Assembly (NCBI GenBank): GCA_018814305.1
Contig: JAHJAA010000031.1
Span: 1-44,048 of the forward strand
Source of the DNA: Pseudomonadota bacterium
GTDB taxonomy: Bacteria; Desulfobacterota; Desulfobulbia; Desulfobulbales; JAGXFP01
DNA: 44,048 bases
Direction: 5' to 3'
This document shows, piece by piece, positions 1-44,048 of this stretch. How positions within the stretch are numbered: the stretch's first letter is position 1; each line of letters opens with the position of its first letter. The position numbers and the translations under genes are program-made. The notes below the pieces were generated by a model. The model did no database searches, was not told where the DNA came from, and saw nothing but the letters and a program-made list of their open reading frames with translations.

Positions 1-676
1 GGCCTGCGACTTTGCCACACGGAGACTCACAACCCCCGGTTACCCGGACGCTGCCTCCGGTCGCTAGCAAGGTGTACGGACAACTCCTTGCGCCAGACTT
101 TAACTGACTGGAATTACAGCCGTTTTACACGGCATACGGTCGCGTCTTTGCTTGGCTCAACTCAAGTTTACCACCAGGCGAGGGGGCAAGTCGGCTTTTG
201 AGGAATGATATACAACGACACAAAGTCAACAGACCTCCTGAGAAGGTTGTCATTAGTGTTTGGAAGCATATGATCGAAGCCTCTTCCCGATAAGTGCGAT
301 GCCGATTTTGCGCTCCTAAATAACTAAATAACCAGCACACCAAGAATATGAAATCTACCCATGAATAAGAACTTCGATTGAGTTATTTAATTTCTTAGGA
401 GGTCCCGCAAGTATTCAGAGAACAGAATATGGGGTTGGCTTTGAGATCATTGCCAAACGTTATAACCATAGCAATCCGGCGGTAACCATGAGGTATCTGG
501 GGATAGAGGATAAGGAGGTTCATGGCTGTTTGATAAATGAGGTCGGTTAGGCTTTGTAGGACAAAGGATGACAGATAAATAGGGCGAATGCTGACAAGAC
601 AAAAGGGCAGATATCGGTTAATGAAAATGATCTCTTTATATATTTCTTTTATTTACAAATACTTTTAGAGGATAAA

Positions 677-2899
677 ATGAATCGAACGAAATTATTCATC
701 GTATTCGTCCTGGGCTTCCTTGCTTTGATTGTTGCTGGTTGTGGTGGCGGCGGTAGTAGCACAGCGACTTCCAATACAACCTCAACAACCACACATAGTA
801 CTACAACCACTTCTAATGCAAATACTACGAGCCAAGCTGCAGAGCTCGTTACTATCCAGGAAGAATTAGCAGCGAACGGGGCCAAATGGATCGCGGGCGA
901 TAATCCTATATTTTCTCTGCCGGAAGAAGAAAAAGCAAAACTGGCCGGAACATTTAAGATTGATAGTGTAACAACCCAAACAACCAGCCGAACCTCTCGT
1001 GCGATAACTACTGCAATCCCCTCTTCCTTTGATTGGCGATCCACGGCAACTGGTAATTTTGTTACCGAGGTTAAATATCAAGATCATTGTGGGTCGTGCT
1101 GGGCGTTTGCTGCAACCGCAGCACTTGAATCCAGCGTATTGATAAATAATCCAGGTCAATTCGGCCCTGATTTTGATCTTTCAGAACAGATGATGTTGTC
1201 ATGTAGTGATGGTGATTGTGGCGGCGGTTCCCTGGCAATGGCAGCTGATTATTTATACACCACCGGTATATCATACGAGACATGTTATAATTACATTGCT
1301 GCTAATGGAAGTTGTAACAATAAGTGTCCCGATTGGGAAAGTAACGTGTTCCATATTGATGGCTGGAGATTTATTTCACGTGATTCCCTGAAAGAATATC
1401 TATTTCAGTATGGGCCGGTTGTCGCCTCCATAGATATTTATAGTGATTTTTATGCGTATATGTCCGGTATTTATGCCCCGGTGTCTTCGGCTGTGCAATA
1501 TGATAAATGCCATGCCGTCTTAGTTGTCGGGTACGACGATGCAGCGCAATGTCTTATAATAAAAAACAGCTGGGGAAATGATTGGGGTGAAGGTGGCTAT
1601 TTCAGGCTGTCATATGATGCGTTTGATATAATTAATGCACTTGTAGTCTTCCAGTCCCAGGGTGAAATTTCTGAGCCGACAACGATTGTCTTGACATCCC
1701 CCAATGTGTCCCAATCTTTTAACTCAGAATCGCGAACTTACTTAACCTGGAGTACTACCGGTGCATTTTTATCTGATAGAGTTGTTATTTCCATGAAACG
1801 TGGGTCGGTTGCGGCAGATGTCACGGTACCTGATAATGTCAATTGGTATCGATTTACTGAGCACGGCGCATCAACCTCTAATGATGGTCATGAGATTGTT
1901 ACCATACCTCCCGGCCTGACCGAAGCAAATGATTGGCGTTTTTATGTCAGGATTGAGGCTGCCGATGTATGGGATGCTTCCGATGCATCGTTCACGTATG
2001 TGGATGGAACAAACGATCCGGATCGGGATAAAGACGGTGATGGATACTCGGAAAACGCCGGCGACTGTGATGATACCAATGCGAATATCAACCCCGGCAC
2101 CACCTGGTTTCAGGATGTTGACGGCGATGGCTATACGAACGGCACCATGACAGGTTTCCAGTGTGCGCGCCCCGCTGGTTATTATTATCTTGACGAGCTG
2201 GCTTCTCCCGTAGTGGATTGCAACGACGCCGACGCCACCATTCATCCCGGTGCGACTGACGTGGCCAATGACGGCATTGATCAGGATTGTGTCGGTGGGG
2301 ATGCGGTCTCTTCAACTCCCGGTACCGTTACTTCGGCCGGACAGGTCTGGATGGATCGAAATCTGGGTGCCTCCCAAGTTGCTACCAGCTTTGATGATGC
2401 TGAAGCTTATGGTGATCTGTATCAGTGGGGGCGTGGAACAGATGGTCATGAAAAACGTGACAGTCCTACCACTTCCACTCTCAGTACGTCTGATACTCCT
2501 GGGCATGGCAATTTTATAACAGGATACAGCTACCCGCATGATTGGCGGTCCCCAAATAATGATACTCTCTGGCAGGGAGTTTCAGGGATCAACAATCCTT
2601 GTCCGGCTGGATTCCGTTTGCCGACGGTGACGGAATGGGAGGTCGAGGTGGCTTCGTGGTCCTGGGATAATCGAAGGGGGGCCTTTGCTTCTCCCTTAAA
2701 GCTTGTGTCGGGCCCGAGTCGCAACTCATTCGGCCAAACTTACTACGCCCCAGATCCCGAGGGCAACTACTGGAGCAGCTCGGCCACTGCTAGTAACACC
2801 GGCTATTACGCTCGTTGCCTCGCCTTCTACACCCGCAGTGTGCGATTGATGAGCAGCGAGCGTGCTAGTGGCAAGAGTGTCCGTTGTATCCAGGATTGA
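677..2899 (+). CDS. Secreted lipoprotein: papain-like (C1A) cysteine peptidase + MopE-like putative metal-binding repeats + C-terminal FISUMP (Fibrobacter succinogenes major paralogous) domain
   Basis: AGAGGA RBS precedes the ATG. Signal peptide with lipobox (LALIVAG|C) is followed by a low-complexity T/S-rich linker. The complete C1 catalytic triad is present: Q-x4-CGSCWAF (Cys), HAVLVVGYD (His), NSWGNDWGEGGYF (Asn-Ser-Trp). Two D-x-D-G-D-G-Y ... C-(D/N)-D-x-(N/D)-A-x-I-(N/H)-P-G repeats resemble the MopE-type 'putative metal-binding motif'. The C-terminal ~190 aa carry GQVWMDRNL..GDLYQWGRG..CPAGFRLPT..EW, typical of TIGR02145-like FISUMP domains. Confidence 0.85.
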   Translation: MNRTKLFIVFVLGFLALIVAGCGGGGSSTATSNTTSTTTHSTTTTSNANTTSQAAELVTIQEELAANGAKWIAGDNPIFSLPEEEKAKLAGTFKIDSVTTQTTSRTSRAITTAIPSSFDWRSTATGNFVTEVKYQDHCGSCWAFAATAALESSVLINNPGQFGPDFDLSEQMMLSCSDGDCGGGSLAMAADYLYTTGISYETCYNYIAANGSCNNKCPDWESNVFHIDGWRFISRDSLKEYLFQYGPVVASIDIYSDFYAYMSGIYAPVSSAVQYDKCHAVLVVGYDDAAQCLIIKNSWGNDWGEGGYFRLSYDAFDIINALVVFQSQGEISEPTTIVLTSPNVSQSFNSESRTYLTWSTTGAFLSDRVVISMKRGSVAADVTVPDNVNWYRFTEHGASTSNDGHEIVTIPPGLTEANDWRFYVRIEAADVWDASDASFTYVDGTNDPDRDKDGDGYSENAGDCDDTNANINPGTTWFQDVDGDGYTNGTMTGFQCARPAGYYYLDELASPVVDCNDADATIHPGATDVANDGIDQDCVGGDAVSSTPGTVTSAGQVWMDRNLGASQVATSFDDAEAYGDLYQWGRGTDGHEKRDSPTTSTLSTSDTPGHGNFITGYSYPHDWRSPNNDTLWQGVSGINNPCPAGFRLPTVTEWEVEVASWSWDNRRGAFASPLKLVSGPSRNSFGQTYYAPDPEGNYWSSSATASNTGYYARCLAFYTRSVRLMSSERASGKSVRCIQD

Positions 2900-3414
2900 T
2901 TGTGACCAGAAGAAATTCTTAGTCAAAACGTCAGTATTGACATGAGAATTTCGTGCTGTACTCAAGATGGTGGAAAGCCCGTTATGATTATTTTGAGCAG
3001 GTAAAAATTTGTTTTTACACCAGGGGAATTGACCAGACAGACTGAGAAACCTCAGTAAACAGCGAGATTACCGATTATTGAGAGAAAAAAAATTAGGTGG
3101 GAGTGGCAACTTGTTGCCCAATGCTGAAAACAACCAGAAAACTTCGACAAAATGACAAACTCTATTTTCAATTATGCACTAAACTGATGTATGGATTGTC
3201 TCACTAAAAACTTGTCTGGTTGGTATTGATACGGAATAAATCGAGTAAGTATTTTCCAAAAGTGGGTATAGTGTAAAAAATATTAATTTGAGTTTCATTA
3301 ATAATATTTGTTGGTACCTTTGTTGGTACTTTATTTTTATCACCAACAATAAGCACATACATTCATGGAGATGATCGAGCTATTTGATTGACATCAGCCC
3401 ATTAAAAAAGACAA

Positions 3415-3458
3415 CCCCGCATGGAAACCGCTTCCGGCTTCCATACGGGTTTTTTTTT
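3415..3458. terminator. Bidirectional rho-independent terminator hairpin (A-run / 11-bp stem / T9)
   Basis: The stem cccgcatggaa...ttccatacggg has one mismatch and is flanked 5' by aaaaaa and 3' by ttttttttt. It lies in an AT-rich 850-bp gene-free junction. Confidence 0.6.
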
Positions 3459-3756
3459 GCTCCCAGCGATAGCTAGCTACCGCAGCTGACGGAAAAGACG
3501 AAGCCATAGTTCCAATCCGTTGATGAGGCAATGGGCGCCACCGTCAACAGTAATTCAGGAAAAGCCCTAAACCACCTCAATCCTATTATCCGCCTTCTCC
3601 GGCCCGACAAGACTTTATTGCATTATTCCCTAGCACAGACTAAAAACCAAAATATATCGTTAGGTTGTTATTCAATATTGTTTGGAAATATCTTGACTAA
3701 TCACCTGGGAAAGACGTCACAGGTATTCACATAATTAATTAGCTTGGAGATAGGCT

Positions 3757-4668
3757 ATGGCCGTTCCCGATTTCCAATCCTTCTTCCTGCCGCTCTTGAA
3801 ACTAAGCGCAGACGGGGAAACCCACAGCTTAAAAGATTCGTATACCGCTATGGCAGAAGTTTTCAAGCTGAGTGATGACGACCTGGCAGAGATGTTGCCC
3901 AGCGGCAAGCAAACCACTTTTAAAAATCGGGTAGCCTGGGCCAATGTCTATCTGGCCAAGGCCCTTCTTCTGGAGCGACCCAAGCGGGGATTCTTTCGGA
4001 TTACGGAACGGGGCAAAGAGTTATTGCGGGCAAACCCAACAACTCTCAGGGTTAAGCAGTTAAAGGAGTACTCTGAGTTTGTCGACTTTCACACCACGGG
4101 CAATAAACAAGATAAAGTTATAGATACCTCCAGCGATGATGAACGGACCTCGACCCCGGAAGAAGTTTTCGAAAGCGCCTACCAGGAACTTCGCAACAGT
4201 CTGGCCAGTGAACTTCACGCCCACATCTTAAGTAACACCCCGGAGTTCTTTGAGCACTTGGTGGTTAAGCTCTTGGTCGAAATGGGTTACGGTGGTTCGA
4301 TCAAGGATGCCGGTCGGGCCATGGGCCGAAGTGGGGACGAAGGCATTGACGGTATCATTAAGGAAGACAAGTTGGGCCTCGATGTCATTTATATCCAAGC
4401 CAAAAGGTGGCAGGGATCGGTAGGTCGGCCTGAGGTTCAGAAATTTGTCGGCGCTCTCCACGGTCAGCGGGCTAAGAAAGGCGTATTCATTACCACAGGA
4501 AATTTTACCAGGGATGCAGAACATTATGTCTCGACCATTGATCCCAAGGTGGTATTGATCGATGGCAGCAGGTTGGTGGAATTGATGATCGACTATAATC
4601 TGGGGGTTTCCATTGCGGATACCTACGAGATCAAAAAAATCGATTCTGACTTTTTTATAGAGGAATAG
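3757..4668 (+). CDS. mrr: Mrr-family type IV (modification-dependent) restriction endonuclease
   Basis: The N-terminal ~90 aa form a winged-helix Mrr_N-like domain. The C-terminal Mrr_cat PD-(D/E)xK-like core reads GDEGIDGIIKEDKLGLDVIYIQAKRW. GGAGA RBS. Its stop is 5 nt before the mod start. Confidence 0.85.
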   Translation: MAVPDFQSFFLPLLKLSADGETHSLKDSYTAMAEVFKLSDDDLAEMLPSGKQTTFKNRVAWANVYLAKALLLERPKRGFFRITERGKELLRANPTTLRVKQLKEYSEFVDFHTTGNKQDKVIDTSSDDERTSTPEEVFESAYQELRNSLASELHAHILSNTPEFFEHLVVKLLVEMGYGGSIKDAGRAMGRSGDEGIDGIIKEDKLGLDVIYIQAKRWQGSVGRPEVQKFVGALHGQRAKKGVFITTGNFTRDAEHYVSTIDPKVVLIDGSRLVELMIDYNLGVSIADTYEIKKIDSDFFIEE

Positions 4669-4672
4669 CGGG

Positions 4673-6256
4673 ATGCCGGAGTTGATTTGGAAAGGTAAGG
4701 AGCAGGTTGTCAACCATCATCTGGAGGTGCCGGTGAAAACTCTGGATCGGCAATATACCTTTAATGGTGCAGGTGAGGCCGAGAGTGACAACAAGATCAT
4801 TCATGGCGATAACCTGGAGGCTCTCAAGGCCTTATTACCCCAGTATGAGGGGCGGGTGAACTGCATCTATATCGATCCACCTTACAACACCGGGAATGAG
4901 TCTTGGGTCTATAACGACAATGTCAAGGACCCGCGAATTGTCAAATGGCTGGGGGAGGTAGTAGGCAAGGAGGGTGAAGATCTCTGCCGCCACGACAAGT
5001 GGCTTTGTATGATGTATCCGCGCCTTCAATTACTTAAACGACTGTTGGCGGATGATGGTACTATCTGGATCTCCATTGATGACAATGAAGTTGCCAACCT
5101 GCGGCTCGTAATGGATGAGATTTTCGGGCAACGTAATTTCATTGCCAACGTCATTTGGCAGAAAGTTTTTTCCCCAAAGAACACAGCCAAACATTTCTCG
5201 GAAGACCATGATTTCATCATGATTTACGCACGGAATGCCGAGACATGGCGACCTAATCCAATGCCGCGCACCACCTCACAGGATGGAGCATATAAGAACC
5301 CCGACAACGACCCAAGAGGGCCTTGGACTTCTGGAGATCTTTCTGCGCGCAATTTTTATGGCGAGGGTACATATTCCATAACCTGTCCCTCCGGTCGAAT
5401 AATTGAAAATCCTCCTTCTGGACGCTATTGGGCGATTTCTAAACAAAAGTTTGAGGAACTTGACCGTAACAATCGAATATGGTGGGGGAAAAATAGAGGA
5501 AATATGCCCCGCCTAAAAAGATTTCTTACAGATGTCAAGCAAGGCGTGGTGCCTCAAACCCTCTGGTCATATAAAGATGCGGGCCATACCCAAGATGCCA
5601 AAAAAGAACTCCTAGCAGTTCTTGATTTTGAAACATCGGCTGACGTCTTTGTATCCCCTAAACCGACGAAGCTTATCGATCGCATTCTCCATATTGCTAC
5701 CGACAAAAATTCTCTCATCCTCGATTCTTTTGCCGGTTCCGGCACCACAGCCCAGGCCGTACTGAACCTCAACAAAAAAGATAATGGTAATCGTAAATTC
5801 ATCCTCATCGAGATGATGGACTATGCTGAGACCATAACGGCTGAGCGGATCAAAAGAGTTATTAAAGGTTACGGCGAAGATACAAAGGAGGTTGTGGCCA
5901 CGGGTGGTGATTTCACCTATTTCACCCTTGGCGAACGGGTATTTAATGAGGACGGCAATCTTAATGAGGCCATCGGCCCAACCAAGATTCGTGAATATGT
6001 GGCCTGGTCTGAGAAACTACCAGAGGCCCAAAACGACAATAATCCTTATTGGCTGGGTGAGAAAGACCGGACCGGTTATTACTTTTATTACGAGTCGGAC
6101 ACAGTCACAGTCCTTAACCTGGACTTCCTGGCCACCCTCAGCCACCAAACCGAGGCCTATCTGGTCTATGCCGACACCTGTCTGCTGGATGCGGAGTTTA
6201 TGCATCGCAAGCATATCCGCTTTAAAAAAATCCCTCGGGATATCTCCCGTTTCTAG
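4673..6256 (+). CDS. mod: Type III restriction-modification system methyltransferase (Mod), N6-adenine
   Basis: Motif IV DPPYNTG and motif I FAGSGTTAQAV are present. The mod-then-res gene order is typical of Type III systems, and res starts 10 nt after the mod stop. Confidence 0.9.
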   Translation: MPELIWKGKEQVVNHHLEVPVKTLDRQYTFNGAGEAESDNKIIHGDNLEALKALLPQYEGRVNCIYIDPPYNTGNESWVYNDNVKDPRIVKWLGEVVGKEGEDLCRHDKWLCMMYPRLQLLKRLLADDGTIWISIDDNEVANLRLVMDEIFGQRNFIANVIWQKVFSPKNTAKHFSEDHDFIMIYARNAETWRPNPMPRTTSQDGAYKNPDNDPRGPWTSGDLSARNFYGEGTYSITCPSGRIIENPPSGRYWAISKQKFEELDRNNRIWWGKNRGNMPRLKRFLTDVKQGVVPQTLWSYKDAGHTQDAKKELLAVLDFETSADVFVSPKPTKLIDRILHIATDKNSLILDSFAGSGTTAQAVLNLNKKDNGNRKFILIEMMDYAETITAERIKRVIKGYGEDTKEVVATGGDFTYFTLGERVFNEDGNLNEAIGPTKIREYVAWSEKLPEAQNDNNPYWLGEKDRTGYYFYYESDTVTVLNLDFLATLSHQTEAYLVYADTCLLDAEFMHRKHIRFKKIPRDISRF

Positions 6257-6265
6257 GAGTCTTTA

Positions 6266-8902
6266 ATGGAACTTCTGCCCTATCAACAACAGGTACTGAA
6301 CGATCTGGCCGATTTTTTGAGCTATGTGGAACGACGGGGTAACCTGAAGGAGGCCTTTGCCGATTACTGGCTTGATCGTGGGCTTGCCCGGCCTGAGCCT
6401 TATCGAGACATCATCCCCCAGGTGCCTCATATCTGTATCAAGGTCCCCACCGGCGGTGGAAAAACCTTTATCGCCGCCAATGCCATGAAGACCATCTTCG
6501 ATGCCTTGACCATCTACATGCGGGATGAGCCGCAGACCGTGGTCTGGTTGGTCCCATCCAACGCCATCCTTGATCAGACAATAAAATGCCTTGGCAACCC
6601 GCAACACCCATATCGCCGCAAGGTTGACACCCTGTTTAACGGCCGGGTGGCAGTTTACAGCAAGGAAGATCTCTTGCAGGGGGCCGGGTTTAATGCCACC
6701 TCCGTGCGTGAGCAATTGAACATCCTGGTCTTGAGCTATGCGTCATTCCGGACCAGCAATAAAGAGGGGCGCAAAGCCTTTCAGGAAAATTCCAACCTGA
6801 ATACCTTTGTCCATCAGATGAAGAGTGGCGACGTGTTGTCTGATACCGATGAGTCGGCGCTGGTTAATGTGATTCGCAGCATGAACCCGGTCTGTATCGT
6901 AGATGAGAGCCATAACACCGGTTCCACCTTGAGCAAGGAGATGCTCGTAAACTTTAATCCCAGTTTCATTCTGGATCTGACCGCCACTCCGAGGGAACAG
7001 AGCAATATTATCAGCTATGTGGATGCGGCCCAACTTAAAACCTATAACATGGTGAAGCTGCCGGTCATCGTCTATAACCACCATTCCAGCAAAGAGGTAA
7101 TCAGTAACGCCATCCAACTTCGCAATAATCTGGAAATCCAGGCGGTGGCTGAGCAGGAGGGGGGCGGCGACTATATCCGACCCATTGTTTTGTTCCAGGC
7201 AGAATCCAATACCGGCCAGGAAGACAAGACGACCTTTGAGGAGATCAAAAAGCGGCTGGTCAAGCTGGGTATTGCCGAGGAAGAAATTGCCATCAAAACA
7301 GCGAACATCAATGAATTGAAAAATGAGGATCTGCTTTCGGCCGGTTGTCCTATTCGTTACATCATTACCATTAACGCCCTGAAAGAGGGTTGGGACTGCC
7401 CCTTCGCCTATATCCTGGCCACCATCGCCAATCGCCAATCCCAGGTAGATGTTGAGCAGATCGTCGGTAGGGTCCTCCGCCAGCCATACGCCCGGCGGCA
7501 GCACAATAATTTGTTAAATAACTCATACGTTTTGGCCTCATCTGCTAATTTTATCACCACGCTGGACAAGATTGTCGCCGGCCTGAATCAGGCTGGATTC
7601 AGTAAGAAAGATATGCGAGCCAAGGATCTGGCGGAACTTGCCGGGCCGAACCCTGATCCTAAACTTGAGCAAAAACAGGCGGGCCTGTTTGATACACCTC
7701 CTGTTGGAGAGCGGGCAGCGATTGACGAAGTGACGGCGACCAACAGTAATTTGGTTGAATGGCCTGAAAGTTTGCCTGATCTCTCTGTTCGCAGCGGGGG
7801 AAATATTCCGGATGTCTTGCAGGACATAATCGAGCAGGCAGAAAAAGAAACCAGGGAATATGAAGAGCAGGTAAGCCGCCGCAGTTTTGAGAATATTTCC
7901 GAAGAGGTGCGGGATAAAATGAATGATTTCGGTATGGTAGCGCATTCGGCCGAACAGGCCAAGAAACTCAGTTTGCCGCAGTTTTTTATGAAGATCCCCA
8001 ATATGAGCCTTTTTGGTGAAGATACCTTCTTTTTCAACAAGGAGGAGTTATTGAAGGATTTCCGCTTGAGTCAGGCGGACAGCAGCATGGATTTTAGTGT
8101 GATGGAGGATGAGGCTTACCGGGTCGATTTAGAAGAAGTCGGGGAGCATGACTATAAACCCAGATTTTGGAAGTTGCAGCACTCCACCAGGGAACGATTA
8201 ATGGAGTATCTCGTTGCCCTACCCCCTGAGTCCCAGAAAAAGGCGGTGGCGACAAGGCTCTGCGATCTGGTTGGCAATATGTACCCTATCGTCGACCAGG
8301 AGGTAAAGAAATACGTCCAGCGCATTCTTGACGATATGAATGTTGAACAGATCAATGATTGTTTGGAGCGAGAATTCAGCTATCGGAACAAAATAAAGGC
8401 CAAGATTAAAGAACTGGCGACAGATCACGCTGAGACCGTGTTCTATCAGTGGCTGGCCGCAGATAAAATAATGACCCAGGAATCTTTTAAATTACCTGAG
8501 TCAATCCACCCGGTGGAAACGGCCCCGGCGATACCAGCCAGCCTTTATGCCTCTGAGGGGAAGGTGAACTCCTGGGAGGCCAAGGTTATCAATGAAATTG
8601 CCAATCTCGACAATATTGCTTTTTGGCACCGCATTGAAGAGCGCAAAGGATTTTGCATTAACGGCTTTATCAATCACTACCCGGACTTTCTGGTGCAGAC
8701 GAAGAACGGCAAGACTTTGCTTGTCGAGACCAAGGGTGATGATCGGGATAATTCCGATTCGGTCCGCAAGCTGAAACTCGGTGAGGCTTGGGCCAATAAG
8801 GCTGGAAATGATTTTCGTTATTTTATGGTGTTCGACACGAATGCCATTGCCGGGGCCTATAATCTTGATGACTTTTTAAAAGTTGTCGGTGGTCTGGGGT
8901 AA
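6266..8902 (+). CDS. res: Type III restriction enzyme Res subunit (SF2 helicase + C-terminal PD-ExK nuclease)
   Basis: Walker A KVPTGGGKTFIAANA and a DEAH-like IVDESHN motif are present. The C-terminal nuclease motif is PDFLV...LLVETKGDD. AGGAG RBS. Confidence 0.9.
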   Translation: MELLPYQQQVLNDLADFLSYVERRGNLKEAFADYWLDRGLARPEPYRDIIPQVPHICIKVPTGGGKTFIAANAMKTIFDALTIYMRDEPQTVVWLVPSNAILDQTIKCLGNPQHPYRRKVDTLFNGRVAVYSKEDLLQGAGFNATSVREQLNILVLSYASFRTSNKEGRKAFQENSNLNTFVHQMKSGDVLSDTDESALVNVIRSMNPVCIVDESHNTGSTLSKEMLVNFNPSFILDLTATPREQSNIISYVDAAQLKTYNMVKLPVIVYNHHSSKEVISNAIQLRNNLEIQAVAEQEGGGDYIRPIVLFQAESNTGQEDKTTFEEIKKRLVKLGIAEEEIAIKTANINELKNEDLLSAGCPIRYIITINALKEGWDCPFAYILATIANRQSQVDVEQIVGRVLRQPYARRQHNNLLNNSYVLASSANFITTLDKIVAGLNQAGFSKKDMRAKDLAELAGPNPDPKLEQKQAGLFDTPPVGERAAIDEVTATNSNLVEWPESLPDLSVRSGGNIPDVLQDIIEQAEKETREYEEQVSRRSFENISEEVRDKMNDFGMVAHSAEQAKKLSLPQFFMKIPNMSLFGEDTFFFNKEELLKDFRLSQADSSMDFSVMEDEAYRVDLEEVGEHDYKPRFWKLQHSTRERLMEYLVALPPESQKKAVATRLCDLVGNMYPIVDQEVKKYVQRILDDMNVEQINDCLEREFSYRNKIKAKIKELATDHAETVFYQWLAADKIMTQESFKLPESIHPVETAPAIPASLYASEGKVNSWEAKVINEIANLDNIAFWHRIEERKGFCINGFINHYPDFLVQTKNGKTLLVETKGDDRDNSDSVRKLKLGEAWANKAGNDFRYFMVFDTNAIAGAYNLDDFLKVVGGLG

Positions 8903-8933
8903 AAATAATGCTCCCCTTGCGGGAACATTGCTA

Positions 8934-8962
8934 TTGACCCCAACAGGGGAACTCTATATAAT
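8934..8962 (+). promoter_or_regulatory. σ70-like promoter (TTGACC-N17-TATAAT) immediately upstream of higB; would give a leaderless or near-leaderless mRNA
   Basis: ttgacc lies at 8934-8939, a 17-nt spacer follows, and tataat lies at 8957-8962. The higB ATG is at 8966. Confidence 0.4.
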
Positions 8963-8965
8963 CAA

Positions 8966-9259
8966 ATGAGAATCATATCAATCAAGAGACTGAAAGAGTT
9001 CTGGGAAATATACCCTGACTCAGAAGATGCATGCCAAGCCTGGTATGCTGAAGCAAAGGCCGCTACCTGGAAAAATCCAGCTGAAATCAAGGAGCGGTTT
9101 GGCAGTGCCAGCATCCTGAAAGACAGCCGGGTAGTATTCAATATCTGCGGCAACAAATACCGGCTGATCGTAAAAATAAATTATTCTTACTCCGTGATCT
9201 ATATTCGCTTTGTCGGCACCCATAAAGAGTACGATGCAATTGAAGCGGAGGTGGTGTGA
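8966..9259 (+). CDS. higB: HigB-family (RelE/ParE superfamily) type II toxin, mRNA interferase
   Basis: The 97-aa protein carries ...GNKYRLIVKINYSYSVIYIRFVGTHKEYD, which aligns with the E. coli HigB C-terminus (..REVMTHKEYD). The stop overlaps the downstream start (TGATG). Confidence 0.8.
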   Translation: MRIISIKRLKEFWEIYPDSEDACQAWYAEAKAATWKNPAEIKERFGSASILKDSRVVFNICGNKYRLIVKINYSYSVIYIRFVGTHKEYDAIEAEVV

Positions 9260-10455
9260 TGATCCCCAAAATTATTAAAACAGAAGAAGAATACGAAGCC
9301 ACTTTGGCACGCATAGACGAGCTCATGGCTGCAACGTTTGGAACTCCAGAGGGCAATGAGCTTGAATTGCTGGTGACTCTGGTAGAACTCTATGAGGCCG
9401 CGGCCTATCCCATCGGTCTGCCAGATCCGATTGAAGCCATCAAGTTTCGCATGGAGCAGCTGGGCCTGAAACAGAAAGATTTGGTCCCTTTTTTCGGCAG
9501 CCGTGGGAGAGTATCAGAAGTTCTTTCCGGCCATCGGCCCCTGAGCCTGGCTATGGTCCGCAAGCTCCATGTCGGTCTGGGTATCCCGGCGGAAGTGCTG
9601 TTGCAGGAACCTGGGGCGGAAGTCCCCGCTTCCGTGGGTGAAATGGATTGGGGAAAATTTCCCCTTGGAGAAATGCTGAAACGAAGATGGCTTGATTATG
9701 CCGGAAACTTGACCGACGCCAAGGCCTCAGCCGAGGAATTGATCTCCACCTGGGCGGCCCCCCTTGGCGATTTTGCCTTTCAGCAGCAAGCCCAGCTTCG
9801 CCAGCATATCAGGGGTAACGGGCAAACGGATGACTATGCCCTGACTGCCTGGAGGATCAGAATTTCCCTCCTGGCCATGGAGCAGGACCTGCCTGCATAT
9901 CAGCCGGAGACGATAAATCAAGATTTCGCCCACGAATTAGTCAAACTTAGTTTTTTAAAAGATGGTCCGCTTCTGGCCCGCGAATTTCTTCAGAAAAACG
10001 GTATTCGTTTTGTCGTTGAGCCGCATCTTCCCAAGACCCACCTTGATGGCGCCGCTCTGCGTTTACCAGACGGTGGTCCGGTTGTCGCTATGACCCTCCG
10101 CTATGACCGGATCGATTATTTCTGGTTTACACTCTGCCACGAACTTGCCCACCTTGCTTTGCATCAGGGTGAAGACGGTTGGGAGGTTTTCCTGGACGAT
10201 CTGGAAAGCACAGATCTAACCGATATCGAGGGTGAGGCAGATCAATGGGCCGCCGAAGCTCTTATTCCTGGCAAAATATGGAAAGCATCGAGCTTGACTC
10301 AATCGCCAACTGCAACGGGAATTGTCGAATTTGCAACAAAACACCGGGTCCACCCTGCTATCCCAGCAGGACGTATTCGCCGTGAACGAAGGAATTACAA
10401 AGTATTCAGCCAACTCGTTGGTAACGGTCAGGTCAGGAAGCTTTTTCTTACTTGA
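9259..10455 (+). CDS. HigA-like HTH-XRE antitoxin fused to ImmA/IrrE (COG2856, M78-like) Zn-metallopeptidase domain
   Basis: The N-terminal HTH_XRE reads LGLKQKDLVPFFGSRGRVSEVLSGHRPLSLAMVRKLHVGLGIPAEVLL. The C-terminal half carries HEXXH (CHELAHLALH) plus a downstream E, typical of ImmA/IrrE peptidases. The ATG at 9259 is preferred over the in-frame GTG at 9256 used by the ORF track. Confidence 0.8.
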   Translation: MIPKIIKTEEEYEATLARIDELMAATFGTPEGNELELLVTLVELYEAAAYPIGLPDPIEAIKFRMEQLGLKQKDLVPFFGSRGRVSEVLSGHRPLSLAMVRKLHVGLGIPAEVLLQEPGAEVPASVGEMDWGKFPLGEMLKRRWLDYAGNLTDAKASAEELISTWAAPLGDFAFQQQAQLRQHIRGNGQTDDYALTAWRIRISLLAMEQDLPAYQPETINQDFAHELVKLSFLKDGPLLAREFLQKNGIRFVVEPHLPKTHLDGAALRLPDGGPVVAMTLRYDRIDYFWFTLCHELAHLALHQGEDGWEVFLDDLESTDLTDIEGEADQWAAEALIPGKIWKASSLTQSPTATGIVEFATKHRVHPAIPAGRIRRERRNYKVFSQLVGNGQVRKLFLT

Positions 10456-10650
10456 TTTGGCTGCGCAGGGCTGGGGTTGGACCACGCTAATTAATTGAAA
10501 GAACAAAATGATTCCCCGGAGGACTCCGGTCAAAACAGAAAACCCGCGACTCCAAAGGGAGGGCGGGTTTTATTCTTTCCAAATCAAGGGCAACTATTTC
10601 ACTCACTACTGCCCAATCAGGCGCGATTAAGCACCGAGTTTTCTACATGT

Positions 10651-12255
10651 TCACTTTCGCTCCGGCTTCGGTTTTTCAGCCGGCTTCGATTTTCCTGATG
10701 ACGAGTCCACCGGACCTGTTTGAGCCGGATTGCCCGCCCCGGCGGTCTCTGCAATCTCCCCCAGATACTTGGGCAACTCAATCCCTGCCATACTCGCCAC
10801 ATCATGCAGAGGTGGCAGGCTCTTGACCAGTCCGGCGAGGAAATTAGCAGTAGAGGTGCCGTCCTTGCCACCATTGGCCGAATCCCAGACCGTGACCTTA
10901 TCGATCTTGATGTTGCGAATGGCCTCAACCTGAAGCTTGACGATCTCCTCAATCTTTTCGGTCATCAGCAGCGTGGCGACCGCCTTGGCATCACCGTTAC
11001 ACCCCTTGACCAAGCTCAGGTACCCGGCGGCCTTGGAGTCCAGAACCTTTCTAATACCCTCAGCCTCAGCCTGATATTTGAGCAGGACCCCATCGGCCTG
11101 CCCCTTGGCAATCCGGCGGATCTTCTCGGCCTCGGCCTCAGCGGCAATCTCAACCTTTCTCTTATTGATCTCCTGGCGAACCACTTCCTCGGCATTCAGA
11201 CGCTCCTGCTCCGCCAGGTACTGGGCCTTCTGGATCTCCACCTCGGCCTCGCGCCGTGCCACCTCACCCCGCTGGAGGGCGGCGGCCTGCTTGACGGTCA
11301 GCTGGGCGTTGGCGTCGGCGATATCGGCCTTGGCCCGATTCTCGCCATCCACCGCCTGAGCTTCCTGCTGATGGACGTAAACCCGCTGATCGGCTTCGGC
11401 CTTCTTCTGACCCTTTTGCGATTCAGCGACGTTCTCGGCCACCCGGATCTCTTGTTCCCGATTGGCCTCGGCTTCACCGATGGTGGCGGCGGCCTCCTGT
11501 TGCTGAACAAAGACCCGCTGATCGGCCTCCGCCTTTTTCTTACCCTTTTCCGACTGGGCGGCATTTTCAGCCACCCGGATATCTTTTTCCCGATAGGCCT
11601 CGGCCTCACCGATGGCACCCAATTTCTCCTGATCAGCCACATCGACCTTGGCCTGATTGATGGCCTCGGCCGCCGCCTTCTTCCCGATGGAATCGATATA
11701 CCCCGACTCATCGGTGATATCGGTGATATTGACATTGATCAAGTACAGGCCGATCTTATTAAGTTCTGGAGCAACATTCTTGCGAATCGAATCCAGAAAG
11801 CGCTCCCGATCCTGGTTGATCTCCTCAATGGTCAACGAGGCAACAGTGAGCCTGAGTTGACCGAAGATGATCTCCTTGGCCATCTCCTCAATTTCCGTCT
11901 GAGACAGGTGCAGCAGACGCTCAGCGGCGGAGGTCATGACCTCGGGTTCGGTGCTGATCCCCACCGTGAAGGTTGAGGGCACATTGATCCGGATATTCTG
12001 CATGGAAAGGGCTTTCTGCAGAGGGATGGAGATGGTCATCGGGGTCAAACTGATATAGGCATAATCCTGGATCAGCGGCCAGATCAAAGCGCCGCCGCCG
12101 TGGATACAACGAGCCGATTGGCCCACCCCTACCTTACCGTAGACCACCAGGATCTTGTCCGATGGGCAGCGCTTGTAACGCGAGGCCAAGAAGATGATGG
12201 TCGAAAAAACCAGAATCAGAAAAGCAATAATGGGCAGAATCCAGAAATTAAACAT
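10651..12255 (-). CDS. Flotillin-like SPFH/band-7 protein (YqiK/FloT family) with long coiled-coil
   Basis: An N-terminal TM helix is followed by an SPFH domain and a long Ala/Glu/Gln-rich coiled coil that contains a 43-aa tandem duplication. AGGAG RBS. It is co-operonic with the nfeD-like gene upstream. Confidence 0.85.
   Translation of the reverse strand: MFNFWILPIIAFLILVFSTIIFLASRYKRCPSDKILVVYGKVGVGQSARCIHGGGALIWPLIQDYAYISLTPMTISIPLQKALSMQNIRINVPSTFTVGISTEPEVMTSAAERLLHLSQTEIEEMAKEIIFGQLRLTVASLTIEEINQDRERFLDSIRKNVAPELNKIGLYLINVNITDITDESGYIDSIGKKAAAEAINQAKVDVADQEKLGAIGEAEAYREKDIRVAENAAQSEKGKKKAEADQRVFVQQQEAAATIGEAEANREQEIRVAENVAESQKGQKKAEADQRVYVHQQEAQAVDGENRAKADIADANAQLTVKQAAALQRGEVARREAEVEIQKAQYLAEQERLNAEEVVRQEINKRKVEIAAEAEAEKIRRIAKGQADGVLLKYQAEAEGIRKVLDSKAAGYLSLVKGCNGDAKAVATLLMTEKIEEIVKLQVEAIRNIKIDKVTVWDSANGGKDGTSTANFLAGLVKSLPPLHDVASMAGIELPKYLGEIAETAGAGNPAQTGPVDSSSGKSKPAEKPKPERK
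11353..11613 (-). repeat. In-frame tandem duplication (2 x ~129 nt) inside the flotillin coiled-coil
   Basis: The protein repeats are IGEAEAYREKDIRVAENAAQSEKGKKKAEADQRVFVQQQEAAAT and IGEAEANREQEIRVAENVAESQKGQKKAEADQRVYVHQQEAQAV. The nucleotide copies are visibly similar (...gatctcttgttcccgattggcctcggcttcaccgat... / ...gatatctttttcccgataggcctcggcctcaccgat...). Confidence 0.6.
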
Positions 12256-12269
12256 GATCGCTCCTTTTT

Positions 12270-12860
12270 TCAGTTGATGGCTGCTACCGTAACCACATTA
12301 CCCTGCACGGCAGTGACCCGGATCAAGGTACCGGTGGGGATACCACCGCCGTCACCGGCGATGGCATCAAACTCACGCTGGCGATTATTATGATTGATGT
12401 TGACCCGCCCCTTACCACCCTCCGGGAGGGTCAGGTAAACCGTACCCGTGCACCCGACCAGGCCGGTGTTGGTAAGGGTGCCGCTGGACTGGAGTCGATA
12501 CGCACCATGAAAGAGTTTGCCGATCACCCAGACCGCCGCGAGCCCCGCCACCACCGCTCCGGGCAGAGAAACCAGGGCCCCGCTATTGCTCTGACGGGAG
12601 AGGGCCAGACCGACCAGACCGAACATCATGAGAAAGGCGGAAAACCCTTGCAGGGATAAAAAACGGAAACCAAGGTCGGAGTCGACGTGATGGTCAACGA
12701 TTTCCATATCACCACCAATCCCGCCAAGATCCGGGTCAGTGTCGGTATCACCACCCAGGAACTGCATGACCAACTTAAAAACGACAAAGATCGTGCCGAT
12801 CCCGGCGCAGACCAGGTAGAACGTTTCCAGACCGGTGAAACCGGAAAAGCCTTGATCCAT
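12270..12860 (-). CDS. NfeD-like membrane protein (YqiJ-like partner of flotillin; C-terminal OB-fold β-barrel)
   Basis: Several TM helices are followed by a C-terminal soluble domain (GKGRVNINHNNRQREFDAIAGDGGGIPTGTLIRVTAVQGNVVTV). GGAGGG RBS. The gene sits directly upstream of the flotillin gene on the same strand, the classic nfeD-SPFH pairing. Confidence 0.75.
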   Translation of the reverse strand: MDQGFSGFTGLETFYLVCAGIGTIFVVFKLVMQFLGGDTDTDPDLGGIGGDMEIVDHHVDSDLGFRFLSLQGFSAFLMMFGLVGLALSRQSNSGALVSLPGAVVAGLAAVWVIGKLFHGAYRLQSSGTLTNTGLVGCTGTVYLTLPEGGKGRVNINHNNRQREFDAIAGDGGGIPTGTLIRVTAVQGNVVTVAAIN

Positions 12861-13154
12861 GGATTACCCTCCTGTGCAACGAGCTGGCTGGGCTGAATGT
12901 CCTGGCCCAGATAAACTGGAACGCAAATTTAGACCCACAAAAAACCTGGCAACATGACATAACTTACTGAAATGAAATTACTTATCCAAGGTCTTGCCAT
13001 GAAAAAACGGAAATTACTGATACGGTACCAAATATTTGAGTGTATAGCTATTTCCTAGCAGAAGTAGAGGGTTGTAGCCAGAGATTTTTTGGGGCCATAA
13101 TTTTTTTTGGTTTGCGCGGGCTCCCCGCCTTAGGGGGCAACCGTTGTTTGCCAA

Positions 13155-14309
13155 TTATTGATCAAGCCCGGGGAAAGGATCCTTGACCATCTTCTCCAAC
13201 AGTTCTTGGGGATTACGCAAAAACACCTCGGCCTGATGCTGGGGATCGAAAAAATCCTTGTTATAAAAAGAGATAAGGTTCAAATGCTCCCAGCGGGTCA
13301 GATAGTACTCAATCATATCCGGTAATTTGGAAAAAACGCTAAATCCCGGGTACGGATCCCGAAAGCTGGAGCGGGCCAGCTTTTCTGCCGAGAGGGTCTG
13401 GGTCTTATAGAAATTTTCCATAAACATCAGTTCACCTGGCAACCGCGCCTCAATCCCCAGCAAACATAACCCCTTGACGATCTGCTCGACAACCAGACGC
13501 CCGGCCCGAGCCAGTGGATACGGCAGGTAAATATTCTTGGGCCGGGAAAGTTCCAGATAGGAACGAATCGTCAAAATCAATTCGGCAAGTCCCACCGGGC
13601 TTGGATCAACAAAGTTATAGGTCTCGCCGGAAAACTCCTGACGATGGTCAAGAATATGGTGGACAAAGGGGGGCAGTTTTTTGGAATGGGTATAGGAATG
13701 CATCACCCCTCGCCGAGTAAACAACACGGGCATGGCCTGATTCATCACCGAAAAGAGCAGCCGATGGAACCCCTGGATCTTATGATCATGCTTGCCGTAG
13801 ACCACTCCCAGCCGGATGATCGTATAATCAAGACCCTGCTCTTCGTGCATCTGCCGGAGGGTGATTTCACTCATCAATTTTGATTTAGCATAGTTGGACA
13901 TACCCTCAGTCAACGGCAACACATCGTCCTCGGCCAGATTCTCGCCGTTGGGCATGATTGCCGCTGAACTGAAATGGATATAGGGGATCTTCAGGGCCAA
14001 GGCCACCCGGGCCAGATTGATACTGCCCAGGTAGTTGACCTCGTAGGCCATCTTGGGATCACTGTCGATGGAGGCAATGGCCGTATTGATGATAAAATCG
14101 GGCCGATAGCGCCTGAAATAACTAAGAATATCTTCCGGTTCCCGCAGGCTGAGCTTCTTGCTGTTGGGTGAAAGGATATCCAACTCATCACCGGTCTTGG
14201 TTTTGAAATAATGCATCAGAGCACCGCCGATCAAGCCGGATCCTCCGATCAGCACACCCAATCGACGGACATGCTCAAAGCCCTTGGTTGCTTGTTTTTC
14301 CACCCTCAT
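13155..14309 (-). CDS. NAD(P)-dependent epimerase/dehydratase (extended SDR family)
   Basis: The N-terminal Rossmann motif is GVLIGGSGLIGGAL, and the length is typical for the family. Confidence 0.8.
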   Translation of the reverse strand: MRVEKQATKGFEHVRRLGVLIGGSGLIGGALMHYFKTKTGDELDILSPNSKKLSLREPEDILSYFRRYRPDFIINTAIASIDSDPKMAYEVNYLGSINLARVALALKIPYIHFSSAAIMPNGENLAEDDVLPLTEGMSNYAKSKLMSEITLRQMHEEQGLDYTIIRLGVVYGKHDHKIQGFHRLLFSVMNQAMPVLFTRRGVMHSYTHSKKLPPFVHHILDHRQEFSGETYNFVDPSPVGLAELILTIRSYLELSRPKNIYLPYPLARAGRLVVEQIVKGLCLLGIEARLPGELMFMENFYKTQTLSAEKLARSSFRDPYPGFSVFSKLPDMIEYYLTRWEHLNLISFYNKDFFDPQHQAEVFLRNPQELLEKMVKDPFPGLDQ

Positions 14310-14569
14310 TCCCTCGAAATAATATCGATTAACAACGAACAGCCCGAAATGCTGAATTTACTATACCGCGCCCACCTCTGCTATTAAAACGAAATTCAGG
14401 AAAGCGCCCCTGAAGATCACCTCTGTTCAACTTAACCATTTTGAAAATTTTGAAAAAAGTGTATTTTGAAAAATAAATTCATATCTGTCGTTTCCGGAAC
14501 TGTTTTCCGCCACGATGTACCCTTGAATCCCAAGAAACCTCATCCTTTTCAGTTCAGTCATAGAAAACA

Positions 14570-15949
14570 ATGACCCTCTATTCCCGCAAAGATCTTGACG
14601 GATTTTGGAAAAAACTTGCCGCCAGTGAGACCTGCCCGGTCTACCTGATTTTCGGAGAGCGTTTTCTCACCAGCCAAACCGTCACCACCCTCCTGGAGCG
14701 TCTTCTCCCCGAGGCTCAAAGCGGGACCGCCAACCTGATCCCCATCGACGGAGATCAGGAACAACCGGTAAAAACCTTAAACCAGCTACGGACCTATAGC
14801 CTGTTCGGCGGAAAGCAGATCTTCAAGGTGACCGATTCCAAACTCTTCCACTCAAAAAACATCGCCAAGACCCTCTGGACCAAAGCGCTGGGCCATTATG
14901 ACAGCAAGGAGGGGGAAGAGGCTGGTCGAACCTTGAAGCAGTTTCTCGAGGTGGGCGGGATTGGCCTTGACGATCTGGACAACCTCTCCGCTGCCGCCTG
15001 GAAGGCCCGGTTCGGTTTTACCAAGCCTTCCGGTAGTCTGGCCTGGGTCTCCGAAGTGCTGGAGGCCCCGCCGGAAAAAACCCAACCGACTGCGGCCGGA
15101 GGCCCGGAAGAGGCGGCAGATCTCTATCTCCAGGCCTTTGAGGCAGGGATACCTTCGGGAAACATCCTGATCCTCACCGCCGAGACGGTGGATAAACGGA
15201 AGAAACTCTATAAGTACATTACCCAACATGGCACCGTTATCGACCTGTCCGTTGATACCGGTTCCTCCAAGGCAGCCTCCGATGCGCAACAGGATATCCT
15301 GCGACAAGTGGTCCGGGAACGGCTCCAGGAGTTCGCCTGCCGGATTGAGCCCCGGGCTCTGGATCTCCTTTTGGAGCGGGTCGGATTTCACCCGGTAGCC
15401 GCAGCTCTGGAGAGTGAAAAACTGGCCCTGCTGGTCGGCGAGGGACAAACCATCAAGGTTGCTGATTTAAACGAGGTGGTGGGACGGACCCGGGAAGAGG
15501 CCCTGTATGAGCTGTCCGAAGCCTTTTCCAACCGCAACCTGGGCTCGGCCATGACCATTTCCGGCCGATTACTCGAAAACGGGGTCTACCCCCTGGTGAT
15601 TCTTGCCACCTTGCGCAATCATATCAAGAAACTCCTGGTGATCCGCTCCCTGCAGAATTTGAGCGAGCCCACCTATTCCGAATCACTCGGCTTTCCTGCC
15701 TTCAAGGATAGATATCTGGAACGACTGAAACAGACACTCCCCCAGGTCCCCTCTGAACTGGGTAGCCATCCCTACGCCCTGTTCATGCTCTTCCGGATGG
15801 CAAGAAATTTTACCTGCTCCGAATTAATCGCTGATCTGAAAGAAATTCTGACCGCAGAGTACCGCTCCAAAGGCTCTGGTCTGCCCCCCCCGGTCATCAT
15901 GGATACCCTGTTTTTAAAAATCCTCGGAGGAGAGCGGCTCCGGCGCTAA
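14570..15949 (+). CDS. holA: Probable DNA polymerase III δ subunit (HolA-like), unusually long (459 aa)
   Basis: The N-terminus PVYLIFGERFL and LNQLRTYSLFGGKQIFKVTD match the δ N-domain. The C-terminus YELSEAFSNRNLGSAMTISGRLLENGVYPLVILATLRNHIKKL matches the δ C-terminal helical domain. A ~100-aa acidic/Pro-rich insertion lies between them. Confidence 0.55.
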   Translation: MTLYSRKDLDGFWKKLAASETCPVYLIFGERFLTSQTVTTLLERLLPEAQSGTANLIPIDGDQEQPVKTLNQLRTYSLFGGKQIFKVTDSKLFHSKNIAKTLWTKALGHYDSKEGEEAGRTLKQFLEVGGIGLDDLDNLSAAAWKARFGFTKPSGSLAWVSEVLEAPPEKTQPTAAGGPEEAADLYLQAFEAGIPSGNILILTAETVDKRKKLYKYITQHGTVIDLSVDTGSSKAASDAQQDILRQVVRERLQEFACRIEPRALDLLLERVGFHPVAAALESEKLALLVGEGQTIKVADLNEVVGRTREEALYELSEAFSNRNLGSAMTISGRLLENGVYPLVILATLRNHIKKLLVIRSLQNLSEPTYSESLGFPAFKDRYLERLKQTLPQVPSELGSHPYALFMLFRMARNFTCSELIADLKEILTAEYRSKGSGLPPPVIMDTLFLKILGGERLRR

Positions 15950-15955
15950 ACACCC

Positions 15956-16267
15956 ATGCCCCAAAAGACACGACATGAAGGAATGGTGGTAACCGACACC
16001 CGCGACGAGGTGAAGGAACCACCCATGTATAAAGTCATCCTCCACAATGATGACTATACCACCATGGAATTTGTGATAATGGTTCTGGAGGTAGTTTTTC
16101 ACCTGGGACCCGAGCAGGCCATGACGATCATGCTTAATGTGCATCAGCAGGGCCGTGGCATTGCCGGTATTTATACCCGGGACGAGGCGGAAACCAAGAT
16201 GGCCATTGTCCACCAGATGGCCCGCCAACATGATCATCCTCTAAAATGTTCCATTGAAAAAACGTGA
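15956..16267 (+). CDS. clpS: ATP-dependent Clp protease adaptor ClpS
   Basis: PPMYKVILHNDDYTTMEFVIMVLEVVFH...GIAGIYTRDEAETKMAIV aligns closely with E. coli ClpS. It lies immediately upstream of clpA. Confidence 0.9.
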   Translation: MPQKTRHEGMVVTDTRDEVKEPPMYKVILHNDDYTTMEFVIMVLEVVFHLGPEQAMTIMLNVHQQGRGIAGIYTRDEAETKMAIVHQMARQHDHPLKCSIEKT

Positions 16268-16382
16268 AAAAGATGAAAATTTTTTTGTGCCGTTATATTC
16301 TGACGATAGATGTACATTATTTCCCTCTACAATTCGAGCAGCTGGATTCTGGAAACTACTAATTTAAAAATCTTCGATACCC

Positions 16383-18593
16383 ATGATAAGCCAACAACTT
16401 GAAATCGCTCTGGTTAAAGCCATCCGGGAAGCCAAAGACCGCAGGCATGAACACGTCACGGTCGAGCATATCCTCTACGCGCTGCTCCATGAAGAATTAA
16501 CCCAGGAAATCATCACCGCCTGTGGCGGCAATCTCGATAATCTAAAAGATAAACTGGAAGGTTTTTTTGCCCAGAATCTAAAAAAAATCAGCGCCGATAT
16601 CTCTGCGGAACCGGTGCAAACCATCGGTTTCAACCGGGTCCTGCAGCGGGCCATCTCCCATGTCCAGAGCTGCGGTAAAAAAGAAGTGGATGCCTCTGAT
16701 GTTCTGGTGGCCATCTTTGCCGAACCGGATTCCTATGCCGCCTATTTCCTGCGGGGAGAAGGCCTGAAACGCTTGTCCGTGGTCGAATACCTCTCCGCCG
16801 CTCATCCCTCACCCGGAACCATCAAGCCCCAGGAAGAAAAAAGTGGCGCCGCCCAGACCGATCTTGATCGGTTTACGGTCAACTTTGCCGAACGGGCCGC
16901 CAAGGGCCTGATCGATCCCCTGATCGGCCGATCCAAAGAACTCCACCGGATGATGCAGATCCTCAGCCGACGCCGGAAGAACAATCCCTTGCTGGTCGGT
17001 GAACCGGGAGTGGGCAAAACCGCCATCGCCGAAGGACTGGCCCTGGCGATCCACGACAAAAAAGTCCCTGAACTCTTACAGGATATCGAAATCCGCCTGC
17101 TGGACCTGGGCGGCCTGATGTCCGGGACCAAGTACCGCGGCGATTTTGAGCAGCGGATGAAGGCGGTTATCAACGGAGTGGAAGAGCAGGGTAATATCAT
17201 TCTGTTCATTGATGAGATCCATACCATTGTCGGGGCCGGATCCACCACCGGCAGCAGCATGGATGCCTCCAACCTTCTGAAACCAGCCCTGCAGGCCGGT
17301 TCCTTGCGCTGTATCGGTTCGACGACCTATGAAGAATTCAAGAATCATATCGAAAAGGATCGGGCCCTGGCCCGGCGCTTCCAGAAGATCGACGTGCCCG
17401 AACCCACTGAACAGGAAAGCTTTTCCATCCTCAAAGGGTTGCGCAGCCGTTACGAAGAGCATCACGGGGTCCGCTACTCCACCGCCTCCCTCAAGGCCAT
17501 GGCTGAACTCTCCTCCCGCTATATCAGCGATCGCTTCCTGCCCGACAAGGCCATTGACGTGCTGGACGAGGTGGGCGCAGCCTTCCGACTCTCCCCGACT
17601 CCCCGGAAATCAAAGGTCATAACCGTACGGGATGTGGAAGAGGTAGTTTCGAAGATGACCCGGGTCCCGGCCCGCCGAGCCGGCGCCTCGGATATTGAGC
17701 ATTTGCGGAATCTGGACGGTGCCTTAAAATCGGTTATCTTCGGGCAGGACCACGCCATTGAAGCCATGGTCACCGCAATCAAGCGCTCCCGGGCCGGACT
17801 CAAACAACAGGATAAACCAACCGGTTCCTTCCTGTTCGCCGGACCCACCGGGGTCGGTAAAACCGAGGTGGCCCGGCAGTTGGCTACGGCCCTGGGGGTC
17901 CACTTCGAACGGTTCGACATGAGCGAATACATGGAAAAGCATGCGGTGGCTCGGCTGATCGGCGCCCCTCCCGGCTATGTGGGCTTCGACCAGGGCGGTC
18001 TCTTAACCGAGGCGGTCCGCAAACATCCATACTGCGTCTTGCTGCTTGATGAACTGGAAAAGGCCCATCCGGAGATCTTCAGTATCCTCCTCCAGATTAT
18101 GGATCATTCGTCACTGACCGACAACACCGGGCGCAAGGCCGATTTTAGAAATGTAATCCTGGTCATGACCACCAACGCCGGTGCCCGGGAGATGAACGAA
18201 CGGGCCATCGGCTTCATCGGTGACGGGCGGGGCCGTGAACAGAAGGCGATCAAGGATCTCTTTGCCCCTGAATTCCGCAACCGGCTTGACGGGATCATTA
18301 CCTTTGAATCCCTGACTCACGAGGTAATGAAACGGATCGTCGACAAGATGATCGGAGAACTGGAAACCCAACTCAATGAGCGCAAAGTTGCCATCACCCT
18401 GACCCCTGCCGCCCGAAAATGGTTTGCCGAAAAAGGGTACGACCCAAGTTTCGGAGCCAGACCGCTCCGCCGCCTGATCATGCAGGAAATCGGCGATCCC
18501 CTGGCCGAAGAAATTCTCTTCGGACGCCTGACCAAGGGCGGCACGGTCCAGGTGGGGAGTAAGCAACAGAAGATCGTTTTAGACTTCACCTAA
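16383..18593 (+). CDS. clpA: ATP-dependent Clp protease ATP-binding subunit ClpA
   Basis: A Clp N-domain is followed by two AAA+ modules (GEPGVGKTAIAEGLA and GPTGVGKTEVARQLA). There is no ClpB middle domain, and the gene follows clpS. Confidence 0.9.
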   Translation: MISQQLEIALVKAIREAKDRRHEHVTVEHILYALLHEELTQEIITACGGNLDNLKDKLEGFFAQNLKKISADISAEPVQTIGFNRVLQRAISHVQSCGKKEVDASDVLVAIFAEPDSYAAYFLRGEGLKRLSVVEYLSAAHPSPGTIKPQEEKSGAAQTDLDRFTVNFAERAAKGLIDPLIGRSKELHRMMQILSRRRKNNPLLVGEPGVGKTAIAEGLALAIHDKKVPELLQDIEIRLLDLGGLMSGTKYRGDFEQRMKAVINGVEEQGNIILFIDEIHTIVGAGSTTGSSMDASNLLKPALQAGSLRCIGSTTYEEFKNHIEKDRALARRFQKIDVPEPTEQESFSILKGLRSRYEEHHGVRYSTASLKAMAELSSRYISDRFLPDKAIDVLDEVGAAFRLSPTPRKSKVITVRDVEEVVSKMTRVPARRAGASDIEHLRNLDGALKSVIFGQDHAIEAMVTAIKRSRAGLKQQDKPTGSFLFAGPTGVGKTEVARQLATALGVHFERFDMSEYMEKHAVARLIGAPPGYVGFDQGGLLTEAVRKHPYCVLLLDELEKAHPEIFSILLQIMDHSSLTDNTGRKADFRNVILVMTTNAGAREMNERAIGFIGDGRGREQKAIKDLFAPEFRNRLDGIITFESLTHEVMKRIVDKMIGELETQLNERKVAITLTPAARKWFAEKGYDPSFGARPLRRLIMQEIGDPLAEEILFGRLTKGGTVQVGSKQQKIVLDFT

Positions 18594-18606
18594 AAGGTAT
18601 TACATT

Positions 18607-19479
18607 TTGAGGAATACAATGCTGTTAATCAATAAACGTACCATCCTGACCGGCCTCGCCATCTTGACCATAGGACTCACTGGCTGCGGCAATAATCAAA
18701 CCGATCCTCAAACCGGAAACAAAGCTCCCGTGGATGCTGCCCCGGTCAAGACCGAACCAGCTGCCAAGGTTGCGTACCAGGGATCGCCACCTCCCAATCT
18801 CCCGCCCGAGCAAATTCTCACGATTACCGCCAAGGTTCTTGAGGTGCTGGATGGCGGCAGTTTTACCTTCCTGAAGATCGATTGGGACGGCAAACAACCA
18901 TGGGCTGCGGTTCCGGCCAGCGAGGTTAAAAAGGGCCAGGAAGTGACCCTGTTGAACGCGGCGGTAATCCCCAACTTCCAAAGTTCCGCCCTCCACCGGA
19001 GCTTTGATGAGATCATCTTTGCTTCCGGAATTGAAGGGGTCAACCCCAGGAATCGGCAGGCGAAAGGCGGACCACCCCGGGATATTATGGAACGCCGTTC
19101 CATGCAATTGGTCGCCGCGGCCAGATCCTTCGATGAGAAAGAAGCCCAAAGCAGTTTTTCCACCGCCCCGGCCCCGGAATATACCATCACTGAAATATAT
19201 CGGCGTCAGGCAGAACTCAAGGATACCCCTGTCCGGATCAAGGGAAAAATAATCAAAACAACCCCCGGCGCCATGGGGAAGAACTGGCTCCACATCGAAG
19301 ATGGTTCCGGCACCTCGGAACAACAGGACAACGACTTGACCGTCAACACCCTGGAAGATCTGCCGGAAAAGGGCACCGCAGTGATCGTCCAGGGGATGCT
19401 GCGAACCGAACGGGATTTCGGCGGTGGGTATAGCTATACGGCCATCGTGGAAGACGCCCACCTGAGCCTCGACCGTTAA
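18607..19479 (+). CDS. Hypothetical lipoprotein with two tandem OB-fold-like (BOF/YgiW-like) repeats
   Basis: Lipobox LTG|C. Two internally similar ~75-aa modules are present (I-x-[AG]-K-[VI]..G..[FW]L.I.DG ... KG..V ... F ... S..I.EDA). No catalytic motif is recognisable. Confidence 0.6.
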   Translation: MRNTMLLINKRTILTGLAILTIGLTGCGNNQTDPQTGNKAPVDAAPVKTEPAAKVAYQGSPPPNLPPEQILTITAKVLEVLDGGSFTFLKIDWDGKQPWAAVPASEVKKGQEVTLLNAAVIPNFQSSALHRSFDEIIFASGIEGVNPRNRQAKGGPPRDIMERRSMQLVAAARSFDEKEAQSSFSTAPAPEYTITEIYRRQAELKDTPVRIKGKIIKTTPGAMGKNWLHIEDGSGTSEQQDNDLTVNTLEDLPEKGTAVIVQGMLRTERDFGGGYSYTAIVEDAHLSLDR

Positions 19480-19512
19480 CCAGCAGGAATTGACGGCAAG
19501 GGCCAGAGCGAA

Positions 19513-20445
19513 ATGCGCTACGCGATCATCGGCCCGGGAGCCTTGGGATGTCTGCTGGCCGCAGCCCTTGGCGACCAGCATGAAGTCTGGCTTTTGGACC
19601 ATGATCCGACCAGGGCCGCGCAACTCAACCAACAACAGATTCTTCTGACCAAAAATGGCCGGGAACGACCGATTCCCATTCGCGCCACCGCCAATCCCGC
19701 CGACCTCGCCGGAATTGATTGCGGTCTGCTCTGTGTCAAGAGCAAGGCGGTGGCCCAGGCGTTGACCAGAAGCCTGCCGGGTCTTGGGGGATGCCGCCTG
19801 ATCATTGCCTTTGAGAACGGCATCGCCCATCTGGAAGTCATTCCCGCCCTCCTGCAAAAGATACCATGGGCGGTTGGAGTTACCGGGCTGGGCGCCACCC
19901 TCACCGGACCGGGTCAGATCCGTTTCGGCGGAGAGGGCCTGACCCGCATGGGTTTTCTCGCAGCAGAGCCCGATGCACCGACCATTGCCTTACTGACTGC
20001 AGTGGCCAATGATTTCCGGCAGTCCGGCCTGCCAACCGAGATTTCGATGAACATCCTCGGCCCAATCTGGGACAAACTGCTGATCAATTGCGGGATCAAT
20101 GCCCTGACCGCGATCAGAAACTGCCCCAACGGCGATCTGCTGAACGATTCGGAAACCATCTCCATGCTGACCACTGCGGTCAAAGAAGGCGAGGCCGTGG
20201 CCAAAACTCTGGGCGTTTCCATCACCCCTGACCCGGTTGAAAGGACCATGGCGGTTTGCCGGGCCACCGCCGCAAATATCTCTTCCATGCTTCAAGACGT
20301 CCGGCGGCATAGACCCACTGAAATCGACGCCATCAACGGAGCTGTGGTGCATCTGGCAGAAACACTGGGTTTGCCGTCCGAAATGAACCGGGAACTGACG
20401 CGCCAAATCAGAAATTTAGAGGAGAGCGCCCCCCTTTTTCCTTGA
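19513..20445 (+). CDS. panE: 2-dehydropantoate 2-reductase (ketopantoate reductase, ApbA/PanE family)
   Basis: The N-terminus MRYAIIGPGALGCLLAAAL is a Rossmann motif typical of ApbA, and the length and C-terminal region are consistent with the family. Confidence 0.75.
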   Translation: MRYAIIGPGALGCLLAAALGDQHEVWLLDHDPTRAAQLNQQQILLTKNGRERPIPIRATANPADLAGIDCGLLCVKSKAVAQALTRSLPGLGGCRLIIAFENGIAHLEVIPALLQKIPWAVGVTGLGATLTGPGQIRFGGEGLTRMGFLAAEPDAPTIALLTAVANDFRQSGLPTEISMNILGPIWDKLLINCGINALTAIRNCPNGDLLNDSETISMLTTAVKEGEAVAKTLGVSITPDPVERTMAVCRATAANISSMLQDVRRHRPTEIDAINGAVVHLAETLGLPSEMNRELTRQIRNLEESAPLFP

Positions 20446-20628
20446 CAAATTGCCAGGTTATGAGTCAAAAATACCCCCTTTGCGGGATGATCATATATAT
20501 ACTTTCTGATCTTTAAGAAAAAATTGCTGATCCTGCCGATTAATCCATAGTAACCGGACCATCTTACCGCAACCATGACCCCGACCTTTGCAGGGGCCGT
20601 TGTTAAATTTTAACCATGAGGCACATTC

Positions 20629-21792
20629 ATGAGTTCCCATCTTTTTACCTCCGAATCTGTTTCCGAAGGCCATCCGGATAAGGTGGCTGACCAGATTTCC
20701 GACGCCATCCTCGATGGTATTCTGACCCTGGATAAAACCGCCCGGGTCGCCTGCGAGACCATGGTCACCACCGGCATGGCCATCATCGCCGGTGAAATCA
20801 CCACCACTGCCTGGGTAGACATGCCCCAGATCGTCCGGGATACCATCAAGGAAATCGGCTACAACTCCTCCGACATGGGTTTTGACTCCCAGTCCTGTGC
20901 CGTTCTAACCAGCATCGATAAGCAATCCCCGGATATCGCCGTAGGGGTCAATGAAGGCAGTGGACTCGATCTTGACCAGGGTGCTGGGGATCAAGGGTTG
21001 ATGTTCGGCTTCGCCTGTACCGAAACCCGAGTCCTGATGCCCATGCCCATAACCTATGCCCATCGCCTGATGAAACGCCAGGCCGAGGTTCGGAAGGCAG
21101 GAAGACTCCCTTGGCTACGGCCCGATGCCAAGAGCCAGGTAACCATTGAATATGTGGATCGGAAACCCTCCCGGGTTGAGGCCATCGTCATCTCCACCCA
21201 GCATTCGCCCGACGTCAAATATGAAGATCTGAAGGAAGGGGTTATGGAGGAGATCATTAAACCGATCATCCCTGCTGACATGGTCGATAAGAACACCAAG
21301 TACTTCATCAACCCCACCGGGCGTTTCGTGATCGGCGGCCCGGTCGGTGACTGCGGGGTGACCGGTCGGAAGATCATTGTCGACACGTATGGCGGGATGG
21401 GTTCCCATGGCGGCGGCGCTTTTTCCGGCAAGGATCCGTCCAAGGTGGACCGCTCCTCCTCATACATGGGACGCTATGTAGCCAAGAATATTGTCGCGGC
21501 AGGACTCGCCACCGAGGCCGAGGTCCAGGTGGCCTACGCCATCGGCATCTCCCAACCGGTCTCAGTCAACGTCAACACCTTCGGGACCGGGGTGATCCCC
21601 GATGATCAAATCGTCAAACTGATTCTGGCCCACTTTGATCTGCGCCCCAAGGCAATCATCCAGCACTTGAACCTGCTGCGGCCCATTTATAAACAAACAG
21701 CGGCCTACGGTCATTTCGGGCGGGAACATGCCGATTTCACCTGGGAGAACACCGATAAGGCGGAGGAACTGAAAGCCGCTGCCGGCCTATAG
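20629..21792 (+). CDS. metK: S-adenosylmethionine synthetase
   Basis: Signature motifs [16 protein letters not shown] and [16 protein letters not shown] are present. The 387-aa length fits. Confidence 0.95.
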
Positions 21793-22003
21793 CGGGGAAA
21801 CGTCCAATAGCACCCCATCTGGTCGCGATCAGGATGGCTCGCATAGTGATACTATGGCTCGCCTTCCTGCTTGCGTCCATCTGAGGCACTCTTGAACGTT
21901 TCCAGTCAGTACCTAATTTTATTATTTTTTCTCTTGGCGAACTGATATTGAATCCTGTGATTTTAGAAATGCCATGAGACCTATTTCAGAGAGGAGTAAG
22001 TGA

Positions 22004-23311
22004 ATGTCTAATAAAGTAATTGAGACCGGCGACTATAAAGTAGCCGACATGAAACTGGCCGAGTGGGGCCGCCGTGAGGTTGCCATTGCCGAGACCGAGA
22101 TGCCGGGACTGATGGCAACCCGGGAAGAGTATGCCGGCAAACTCCCCTTGAAGGGTGCCCGAATCGCCGGTTGTCTTCACATGACCATCCAGACTGCGGT
22201 CTTGATGGAAACCCTGGTGGAGCTGGGCGCTGAAGTTCGCTGGTCGTCGTGCAATATCTTCTCCACCCAGGACCATGCCGCCGCCGCCATGGCAGCGGCC
22301 GGCATTCCCACCTTTGCCTGGAAAGGTGAAAATGAAGAGGAATTCTGGTGGTGCATTGAGCAGACCATCTTCGGGCCCGACGGCTGGGAACCCAACATGA
22401 TTCTCGATGACGGTGGCGATCTGACCCAGATCATGCATGAGAAATATCCCGAGATGATGAAAAAGATCAAGGGAATCAGTGAAGAAACCACCACCGGGGT
22501 CCATCGCTTGAATGAGATGACCGAGGCGGGGACCCTGCTGGCTCCGGCCTTCAACGTCAATGACTCGGTGACCAAATCCAAGTTCGATAACCTTTATGGT
22601 TGCCGCGAATCACTTTTGGACGGAATCAAACGAGCCACCGACGTGATGATCGCTGGCAAGGTTGCGGTGGTCTGCGGTTACGGCGACGTAGGCAAGGGCT
22701 GTGCCCAGGCCTTCCGGGGTATGGGTGCCCAGGTCATGGTCACCGAAGTGGACCCGATCTGCGCCCTTCAGGCTGCCATGGAAGGGTATCAGGTGGTGAC
22801 CATGGAACAGGCCGCCTCCAAGGGCAACATCTTCGTCACCTGTACCGGTAATCTCCGGGTGATCACCAAGGCCCATATGGAGCAGATGCCCGATCAGGCC
22901 ATCGTCTGCAATATCGGCCATTTCGACAGCGAAATCGATATCGCCGCCATCCGCAGCCTGCCCTGGGAAAACATCAAACCCCAGGTGGATCACGTGATCT
23001 TCCCCGACGGGAAGAAAATCATCGTTCTGGCCGAAGGCCGGTTGGTTAATTTAGGTTGCGCCACCGGTCACCCAAGTTTCGTGATGAGCAACTCCTTCAC
23101 CAATCAGGTCATGGCCCAGATCGAACTCTGGCAGAATCCTGGCAAGTATGAAAATAAGGTCTACTTCCTGCCTAAACACCTGGATGAGAAGGTGGCCCGT
23201 CTCCATCTCAGCAAGATCGGCGCCAACCTCACCACCCTGACCCCGGAACAGGCCAAGTATCTTGGCGTCAAGGTCGATGGCCCCTATAAGCCTGAGTATT
23301 ACCGATACTGA
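22004..23311 (+). CDS. ahcY: Adenosylhomocysteinase
   Basis: The NAD-binding region [39 protein letters not shown] is present, and the length and overall conservation fit. Together with metK it forms an activated-methyl-cycle pair. Confidence 0.95.
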
Positions 23312-23331
23312 TCGATTGACCTGTTCACAAC

Positions 23332-23371
23332 AAAAAAAACCCGGAACACCTGAGTGTTTCCGGGTTTTTTG
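23332..23371. terminator. Bidirectional intrinsic terminator between ahcY (+) and the MCP gene (-)
   Basis: The element reads aaaaaaaa-cccggaa-cacctgagtgt-ttccggg-tttttt. Confidence 0.7.
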
Positions 23372-23418
23372 CTGTCAATGGATGCAGAAAACACGTCAGG
23401 GCATCCCCTTAATCACTG

Positions 23419-25020
23419 TTATGCTGCAGCCCTGGAATTTCCAAAATCACCCTCTGCGTCAAATGGAATAAAGGACTGATGGGCAATGGCCACCGGGGCC
23501 GGGTGCCGAGCCGAAGAGCGTTTTATAGCCGGGTATTTCACAACCCTGCTAAAATCCGGGCCTGCCCGATGATAGGCTATTCCCTTACTTCCGACCATGG
23601 CAATCAGATCCTGAATGGTGCCCTTCATCAATTCAGCCTGGGCGCTCAATTCCTCGGCGGCCGCAGCTGACTCCTCGGCCGTTGCGGCATTTTGCTGGGT
23701 GACCATATCCATCTCAGTGACCGCTTTATTGATTTGACCCAAACCCTGGGCCTGTTCGACCGAGGCCCCGCTGATCTCGTTGACCAACTGACTGATCTTT
23801 GCCGAACGTGAGACCAACTCACCAAAGGCTTCAGTGGTAGTTAGCAACAGGTTGCTGCTGTCATTGACTCGTTTTACCGTACCTTCGATAAGTTCTGAGG
23901 TGTTCTTGGCCGCTTCCGCCGAACGCATGGCAAGATTACGCACCTCGTCGGCCACCACTGCAAAACCGGCACCGGCTTCCCCGGCCCGGGCCGCTTCAAC
24001 CGCTGCATTCAAGGCCAACAAATTGGTCTGGAAGGCTATTTCATCGATGGTCTTGATAATTTTGAAAGTGGTCTCGCTTGCCGTGGAAACCTCATCCATG
24101 GCCTTATTCAACTCAGCCATAGAGGAATTCACCCGATCGACCACTTGCATGGTCTCCTTCATGATAGCGGCGGCTTCTTTGGCATTGCCAGCATTCTGCC
24201 TGGTCATGGAGTTGAGTTCCTCCAGCGAGGAAGAAGTCTCTTCTAAGGCGGCGGCCTGCTCTGAGGCCCCTTCCGCCAGCATCTGGCTTGAACTGGCAAC
24301 CTGACCGGAAGCCGAGGCAACCTGGGCCGAGCCGTCGTTAAGATTCTCGATGGCTCGATTCAGAGGCCGGGTTATCTGCCGGATAAGGATCACCGCAAAG
24401 GCTATCCCGAAAAAAAATACACCAAGACTGACAATTGCCATGATGGTTTTTGAATTCCGACTCTGACCGAGGGCCTCGCCGGCCACAGCGTTAGCCTCTT
24501 CCGTGTTGAGTTTTTCAAAAGCCTCCACCGCTTTTCTAAAGGTTCCGGCCGCTTCCGCAGCAGCATCAGCCCGGCCGTCTATTGCCGCCTGATTCTTCGT
24601 TGCAACGGTCTCAATCAATCTTTTGCCCTCTGCTACAAATAAATCATGGGCGGTGGCCACCTGTTCGATTCTGGTCAGCCAATTCTTTTTCACCAAGTCC
24701 TTATCCTGACTGATAATTTTTTTAATTTGCGCAAAATTCCGGTCTTCAGCTGAATCTAGCTCGTTGAAACGTCGAACGTATTGCTCTTCTCCATGCAAAG
24801 CATAGAGGTTCGCCGACATCTCCTGATCCAGAGCCGTTTGCGAGACCGACGCCGTCAAGAGGGTCAGGGGCAGATGGGTGGATTCCAGATCACTGACTCC
24901 GACATCCACCAGGATTGCCTTCCAGAAGCCAACTCCCCCGATGGTGATGGCCAGGATCACAAGAAACCCAAAACCCAATTTGATTTTCGTACCAATGGTT
25001 ACTTTATTGAAATTCAACAT
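23419..25020 (-). CDS. Methyl-accepting chemotaxis protein (TM - periplasmic 4HB-like sensor - TM - HAMP - MCP signalling domain)
   Basis: An N-terminal TM helix is followed by a ~170-aa sensor domain, a second TM helix, HAMP, and the conserved MCP signalling region (...[28 protein letters not shown]...). Confidence 0.85.
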
Positions 25021-25038
25021 GACGTACCTCCCTCTTGA

Positions 25039-25287
25039 TCAGCTGTCAAATGACCTGCTGCCTAGTAATGATTGTTTCACCCCTTTCAGATAATGAGGGG
25101 ATTGCAGCCGTGGGGTCACTTTCTGCATCCCGATACTCTCCTTAACCTGCATGATGCCAATGCCATATTGCTCGGCTCCCAGCTCAAAGGTCAGGTATTT
25201 TCCCTCCCTGGTGCGATTTTCGAGTTGTTCAGCCATGGTTTCTCCCTTCCGATTGAACTGGCATCCCCCTGGAGGTTGTCTCAACAC
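25039..25287 (-). pseudogene. cheW: CheW-like gene remnant (N-terminal ~60 aa of a CheW domain, truncated at the junction with the MCP gene)
   Basis: KYLTFELGAEQYGIGIMQVKESIGMQKVTPRLQSPHYLKGV aligns with E. coli CheW residues ~18-60. After KGV the frame diverges and stops 19 codons before the MCP ATG in the same frame. The remaining ~100 aa of a CheW domain are absent. The true start is probably the M at 25236. Confidence 0.5.
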
Positions 25288-25733
25288 TCACAGGTCATCA
25301 CTCCTTTTTTGCCAACCTTTTCCAAACGCCCAGCCTGATTCATTTTCTTTTTCTCAATACTTCGGATGGCCGTGACTATCTCCCGGGGCAACACCGGTTT
25401 CTTATAAAAACAATCAAACTCTGGCCTCAACAACAAATCCGGCAGATCTGCATTACCAAATCCCGATACCACCAGGACCGCTATCTCCGGAAAATCCCGA
25501 TTGAGCCAGGCAATTAAGGTAAAGACGTTATACCGTGGTCCCTTGATATCAAAGAGGATTAACCCGAACTGGGTCCCAGCCTGAGCAGCTGCCAGGACCA
25601 GATCTTTGGCTACTGAAACGTCCTGACTGATATCAACTGCAAAACCCTCACGTTTCAAATGGCGTTTTATTGACTGACCCATGATTTCATGGTCAGCCAC
25701 TACCAGTATTTTTTGGATCTTAGTTAGCTTCAT
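25281..25733 (-). CDS. Stand-alone CheY-like response-regulator receiver protein
   Basis: The receiver-domain pattern (ILVVADHE..., phospho-acceptor D in LILFDIKGP, conserved K in FYKKP) is present. Its stop overlaps the CheW-remnant start. Confidence 0.75.
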   Translation of the reverse strand: MKLTKIQKILVVADHEIMGQSIKRHLKREGFAVDISQDVSVAKDLVLAAAQAGTQFGLILFDIKGPRYNVFTLIAWLNRDFPEIAVLVVSGFGNADLPDLLLRPEFDCFYKKPVLPREIVTAIRSIEKKKMNQAGRLEKVGKKGVMTCEC

Positions 25734-25817
25734 GGTTTATACGCGACCAGAATAGAGGTTCTTGCTTGTGACCAGCCCGACTCGGCTTGCACCACATTGT
25801 GGTACCACTTAAGATAA

Positions 25818-25832
25818 GCAATGGTGGTGCCA
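25818..25832 (-). promoter_or_regulatory. σ54 (RpoN) -24/-12 promoter TGGCAC-N5-TTGCT ~85 nt upstream of the CheY-like gene
   Basis: The minus strand reads 5'-TGGCACcaccaTTGCT-3' (plus-strand 25832→25818), an exact GG-N10-GC spacing with both consensus hexamers. Confidence 0.6.
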
Positions 25833-25921
25833 AAGAATAAAAAAACGCCAACAAACCACATAACTATACGAATTATTGTGTTTTTCTATTAAAAAACAAG
25901 CGATCAACAGAGGGATGGTAC

Positions 25922-26049
25922 CGACATGAATGTCGTCAAACAGGGAGTATGGAGCATTGAGGAGAGCTGGCGGGGACAGTATATTATTGCCAGAATACGG
26001 CCAAACAGGGAACGACGTAAACGTCGGACCGAAGCGACCTAAATGTCGC
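25922..26049. promoter_or_regulatory. Three CGACA-N4-6-TGTCG inverted repeats (candidate enhancer-binding-protein UAS) 90-215 bp upstream of the σ54 promoter
   Basis: The repeats are cgacaTGAAtgtcg (25922-25935), cgacgTAAAcgtcg (26013-26026) and gcgacCTAAATgtcgc (26034-26049). The last overlaps the 3' end of the NtrC-type activator gene. Confidence 0.4.
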
Positions 26050-27406
26050 CAAGCAGGGAGATCCAGCGGGAATCCTTTTTCATTTCAGCAATCTTCCGCT
26101 GAACCTGACGGACCGTGATCCCAAGGACCGCCGCCGCCTGCTTACGATCGCCTCCGGTCTGGGTGAGAACATAAGCGGTTTGCAGTTCGGCGTCCTCCTT
26201 AAGACTGCAGAGCTTTCTACCAAAGACAGGGCCCGGAACGGTTTTCCCGCCAAGGGCCTCGGGGGACACATAGGGAACATTGGTCATGAGCAACGCCGTT
26301 TCCACCTTCTGGGCCAGTTCTCGGATATTGCCCGGATAGCTCTGCCGTTGCAGGAGATCAAGGGCCTCGGGAGAAAAACCTTTGATGGTTTTGCCATGAC
26401 GCAAAGCCGCTTTTTTTAAAAAATGATCGGCAAGGAAGGGTATATCGCCCTCCCGCTCCCGGAGGGGAGGCAGATGCAGATGGATGGATTTAAGACGGTA
26501 CAAAAGATCCAGCCGGAAGGTCCCCTGCTGACAAGCTTTGTCCAGATCCGCATTAGTCGCGGCAACAATCCGGACATCCACCGTGATCGGGTGGGGATCG
26601 CCAAGCCGCGTCACCTTGCCGTCTTCCAGCACCCGCAAAAATTTGGCCTGGAGCAATGGGGAGAGTTCGCCGATTTCATCCAGAAAAAGAGTCCCGCCAT
26701 CGGCCTGTTCAAAATACCCAGGATAATCCATGGTGGCGCCGGTAAAAGCGCCTTTGACATGACCGAAAAAATGGCTCTCAAAGAGAGACTCGGATACCGA
26801 AGCAACATTCACCGGCACGTAGGGACCGCCGGGAACCGGCCCGACCTCATGAATGGCTCGAGCCAGAAGTTCCTTGCCGGTACCAGACTCCCCGGTGATC
26901 AACACCGGATTGCCACTTTTGGCCATGGTCTGGGCAAACAACAGAAGCTCCTTCATCCGGGGACAATGGGTGATAATCGGGTCAAAGGCCTCCGACAGGG
27001 TTGCAGATGTGCCAGAACTCGCTCCGGTAAGGCCACTCAACAAGGCCCGCCGTTCAAAGGCATGTTCCAGGACCAGGATCAACCTCTCATGATCAACCGG
27101 TTTGACCAGATAGTCATAGGCACCGAGCCGCAAGGCCTTGACCGCCGTATCAACGTCATCAACGGCGGTGAGCATAATGAATTCGGTATGGGGACTATAC
27201 GGCTTGGTTGCCTCCAGCACCTGCAGGCCATCCATTTCCGGCATCAGTAGATCCAGAAAGACCACATCGAAAGTTCCTGATTGAATCCGTGCCAAAGCGG
27301 CAGGAGACTGATCACATGTTTCCACATCCCGGTAGCCGCAGCGTTTTAAGAGCCTCTGCAGCGAACTCAGGGCCATTGGTTCGTCATCAACCATCAATAT
27401 CTTCAT
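26039..27406 (-). CDS. σ54-dependent Fis-family response regulator (NtrC-type: REC - AAA+ σ54-interaction - HTH)
   Basis: The REC domain reads MKILMVDDEP...VVFLDLLMPEMDG. The AAA+ domain carries VLITGESGTGKELLARAIH, the ESHFFGHVKGAFTGA (GAFTGA) motif and the arginine finger region. The C-terminal HTH reads AAAVLGITVRQVQRKI. It overlaps the kinase gene by 4 nt. Confidence 0.9.
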   Translation of the reverse strand: MKILMVDDEPMALSSLQRLLKRCGYRDVETCDQSPAALARIQSGTFDVVFLDLLMPEMDGLQVLEATKPYSPHTEFIMLTAVDDVDTAVKALRLGAYDYLVKPVDHERLILVLEHAFERRALLSGLTGASSGTSATLSEAFDPIITHCPRMKELLLFAQTMAKSGNPVLITGESGTGKELLARAIHEVGPVPGGPYVPVNVASVSESLFESHFFGHVKGAFTGATMDYPGYFEQADGGTLFLDEIGELSPLLQAKFLRVLEDGKVTRLGDPHPITVDVRIVAATNADLDKACQQGTFRLDLLYRLKSIHLHLPPLREREGDIPFLADHFLKKAALRHGKTIKGFSPEALDLLQRQSYPGNIRELAQKVETALLMTNVPYVSPEALGGKTVPGPVFGRKLCSLKEDAELQTAYVLTQTGGDRKQAAAVLGITVRQVQRKIAEMKKDSRWISLLGDI

Positions 27407-30129
27407 AACCTTTGCCTGCCGATTGAATTGATCATTTCGCTGAGCTTGGGTAGATCCAGGGGCTTCGTTATAAAATAATCCGGGGGCCGGGATTGCTCTG
27501 GAAGATACCGCGCCTCATCAGGCTCCCCGGTGATGAGAATAACCGACATCAGGGGAAATCTTTCTTTTATTTGCTGCAGTACCTGCCAACCAGTGATGCC
27601 GGGCATGGCAATATCGCTTAAGACCAGATCGATCTCAGGGTGGTCCTCTAAAAAACCGAGGACCTCATGCCCGTTTTCCATGATTTCCATCGGCATCTTC
27701 TTCACGCCAATAAAAAATGATTTCAACAGACCCAACATCATCGGATCATCGTCGATACAGAGCATGGTCGGTCGTAATTCAAGCAGGCCTTGCCGCCGGT
27801 CAACCGGGAGGAAGACCGTAAACTTGGTTCCCAGACCGGGCCGTGACATTACCGCAATCCGACCATTATGCTCCTTGATCAGACCGTATGAGACGGAAAG
27901 CCCCAGGCCGGTGCCGCCATGATCACGCTTGGTGGTAAAGAATGGATCGAAAATATGGGGCACATCATCCGCTGAGATACCTCGTCCGTTATCTTCCAGC
28001 TCAATAAGAACGGCATGTAAGCGTTTGACATACCGGCTGCGAATAAAAATCACTCCACCCTCTTTACTGGGGATTGATTGAGCTGCATTCAAGATCAGAT
28101 TGGCGACGACCTGTTCCAGTTTCTGGTAATGACCGTAAAATTGTGGCAGTCCATCGGCCAATTCCATGGTGATACGGCCAACCAGCTTCCGGGCCTGGGC
28201 CCCGACAATGGCCAAGGAATCTTGAATGATATTGTTAATCTCGACCAGCTTATCGGGCACCGTCTCGTCCAATCGGGCAAAATCCTTAAGCTTTCCAACA
28301 ATGGTATTGATCCGGTCGGAGCCGGTCTTGATGGCGGCAATAATTTCTCCCATCTCGTCAGTCATTTCCGCCAAGGTAATATTGCCGGCCTTTTTCTCGG
28401 GGTGCTGCCGGCAAAATTCATTGATTATCGGTAAAAACGTCTCCCAGGACTCCTCCAGCAACGGAACATTATAGGTGATGAAACTATTGGGATTGTTGAT
28501 TTCATGGGCGACGCCGGCCACCACCTGGCCCAGTGAGGCGAGTTTATCCGCCTGGATTACCTGTTGGAGTCGCTGCTCCGACTCGAGCTGTAATTTTTTT
28601 TCCTCGGAAATGTCCTGCCAGGTCCCGGTGATATAGTACAATTCGCCCTTGGGACCTCGCCTTGCCCGAAGGTAGTTGGCAAACCAGGTGTAGGAACCAT
28701 CCGCCACCTGAAAACGGTATTCACCTTTCCATTCATCTTCCTTACGCAGTTTCTCAAGACAGGATATGGCCAGAGACCTGTCCTCCGGGAAGAGATGTTT
28801 TTCCCAGAACCGGGGATCCTGAAGAAATTGCTCAGGGGTATAACCGGTAATCTCCTTGACCACATTGCTCATATGGGAGAAGGGAAAATCAGGCTCAGCC
28901 GTTCTGGTAAAAGGGATAATCGGCAAGGAATCCAACAGGAGGTTCAACTGTTCGTTGGTCCGTGCCAACTCGGCCTGGACGAATTCGGCCTCACGGCTGT
29001 CTCGTCGTGATTGAATGCCGTACGAAAGATTGTTCGCCAGTTCCTCAAGCAAATCAATCGCTTCATCATCAAATTCACTGGGACTTCCGCCATGGATAAT
29101 CAAAGAGCCGACCGGCCCGGCCCTCAAGAATAAAGGAAGGATCAAAACCGAGCCACACCCCTGTTTTATCGCTTCCCCTCCCCAGGGAGGATGATCTGCG
29201 CCAAAAATTGTCATCAAATCCTGCACCAGCATCCGTTTGCCGGAAACTACGACCCGGCCCAGCGGATCATCGTCCACGGGAAAAGGCTCCTCCCAATTAT
29301 CCGGCACGGTCACGAGACAACTTTCTTCACCGTGAAGGGCCATGGGCTTTACTACCATAGGCTGACACTCAGGCATGGCATAAGCGATCCAGGCCATCCG
29401 ATATCCACCGATGGCCACCACCAGCCGACAGATATCGTGAAGAAGATCATCCTCGGTAGCGGCCCGGATCAAGGCTTCGTTCCCTTTGCTCACCACCTCC
29501 AGAGCTTTGCTGCGACGGCTCAGAGCCTCCTGGGCCCGCTTCCGCTCGGTAATATCGGTGGCAATCTCCAGACGGACCAAGCGGTTATCGACCCACTCAA
29601 TTGCCCGGTCAACAATGTGATACCAGCGATTATTGATCGTGTTGCAGAATTCCCAGACAAACTCGCCAGCAGGTTCTCCGTTTTCATCCAGTAGTTTATC
29701 ATTTGTGCAGAAGGAACAAGGACCATCCTGCCCATTTTGCAAGGTCTGCCAGCAGATGGTCCCTTCGATATCCCCAAAAATATCCCGGATGTATTGGTTG
29801 ACAAAGAGCAGTTCATGACTTTCCATGTCAGTCACATAGACTGCGGCATCCAGACTGTCGAGAATTTTCATAATTTTATGCTGGAAGACCATTGAGGTAC
29901 TCTCTCCTTGAATAATGCTCTGTATCGCGATCAGCAATTCTTGCATCCACATTTCATGATAGAGGGCAAAAGAGTAGGAGTCAAAGAGATGATGACATCT
30001 TGAAATCTGGGGTATACAGGTTTTGCGGAAAAGTGCCGCGGAACGGGTCATGGCCTGCCGTAACAGACCCGGGTGAGTAGATGGTTGTCGACGGATCTTT
30101 TCCAGGGCGTGCGCGTAAGCGTGAAGCAC
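27403..30129 (-). CDS. Hybrid sensor histidine kinase (Cys-rich PAS - GAF - PAS - HisKA - HATPase_c - C-terminal receiver)
   Basis: The H-box reads LGQVVAGVAHEINNP, the G-box reads HGGTGLGLSVS, and the C-terminal REC reads LCIDDDPMML...LVLSDIAMPGITG. The N-terminal PAS carries C-W-Q...GPCSFC. Confidence 0.85.
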   Translation of the reverse strand: MLHAYAHALEKIRRQPSTHPGLLRQAMTRSAALFRKTCIPQISRCHHLFDSYSFALYHEMWMQELLIAIQSIIQGESTSMVFQHKIMKILDSLDAAVYVTDMESHELLFVNQYIRDIFGDIEGTICWQTLQNGQDGPCSFCTNDKLLDENGEPAGEFVWEFCNTINNRWYHIVDRAIEWVDNRLVRLEIATDITERKRAQEALSRRSKALEVVSKGNEALIRAATEDDLLHDICRLVVAIGGYRMAWIAYAMPECQPMVVKPMALHGEESCLVTVPDNWEEPFPVDDDPLGRVVVSGKRMLVQDLMTIFGADHPPWGGEAIKQGCGSVLILPLFLRAGPVGSLIIHGGSPSEFDDEAIDLLEELANNLSYGIQSRRDSREAEFVQAELARTNEQLNLLLDSLPIIPFTRTAEPDFPFSHMSNVVKEITGYTPEQFLQDPRFWEKHLFPEDRSLAISCLEKLRKEDEWKGEYRFQVADGSYTWFANYLRARRGPKGELYYITGTWQDISEEKKLQLESEQRLQQVIQADKLASLGQVVAGVAHEINNPNSFITYNVPLLEESWETFLPIINEFCRQHPEKKAGNITLAEMTDEMGEIIAAIKTGSDRINTIVGKLKDFARLDETVPDKLVEINNIIQDSLAIVGAQARKLVGRITMELADGLPQFYGHYQKLEQVVANLILNAAQSIPSKEGGVIFIRSRYVKRLHAVLIELEDNGRGISADDVPHIFDPFFTTKRDHGGTGLGLSVSYGLIKEHNGRIAVMSRPGLGTKFTVFLPVDRRQGLLELRPTMLCIDDDPMMLGLLKSFFIGVKKMPMEIMENGHEVLGFLEDHPEIDLVLSDIAMPGITGWQVLQQIKERFPLMSVILITGEPDEARYLPEQSRPPDYFITKPLDLPKLSEMINSIGRQRL

Positions 30130-30422
30130 AGGACACGCCCAAATGGCGCTAAGTTTAGCATATTCTGCAAAATATTTGCTCAGGATAGAGAATCCCTCTT
30201 ATTTTAGTCCTCGGCGAGTCCATCAACCGAGACTTATACCTCCTATATTTCACCAGCGCTTTTCCGCTGCGCCCCCCTTTTTCACGGTTTACCCTCGTCG
30301 ATCTTTCCCGCCAAAAGCTTGATCTCTAATACCCTAAGATATATATTGTCGGTTCCGACTTGAATAAAGCCGCTAAACTTGATTTATAGAACCCTTTTGA
30401 ACTTTTATTATTAAGCAGGTTC

Positions 30423-30887
30423 ATGCCATTGAGACCGTTCCTCAACATATTTTCCCACCTGATCGCTGTATTGCTTGTTTTTCAGGGCAGCATTGCTTAC
30501 GCGCTCCCCGAAAGCATTCATCTGAATGTATGCTTTAGCTCTGATGGGAGAATCAACCTTACCCCGGATCTCTGCCACACTGATCCATCGAAGCAACAGA
30601 TCGGTCGACCGGACCTTTTTATTTCGCTCAATGAGTCCCATGTCGACTGCCTTGACTTGGAAATCGGCTGCCTTTCGGGGGGGGAACTGCGCCCAACCAG
30701 TTCAGTAAAATGTCCACTTAAAGCAAGGATCAAAAAAAGCACCCGAGCCGGCTTGGCAGCTTCACCTGACTTCTTGTCTGCAAGCAGGATACTTCCACCA
30801 TCAACTCAGACGCAAACCGCAAGAACCAACCAGATATTCCCGTCCTCACTTCTCTCTTTCCTTCGGACCATAGTGCTCCTGATCTGA
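30423..30887 (+). CDS. Hypothetical small secreted protein (predicted signal peptide, Cys-containing)
   Basis: The ORF sits in an otherwise empty 900-bp intergenic region. It has an N-terminal hydrophobic signal-like segment (LIAVLLVFQGSIAYA|LPE). The RBS is weak and no homology is recognised. Confidence 0.3.
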   Translation: MPLRPFLNIFSHLIAVLLVFQGSIAYALPESIHLNVCFSSDGRINLTPDLCHTDPSKQQIGRPDLFISLNESHVDCLDLEIGCLSGGELRPTSSVKCPLKARIKKSTRAGLAASPDFLSASRILPPSTQTQTARTNQIFPSSLLSFLRTIVLLI

Positions 30888-31039
30888 TACGCCCCTCAAG
30901 TTCTCGCTTTCAACCCCAATAAATTAAGTGCAGGACAGCTATAAAGATCCATTGGCTAACCTTTTCCGTCCGGTATGCGCTTAAAATGTTTCGAAAAATC
31001 AAACCATTAAACTCATAACTCGTTTTGGAGCGATACATT

Positions 31040-31477
31040 ATGCACCAATCGGATAAAGCATCAGACCCGAACTGGGTCCTGCTCTTTGCCTGCTGGCTTA
31101 TAGCCACTGTTTCGACTCTGGGAAGCCTGTTCTTTAGTTATGTCATGGAATTCGCCCCATGTGTTTTATGCTGGTACCAGAGGATATTCCTTTTCCCTCT
31201 AGTCATCATCCTGACCAGGGGGTTGTTCCCCTTTGACAGAAGTGTTGTGAAATTTGCCATTCCACTCGCCATTCTCGGTTGGCTGACGGCTGTCTATCAT
31301 AATCTGCTGTTTTCAGGGATCATCCCTGAAAAAATTCAGCCTTGCAGCCAAGGGGTATCATGCACTGAAGAGTACATTGATCTCTTCGGGTTCCTCTCCA
31401 TTCCGATGCTTTCACTCCTTTCATTGACACTTATAACTGCCCTATTAATTTTGCTGCACAGGAGGATATCCAAATGA
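31040..31477 (+). CDS. dsbB: Disulfide bond formation protein B (DsbB/BdbC family)
   Basis: The first Cys pair lies in FAPCVLCWYQRIF, with four TM helices. The second Cys pair lies in QPCSQGVSCTEEY. The ATG at 31040 is preferred (GGAG 10 nt upstream); the track start at 31025 is TTG. Confidence 0.8.
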   Translation: MHQSDKASDPNWVLLFACWLIATVSTLGSLFFSYVMEFAPCVLCWYQRIFLFPLVIILTRGLFPFDRSVVKFAIPLAILGWLTAVYHNLLFSGIIPEKIQPCSQGVSCTEEYIDLFGFLSIPMLSLLSLTLITALLILLHRRISK

Positions 31478-32130
31478 AACAGCAGCTGATCTTCGGAGTA
31501 ACAAGTGTTGCGTTACTCTTAGCCTTTATGTCCGCAAGTTTTTACTACAAAGACCAACAGACCAAAAAATTCGGCTTTATGGCCGCTGAGAGCGCTGAAA
31601 CCTTTATCAGGGATTATTCCCAGTCACTTGGCAGTGAGGAAGCGAAAGTATATCTGATCGAATTCATGGATCCAGCCTGTGAAACCTGCGCCTCCTTCTC
31701 TCCGTTCGTCAAAAAAATAATGAACGCCTATCCCGGCAAGATCAAATTGGTTTTACGATATGCCCCCTTTCATGATGGTGCCGATTACTTTGTGAAGATC
31801 CTGGAAGCCGCAAAAAAACAAGGGAAGTACTGGGAAACTCTTGAGGTGATGTATACGTCGCAACCACACTGGGCCAGTCATCATAATCCCCAACCCCAAA
31901 AAATCTGGCAATTTTTACCCCAAGCGGGTCTCGATCTTGCTCAGTTGGAAAAAGATATGAATGATCCGAAGATCGTAAAAATCATTGAACAGGATCTTGC
32001 CGATGCCAAAAAATTGAACGTCCGCAAAACACCAGGATTTTTTGTTAATGGGAAACCGCTCCAGACCTTTGGCTCCCAACAATTACTGGACTTGATTCGA
32101 TCTGAGTTGCAGGCGAATTATCCCAACTGA
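31474..32130 (+). CDS. dsbA: DsbA/BdbD-like thiol:disulfide oxidoreductase (thioredoxin fold, CxxC = CETC), signal-anchored
   Basis: A signal/TM segment is followed by DPACETCASF and a DsbA-like helical insertion. Its start overlaps the dsbB stop (ATGA). Confidence 0.75.
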   Translation: MKQQLIFGVTSVALLLAFMSASFYYKDQQTKKFGFMAAESAETFIRDYSQSLGSEEAKVYLIEFMDPACETCASFSPFVKKIMNAYPGKIKLVLRYAPFHDGADYFVKILEAAKKQGKYWETLEVMYTSQPHWASHHNPQPQKIWQFLPQAGLDLAQLEKDMNDPKIVKIIEQDLADAKKLNVRKTPGFFVNGKPLQTFGSQQLLDLIRSELQANYPN

Positions 32131-32169
32131 TCTTAAACTGAAAGGTTCAGAAAGAAAGAGGAACTCCAC

Positions 32170-32679
32170 ATGATGAAAAAGCTTTCACTTATCTTGCTCT
32201 TCTGTATCCCCCTGTTCATTGCTGCCTGCGGCAAGGAACCCAAAATAGCCACAGTGGGGGAACCCGCCCCCGATTTTACTCTTGTTGATGTGCAGGGCAA
32301 AACCTGGACCCTCTCCCAGCTTAAGGGCCAGGTGATATTTATTAATTTTTGGGCAACCTGGTGTCCACCCTGCCGTGAAGAGATGCCGTCAATGCAAAGG
32401 CTGCTCACCAAGATGCCCACAGATAAATTTAAAATGCTTGCTGTCCTCCATAAAGATACATCGGAAGCTGCAGATCAATTTGCGAAAAAACTGAATCTGA
32501 CAATACCGATCCTGCTCGACCCGAACAACCAAACCGGGTCAAAGTATGGTCTCACCGGAGTACCTGAAACCTACATCGTTGACAAACAGGGGGTCCTTCG
32601 AGAAAAGGTGATCGGGCCGGCCCAGTGGGATTCGCAAAATATTCAGAAGGTACTAATGGGTTACATTAACCAGCAGTGA
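32170..32679 (+). CDS. TlpA/ResA-like periplasmic thiol-disulfide oxidoreductase lipoprotein (redoxin family)
   Basis: Lipobox FIAA|C. The thioredoxin active site is FINFWATWCPPCREEMP. AGAGGA RBS. Confidence 0.8.
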   Translation: MMKKLSLILLFCIPLFIAACGKEPKIATVGEPAPDFTLVDVQGKTWTLSQLKGQVIFINFWATWCPPCREEMPSMQRLLTKMPTDKFKMLAVLHKDTSEAADQFAKKLNLTIPILLDPNNQTGSKYGLTGVPETYIVDKQGVLREKVIGPAQWDSQNIQKVLMGYINQQ

Positions 32680-33049
32680 CTCATTCCGGCCTTCTCAACT
32701 GTTGGCAAGAAGGGAAGTCAACGTTGCCCCACTGGGTGTGGGTTTAAGGGAAGTAGCTGTTCTCAATCAAGAAAACTTTCCCCGGAATTCTACGTACCAA
32801 GGTCGCCCCGAGTGGGCGGCCTTGGTTATTGGTGTTTGGTGGAGACGCAACCCCGAAGAAATGGATAATAACGTTGAAAAGATAGTTAGGTAGAGGTAAT
32901 AAGAGGATAGGCCGGGCGAAAATAGTGGTCCGGCTCTTCCGAAAATCCACCAAAAGTCAAAAGCGGACTTGCCAGCTTTTCCTTGTTCTGTTTTTTACCA
33001 TAACCATCATCAATAGATACTTTGGTAACTGTATACGTGAGATGAGCTT

Positions 33050-35524
33050 TTGAAACTGACCCTTTCTTTGACCAAAAAATATCTTTTATTGAGTCTGGCC
33101 ATCTTATTATTTATCTTCGGCCTGGTATTTTCCTCTTTTGTCCTGACCGAAAACATAAAAGGCGAGAGCCAGAAAATAAATTTGGCCAGTCGCCAGCACC
33201 TGCAACTGATGCGCATCTCATCTCTGGTGCATTTTTTTGTCAATCCCAGCCCATTGAAAGTCGGAATGAGTGGTCCCGACTCGGTCCAGAAAATACAAAA
33301 GGAAGCACAGGTATACGAAACCGTGCTCTACGGACTTAAGGATGGGGACCCAGCCTTGGGGCTCACCCCCATTGCCTTGCATGATCCGGATTCCTTAGTC
33401 CAACTGGATCTGGTCATCAAACATTGGAACAAATCACAAAAACCAATTTTACAAAAAATATTAATCACCCCTGTCTCAGAGCGGCAGGAACTGTGTAATC
33501 CCTGCCATAGCGCCTTCAGGGAACATATCAATGAGATTGAACTGTTGGCCAGCACCATGAGTAACAACTACAATCAACACCTGAAATCTTTTAGCCGGTT
33601 CAGATTTTTTGCCCTGCTTTTCTTCCCGATATTACTGCTCGGCATAACCTGGTTCATCCGCCGAAAACTCATTCTGCCGGTTAAGAAATTAAAAGAAGCC
33701 ACCGATTTGATCGAGCAGGGAGATTTCGAAGTCAGGTTACCAGTGCTCAGCAGTGACGAGATCGGCTATCTGACCATGTCCCATAATCGCATGGCAGAAA
33801 AACTAAAATTATTATTCCAGGAAAAAGAAGACAACCTGAATCAGCTTACGTTTTTTAATCAGGAGATACTGGCCCGAGAAAGCGATCTGAAAAGCTCTAT
33901 CCAGAACCAGGGAATAGTAAATGCCATCCTGCAGATATCCTTGAGTCCGATCTCTCTGGTTAACCAACTACAGCTTGCCTTACCAGTAATTCTGTCAATC
34001 GGGCGCGTCGAATTATTATCGAGCGGAGTTATATTCTTAGCCAGTGAGAACGCTGATGAGCTACAGATGGCTGCCTTCCACGGCATCGGCAAAACAAAGG
34101 CGGCAGCCTGTCGTCGAGTACCTTTTGGCGTCTGCCACTGTGGTCGTGCCGCTGCCAAAGGTGAAATTCAATTTGCGTCATGCGTTGACCATAAACACGA
34201 GATCGATTGCTTCGAACGTGACCCCCACGGCCATTATTGCGTCCCGATTATATCTGGGAATAAACTTTTAGGCGTGATCTGTGTTTACGTCGAAGAAGGG
34301 CATGAACGAAAGGCGGAAGAAGAAGAAATTCTGCTGACCATTACCAATATCCTGGCGGGCATCATTGAACGTAAAAAGATGGAAGAGCAGTTGGTTCAAT
34401 TGGTTCATGACCTGCAATTAAGCATAAAAAATTTAGACGATGAGAAAATATTTACTGAATCGGTCATCCGCAGTCTAAGCACCGGTTTGATGGTCCTCGA
34501 CCTGGAAGGCAGGATTATTGCTGCCAACCCAAACGGAGACCTTATTCTCAATCAATTTGAACCGGAACCGATTGGCAAAGAACTGGTCTCCGTCCTGGGT
34601 GACTCTGCAGTACAAGCAATGACTGGTATCCACGACGAGGTATCACACGTATCAGCTGAAATCACCCTCCCTTCTCGCAAGGGCACTGAAAGAACCTTGG
34701 GCTTTACCGCCACCAACCGCAAAGACGCGGTAGGAAACAGGGTGGGGATCATCATCTCCTTCAACGACATAACGGAAGACAAGTACTTTCGAAAAGAAAT
34801 AGAAAACATGAACCGGCTCAGCACGGTGGCCGAAATTGCCTCTGCCGTGGCCCATGAGGTTAGAAATCCCCTGGCTGGGATTAAAACCATGGCCCAGGCC
34901 ATTGACGAACATTTGAGCGAAAATGACGACAAGAAGGAATACATAATCCGAATAATCCGACAGATTGACCGCCTGAACATTCTCCTTACCAATTTTTTCT
35001 CCTATGCCAGACCGGCGGAACCCAAAAAAGTTCAGACCTCCCTGCAGGATATAATAAGCGAAACCAAGCCCCTGATCAGCAGCAGACTGTACAAGAAGGG
35101 CATTAAACTTAAGGAACAATATGAAGAGGACCTGCCCCTGGTCAATGTCGACCCCAACCAGATCCAGCAGGTATTCCTGAACCTGATGTTGAATTCAATT
35201 GAAGCATTCAAACAAAGCGGCGTTATTGAAATAATCGCTGAAAAATTTGATGCCACCAAAAAAGAAATATACTCCCTCACATATCCTGAGTTGAAAGATA
35301 GTAGCAACTACGTGTTAGTTCACTTTCGAGATACCGGCCCAGGGTTGGACGATACAATAGCCGAAAAAATATTTGAACCTTTCTTCACCACCAAACATAC
35401 CGGTTCCGGATTGGGACTGTCCATCGTCTACCGAATACTGAAAGAGAACAACGCAATCATCCATCTTGACCGTAGTGTAAAAGAAGGTACTGCCTTTATG
35501 ATGATTTTCGAAACAGGGAAATAA
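33050..35524 (+). CDS. Membrane sensor histidine kinase (periplasmic CXXCH-containing domain - TM - HAMP - GAF - PAS - HisKA - HATPase_c)
   Basis: The H-box reads AVAHEVRNPLAGI, the G-boxes are FRDTGPGL / GSGLGLSIV, and HAMP follows TM2. The periplasmic domain between TM1 and TM2 carries CNPCH (nt 33494-33508). The start is TTG at 33050, with no in-frame ATG before the first TM helix. Confidence 0.85.
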   Translation: MKLTLSLTKKYLLLSLAILLFIFGLVFSSFVLTENIKGESQKINLASRQHLQLMRISSLVHFFVNPSPLKVGMSGPDSVQKIQKEAQVYETVLYGLKDGDPALGLTPIALHDPDSLVQLDLVIKHWNKSQKPILQKILITPVSERQELCNPCHSAFREHINEIELLASTMSNNYNQHLKSFSRFRFFALLFFPILLLGITWFIRRKLILPVKKLKEATDLIEQGDFEVRLPVLSSDEIGYLTMSHNRMAEKLKLLFQEKEDNLNQLTFFNQEILARESDLKSSIQNQGIVNAILQISLSPISLVNQLQLALPVILSIGRVELLSSGVIFLASENADELQMAAFHGIGKTKAAACRRVPFGVCHCGRAAAKGEIQFASCVDHKHEIDCFERDPHGHYCVPIISGNKLLGVICVYVEEGHERKAEEEEILLTITNILAGIIERKKMEEQLVQLVHDLQLSIKNLDDEKIFTESVIRSLSTGLMVLDLEGRIIAANPNGDLILNQFEPEPIGKELVSVLGDSAVQAMTGIHDEVSHVSAEITLPSRKGTERTLGFTATNRKDAVGNRVGIIISFNDITEDKYFRKEIENMNRLSTVAEIASAVAHEVRNPLAGIKTMAQAIDEHLSENDDKKEYIIRIIRQIDRLNILLTNFFSYARPAEPKKVQTSLQDIISETKPLISSRLYKKGIKLKEQYEEDLPLVNVDPNQIQQVFLNLMLNSIEAFKQSGVIEIIAEKFDATKKEIYSLTYPELKDSSNYVLVHFRDTGPGLDDTIAEKIFEPFFTTKHTGSGLGLSIVYRILKENNAIIHLDRSVKEGTAFMMIFETGK

Positions 35525-35819
35525 CGAGAACGGATCTGATCGTCAATGATTCAGCGCTGAAGGGCTGCGAATAAGAAGGAACCCTTTATACATTTTAAAG
35601 ATCCCGAGCCCGACCAGTCCTGGCTGGCTAAACCAATGGTGAGGAGATGGTTTTATTAATTGGTTGAGGAAGTCGGTCAGGAAACCTGTCACGATCGAGC
35701 TTGACTTTTTGGCTTCATAGCCCCAAGAATAGCAATATGTCAAGCCTGTCTCTTTGAAGATATCCTGTATTAACTGAAGTATATTCTTAATAATTCCAGT
35801 CAAACCTTTAGGGCTCACT

Positions 35820-36137
35820 ATGAAAAAAACGTTTAAATTGACCCACCCAAAGATCAAACTGCCCAGACTTGTTGAAGCCATCAAATATGAAGTGAAAAAA
35901 TATATCCAAAGAGAACGCAGAAAGACTCTCCCCCCAGAAGTCGATTTTTGGGATTTTGACTGCCGGTTCGGTGATAATGAAGCAAGTAGTGAAGTTATTC
36001 ATGTGTCCGCCATAAATAAATCCATATCCCTGGCCGAATCAAAGCAGCTCGAATCCTTTTATTTGGAAATTCTGGCCAAACCAGGCCGTCGAAGCAAGAA
36101 ACCCACTGACGAACCAGAAATGAACGAGGAAGATTGA
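35820..36137 (+). CDS. Hypothetical small basic/acidic protein
   Basis: The 105-aa ORF has a non-repetitive, charged composition (MKKTFKLTHPKIKLPRLVEAIKYEVKKYIQRERRK...). It is in the same orientation as the downstream genes. It competes with an overlapping minus-strand ORF of poorer composition. Confidence 0.4.
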   Translation: MKKTFKLTHPKIKLPRLVEAIKYEVKKYIQRERRKTLPPEVDFWDFDCRFGDNEASSEVIHVSAINKSISLAESKQLESFYLEILAKPGRRSKKPTDEPEMNEED

Positions 36138-36205
36138 GTTACTACCACTACCAACTTGAAAGTGATTCAGCAGGATGGCTATAAATTTTATTTCAGGACA
36201 CTATT

Positions 36206-36676
36206 GTGAATAATAACGATGTGTTACGTGGAATCCGCTTCACCTTCAACTTGAGTGATTCAAAAATGATTTCAATATTTAGCCAGGCTGATCACCAGGT
36301 GACGCGCGCGGAGATATGTGATTGGTTAAAAAAAGAGGATGATCCTGCCTTTCAGAAATGTAGTGACCCTCTCCTGGCGATTTTCCTGAACGGTCTGATT
36401 ATCGAGAAACGAGGGAAAAAAGAAGGGCCGCAACCCGAACCAGAGCAAAAATTAACGAACAATATGGTTTTCCTGAAATTAAAAATTGCCCTAAACCTGA
36501 AAGCCGAAGACGTCTTGGAGCTTATGGAGATGGCTGGTTTTCCCATGAGTAAACACGAACTAAGTGCGTTTTCACGTAAGCCAGGCAACAAACACTATCG
36601 TGAATGTAAAGATCAGATCTTACGTTATTTTCTTAAAGGGATGCAACGTAAGTATCGCCCTGATCCCAAAGGATAA
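36206..36676 (+). CDS. DUF1456 (YehS-like) family protein
   Basis: The protein has two ~70-aa repeats, each opening with NNDVLRGIRFTFNLSD / NNMVFLKLKIALNLKAEDVLELME. It also carries the family-typical W-L-K-K-E-D-D and FLNGLIIEKRGKKEG segments. Confidence 0.55.
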   Translation: MNNNDVLRGIRFTFNLSDSKMISIFSQADHQVTRAEICDWLKKEDDPAFQKCSDPLLAIFLNGLIIEKRGKKEGPQPEPEQKLTNNMVFLKLKIALNLKAEDVLELMEMAGFPMSKHELSAFSRKPGNKHYRECKDQILRYFLKGMQRKYRPDPKG

Positions 36677-36861
36677 CTATAGAATAAAAAAGTGCTTACC
36701 CCTTTACGTGAGATGAAGAAGGAAACCAATATCGGAATAAAAGGGGGCAAATTGAGATCCCCCTTGGGAAAACGATGCTTCTATCGCCTTCTTTGATTCA
36801 TTGCGCAGATTCAAGTTCGAAGTGCAACTTCCTGAGACTATTAAAAATAGTCGAATATACC

Positions 36862-36890
36862 TTGACTTACGATGGATACCCCTATACAAT
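36862..36890 (+). promoter_or_regulatory. σ70-like promoter TTGACT-N17-TACAAT heading a ~315-nt leader of the nucleotidyltransferase operon
   Basis: ttgact lies at 36862-36867, a 17-nt spacer follows, and tacaat lies at 36885-36890. Confidence 0.4.
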
Positions 36891-36984
36891 TAGTTTTCCC
36901 TGATCTAAAAGTGGCTTTCCGATTCTTCTCGTAATTGAATCATCTTTTCACCACTTTCTTCTTACGTTTGTCCCACCACCAGTC

Positions 36985-37134
36985 TTTATGCCCTTCAGCT
37001 AGATTCCTTTGTCAATCGGCAGAAAATAATAGCTAAATCATAAAACTGCACCACGTTGTTATCATATTGCTCTAGGTCGTCTAGCACATTCTCTATGCCC
37101 TTCCTTTGGATTCTTTGCTCCAATCGGCAGAACG
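36985..37134 (+). repeat. Two ~42-nt imperfect direct repeats in the operon leader (ct-t-tatgcccttc...gattc-tttg-caatcggcagaa)
   Basis: Copy 1 is ctttatgcccttcagctagattcctttgtcaatcggcagaa (36985-37025). Copy 2 is ctctatgcccttcctttggattctttgctccaatcggcagaa (37091-37132). The segment is non-coding in all frames. Confidence 0.45.
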
Positions 37135-37205
37135 CCCTAACACCTAAGCTGTGCCGTGTTGTTTCCTTTTCATGGTCTGGTTTTTTTAATTCGGAGGAAC
37201 AATAC

Positions 37206-38111
37206 ATGAGGTACAGGACCCTTCGTCCTAGTCTTAATAATGATGAACGGGTAAGCACAGCCCTGCTGTTGGCTGCCGGCACTGGTAGCCGCCTTGCCCC
37301 GTTGACCGATGAAGTGCCAAAGTGTCTGGTGCCGGTCAATGAAATTACGATTCTCAAGCGACTGGTCGATTCCCTTCAGGAACACAATTTCAAGCGGCTG
37401 ATTATCGTTGTCGGCCATCAGGCGGACTGTATACGCAAGTTCCTTGGCCCTTTCGCCGGCGGGATGGAAATTGTTTATGTCACTAGCCCCTTATACAAAA
37501 CCACCAACAATATCTATTCTTTATGGCTGACTAGAAAATTAATCAATGAGCCGTTTCTGTTGATCGAGAGTGATCTCGTTTTCGACTCGGAAATGCTGAA
37601 AGATATGCTCACTCCCGACCGAATTGCCATCGCTGAATTGAGCCCCTGGATGGATGGAACCACGGTGACCATTAATAGACACCAGAAGATCGGGGCATTT
37701 TATGGCGGCGACCATCAACGAGATGATAAACATTTTAAGACGGTCAATATCTACAGCCTTTCCCGCAAAACCTGGCATTTGGTTCGGGAAAGATTGGAGC
37801 GCCAGATTTCCGCTAATATGATGAATGGTTATTACGAGACTGTTTTCGCGGATATGGCCAACGAGGGCTGTCTGTCTTTTTCGCCGGTTTTCTTTGATCC
37901 CAAACGTTGGTATGAGATTGACAATCATGCCGATTTACGGGCAGCTGAAAAGATGTGCGCTCGCCATTACCAGCCCCAGGTCATTGCGGCAGAACAAATG
38001 GTTAGCAGGCAAAAAAGCAAAGGTTCCCTTGTCTATAAGTGCTTGAAAGGTCTTGATCCATTCAGCAAGGTGGCGGCTCCAGCAATGGCTGCTTCGCCCT
38101 TATCAAGCTAA
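37206..38111 (+). CDS. Sugar-phosphate / phospho-alcohol nucleotidyltransferase (NTP_transferase family; LicC/IPCT-like cytidylyltransferase candidate)
   Basis: The N-terminal G-x-G-x-R motif is LLLAAGTGSRLAPLT. There is a GGAGG RBS 8 nt upstream of the ATG at 37206. The ORF-track start at 37056 adds an RBS-less, low-complexity extension and is rejected. Confidence 0.8.
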   Translation: MRYRTLRPSLNNDERVSTALLLAAGTGSRLAPLTDEVPKCLVPVNEITILKRLVDSLQEHNFKRLIIVVGHQADCIRKFLGPFAGGMEIVYVTSPLYKTTNNIYSLWLTRKLINEPFLLIESDLVFDSEMLKDMLTPDRIAIAELSPWMDGTTVTINRHQKIGAFYGGDHQRDDKHFKTVNIYSLSRKTWHLVRERLERQISANMMNGYYETVFADMANEGCLSFSPVFFDPKRWYEIDNHADLRAAEKMCARHYQPQVIAAEQMVSRQKSKGSLVYKCLKGLDPFSKVAAPAMAASPLSS

Positions 38112-38132
38112 TCTTTTTAAAGATACCGAGAG

Positions 38133-39239
38133 ATGACCAAAAAAGACCTCACAGCTCAAGAGAGCTACGAATATGTTTCCGGACAACATGGCGGCTATTG
38201 GCGCCATGATTTTATCGATCACAACTATCTCTACAACCTCTATTTTCCCCCGGAAGATTTCTTCCATCATCTTACCAGCCATATCCATCAACTGGTTTTA
38301 AGCTATCCCGTAGGTCAGCAGGAGCTGGCCTCCCTGGTTGGCGAGTTGATCGACCAGCCACCGGAGCGGATTGTGGTCGGCAATGGCGCCGCTGAACTGA
38401 TCAAAATTATCGCCGGCCTGGGCCGGAAATTGATTGTGCCGGTGCCGTCCTTTAATGAATATGCCAATGTGATGCCAGCCGGGCAGGTGGTTGAGTTTGC
38501 CCTTAAAGCACCATCTTTTGAGCTGGATGTGGATAAATTCGCCGCCGAGGCCATCCGCACAGAGGCCCGTCTGGCCGTGATAGTCAGCCCGAACAATCCT
38601 ACCTCCCTGCTGGTTCCGAAGGCGCAACTTATCCGTTTAGCCGATACATTGGCCAACCACGACTGTCTGCTCATCGTTGATGAATCTTTTATTGATTTTG
38701 CCGCCAATCGGGACCAGGAAACGCTGGAACCAGAGATCGATCAACACCCGAACCTGGCAATTTTCAAAAGCATGAGCAAGGCCTATAGTATCTGCGGGAT
38801 CCGAATCGGCTATATGCTCACCGCCAACACCGACTTTGCGGCCCGGATCCGCCAGGGGCTGCATATCTGGAACCTTAATGGTTTCGCGGAGGAATTTCTG
38901 CGACTTGCCCCCCGGTACCGGCAGGCGTTTACCGCCAGCTGCAATAGGGTCAAGGCGGACCGCGATCATTTTTATGAACAACTGCAAACGATCCCGGACC
39001 TGATCGTTTATAAGCCTGAGGCCAATTATATATTCTGTCGGCTGCCCGATCATGGTGCCTCCGGTCCAGAGATAACCGAACAACTCTTTGTGAAGCACAA
39101 CATCTATATTAAACATTGCCAGGGTAAGACCATGCCGGAATCTGACCGTTATCTCCGGATCGCCAGTCGCACCCAGCCCGAAAATATGAGCCTGGTTGGT
39201 GCCTTAACCGACCTTGTCGCTCAGGAGAGAATATCATGA
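38133..39239 (+). CDS. Class-II PLP-dependent aminotransferase-fold enzyme of the HisC / CobD (threonine-phosphate decarboxylase) family
   Basis: The PLP-lysine region is FKSMSKAYSICGIRIGYML, and the length and DES-containing segment (IVDESFIDF) are typical of the family. Its stop overlaps the next gene's start (ATGA). Confidence 0.85.
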   Translation: MTKKDLTAQESYEYVSGQHGGYWRHDFIDHNYLYNLYFPPEDFFHHLTSHIHQLVLSYPVGQQELASLVGELIDQPPERIVVGNGAAELIKIIAGLGRKLIVPVPSFNEYANVMPAGQVVEFALKAPSFELDVDKFAAEAIRTEARLAVIVSPNNPTSLLVPKAQLIRLADTLANHDCLLIVDESFIDFAANRDQETLEPEIDQHPNLAIFKSMSKAYSICGIRIGYMLTANTDFAARIRQGLHIWNLNGFAEEFLRLAPRYRQAFTASCNRVKADRDHFYEQLQTIPDLIVYKPEANYIFCRLPDHGASGPEITEQLFVKHNIYIKHCQGKTMPESDRYLRIASRTQPENMSLVGALTDLVAQERIS

Positions 39240-39892
39240 CCGCCAACCAGACAACAGAGTCCCCTTCAATCCTCTCTTTTGCCAAAGACCTGCCGAACAT
39301 CTGTTCTCTGGCCGGACTGCTCTGCGCGGTCCTCGCTATTTATTTTGCGCTCCTTGGCAACTTCCCCGCCACAATGATCAGCCTGATCTGGGCATTATTC
39401 TTTGACTGGAGTGATGGCATCATCGCCCGGAGCATCAAAGGACGGAGCGAAAAACAACGGGCCTTCGGGGGCCAGCTTGATTCCCTGATCGATATTATCA
39501 GTTACGGCATTTGTCCGGCCCTGGTCCTGTTAAGCTGGGGAAATTTCAGCCCCTGGTTCCTGCCCGGCGCTTTTCTGATCCTGGCGGCCGGAGTCTTCCG
39601 ACTCAGTTATTATAATGTCTTCGGACTGGTTGGCGGGTCGACCTACCGGGGCTTGGCGCTCGACAACAATTGCATCATTCTGACCTTTGTCTTCCTCTTT
39701 AGCGCCTTGATCGACAAAACTGTTTTCACTTCCTTGCTCTACATCCTGCTTATGATCCTGGCTGCCCTGAACGTGGCGCCAATCCATACTCCCAAATTGA
39801 CCGGGCGCTGGTATTACATCCTCATCGCCTATACGATCACTTTGTCTGTGATATATGGCTGGCAGTTATTGCATTTTTCGCACTCAACTTAA
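39236..39892 (+). CDS. Small CDP-alcohol phosphatidyltransferase-family integral membrane protein
   Basis: The D-x2-D-G-x2-A-R...G-x3-D-x3-D signature is DWSDGIIARS...GGQLDSLID. There are 5-6 TM helices and the protein is 218 aa, similar in size to archaeal DIPP synthase-type enzymes. Confidence 0.8.
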   Translation: MTANQTTESPSILSFAKDLPNICSLAGLLCAVLAIYFALLGNFPATMISLIWALFFDWSDGIIARSIKGRSEKQRAFGGQLDSLIDIISYGICPALVLLSWGNFSPWFLPGAFLILAAGVFRLSYYNVFGLVGGSTYRGLALDNNCIILTFVFLFSALIDKTVFTSLLYILLMILAALNVAPIHTPKLTGRWYYILIAYTITLSVIYGWQLLHFSHST

Positions 39893-39928
39893 TTTTCCAG
39901 AAACCCTCTCGTTCAAAAGGAATTAAGC

Positions 39929-40774
39929 ATGAATCTTTTACATATCTCCGATCTGCATTTCGGCCCTCGCCACTGGGAGGGAGACGACCAGGTTTTGCTG
40001 AATAAGCTCAATTCTTTTAATGCCGATATTGTGATCAACACCGGCGACAGTACCACCGATGGTCTGGAGGATGAGTATGTTGCCGCAGGGCTTTTCCTGG
40101 CGGGCCTCAAGTGCGACAATGTCATCTCCATCATTGGTAATCACGACAAAAGAAACATGCGCTCCCATGAACTGTTCCGCAAGTATATTTATGACACCCC
40201 GGTCATCACCATCCCCGAGACGGTGTTAACCAACAAGAAACACCTCTTTTTGAACCGGGAAATAACCAAGGTCCGTGAAAATTTCACCGATGTAAACTTT
40301 CTCAAGTCCCTTTCCATCGACGGGAAATCCATCCTGATTATCAACATCGATTCCAATGAACTATACAATGATGAGGGGTTTGTGGAAAAAGAGGTCCTCA
40401 AGGTGGCCTCAGAGAAAATCGAACAACTGGAATATGACCTGCCGCTGCTCCTTACCCATTATTCCGTTTTGGGCACCGACGAGTGTCCGCTGAAAAATTC
40501 ATCGATCCTGATTGATTTTGTCCAAAAGCATAAAATCGAATATGTCTTTTGCGGCCATACCCACGAACTGGAACTGATGCGCACAAACGATCTCTATCAC
40601 AACCACTCCTTCTTCCATTTTATGTGTGGCTCATTGTCCTCCTGCAACCATGCCAACGATGACAACATGTTTCTCTATTATGAGAATCTGGGCAGTGCTG
40701 ACCTGCGCCTCTATCTGGTGCGGATTTTCCTGGAAGGGAGTGATATGCGTTTTGCAGAGGAACGGGTCATTTAA
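39929..40774 (+). CDS. Calcineurin-like metallophosphoesterase
   Basis: The metallophosphoesterase motifs are D-x-H (ISDLHFG), GD (NTGDS), GNHD (IIGNHDKRN), and GH-x-H (CGHTHE). Confidence 0.8.
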   Translation: MNLLHISDLHFGPRHWEGDDQVLLNKLNSFNADIVINTGDSTTDGLEDEYVAAGLFLAGLKCDNVISIIGNHDKRNMRSHELFRKYIYDTPVITIPETVLTNKKHLFLNREITKVRENFTDVNFLKSLSIDGKSILIINIDSNELYNDEGFVEKEVLKVASEKIEQLEYDLPLLLTHYSVLGTDECPLKNSSILIDFVQKHKIEYVFCGHTHELELMRTNDLYHNHSFFHFMCGSLSSCNHANDDNMFLYYENLGSADLRLYLVRIFLEGSDMRFAEERVI

Positions 40775-40998
40775 GCCAAAGTAGAATTCAAAGAAGTCTA
40801 CGCTGGCTGGAAAAACAAATGAACCCTCGTGAAGCGGCCCACCGGGCGCTGACTCTGCTTGAAGATTCGGTTGAGGTCGGACTCATCATTTTGACCAAAA
40901 ACGAATTTACCGCCCAGGCCAAAAACAGCATAGCGTGGTCTCATCTTACCGAGACGTAACAACAAAGTCAGTCCGATATCACATTCTTTTCATACCTC

Positions 40999-41029
40999 TG
41001 AGCCTTTTGCAAAAGGCTCATCTTTCATT
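40999..41029 (+). terminator. Intrinsic terminator (perfect 10-bp stem tgagcctttt/aaaaggctca + T-rich tail) ending the four-gene operon
   Basis: The element reads tgagccttttGCaaaaggctca followed by tctttcatt. Confidence 0.5.
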
Positions 41030-41059
41030 GAATTACGGGGCTTACCTCCCCCTCCAGTT

Positions 41060-42079
41060 TTATCCCATCGGGTAAAGAATCTCCTGATTGACACCATCAC
41101 ACTCTTTCTGCAACTCCTCCGAGAGGATGGTCTCCGCTGCGGCCAGGGAGTCGTCAAGTTGGCCGGGATGGGTTGCACCAATGATGGTGCTTGGCACAAA
41201 ATTAAAACTAAGCGTCCACGCAGCCGCCATGGTTGCCGGGGCCAGTCCATATCGTCTGGCGATGGCCGCATATTTCTGGGCCGCCGCCAATGATCGCTCG
41301 TTGGCAAATCGCCCGGCTTGCATCCTCATCCTGGAATCGGGATTGTTCTGGTAGTCCCCGTAACGAAAACCTTCCCAACTCACGCCGGGGGCATACTTGC
41401 CGCTCAAGACCCCTCCGGCCAGCGGTGAAAAAGGGAGCAGACTAACCTGCTCTTGCTTACAGACAATGGCAATCTCATCGAGAAAGCGCCGATTGAGCAT
41501 CGAAAAGTTGTTCTGGATGCTTTCAAATCGCTTGAACCCCTGGTAGCGACTGGTCTCCAAGGCCTTGGTCAAACCGTAGGCATTCTCGTTCGAGGTTCCG
41601 AGATAGCGCACTTTACCGCTACGGACCAGCTGGTCGAGGGCTTCAAGACTTTCTTCAATCGGCACCACGGTATCCGGCCAATGGACCTGGTAAAGATCGA
41701 TGTACTCGGTCTTGAGTCTCCGCAAACTTCCTTCGATGGCGGTGGTTATATGAAAGGCATCGATGGCCGTCAGGCCGTGCCGGACCGGCGGTACGAACCA
41801 GCCATTGGCCGCGCCCGCAACTTTCGTGGCCAGAATGATCGAATCCCTGGGCTTGTCGGCCAGCCATTCTCCAAAGATCCCCTCCGTGACCCCATAGGTT
41901 TCTGCCGTTGGCGGGACGGGGTAGACCTCAGCCATATCAAAAAAATTCACCCCGTTGGCGTAAGCCTTATCAAGGATCTCAAATGATGTTTTTTTATCGC
42001 ATTTTTTCCCGAAGGTCATCGTCCCCATGCAGATATTGGACACCCTGAGGCCGCTTTTCCCGATATAGTTGTATTTCAT
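41060..42079 (-). CDS. Aldo/keto reductase family NADP-dependent oxidoreductase
   Basis: The N-terminus MKYNYIGKSGLRVSNICMGTMTFG is the classic AKR start. The 339-aa length fits. Confidence 0.85.
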   Translation of the reverse strand: MKYNYIGKSGLRVSNICMGTMTFGKKCDKKTSFEILDKAYANGVNFFDMAEVYPVPPTAETYGVTEGIFGEWLADKPRDSIILATKVAGAANGWFVPPVRHGLTAIDAFHITTAIEGSLRRLKTEYIDLYQVHWPDTVVPIEESLEALDQLVRSGKVRYLGTSNENAYGLTKALETSRYQGFKRFESIQNNFSMLNRRFLDEIAIVCKQEQVSLLPFSPLAGGVLSGKYAPGVSWEGFRYGDYQNNPDSRMRMQAGRFANERSLAAAQKYAAIARRYGLAPATMAAAWTLSFNFVPSTIIGATHPGQLDDSLAAAETILSEELQKECDGVNQEILYPMG

Positions 42080-42122
42080 CTTTTTCTCCTTTTAATTGCC
42101 GCTTGCTCGAATTCAAGCGTAT

Positions 42123-43322
42123 TCAAGCTGTTCTGGTGGGATTTTTACTATACGTCACGCTGGGAACGCCATCAACATAGATGCCTTCCAGATAAGCGAG
42201 TTTTCTGGGCAGCTGTTGCGCCGAACCCCTGGTGATCAGGAAGGTTGCCGGTCGCCCGACGGTGAGTGCTCCCAGTTTCTCCATGCTGAAGAATCCGGCA
42301 CCGGTTCCCGAGGCGCACCGGATAGTCTCCGCCATGGAATAACCGGCCTTGATGAACAACTTCATTTCCTCGACCATCGACTCACCATGGAGGATGCCGA
42401 CACTCCCGGCCCCGGTTCCCACCGCCGTCGGCACCCCCAATTTTCGGGCCATCCGAAGCTGGGTCAACTGTTCGGCAAGCATCTTGGTCCAAAAGGCTGC
42501 AGCTCCCGGGTTGGGCTTACCGGGTGCCACATAGCGCTGGGAGAAACGGCAACAAACCTCCCCGCCGGAGCTCGCCCCATCCAAACCATTCTTGGCCCGA
42601 AGGACATTGGGAATCCACAACACCTGCTTCTCCGCCATTTTCCTGAGATTATCCTCACCCATCTCGAATCCCTGTTCGATGGCGTCGCACCCCACGTCAA
42701 GCGCCTCCTCAACCTGTTGGCGACCATTGGCCAACACCACCACCTTTCTACCACCCCTCTGCTGAAGTATACGAGACAGGTCTTTCTGGTCAAGCCGGAA
42801 AGCCCGGGCTTTATCATTTTCGACAGTGCCGGAATAATCGATCTTCAGAAAATCACCGCCGGCCGTGGTGCCGACAGCACAGTCCTCCCGGCTCCGACAG
42901 AGCCGGCCGGATGTTCGAAGGTCGATGCTCCCCCCCGGAGCCATCCCTTTCTGAGCCTGTTCCAACAAGTCGCTTGGATCATCGTTTGTGGCCACACCCA
43001 GTACTCCGTGGGCATGGCAATAACTGATATGCTGCTCCATCAGGACGATCTTTTGCGTGAAATCGGCCTCATCAGCGGCTACCCGAACGTGCAGGTCCAC
43101 GGAGGGGGAACGGGACAGGGAAACGCTGCAATCAACCAGAGCCGGGAGAATGGTACAGTGCGAGAAGTCATCAATTGCAGTCTCTTCATTGCCGGGAAGA
43201 TCGGCTGCGGAACCAATGCCGGTGATAATCCCGCCCTGCACAGCCAGAAAGACATTCCTGCGCACCTCAGCCCCACTGCCGTCAATAAAACTTCCCGCCA
43301 CAATCAATCGTTTTCTGCCCAT
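42123..43322 (-). CDS. Metal-dependent amidohydrolase superfamily protein
   Basis: The N-terminus (LIVAGSFIDGSGAEVRRNVFLAVQGGIITGIG) is typical of amidohydrolase/imidazolonepropionase-like enzymes. Downstream His/Asp-containing segments are consistent with the superfamily. The exact substrate is unknown. Confidence 0.7.
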   Translation of the reverse strand: MGRKRLIVAGSFIDGSGAEVRRNVFLAVQGGIITGIGSAADLPGNEETAIDDFSHCTILPALVDCSVSLSRSPSVDLHVRVAADEADFTQKIVLMEQHISYCHAHGVLGVATNDDPSDLLEQAQKGMAPGGSIDLRTSGRLCRSREDCAVGTTAGGDFLKIDYSGTVENDKARAFRLDQKDLSRILQQRGGRKVVVLANGRQQVEEALDVGCDAIEQGFEMGEDNLRKMAEKQVLWIPNVLRAKNGLDGASSGGEVCCRFSQRYVAPGKPNPGAAAFWTKMLAEQLTQLRMARKLGVPTAVGTGAGSVGILHGESMVEEMKLFIKAGYSMAETIRCASGTGAGFFSMEKLGALTVGRPATFLITRGSAQQLPRKLAYLEGIYVDGVPSVTYSKNPTRTA

Positions 43323-44048
43323 ATCATTTGTTTCCTGGTGGATGCCATCGGGCTTTTCTGTACAGAGCTCCCGCCACTTCCCTGGCCCAAAGCGTCGCCA
43401 GAGGATAGACCGGGCAGCTATTGTGCAGCACCTGGTTGTTCCAGTAGATGGCGACGAGATTGATAAAGCTCATGGGGTACCTCAGAAAAACCGAAATCAA
43501 TGACCCAAGGACCTCGATCCTGGTCCCTGGGGCCTTCGGTTGCCGGTTTGCCCTCGTGCCCTACCCCTCAAATACGGAGACAAGCAGCCCGCTATGAGCC
43601 TGCCGGAAGCCCTGGTTGATCAAAATCATACCAGAGAAAATAAAACGGCGTTGCGGATATTGCCACCTTTCCAGTTAATTTTTTCGCCTGCTTGATGAAA
43701 AGGGGTGCTGCTGAAAGTGAGGAAGGATGTAGCTGTCCGGTTCAAAAGATAGAATGACCGGCAATTAAATATGCTGTCCCGAAGGGCCCTGTTATTGCTC
43801 ATAAATGGATAAGCCAACAGTGCTTCTTTTCAGGGGACTTTCTAAGAAAGATACGGGCATGACAAGATAGAAAAATCTGTTAGATGGGGAACATACTGAA
43901 TACCTATAAAGGATCAACCGCTAAATTACGAGCCGGAAAGACATATTGCCAACCCCACTCTTTTGAGGCGTTTTTGTATTTTTTACCAAGGGCATTGGGA
44001 AGAAAAACAGCTCCATACCCCTCAGCCAGATCACGTTCATGGAAAGTA

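Follow-up and report, generated by a model that had tools for sequence, protein, structure and literature searches.

What is the function of a 305-bp gap that separates the gene for an NtrC-type activator from the gene for a single-domain receiver, and which protein acts there? The gap lies in a stretch of 44,048 nt of DNA, the whole of which we analysed and refer to as the window. A first-pass annotation had read the gap as a σ54 promoter with sites for the neighbouring activator. We consider it likely that the gap is indeed a σ54 promoter region, and that the adjacent NtrC-type activator acts there through three dyads on an operon encoding the receiver, CheW and a chemoreceptor. This interpretation is supported because the elements are conserved in related loci, and not because of a pattern seen in a single sequence.

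The kinase and activator genes

The kinase, activator, dyads, promoter, receiver, CheW fragment and chemoreceptor all lie on the minus strand of the window (Table 1). The stop codon of the kinase gene overlaps the ATG of the activator gene (ATGA), and the kinase gene is found 5′ of the activator gene in 12 of 12 orthologous genome loci. In Pfam searches the activator scores 99 bits for Response_reg, 205.6 bits for Sigma54_activat and 27.1 bits for HTH_8 (against a cut-off of 22), and it contains the phospho-acceptor Asp52, a Walker A motif (GESGTGKE), a Walker B motif (DE) and the GAFTGA motif, such that every feature expected of an NtrC-type (REC-AAA+-HTH) enhancer-binding protein is present. 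In an alignment of 11 orthologues D8, D52, T80, K102, GESGTGKE, DE and GAFTGA are invariant, and the pattern LGIT-RQ-QRK is conserved in the helix-turn-helix. The Pfam domains thus confirm what had been proposed for the two neighbouring genes, namely that they encode a σ54 activator and a hybrid PAS/GAF kinase. We note that the activator falls below every NCBIfam equivalog cut-off (371 against 714 bits for AtoC, 355 against 559 bits for NtrC and 340 against 760 bits for ZraR) and that the kinase reaches 178 bits against the AtoS model, for which the cut-off is 646. We therefore rejected assignment of the activator to a named family (AtoC, NtrC, ZraR or others) and regard it as belonging to an unnamed NtrC-family subfamily.

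Table 1. Features of the predicted circuit, listed in the direction of transcription. The sequences of sites A, B and C are given on the gene strand.
Feature	Position in window	Strand	Description	Basis
Hybrid sensor histidine kinase	27403..30129	-	908 aa; GAF, PAS, HisKA, HATPase_c, C-terminal receiver	Pfam
NtrC-type σ54 activator	26039..27406	-	455 aa; REC, Sigma54_activat AAA+, HTH_8	Pfam
Predicted upstream activating site A	26035..26048	.	CGACATTTAGGTCG	CGAC-N6-GTCG dyad
Predicted upstream activating site B	26013..26026	.	CGACGTTTACGTCG	CGAC-N6-GTCG dyad
Predicted proximal activating site C	25922..25935	.	CGACATTCATGTCG	CGAC-N6-GTCG dyad
AT-rich spacer, site C to promoter	25833..25921	-	A/T tracts	Composition
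σ54 -24/-12 element	25818-25832	-	TGGCACCACCATTGC(T)	Exact TGGCAC-N5-TTGC
Predicted 5′ untranslated leader	25734..25806	-	~73 nt	Predicted start to receiver ATG
Single-domain receiver, first target gene	25281..25733	-	150 aa	Pfam Response_reg, 37.6 bits
Truncated CheW	25039..25236	-		Pfam CheW, profile positions 1-41 of 138
Chemoreceptor, intact	23419..25020	-	533 aa; 4HB_MCP sensor, two transmembrane segments, MCPsignal	Pfam, MCPsignal 146 bits

No convincing transmembrane segment was found in the kinase, in which a marginal hydrophobic stretch occurs only inside the GAF domain; judged from its sequence, the kinase is cytoplasmic. The route of phosphorylation is uncertain because the kinase is a hybrid and no Hpt domain is visible for it. 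We also note a cluster of Cys residues (C-x22-C-x2-C, GTICWQTLQNGQDGPCSFCTND) in the N-terminal PAS-like region of the kinase, at residues ~126-151 (window ~29680-29760, minus strand), that might be the binding site of a metal or redox cofactor, and may hint at the signal that is sensed.

Other genes of the window lie on the plus strand. Divergent from the kinase gene, positions 30423-32679 encode a 154-aa ORF followed by DsbB, a DsbA-like thioredoxin and an AhpC/TSA-family redoxin, and a second sensor kinase (HAMP-GAF-PAS-HisKA-HATPase) is encoded at 33050-35524. Elsewhere are found a gene for a 740-aa protein with a papain-family cysteine protease domain and a MopE-type metal-binding motif (677-2899), a restriction-modification cluster (3757-8902) comprising a Mrr-type endonuclease, an N6/N4 DNA methylase and a ResIII helicase-type subunit and, after this cluster, a gene for an IrrE/Peptidase_M78 protein (9256-10455).

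Promoter element and dyad sites in the window

The exact TGGCAC-N5-TTGC element that had been reported about 85 nt 5′ of the CheY-like gene is present, the C of its TTGC (25818) lying 85 nt ahead of the receiver ATG (25733). The element (TGGCACCACCATTGCT, 25832-25817 on the minus strand) agrees with TGGCAC-N5-TTGCW and has GG and GC exactly 10 bp apart, as required of a σ54 promoter. It is intergenic, it points at the downstream receiver gene, and equivalents of it are kept in orthologous loci; transcription is predicted to start near 25806, ~12 nt past the GC. Although TGGCACCACCATTGC is the sole exact TGGCAC-N5-TTGC in the window, a lone exact match is weak evidence by itself because 0.13 such matches are expected and 13 of 100 shuffles contain at least one. 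A TGGCAT-like string near 30415-30428 was rejected as a σ54 promoter because its spacing is GG-N9-GC.

Between site C and the promoter the DNA is 68% AT, against 50% for the window, and the A/T islands of this spacer are partly conserved in an alignment of the clade; it may serve as a DNA bend or loop. The E. coli-type IHF consensus (WATCAANNNNTTR) has no match with one mismatch or fewer in the ~90-bp spacer, and we rejected an IHF site there, AT-richness alone being what stands out. The predicted leader is longer than in the closest relatives, with an insertion relative to them in the clade alignment, and contains no obvious ribosome-binding site ahead of the receiver ATG. An RNA element in the leader was considered and rejected (fold z = -0.45; no match in Rfam). 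No terminator was found between the activator gene and the promoter, so that read-through could also express the receiver-CheW-chemoreceptor operon.

The motif common to the three repeats is CGAC-N6-GTCG. The form first described for them, CGACA-N-TGTCG, is exact at the proximal site but inexact at the other two, whereas their placement 90-215 bp upstream of the promoter holds, with the outer edges of the sites lying 90 to 216 bp 5′ of the -24 element. CGAC-N6-GTCG occurs three times in the 44-kb window, where 0.30 occurrences are expected and none of 100 shuffles reaches three, and it is found nowhere in the 44 kb beyond sites A, B and C. Relative to the predicted start the sites are centred at about -235 (A), -213 (B) and -122 (C). 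A and B are 22 bp apart from centre to centre, or about two helical turns, A and C are 113 bp apart, and 103 bp separate C from the start of the -24 element. An enhancer of the expected kind has at least two dyad-symmetric sites ~80-250 bp upstream of its promoter, and here there are three.

We built a weight matrix from the three window sites alone. One candidate for a further regulon member in the window, a match of 11.9 bits at 17054-17067 (GGACTTTTTTGTCG) inside a ClpB-like gene, was rejected as being at chance level, with 2.4 matches as weak as this expected in shuffles. Autoregulation from 5′ of the kinase gene was likewise rejected, as there are no dyads there.

The output genes in the window

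The receiver is called CheY-like for its architecture only, CheY-specific models having no match to it. Its ORF is uninterrupted, and its product is 48-49% identical to that of the first gene after the promoter in two related loci (L002 and L011) and 33% identical to that in two others (L006 and L010). At the first position of the acidic pocket, which is normally Asp, the protein has Ala (VVADHE), its Response_reg score is low (37.6 bits), and no ribosome-binding site is visible ahead of its ATG; the protein is possibly degenerate, or a pseudo-receiver.

The CheW gene had been described as a remnant, and that description is borne out by a match to profile positions 1-41 of 138 here as against 1-137 of 138 in close relatives, in which CheW is full (163-186 aa). 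When the full-length CheW of L002 (163 aa) is compared with the window by tblastn, residues 3-55 alone align. The window's CheW thus keeps approximately the first 55 of ~163 residues, about a third, and is not a complete adaptor. Since CheW ends at about residue 55 of 163 here and is whole in the relatives, "remnant" is the correct term and the deletion is organism-specific; it ends ~20 nt ahead of the chemoreceptor start, and the same truncation is present in an independent Logan contig that is 100% identical. The chemoreceptor gene is preceded by a strong ribosome-binding site of its own (GAGGGAGG), and its product is 41% identical over its full length to the chemoreceptor of L002.

The output module is damaged in this organism because CheW is truncated, and it is possible, although we regard it as rather unlikely, that the regulatory region is intact while the module that it serves has become a relic in decay and has stopped feeding a chemosensory array. 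What makes such decay conceivable is that a CheW cut to about a third is whole in all close relatives, and that the receiver, with its degenerate acidic pocket, scores 37.6 bits where that of L006 scores 85.5 and has no visible ribosome-binding site. Nevertheless, the chemoreceptor is of full length, is preceded by a strong ribosome-binding site and could rely on a CheW whose gene lies elsewhere; the promoter and sites A, B and C match perfectly, and nothing interrupts the receiver ORF.

The cassette in related loci

We sought the activator in other genomes and in metagenomes. The exact activator protein was found on a Logan contig of run SRR2540949, which matches the window over 8 kb with 100% identity. 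A genome scan gave 12 orthologous kinase-activator loci, with activator identities of 54-79%, in MAGs labelled Desulfurivibrio, Syntrophales/Syntrophaceae, Smithellaceae, Syntrophobacteraceae and unclassified "Deltaproteobacteria", and a metagenome scan that used an alignment of the C-terminal DNA-binding domain as query gave 80 further loci. The sources of the activator subfamily are sediment and activated-sludge metagenome contigs together with labelled MAGs.

The weight matrix, which contains no information from these loci, finds 9 matches in 4.9 kb directly 3′ of the orthologous activator genes and 9 in the other 102 kb of the same loci, an enrichment of ~20-fold just past the activator genes; in 68 paralogue loci the rate is 0.22 per kb. 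Pairs of GAC-N6-GTC dyads 21-23 bp apart occur 54 times across the orthologue loci (546 kb), with 51 of them lying at or overlapping the 3′ end of the activator gene, and 3 times across the paralogue loci (708 kb).

There are 64 non-redundant loci that contain an activator with the same DNA-binding domain and enough downstream sequence. GAC-N6-GTC lies across the 3′ end of the activator gene in 37 of the 64, a second dyad follows 21-23 bp after the first in 36, and a -24/-12 element (at most one mismatch, with the GG and GC of GG-N10-GC fixed) is found at +150 to +350 past the activator gene in 37. The density of -24/-12 elements is 2.9 per kb at +150 to +350 and 0.015 per kb elsewhere, counting both strands, which is a ~200-fold enrichment. 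The distance from the first dyad to the -24 element has its mode at 212-213 bp, found in 20 of the 34 loci where it was measured. The earlier proposal of a σ54 promoter with sites for the neighbouring activator is therefore supported by comparative genomics (20-fold enrichment of matrix matches, 54 versus 3 dyad pairs, and adjacent elements in 37 of 64 loci). In the other 27 loci, whose activators have a related DNA-binding domain, no cassette lies beside the activator gene.

When the window is aligned with its closest relatives, the conserved islands are sites A, B and C, the A/T-rich stretch and the promoter, and the sequence between them has diverged. The spacing seen in the window is repeated in L002, L011/L084, L082 and L005, and also in L008, whose cassette is found 1.3 kb beyond the activator gene. 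Site C occupies the equivalent position in these same loci (L002, L011/L084, L005, L082 and L008) and in a second cassette of L002, and is weaker or a half-site in other clades. We propose YGAC-N6-GTCR as the consensus of the dyad, with CGACAT-N2-ATGTCG as its form in the window's clade. The second cassette of L002 (9905-10200) has sites at 9922, 9944 and 10035 and a promoter at 10139, with the same spacings and an identical TGGCATCCTCCTTGCT; it precedes a second gene for CheW (10149-10709) and has no activator gene beside it, and the regulon of that Desulfurivibrio MAG therefore comprises at least two operons.

The genes that follow the cassette vary. In the window's clade (L002, L011/L084, L082 and L083) they encode a receiver, CheW and a chemoreceptor, with CheW complete, whereas L010 has a receiver, a PAS kinase and a chemoreceptor, and L006 has a receiver (Response_reg, 85.5 bits). 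In other clades the downstream genes encode proteins of 156-282 aa with a weak HisK_N match, or a small conserved peptide containing MESNIVDTMRRYF. We note that a small conserved ORF (…MESNIVDTMRRYFxNDxGKSKGDLEYTIINSVKRYFEGKP), which has no match in Pfam, is found behind the cassette in many loci, ~230-430 nt past the activator stop (L085, L093, L094, L123, L124, L131, L143 and others). In L004 and L008, two loci of Syntrophales type, the same pair of dyads and a -24/-12 element are found 1.3-1.5 kb past the activator gene, ahead of an atpD gene (ATP synthase beta-type subunit), with the cassette at 3233-3452 and the atpD gene at 3527-4912 in L008, and the cassette at 7825-8010 in L004; an N-type ATPase operon may begin with this atpD gene. 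In L004, L008 and also L092 the gap adjacent to the activator gene has no sites, and the paired dyad is found 1-1.5 kb further downstream in the same locus. We rejected a mobile cassette as a strong claim, since the intergenic sequence outside the sites differs between cargo groups, and this difference fits vertical descent with turnover of the cargo.

The sites thus follow the activator and not the downstream genes, and this activator is therefore the best candidate for the protein that binds them. It could still be that the -24/-12 element is functional but that some other regulator binds the dyads, or another activator drives the promoter, with the adjacent activator acting elsewhere. Bacteria of this group have many σ54 activators (PMC4641369), and the 27 loci that have a similar DNA-binding domain without an adjacent cassette would also be explained in this way. 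We nevertheless judge this to be very unlikely, given that the dyads track the activator family across varied downstream genes and are nearly absent from paralogue loci, and that L004, L008 and L092, although their adjacent gap is empty, carry further downstream a paired dyad, which in L004 and L008 has a -24/-12 element after it.

Sites A and B are palindromic and lie at the very end of an activator gene that has no canonical terminator, and the dyads might accordingly be read as hairpins in RNA or DNA, that is, as a weak terminator or as a stabiliser of the 3′ end of the kinase-activator mRNA, instead of as sites bound by a protein. This reading is highly improbable. The stems would be only 4-5 bp and are not followed by a T-run, site C lies ~100 nt past the end of the gene, and the sites of the second L002 cassette and of L004 and L008 are away from activator gene ends. 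Moreover, what is conserved are GAC/GTC half-sites with an AT-rich centre at a fixed phasing of 22 bp, as would be seen with a dimeric helix-turn-helix protein.

Overlap of the distal site with the activator stop codon

Site A covers the last two codons of the activator gene, its stop codon and the next 4 nt (GGC GAC ATT TAG GTCG), an overlap that is absent from the first-pass annotation. In 33 of the 64 non-redundant loci the activator gene ends in GAC-NNN-stop, and GTC follows straight after the stop codon in all 33 of these and in none of the 31 others. The Asp at the third-last codon is conserved, and the penultimate residue varies (L, I, H, F or D) while T occupies the wobble position of its codon in all 33 loci; the stop codon is TAA or TAG in 32 of the 33. 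On this comparison site A is under selection at the level of DNA and is not a by-product of coding, because the wobble T and the GTC after the stop are invariant while the amino acid varies. This pattern is the reverse of the usual conservation of coding sequence, and it fits the AT-rich centre of a dyad site. The idea that site A is conserved merely as coding sequence for the activator C-terminus, with B and C arising by chance, accounts for the overlap with the gene and for the conserved Asp, but it is effectively refuted by the invariant third-base T beside a variable residue and by the GTC after the stop in 33 of 33 against 0 of 31 loci, to which may be added that the dyad also occurs outside coding DNA and that three dyads are present where 0.30 are expected.

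A stop-codon-embedded site is a tidy example of selection at the DNA level overriding codon freedom, and it could be used as a marker for finding the targets of this activator family in metagenomes. We can also imagine, although we think it improbable, that site A has a dual use, in which activator dimers bound at A and B would form a roadblock or insulator that stops read-through or provides feedback on the activator mRNA. Were this the case, the roadblock at A and B would substitute for the missing terminator of the kinase-activator operon, and the overlap with the stop codon would weld the activator gene to a promoter unit of fixed geometry (22, 113 and ~213 bp), which the various lineages have set ahead of differing genes.

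The proposed circuit

Returning to our favoured interpretation, in which the adjacent activator acts through the three dyads on the promoter of the gap, the DNA itself shows that the elements are present, occur non-randomly, are conserved and keep a fixed geometry, and binding, σ54 dependence, the signal and phosphotransfer are what we infer. σ54 RNA polymerase would sit as a closed complex on TGGCAC-N5-TTGC. An intracellular signal would act on the cytoplasmic GAF/PAS hybrid kinase, and this would lead to phosphorylation of the activator at Asp52. The activator would then oligomerise on sites A and B, which, being 22 bp apart, lie on one face of the helix, and on the proximal site C. With the 68%-AT spacer helping the DNA to loop, the GAFTGA loops would contact σ54, and ATP hydrolysis would open the promoter to give a transcript for receiver, CheW fragment and chemoreceptor. 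Phosphorylation, assembly on the sites, looping and contact through GAFTGA are established steps in the action of NtrC-family activators. With the chemoreceptor module under a dedicated two-component switch of this kind, the cell would alter its sensing in response to an internal signal perceived by the GAF/PAS kinase. The description of the locus as a complete circuit is slightly overstated, in that the kinase is a hybrid and no Hpt domain is visible for it. rpoN was not found among the genes of the 44-kb window.

Relation to known systems

Local regulons of σ54 activators have been predicted by comparative genomics in Desulfovibrio vulgaris (Kazakov et al. 2015, PMC4641369), and our reasoning is of the same kind as in that work, which drew on co-localised activator genes, conserved -24/-12 promoters and palindromic upstream sites in sulfate-reducing Desulfobacterota. 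In that study chemotaxis-linked σ54 promoters are listed without predicted upstream sites. The dyad motif was not found in the text of PMC4641369, and a full-text search of a library of papers for the dyad gave unrelated matches only, among them the ComR box of Streptococcus and the DrdI site.

The closest layout is that of E. coli atoSC-atoDAEB, in which co-oriented kinase and activator genes lie directly upstream of a σ54 target operon and AtoC binds palindromic repeats 5′ of the start site of its target (PMC3118216). For the window's activator and kinase, moreover, no named NCBIfam models score higher than AtoC and AtoS, respectively, yet the proteins are not orthologues. The site here is a 14-bp dyad that is present three times, once over the activator stop codon, and not the 2 × 20 bp palindrome of AtoC; the kinase, unlike AtoS, is cytoplasmic, hybrid and GAF/PAS-based; and the targets are signalling genes and not, as in atoDAEB, genes of fatty-acid catabolism. 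Among solved structures the closest are the NtrC-family proteins of Aquifex aeolicus (4l4u, E-value 2e-91; 1ny5, E-value 1e-87), which match over the full REC-AAA+-(HTH) length, although the likeness is at the level of the family only and their targets and DNA sites are unrelated.

The classical σ54 promoter with tandem enhancers is glnAp2 of enteric bacteria, which is controlled by NtrB-NtrC and at which the phosphorylated REC-AAA+-HTH activator oligomerises and contacts σ54 by looping of the DNA. Like glnAp2, the promoter region described here has several dyads 100-250 bp upstream of a GG-N10-GC element, and its tandem sites share a helical face. It differs from glnAp2 in its recognition sequence, YGAC-N6-GTCR, in its sensor and regulon, and in a geometry that is fixed at 22, 113 and ~213 bp. 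Set beside these systems it is a standard circuit of σ54, activator and enhancer that leaves the understanding of σ54 control unchanged. Its points of interest are the stop-codon-embedded site, the rigid geometry over many lineages, the turnover of downstream genes and the damaged CheW in this organism. What it adds is a clean local regulon, with a proposed motif (YGAC-N6-GTCR) and a three-site geometry, for an uncharacterised subfamily of σ54 activators.

Follow-up and report, generated by a model that had tools for sequence, protein, structure and literature searches.

The locus raises a simple question: do its four neighbouring genes specify an uncharacterised Kennedy-like pathway, in which a CDP-amino-alcohol would be made and its head group transferred to another alcohol, as the original prediction proposed? 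To answer this, we analysed a window of 44,048 nucleotides, which is the whole stretch of DNA presented, alongside related loci in other genomes.

Organisation of the locus

Four open reading frames of the expected families were found on one strand (Table 1). There are 21 nt between genes 1 and 2 and 36 nt between genes 3 and 4, while genes 2 and 3 overlap by 4 nt. Hence, of the ATGA overlaps said to connect all four genes, only that between genes 2 and 3 is real (39236-39239). Besides strand and spacing, we took conserved order and freedom from internal terminators as criteria for an operon. The order of genes 1 to 3 is kept, while gene 4 adjoins them in a minority of relatives. A DUF1456 gene was also said to lie upstream. 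This is indeed present, and was found beside the cassette at none of 84 loci.

Table 1. Coordinates of genes and candidate regulatory features at the locus.
Feature	Position	Strand	Description
DUF1456 gene	36206-36676		Pfam match
Promoter candidate	36862-36890	+	sigma-70-like, TTGACT-17-TACAAT; 10/12 matches; 5' of conserved leader
Conserved leader, ~300 nt	36908-37205	+	two tandem element copies, then conserved GGAGGA Shine-Dalgarno
Gene 1	37206-38111	+	NTP_transferase/NTP_transf_3 (Pfam, above gathering score); 301 aa
Gene 2	38133-39239	+	Aminotran_1_2 (Pfam, above gathering score); 368 aa
Gene 3	39236-39892	+	CDP-OH_P_transf (Pfam, above gathering score); 218 aa
Gene 4	39929-40774	+	Metallophos (Pfam, above gathering score); 281 aa
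Terminator-like hairpin	40999-41020	+	9 bp stem, GCAA loop, then TCTTTCATT; T-rich tail

A conserved trio of genes

The conserved unit is a trio: the nucleotidyltransferase, the CobD-like PLP enzyme and the CDP-alcohol phosphotransferase. These genes are co-directional, and in this order, at 55 of the 67 genome loci with enough upstream DNA. The same order occurs in Photobacterium, in a gammaproteobacterial MAG, in a Desulfobacterales MAG, and in Desulfocapsa sulfexigens and Desulfobacula toluolica, whose genomes are complete. Some Thiotrichaceae encode the nucleotidyltransferase and PLP enzyme as a single 603-aa fusion protein, next to the transferase. The neighbourhood survey suggested with the original prediction revealed strong co-conservation, extending to fusion, of the first three genes. 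Close relatives of gene 3, at 60-80% identity, were counted in at least 585 species genomes from many phyla, and most loci derive from marine or sediment MAGs. The trio is best read as a self-contained, horizontally mobile cassette. We found no published description of it in the literature searched.

Five gammaproteobacterial loci have a PLP enzyme of a different, aminotransferase-like subfamily in place of the CobD-like protein. Hence, the amino alcohol may differ from one locus to another. When all neighbouring ORFs were clustered, neither glycosyltransferase nor polysaccharide genes emerged as conserved companions of the trio, and no kinase gene was seen near the cassette. A MurJ-like flippase adjoins the trio at one locus.

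Predicted activities of the trio

None of the four proteins reaches any NCBIfam equivalog cutoff. Gene 2 is predicted to encode a CobD-like fold-type-I PLP enzyme, acting as an O-phospho-L-serine/threonine decarboxylase. The CobD model (TIGR01140) ranked first, yet scored below its equivalog cutoff (177.8 against 290.55 bits), and the HisC model (TIGR01141) gave 137.6 bits against a cutoff of 276.55. The best PDB match is 6oux, a 'threonine phosphate decarboxylase-like enzyme' (E 5.5e-36). CobD itself (1lc5) matched with an E value of 1.5e-26, compared with 1e-13 to 1e-18 for true HisC structures. Note that the three closest relatives of known structure comprise two decarboxylase entries, 6oux and 1lc5, and 3ftb, which was deposited as a histidinol-phosphate aminotransferase. 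The PLP-binding residues K216 (the Schiff-base lysine), N155, D183 and R224 are conserved across 67 family members.

Neither the flanking genes nor the 20 kb upstream contain his or cob genes, and cob/cbi genes are absent both from the window flanks and from the conserved neighbours of 81 loci. We rejected a bona fide HisC on the grounds of its score, the lack of his genes nearby, and its partners, a nucleotidyltransferase and a CDP-alcohol transferase. A true cobamide CobD was rejected because the TIGR01140 cutoff is missed and cob/cbi context is absent. The predicted HisC/CobD-family membership is borne out, with the CobD score exceeding that for HisC, and in the loci examined the enzyme never lies among his or cob genes. 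Two findings had been named as fatal to the original prediction: a genuine HisC in his operon context, or a lack of co-conservation. Since there is no his or cob context, and the trio is co-conserved, neither was obtained.

Gene 1 is a predicted CTP:phospho-amino-alcohol cytidylyltransferase. Among LicC, PntC and IPCT, the subfamilies to be told apart, its best solved relatives are LicC (1jyk, E 5.4e-12) and PntC (6pd1, E 3.4e-11), with IPCT weaker (2e-5). LicC and PntC use CTP to activate phosphocholine and 2-aminoethylphosphonate, respectively. The sequence LAAGTGSRLAPLT...PKCL is invariant in the gene 1 family and matches the N-terminal G-x-G-(T/S)-R ... K nucleotide-binding signature. Residue E121, within an invariant ESDL motif, aligns with PntC Glu104, which binds the primary amine; LicC has Asp at the equivalent position (Asp105), and gene 1 has Glu. 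For Glu196, the second acidic residue of PntC, no alignable counterpart was found in gene 1. We also considered an IPCT/DIPPS enzyme. This was rejected, with a score of 56 bits against model NF041135 (equivalog cutoff 580) and no inositol-1-phosphate synthase among conserved neighbours.

Gene 3 is predicted to encode a small membrane CDP-alcohol phosphotransferase (47.3 bits against PF01066, cutoff 22). Its motif D57x2D60G61x2A64R65-x12-G78x3D82x3D86 keeps all eight signature residues, each of them invariant. The spacer from A-R to G is 12 residues, rather than the 8 of D-x2-D-G-x2-A-R-x8-G-x3-D-x3-D, the 4 additional residues being inserted with respect to M. jannaschii PssA. Similarity is highest to CDP-diacylglycerol-dependent serine synthases, not to known choline/ethanolamine phosphotransferases. 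Even so, the nearest models were below cutoff (PssA TIGR00473, 61.2 against 107 bits; archaetidylserine synthase NF038087, 90.2 against 240), and both identities were rejected. The 4532 homologues span phyla, with the top ones 70-83% identical. Some source annotations label transferases of this type 'phosphatidylserine synthase'.

The metallophosphoesterase is one of several accessory genes

Gene 4 encodes a cytoplasmic metallophosphoesterase and is a lineage-restricted accessory. The protein scores 59.9 bits against PF00149 (cutoff 21.5) and has the motifs D-x-H, G-D, G-N-H-D, H and G-H-x-H, in which D8, H10, D40, N71, H72, H177, H210 and H212 are invariant among 24 homologues. No PDB sequence match was better than E 0.1. 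The top Foldseek match, the glycerophosphodiesterase GpdQ (3d03; E 2.7e-8, TM 0.32), was obtained with a low-confidence model (pLDDT 58.5). Of 81 trio loci, 8 carry gene 4. Its orthologues are linked to the trio, co-directionally or divergently, at 20 of 39 loci with enough upstream DNA, and those away from the trio adjoin ABC importers. The metallophosphoesterase of M. burtonii has ABC transporter genes of the glycine-betaine type nearby, and a related ABC ATPase is near the cluster in four loci. Hence, the proposed four-gene unit is conserved for genes 1 to 3, while gene 4 is optional and also occurs apart from them.

Other genes can occupy the slot downstream of the transferase. An ATP-grasp ligase (LdmS/BesA-like) lies 3' of the transferase at 22 loci, and an N-methyltransferase-like enzyme (Methyltransf_PK/NodS/daptide-like) is beside it at nine (eight downstream, one upstream). 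Together with the metallophosphoesterase, the ATP-grasp ligase and the SAM methyltransferase make up a set of three alternative accessories. The ligase and the methyltransferase both fit an amine-bearing product.

A proposed pathway, and alternatives

Gene order, family assignments and catalytic motifs are shown here, as are co-conservation, fusion and taxonomic spread. On balance, we think it probable that the trio is a de novo Kennedy-like head-group pathway that would place a phospho-amino-alcohol on diacylglycerol or another alcohol, with substrates and product inferred from sequence. The CobD-like enzyme would begin by decarboxylating a phosphorylated hydroxy-amino acid, for which O-phospho-L-serine is the most economical candidate, giving phosphoethanolamine (or aminopropanol phosphate, if the substrate were Thr-P). 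Because Ser-P is a universal intermediate of serine biosynthesis, the cassette would need no kinase. The LicC/PntC-like nucleotidyltransferase would then use CTP to generate a CDP-amino-alcohol. Finally, the small membrane phosphotransferase would pass the phospho-amino-alcohol to an alcohol acceptor, releasing CMP. Diacylglycerol is the likeliest acceptor and would yield phosphatidylethanolamine or a close analogue, with phosphoethanolamine as the probable head group. The free amine of the product could then be tailored by the accessory enzyme of each lineage, be it amide ligase, N-methyltransferase-like enzyme or metallophosphoesterase. The last of these is not obligatory for the pathway; it would most plausibly cleave a phospho(di)ester built on that amino alcohol, serving salvage or turnover or taking off a terminal phosphate. 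The core of the original prediction, a Kennedy-like CDP-amino-alcohol route that is neither the cobamide loop nor IPCT/DIPPS, survives in this form; the four-gene unit and ATGA overlaps were overstated. Weighing against the Kennedy-like route, gene 2 is below the CobD cutoff and could be a transaminase, and gene 3 is Pss-like with a motif spacer of unusual length (12 residues). In addition, the hosts presumably already make phosphatidylethanolamine using Pss and Psd.

Logically, the same enzymes could instead make a soluble, DIPP-like phosphodiester. Here, the CDP-amino-alcohol would react with glycerol-3-phosphate, Ser-P or a sugar phosphate, and the metallophosphoesterase would strip the terminal phosphate, leaving a compatible solute of marine-sediment bacteria. 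This parallels IPCT/DIPPS plus phosphatase, where a membrane CDP-alcohol transferase makes a soluble product. It is also consistent with the weak IPCT/DIPPS match of the nucleotidyltransferase, the mostly marine or sediment origin of the loci, the ABC genes mentioned above, and linkage of metallophosphoesterase and trio in two different gene arrangements. However, about 90% of trio loci have no phosphoesterase, so a dedicated finishing phosphatase would be outside the conserved unit. The IPCT/DIPPS equivalog cutoff is missed, and we know of no amino-alcohol phosphodiester solute in these taxa. We consider this outcome unlikely. Similarly doubtful is a PLP enzyme that works as a transaminase, for instance from dihydroxyacetone phosphate to serinol phosphate; the CDP logic would be unchanged, and the head group might be phosphoserinol. 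The HisC/CobD clade holds both decarboxylases and phospho-substrate transaminases, such as C. jejuni Cj1436 and Cj1437, the latter of which produces serinol phosphate from dihydroxyacetone phosphate (PMC12409886). Gene 2 is below the CobD and HisC cutoffs alike, and an aminotransferase-like enzyme replaces it in five loci. Conversely, the CobD model beats HisC by 40 bits, and decarboxylase entries are among the best solved relatives, though the aminotransferase entry 3ftb is another.

We give still less weight to decoration of the cell surface, with a phospho-amino-alcohol added to a lipid-linked glycan, polyprenol or other envelope acceptor in the manner of Lic/Pnt systems. While glycan and lipid tailoring is the role of gene 1's nearest relatives, LicC and PntC, and one trio adjoins a flippase, known Lic/Pnt systems use LicD-type transferases rather than CDP-alcohol phosphotransferases. 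Furthermore, glycosyltransferase and polysaccharide genes were not among the conserved neighbours recovered by ORF clustering. Finally, it is very improbable that these are housekeeping genes adjacent by chance, namely a genuine HisC or CobD, a sugar-nucleotide enzyme along with an ordinary PssA. The 'phosphatidylserine synthase' label would suit this, but all three proteins score below every equivalog cutoff, his and cob genes are missing from the flanking genes and the 20 kb upstream, and order and adjacency are kept across phyla, with a fusion. Chance adjacency was rejected for these reasons.

Comparison with known systems

The favoured Kennedy-like route has its predicted intermediates (phosphoethanolamine, then CDP-ethanolamine) and transferase superfamily in common with the eukaryotic CDP-ethanolamine pathway of PCYT2 and EPT1/CEPT1. 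In eukaryotes, free ethanolamine is phosphorylated, the cytidylyltransferase has a different fold, and EPT1/CEPT1 are about twice the length of the cassette transferase. A bacterial precedent is LicCA and the cholinephosphotransferase CPT of Treponema denticola, a Kennedy-type route where a LicC-family cytidylyltransferase makes the CDP-amino-alcohol and a CDP-alcohol-family membrane enzyme acts on diacylglycerol (PMC8590670). Both enzyme families are shared with the cassette. However, T. denticola uses imported choline, via the kinase LicA, whereas the cassette has no kinase and its CobD-like enzyme is the predicted de novo source. Unlike CPT, the transferase here is small and Pss-like, with the x12 motif spacer. 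PntC-AEPT (6pd1) is a LicC-family cytidylyltransferase fused to a PLP enzyme, and gene 1 shares its ESDL motif with the amine-binding Glu. There, the PLP domain belongs to the class-V transaminases and uses phosphonoacetaldehyde, and the protein is linked to PEP mutase, an enzyme that a general survey did not detect among the cassette's conserved neighbours.

IPCT/DIPPS of hyperthermophiles, which makes di-myo-inositol phosphate, also pairs a nucleotidyltransferase and a membrane CDP-alcohol transferase, with a phosphatase acting afterwards, and IPCT and DIPPS can be fused. There, the substrate is inositol-1-phosphate and the product a soluble solute; the cassette has no inositol-phosphate synthase gene nearby. 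In Bacteroides vulgatus and Prevotella, a putative alternative inositol-lipid cluster contains an NTP transferase, a CDP-alcohol phosphatidyltransferase and also a HAD hydrolase, for which a Kennedy-like route via a CDP-alcohol to a lipid was proposed (PMC9246714). That cluster is linked to inositol-phosphate synthase and has the HAD hydrolase, while the cassette has a PLP enzyme and, at this locus, a metallophosphoesterase, and is found in different taxa. The closest relatives of gene 2 are the cobamide nucleotide-loop enzymes CobD and SMUL_1544 (6oux). Their reaction gives aminopropanol phosphate or, in the case of SMUL_1544, ethanolamine phosphate. Their genes lie among cbi/cob genes, whereas gene 2 is partnered by a cytidylyltransferase and CDP-alcohol transferase. 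The C. jejuni capsule system includes a Ser-P decarboxylase (Cj1436), an ATP-dependent amidoligase (Cj1438C) and a phosphatase (Cj1435) (PMC12409886). With a PLP enzyme producing ethanolamine-P, an amine-acting ATP-dependent ligase and a phosphatase, this set resembles the five-gene form of the cassette. However, it has neither CDP activation nor a CDP-alcohol transferase, and the acceptor is a capsule glucuronate carboxylate.

Flanking regulatory sequences

A single terminator was thought to serve all four genes. The hairpin with a T-rich tail exists, but lies 225 nt past the gene 4 stop, and a 3' remnant of an asparaginase-like gene (~40790-40959), full length in relative L018, is between them. 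The hairpin is also 40 nt from the 3' end of a convergent aldo/keto reductase gene, and its opposite-strand tail is not T-rich. Terminator-like sites are not enriched in the region (10 observed, 6.8 +/- 2.4 in shuffles). Promoter-like sites also occur at chance frequency, hence the site in Table 1 remains a candidate; similar hexamers occupy the equivalent position in relatives. The repeat-bearing leader was correctly foreseen: a direct repeat of ~45 nt, TGCCCTTCAGCT-N12-13-CCAATCGGCAGAA, occurs at 36980-37024 and 37087-37132. RNAalifold found no conserved RNA structure or covariation in the leader. Over 305 nt, the leader shares 74% identity with relative L006, and in 11 related loci of Desulfobulbales type the element lies 83-125 nt 5' of the first gene.

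Organization of the gene cluster

The four open reading frames lie where the original prediction placed them, all on the forward strand, and their products belong to the families claimed (see table). Translational coupling by ATGA overlaps, proposed for the whole cluster, applies only to the junction of genes 2 and 3; gaps of 21 nt and 36 nt separate genes 1 and 2, and genes 3 and 4, respectively. Similarly, a candidate for the shared terminator is present, a 9-bp hairpin followed by a T-rich tail, but this is 225 nt past gene 4, and terminator-like and promoter-like sites occur in the region at chance frequency. Between gene 4 and the hairpin is the 3' remnant, of roughly 55 codons, of an isoaspartyl-peptidase/asparaginase-like gene. 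At L018, a locus from another genome, the orthologous phosphoesterase gene is followed by a full-length copy (268 aa). Evidently, the window has lost the 5' part by deletion. The DUF1456 gene said to precede the cluster is real (Pfam), as is an upstream DUF6172 gene, yet neither is conserved with the cluster in relatives. Over the 20 kb upstream, the genes are for Clp, PanE, MetK, AhcY, chemotaxis and two-component proteins, with none of the his or cob type.

Features of the window and of related loci
Feature	Locus	Position	Strand	Remark
Conserved leader	window	36908-37205
Leader repeat, copy 1	window	36980-37024
Leader repeat, copy 2	window	37087-37132
Gene 1, NTP_transferase/NTP_transf_3	window	37206-38111	+	Pfam, above gathering score
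Gene 2, Aminotran_1_2	window	38133-39239	+	Pfam, above gathering score
Gene 3, CDP-OH_P_transf	window	39236-39892	+	Pfam, above gathering score
Gene 4, Metallophos	window	39929-40774	+	Pfam, above gathering score
ATGA overlap, genes 2/3	window	39236-39239
Transferase motif	window	39404-39493		residues 57-86
Asparaginase-like remnant	window	40790-40959		approximate
Hairpin with T-rich tail	window	40999-41020
Intact asparaginase-like gene	L018	5752-6558
Fused NTP-PLP gene	L027	4133-5941
Fused NTP-PLP gene	L029	3674-5491
Tandem trios	L075	1265-4003, 4849-7587
ATP-grasp ligase	L077	6650-7918		19 further loci besides these three
ATP-grasp ligase	L083	5593-6960
ATP-grasp ligase	L167	6074-7348
SAM methyltransferase	L012	6688-7551		6 further loci besides these three
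SAM methyltransferase	L047	6614-7471
SAM methyltransferase	L050	5081-6001
Enhancer-binding protein	L111	4405-5946
Phosphoesterase orthologue	L166	8001-8846
Conserved leader 5' of first gene	window, L006, L007, L011, L013, L014, L018, L021, L063, L064, L074, L081

Genes 1 to 3 form the conserved unit

Homologues of gene 3, encoding the CDP-alcohol transferase, are widespread. We detected 4532, and the top 120 (69-100% identical) are from Desulfobacterota, Gammaproteobacteria and other groups. When one genome was scanned for each species, at least 585 species had a close relative. Named groups are Desulfobulbales, Desulfobacterales, Desulfuromonadales, Thiotrichaceae, Moraxellaceae, Cellvibrionales and Methylococcales; the Solemya velum gill symbiont, Photobacterium sagamiensis, and MAGs of Opitutales, Planctomycetota, Chloroflexota, Actinomycetes, Chlorobiota and Zixibacteria are also represented.

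The order nucleotidyltransferase (NTP), PLP enzyme, transferase was kept in three spot-checked loci, and in 55 of the 67 loci to which the count was restricted, those having 2.3 kb or more of DNA upstream (two overlap cases were corrected by hand). Variants exist. At two Thiotrichaceae-type MAG loci, the nucleotidyltransferase and CobD-like PLP enzyme are fused, as one 603-aa protein, beside the transferase. In five gammaproteobacterial loci, the CobD-like enzyme is swapped for another class I/II PLP enzyme (PRK07324/GntC/VioD-like). Hence, the genes are co-conserved, and the PLP enzyme is not a true HisC in a his context; both doubts attached to the original prediction fall away. Its four-gene unit holds for genes 1-3 but not for gene 4, since a metallophosphoesterase gene is present at only 8 of 81 trio loci, the window included. 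We conclude that the conserved unit is the trio, with gene 4 an accessory.

A four-gene cluster also occurs in the archaeal assembly ‘Methanococcoides sp. SA1’ (contig L085, GCA_013166765.1). Because BatA/BatD, HisKA and guanylate-cyclase genes lie alongside, we regard this contig as bacterial contamination, and rejected it as an archaeal occurrence of the trio. Separately, at L075, a contig binned as Methanosarcina, the whole trio is present twice in tandem. The trio may really be duplicated in an archaeon, or the assembly or the binning may be at fault.

Predicted activities of the conserved enzymes

All four proteins score below the NCBIfam equivalog cutoffs. The PLP enzyme scores 177.8 bits with the CobD model (cutoff 290.6), above the 137.6 bits for HisC. 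Its best solved relative is 6oux (E 5.5e-36), named ‘threonine phosphate decarboxylase-like enzyme’; we take this to be SMUL_1544, an O-phosphoserine decarboxylase making ethanolamine phosphate. Our assumption draws on the PDB molecule name, which matches the annotation of SMUL_1544 from Sulfurospirillum (PMC7755780). The match to CobD structure 1lc5 has an E value of 1.5e-26, and those to true HisC structures range from 1e-13 to 1e-18. Among 67 family members, conservation is 95% or more at the Schiff-base lysine, K216, and at N155, D183 and R224. A housekeeping HisC or CobD was rejected on equivalog cutoffs and context.

Among PDB entries, the nearest to the nucleotidyltransferase are LicC (CTP:phosphocholine) and, in 6pd1, the PntC domain (CTP:2-aminoethylphosphonate), with IPCT much weaker. 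The nucleotidyltransferase has an invariant ESDL motif, in which Glu121 aligns with PntC Glu104. This PntC residue forms a hydrogen bond with the substrate's primary amine, whereas LicC has a shorter Asp at that position, fitting choline. For a second amine-binding residue, the C-terminal half returned only spurious designed-Kelch-repeat matches in the PDB. The transferase, whose nearest relatives are Pss-type enzymes at scores below cutoff, keeps all catalytic-motif residues. Its motif has a spacer of 12 residues, not 8, between A-R and G. The inserted residues G69, R70 and Q74 do not vary among family members, which marks the insertion as a signature of the transferase subfamily.

The metallophosphoesterase and other accessory genes

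Every ORF was clustered across 81 loci. The slot beside the transferase can be filled by three alternative genes, encoding an ATP-grasp ligase, a SAM methyltransferase or a metallophosphoesterase. The ligase (423-460 aa, weakly LdmS/BesA-like) is directly 3' of the transferase in 22 loci, the window not being one of them, and suggests N-acylation or aminoacylation of an amine head group. The methyltransferase (~285 aa, Methyltransf_PK/NodS/daptide-MTase-like) occurs at nine loci, 3' of the transferase in eight and just upstream in L050. At this Methylococcales locus, the methyltransferase gene overlaps the transferase start, and there is no nucleotidyltransferase or PLP gene close by. The metallophosphoesterase, where present, is encoded on the same strand, 3' of the transferase, in seven cases, sometimes after the ATP-grasp gene. 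At L083 it is upstream and on the opposite strand.

We also collected 81 loci around phosphoesterase orthologues (63-89% identical), 80 from metagenomes and one the contaminant contig L085. Enough upstream DNA was available for 39. The trio is upstream on the same strand in 10, often in the order NTP, PLP, CDP-OH, ATP-grasp, MPE, and elsewhere in the flank, mostly divergently transcribed, in another 10. The complete genome of Desulfocapsa sulfexigens DSM 10523 has a five-gene co-directional layout; that of Desulfobacula toluolica Tol2 is divergent. The remaining orthologues, including those of genuine Methanococcoides genomes, are beside PotD-like, Dpp-like or OpuA-type ABC importers. In Methanococcoides burtonii (L166, CP000300.1), an orthologue 72% identical adjoins an OpuA-type betaine ABC transporter, with no trio nearby. 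Its presence there implies that the gene moved between domains and has a role independent of the trio. Given the trio-linked layouts, and the other homes beside importers, we conclude that the phosphoesterase is functionally linked to the trio in Desulfobacterota, but is neither obligatory for it nor exclusive to it. At L111, and likewise at five metagenome loci resembling it, the divergent trio and phosphoesterase gene have between them a gene for a PAS-domain sigma-54 enhancer-binding protein.

The phosphoesterase has every metal-binding motif. Its sequence had no significant match in the PDB. An AlphaFold2 model from 24 close homologues had a pLDDT of only 58.5, and Foldseek with this low-confidence model gave TM scores of at most 0.35. 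A possible resemblance to the glycerophosphodiesterase GpdQ is weakly favoured. We rejected a defence-system role; PADLOC had no match in the trio and, in the phosphoesterase, only a weak one to an N-terminal stretch.

A predicted route to amino-phospholipids

In the proposed pathway, the PLP enzyme would decarboxylate a phosphorylated hydroxy-amino acid to a phospho-amino-alcohol. Cytidylyl transfer from CTP would then yield a CDP-amino-alcohol, and the phospho-amino-alcohol would pass to an alcohol acceptor, with release of CMP. This predicted scheme is the only one employing all three conserved enzymes; the substrates and product are those we infer from sequence. Because the cassette has no kinase, and phosphoserine is a universal intermediate, we favour a route from Ser-P, via phosphoethanolamine, to CDP-ethanolamine. 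Alternatively, Thr-P would give aminopropanol-P. Since the trio alone is conserved, and diacylglycerol is ubiquitous, the most economical end product would be a glycerolipid (phosphatidylethanolamine or an analogue). The amide ligase and N-methyltransferase-like tailoring genes would fit with a free primary amine on the product. For the phosphoesterase, the predicted substrate that we favour is a phospho(di)ester containing the pathway's amino alcohol. Its hydrolysis would return material to the pathway by salvage, serve in turnover or strip off a terminal phosphate, and would also explain the location beside importers.

Other products can be envisaged. A soluble DIPP-like phosphodiester has clear precedent and suits marine anaerobes, but would need a phosphatase for the last step, and some 90% of trio loci lack one; we consider it unlikely. 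It is also improbable that the PLP enzyme is a transaminase, leading to a serinol-phosphate type product. Decoration of an envelope glycan, with no conserved glycosyltransferase neighbours to support it, is very doubtful. That these are ordinary housekeeping genes is scarcely credible, being contradicted by the cutoffs, the context and the NTP-PLP fusion.

Returning to the amino-phospholipid route, we tentatively suggest that the cassette might be horizontally spread and self-sufficient, bypassing CDP-diacylglycerol, Pss and Psd. On this view, phosphoethanolamine would come directly from the decarboxylation of phosphoserine; after CDP activation, it would be attached to diacylglycerol or to ether/other neutral lipid backbones. 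Lineage-specific tailoring, by ATP-grasp N-aminoacylation, N-methylation and phosphodiesterase-based salvage, could then create head groups uncatalogued in marine-sediment lipidomes. The idea can be tested directly in cultured carriers with sequenced genomes: D. sulfexigens DSM 10523, D. toluolica Tol2, Desulfobacter curvatus DSM 3379 and P. sagamiensis.

Textbook bacterial phospholipid synthesis goes via CDP-diacylglycerol; CDP-alcohol (Kennedy) routes are regarded as eukaryotic, with Treponema an oddity. The closest characterized system is the LicCA-CPT CDP-choline pathway of Treponema denticola, described as uncommon in bacteria (PMC8590670). The closest proposed system, itself unconfirmed, is a Bacteroides/Prevotella cluster for inositol lipids, with an NTP-transferase, CDP-alcohol-transferase and HAD protein (PMC9246714). 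The Campylobacter jejuni capsule enzymes Cj1436, Cj1438C and Cj1435 have a common decarboxylase/ATP-dependent ligase/phosphatase logic, but without CDP activation (PMC12409886). Full-text literature searches found no paper describing this gene combination. All the enzyme families and the CDP-alcohol logic are already known. The novelty is in the predicted kinase-free de novo entry via a CobD-like enzyme, the apparently distinct subfamily of transferase, the modular nature of the tailoring and how widely the cassette is distributed. Such a cassette, in at least 585 species, would be a new branch of bacterial lipid or solute metabolism. The species concerned span Desulfobacterota, many Gammaproteobacteria (including a chemosynthetic symbiont), Opitutales, Planctomycetota and Chloroflexota. 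The cassette could account for unassigned amino-phospholipids in sediment lipidomes used as biomarkers, and the trio would offer a compact three-gene tool for head-group engineering.

A conserved leader upstream of gene 1

The 529-nt intergenic region 5' of gene 1 contains a conserved leader of ~300 nt. Within this is the element TGCCCTTCAGCT-N12-13-CCAATCGGCAGAA, present as two copies, 108 nt apart, in the window, L006 and L021, and as one copy in eight other Desulfobulbales-type loci. The element is 83-125 nt ahead of the start codon in every locus carrying it. A near-invariant block reads CCAATCGGCAG(A/T)A, with TGCCCTTCAGCT before it. Rfam, at gathering thresholds, had no match anywhere in the window. 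Similarly, RNAalifold, with 15 aligned leader units, gave 3 pairs, zero covariation and -3 kcal/mol; no conserved RNA structure was apparent. For these reasons, we rejected a structured RNA or riboswitch. As a candidate role, the leader element is more likely protein-binding or promoter-proximal. Further upstream is a second conserved block, TGGyCwTyCGATTCTCT...TAATTGAA, which, but for having no GC at -12, is loosely like a sigma-54 -24/-12 element.
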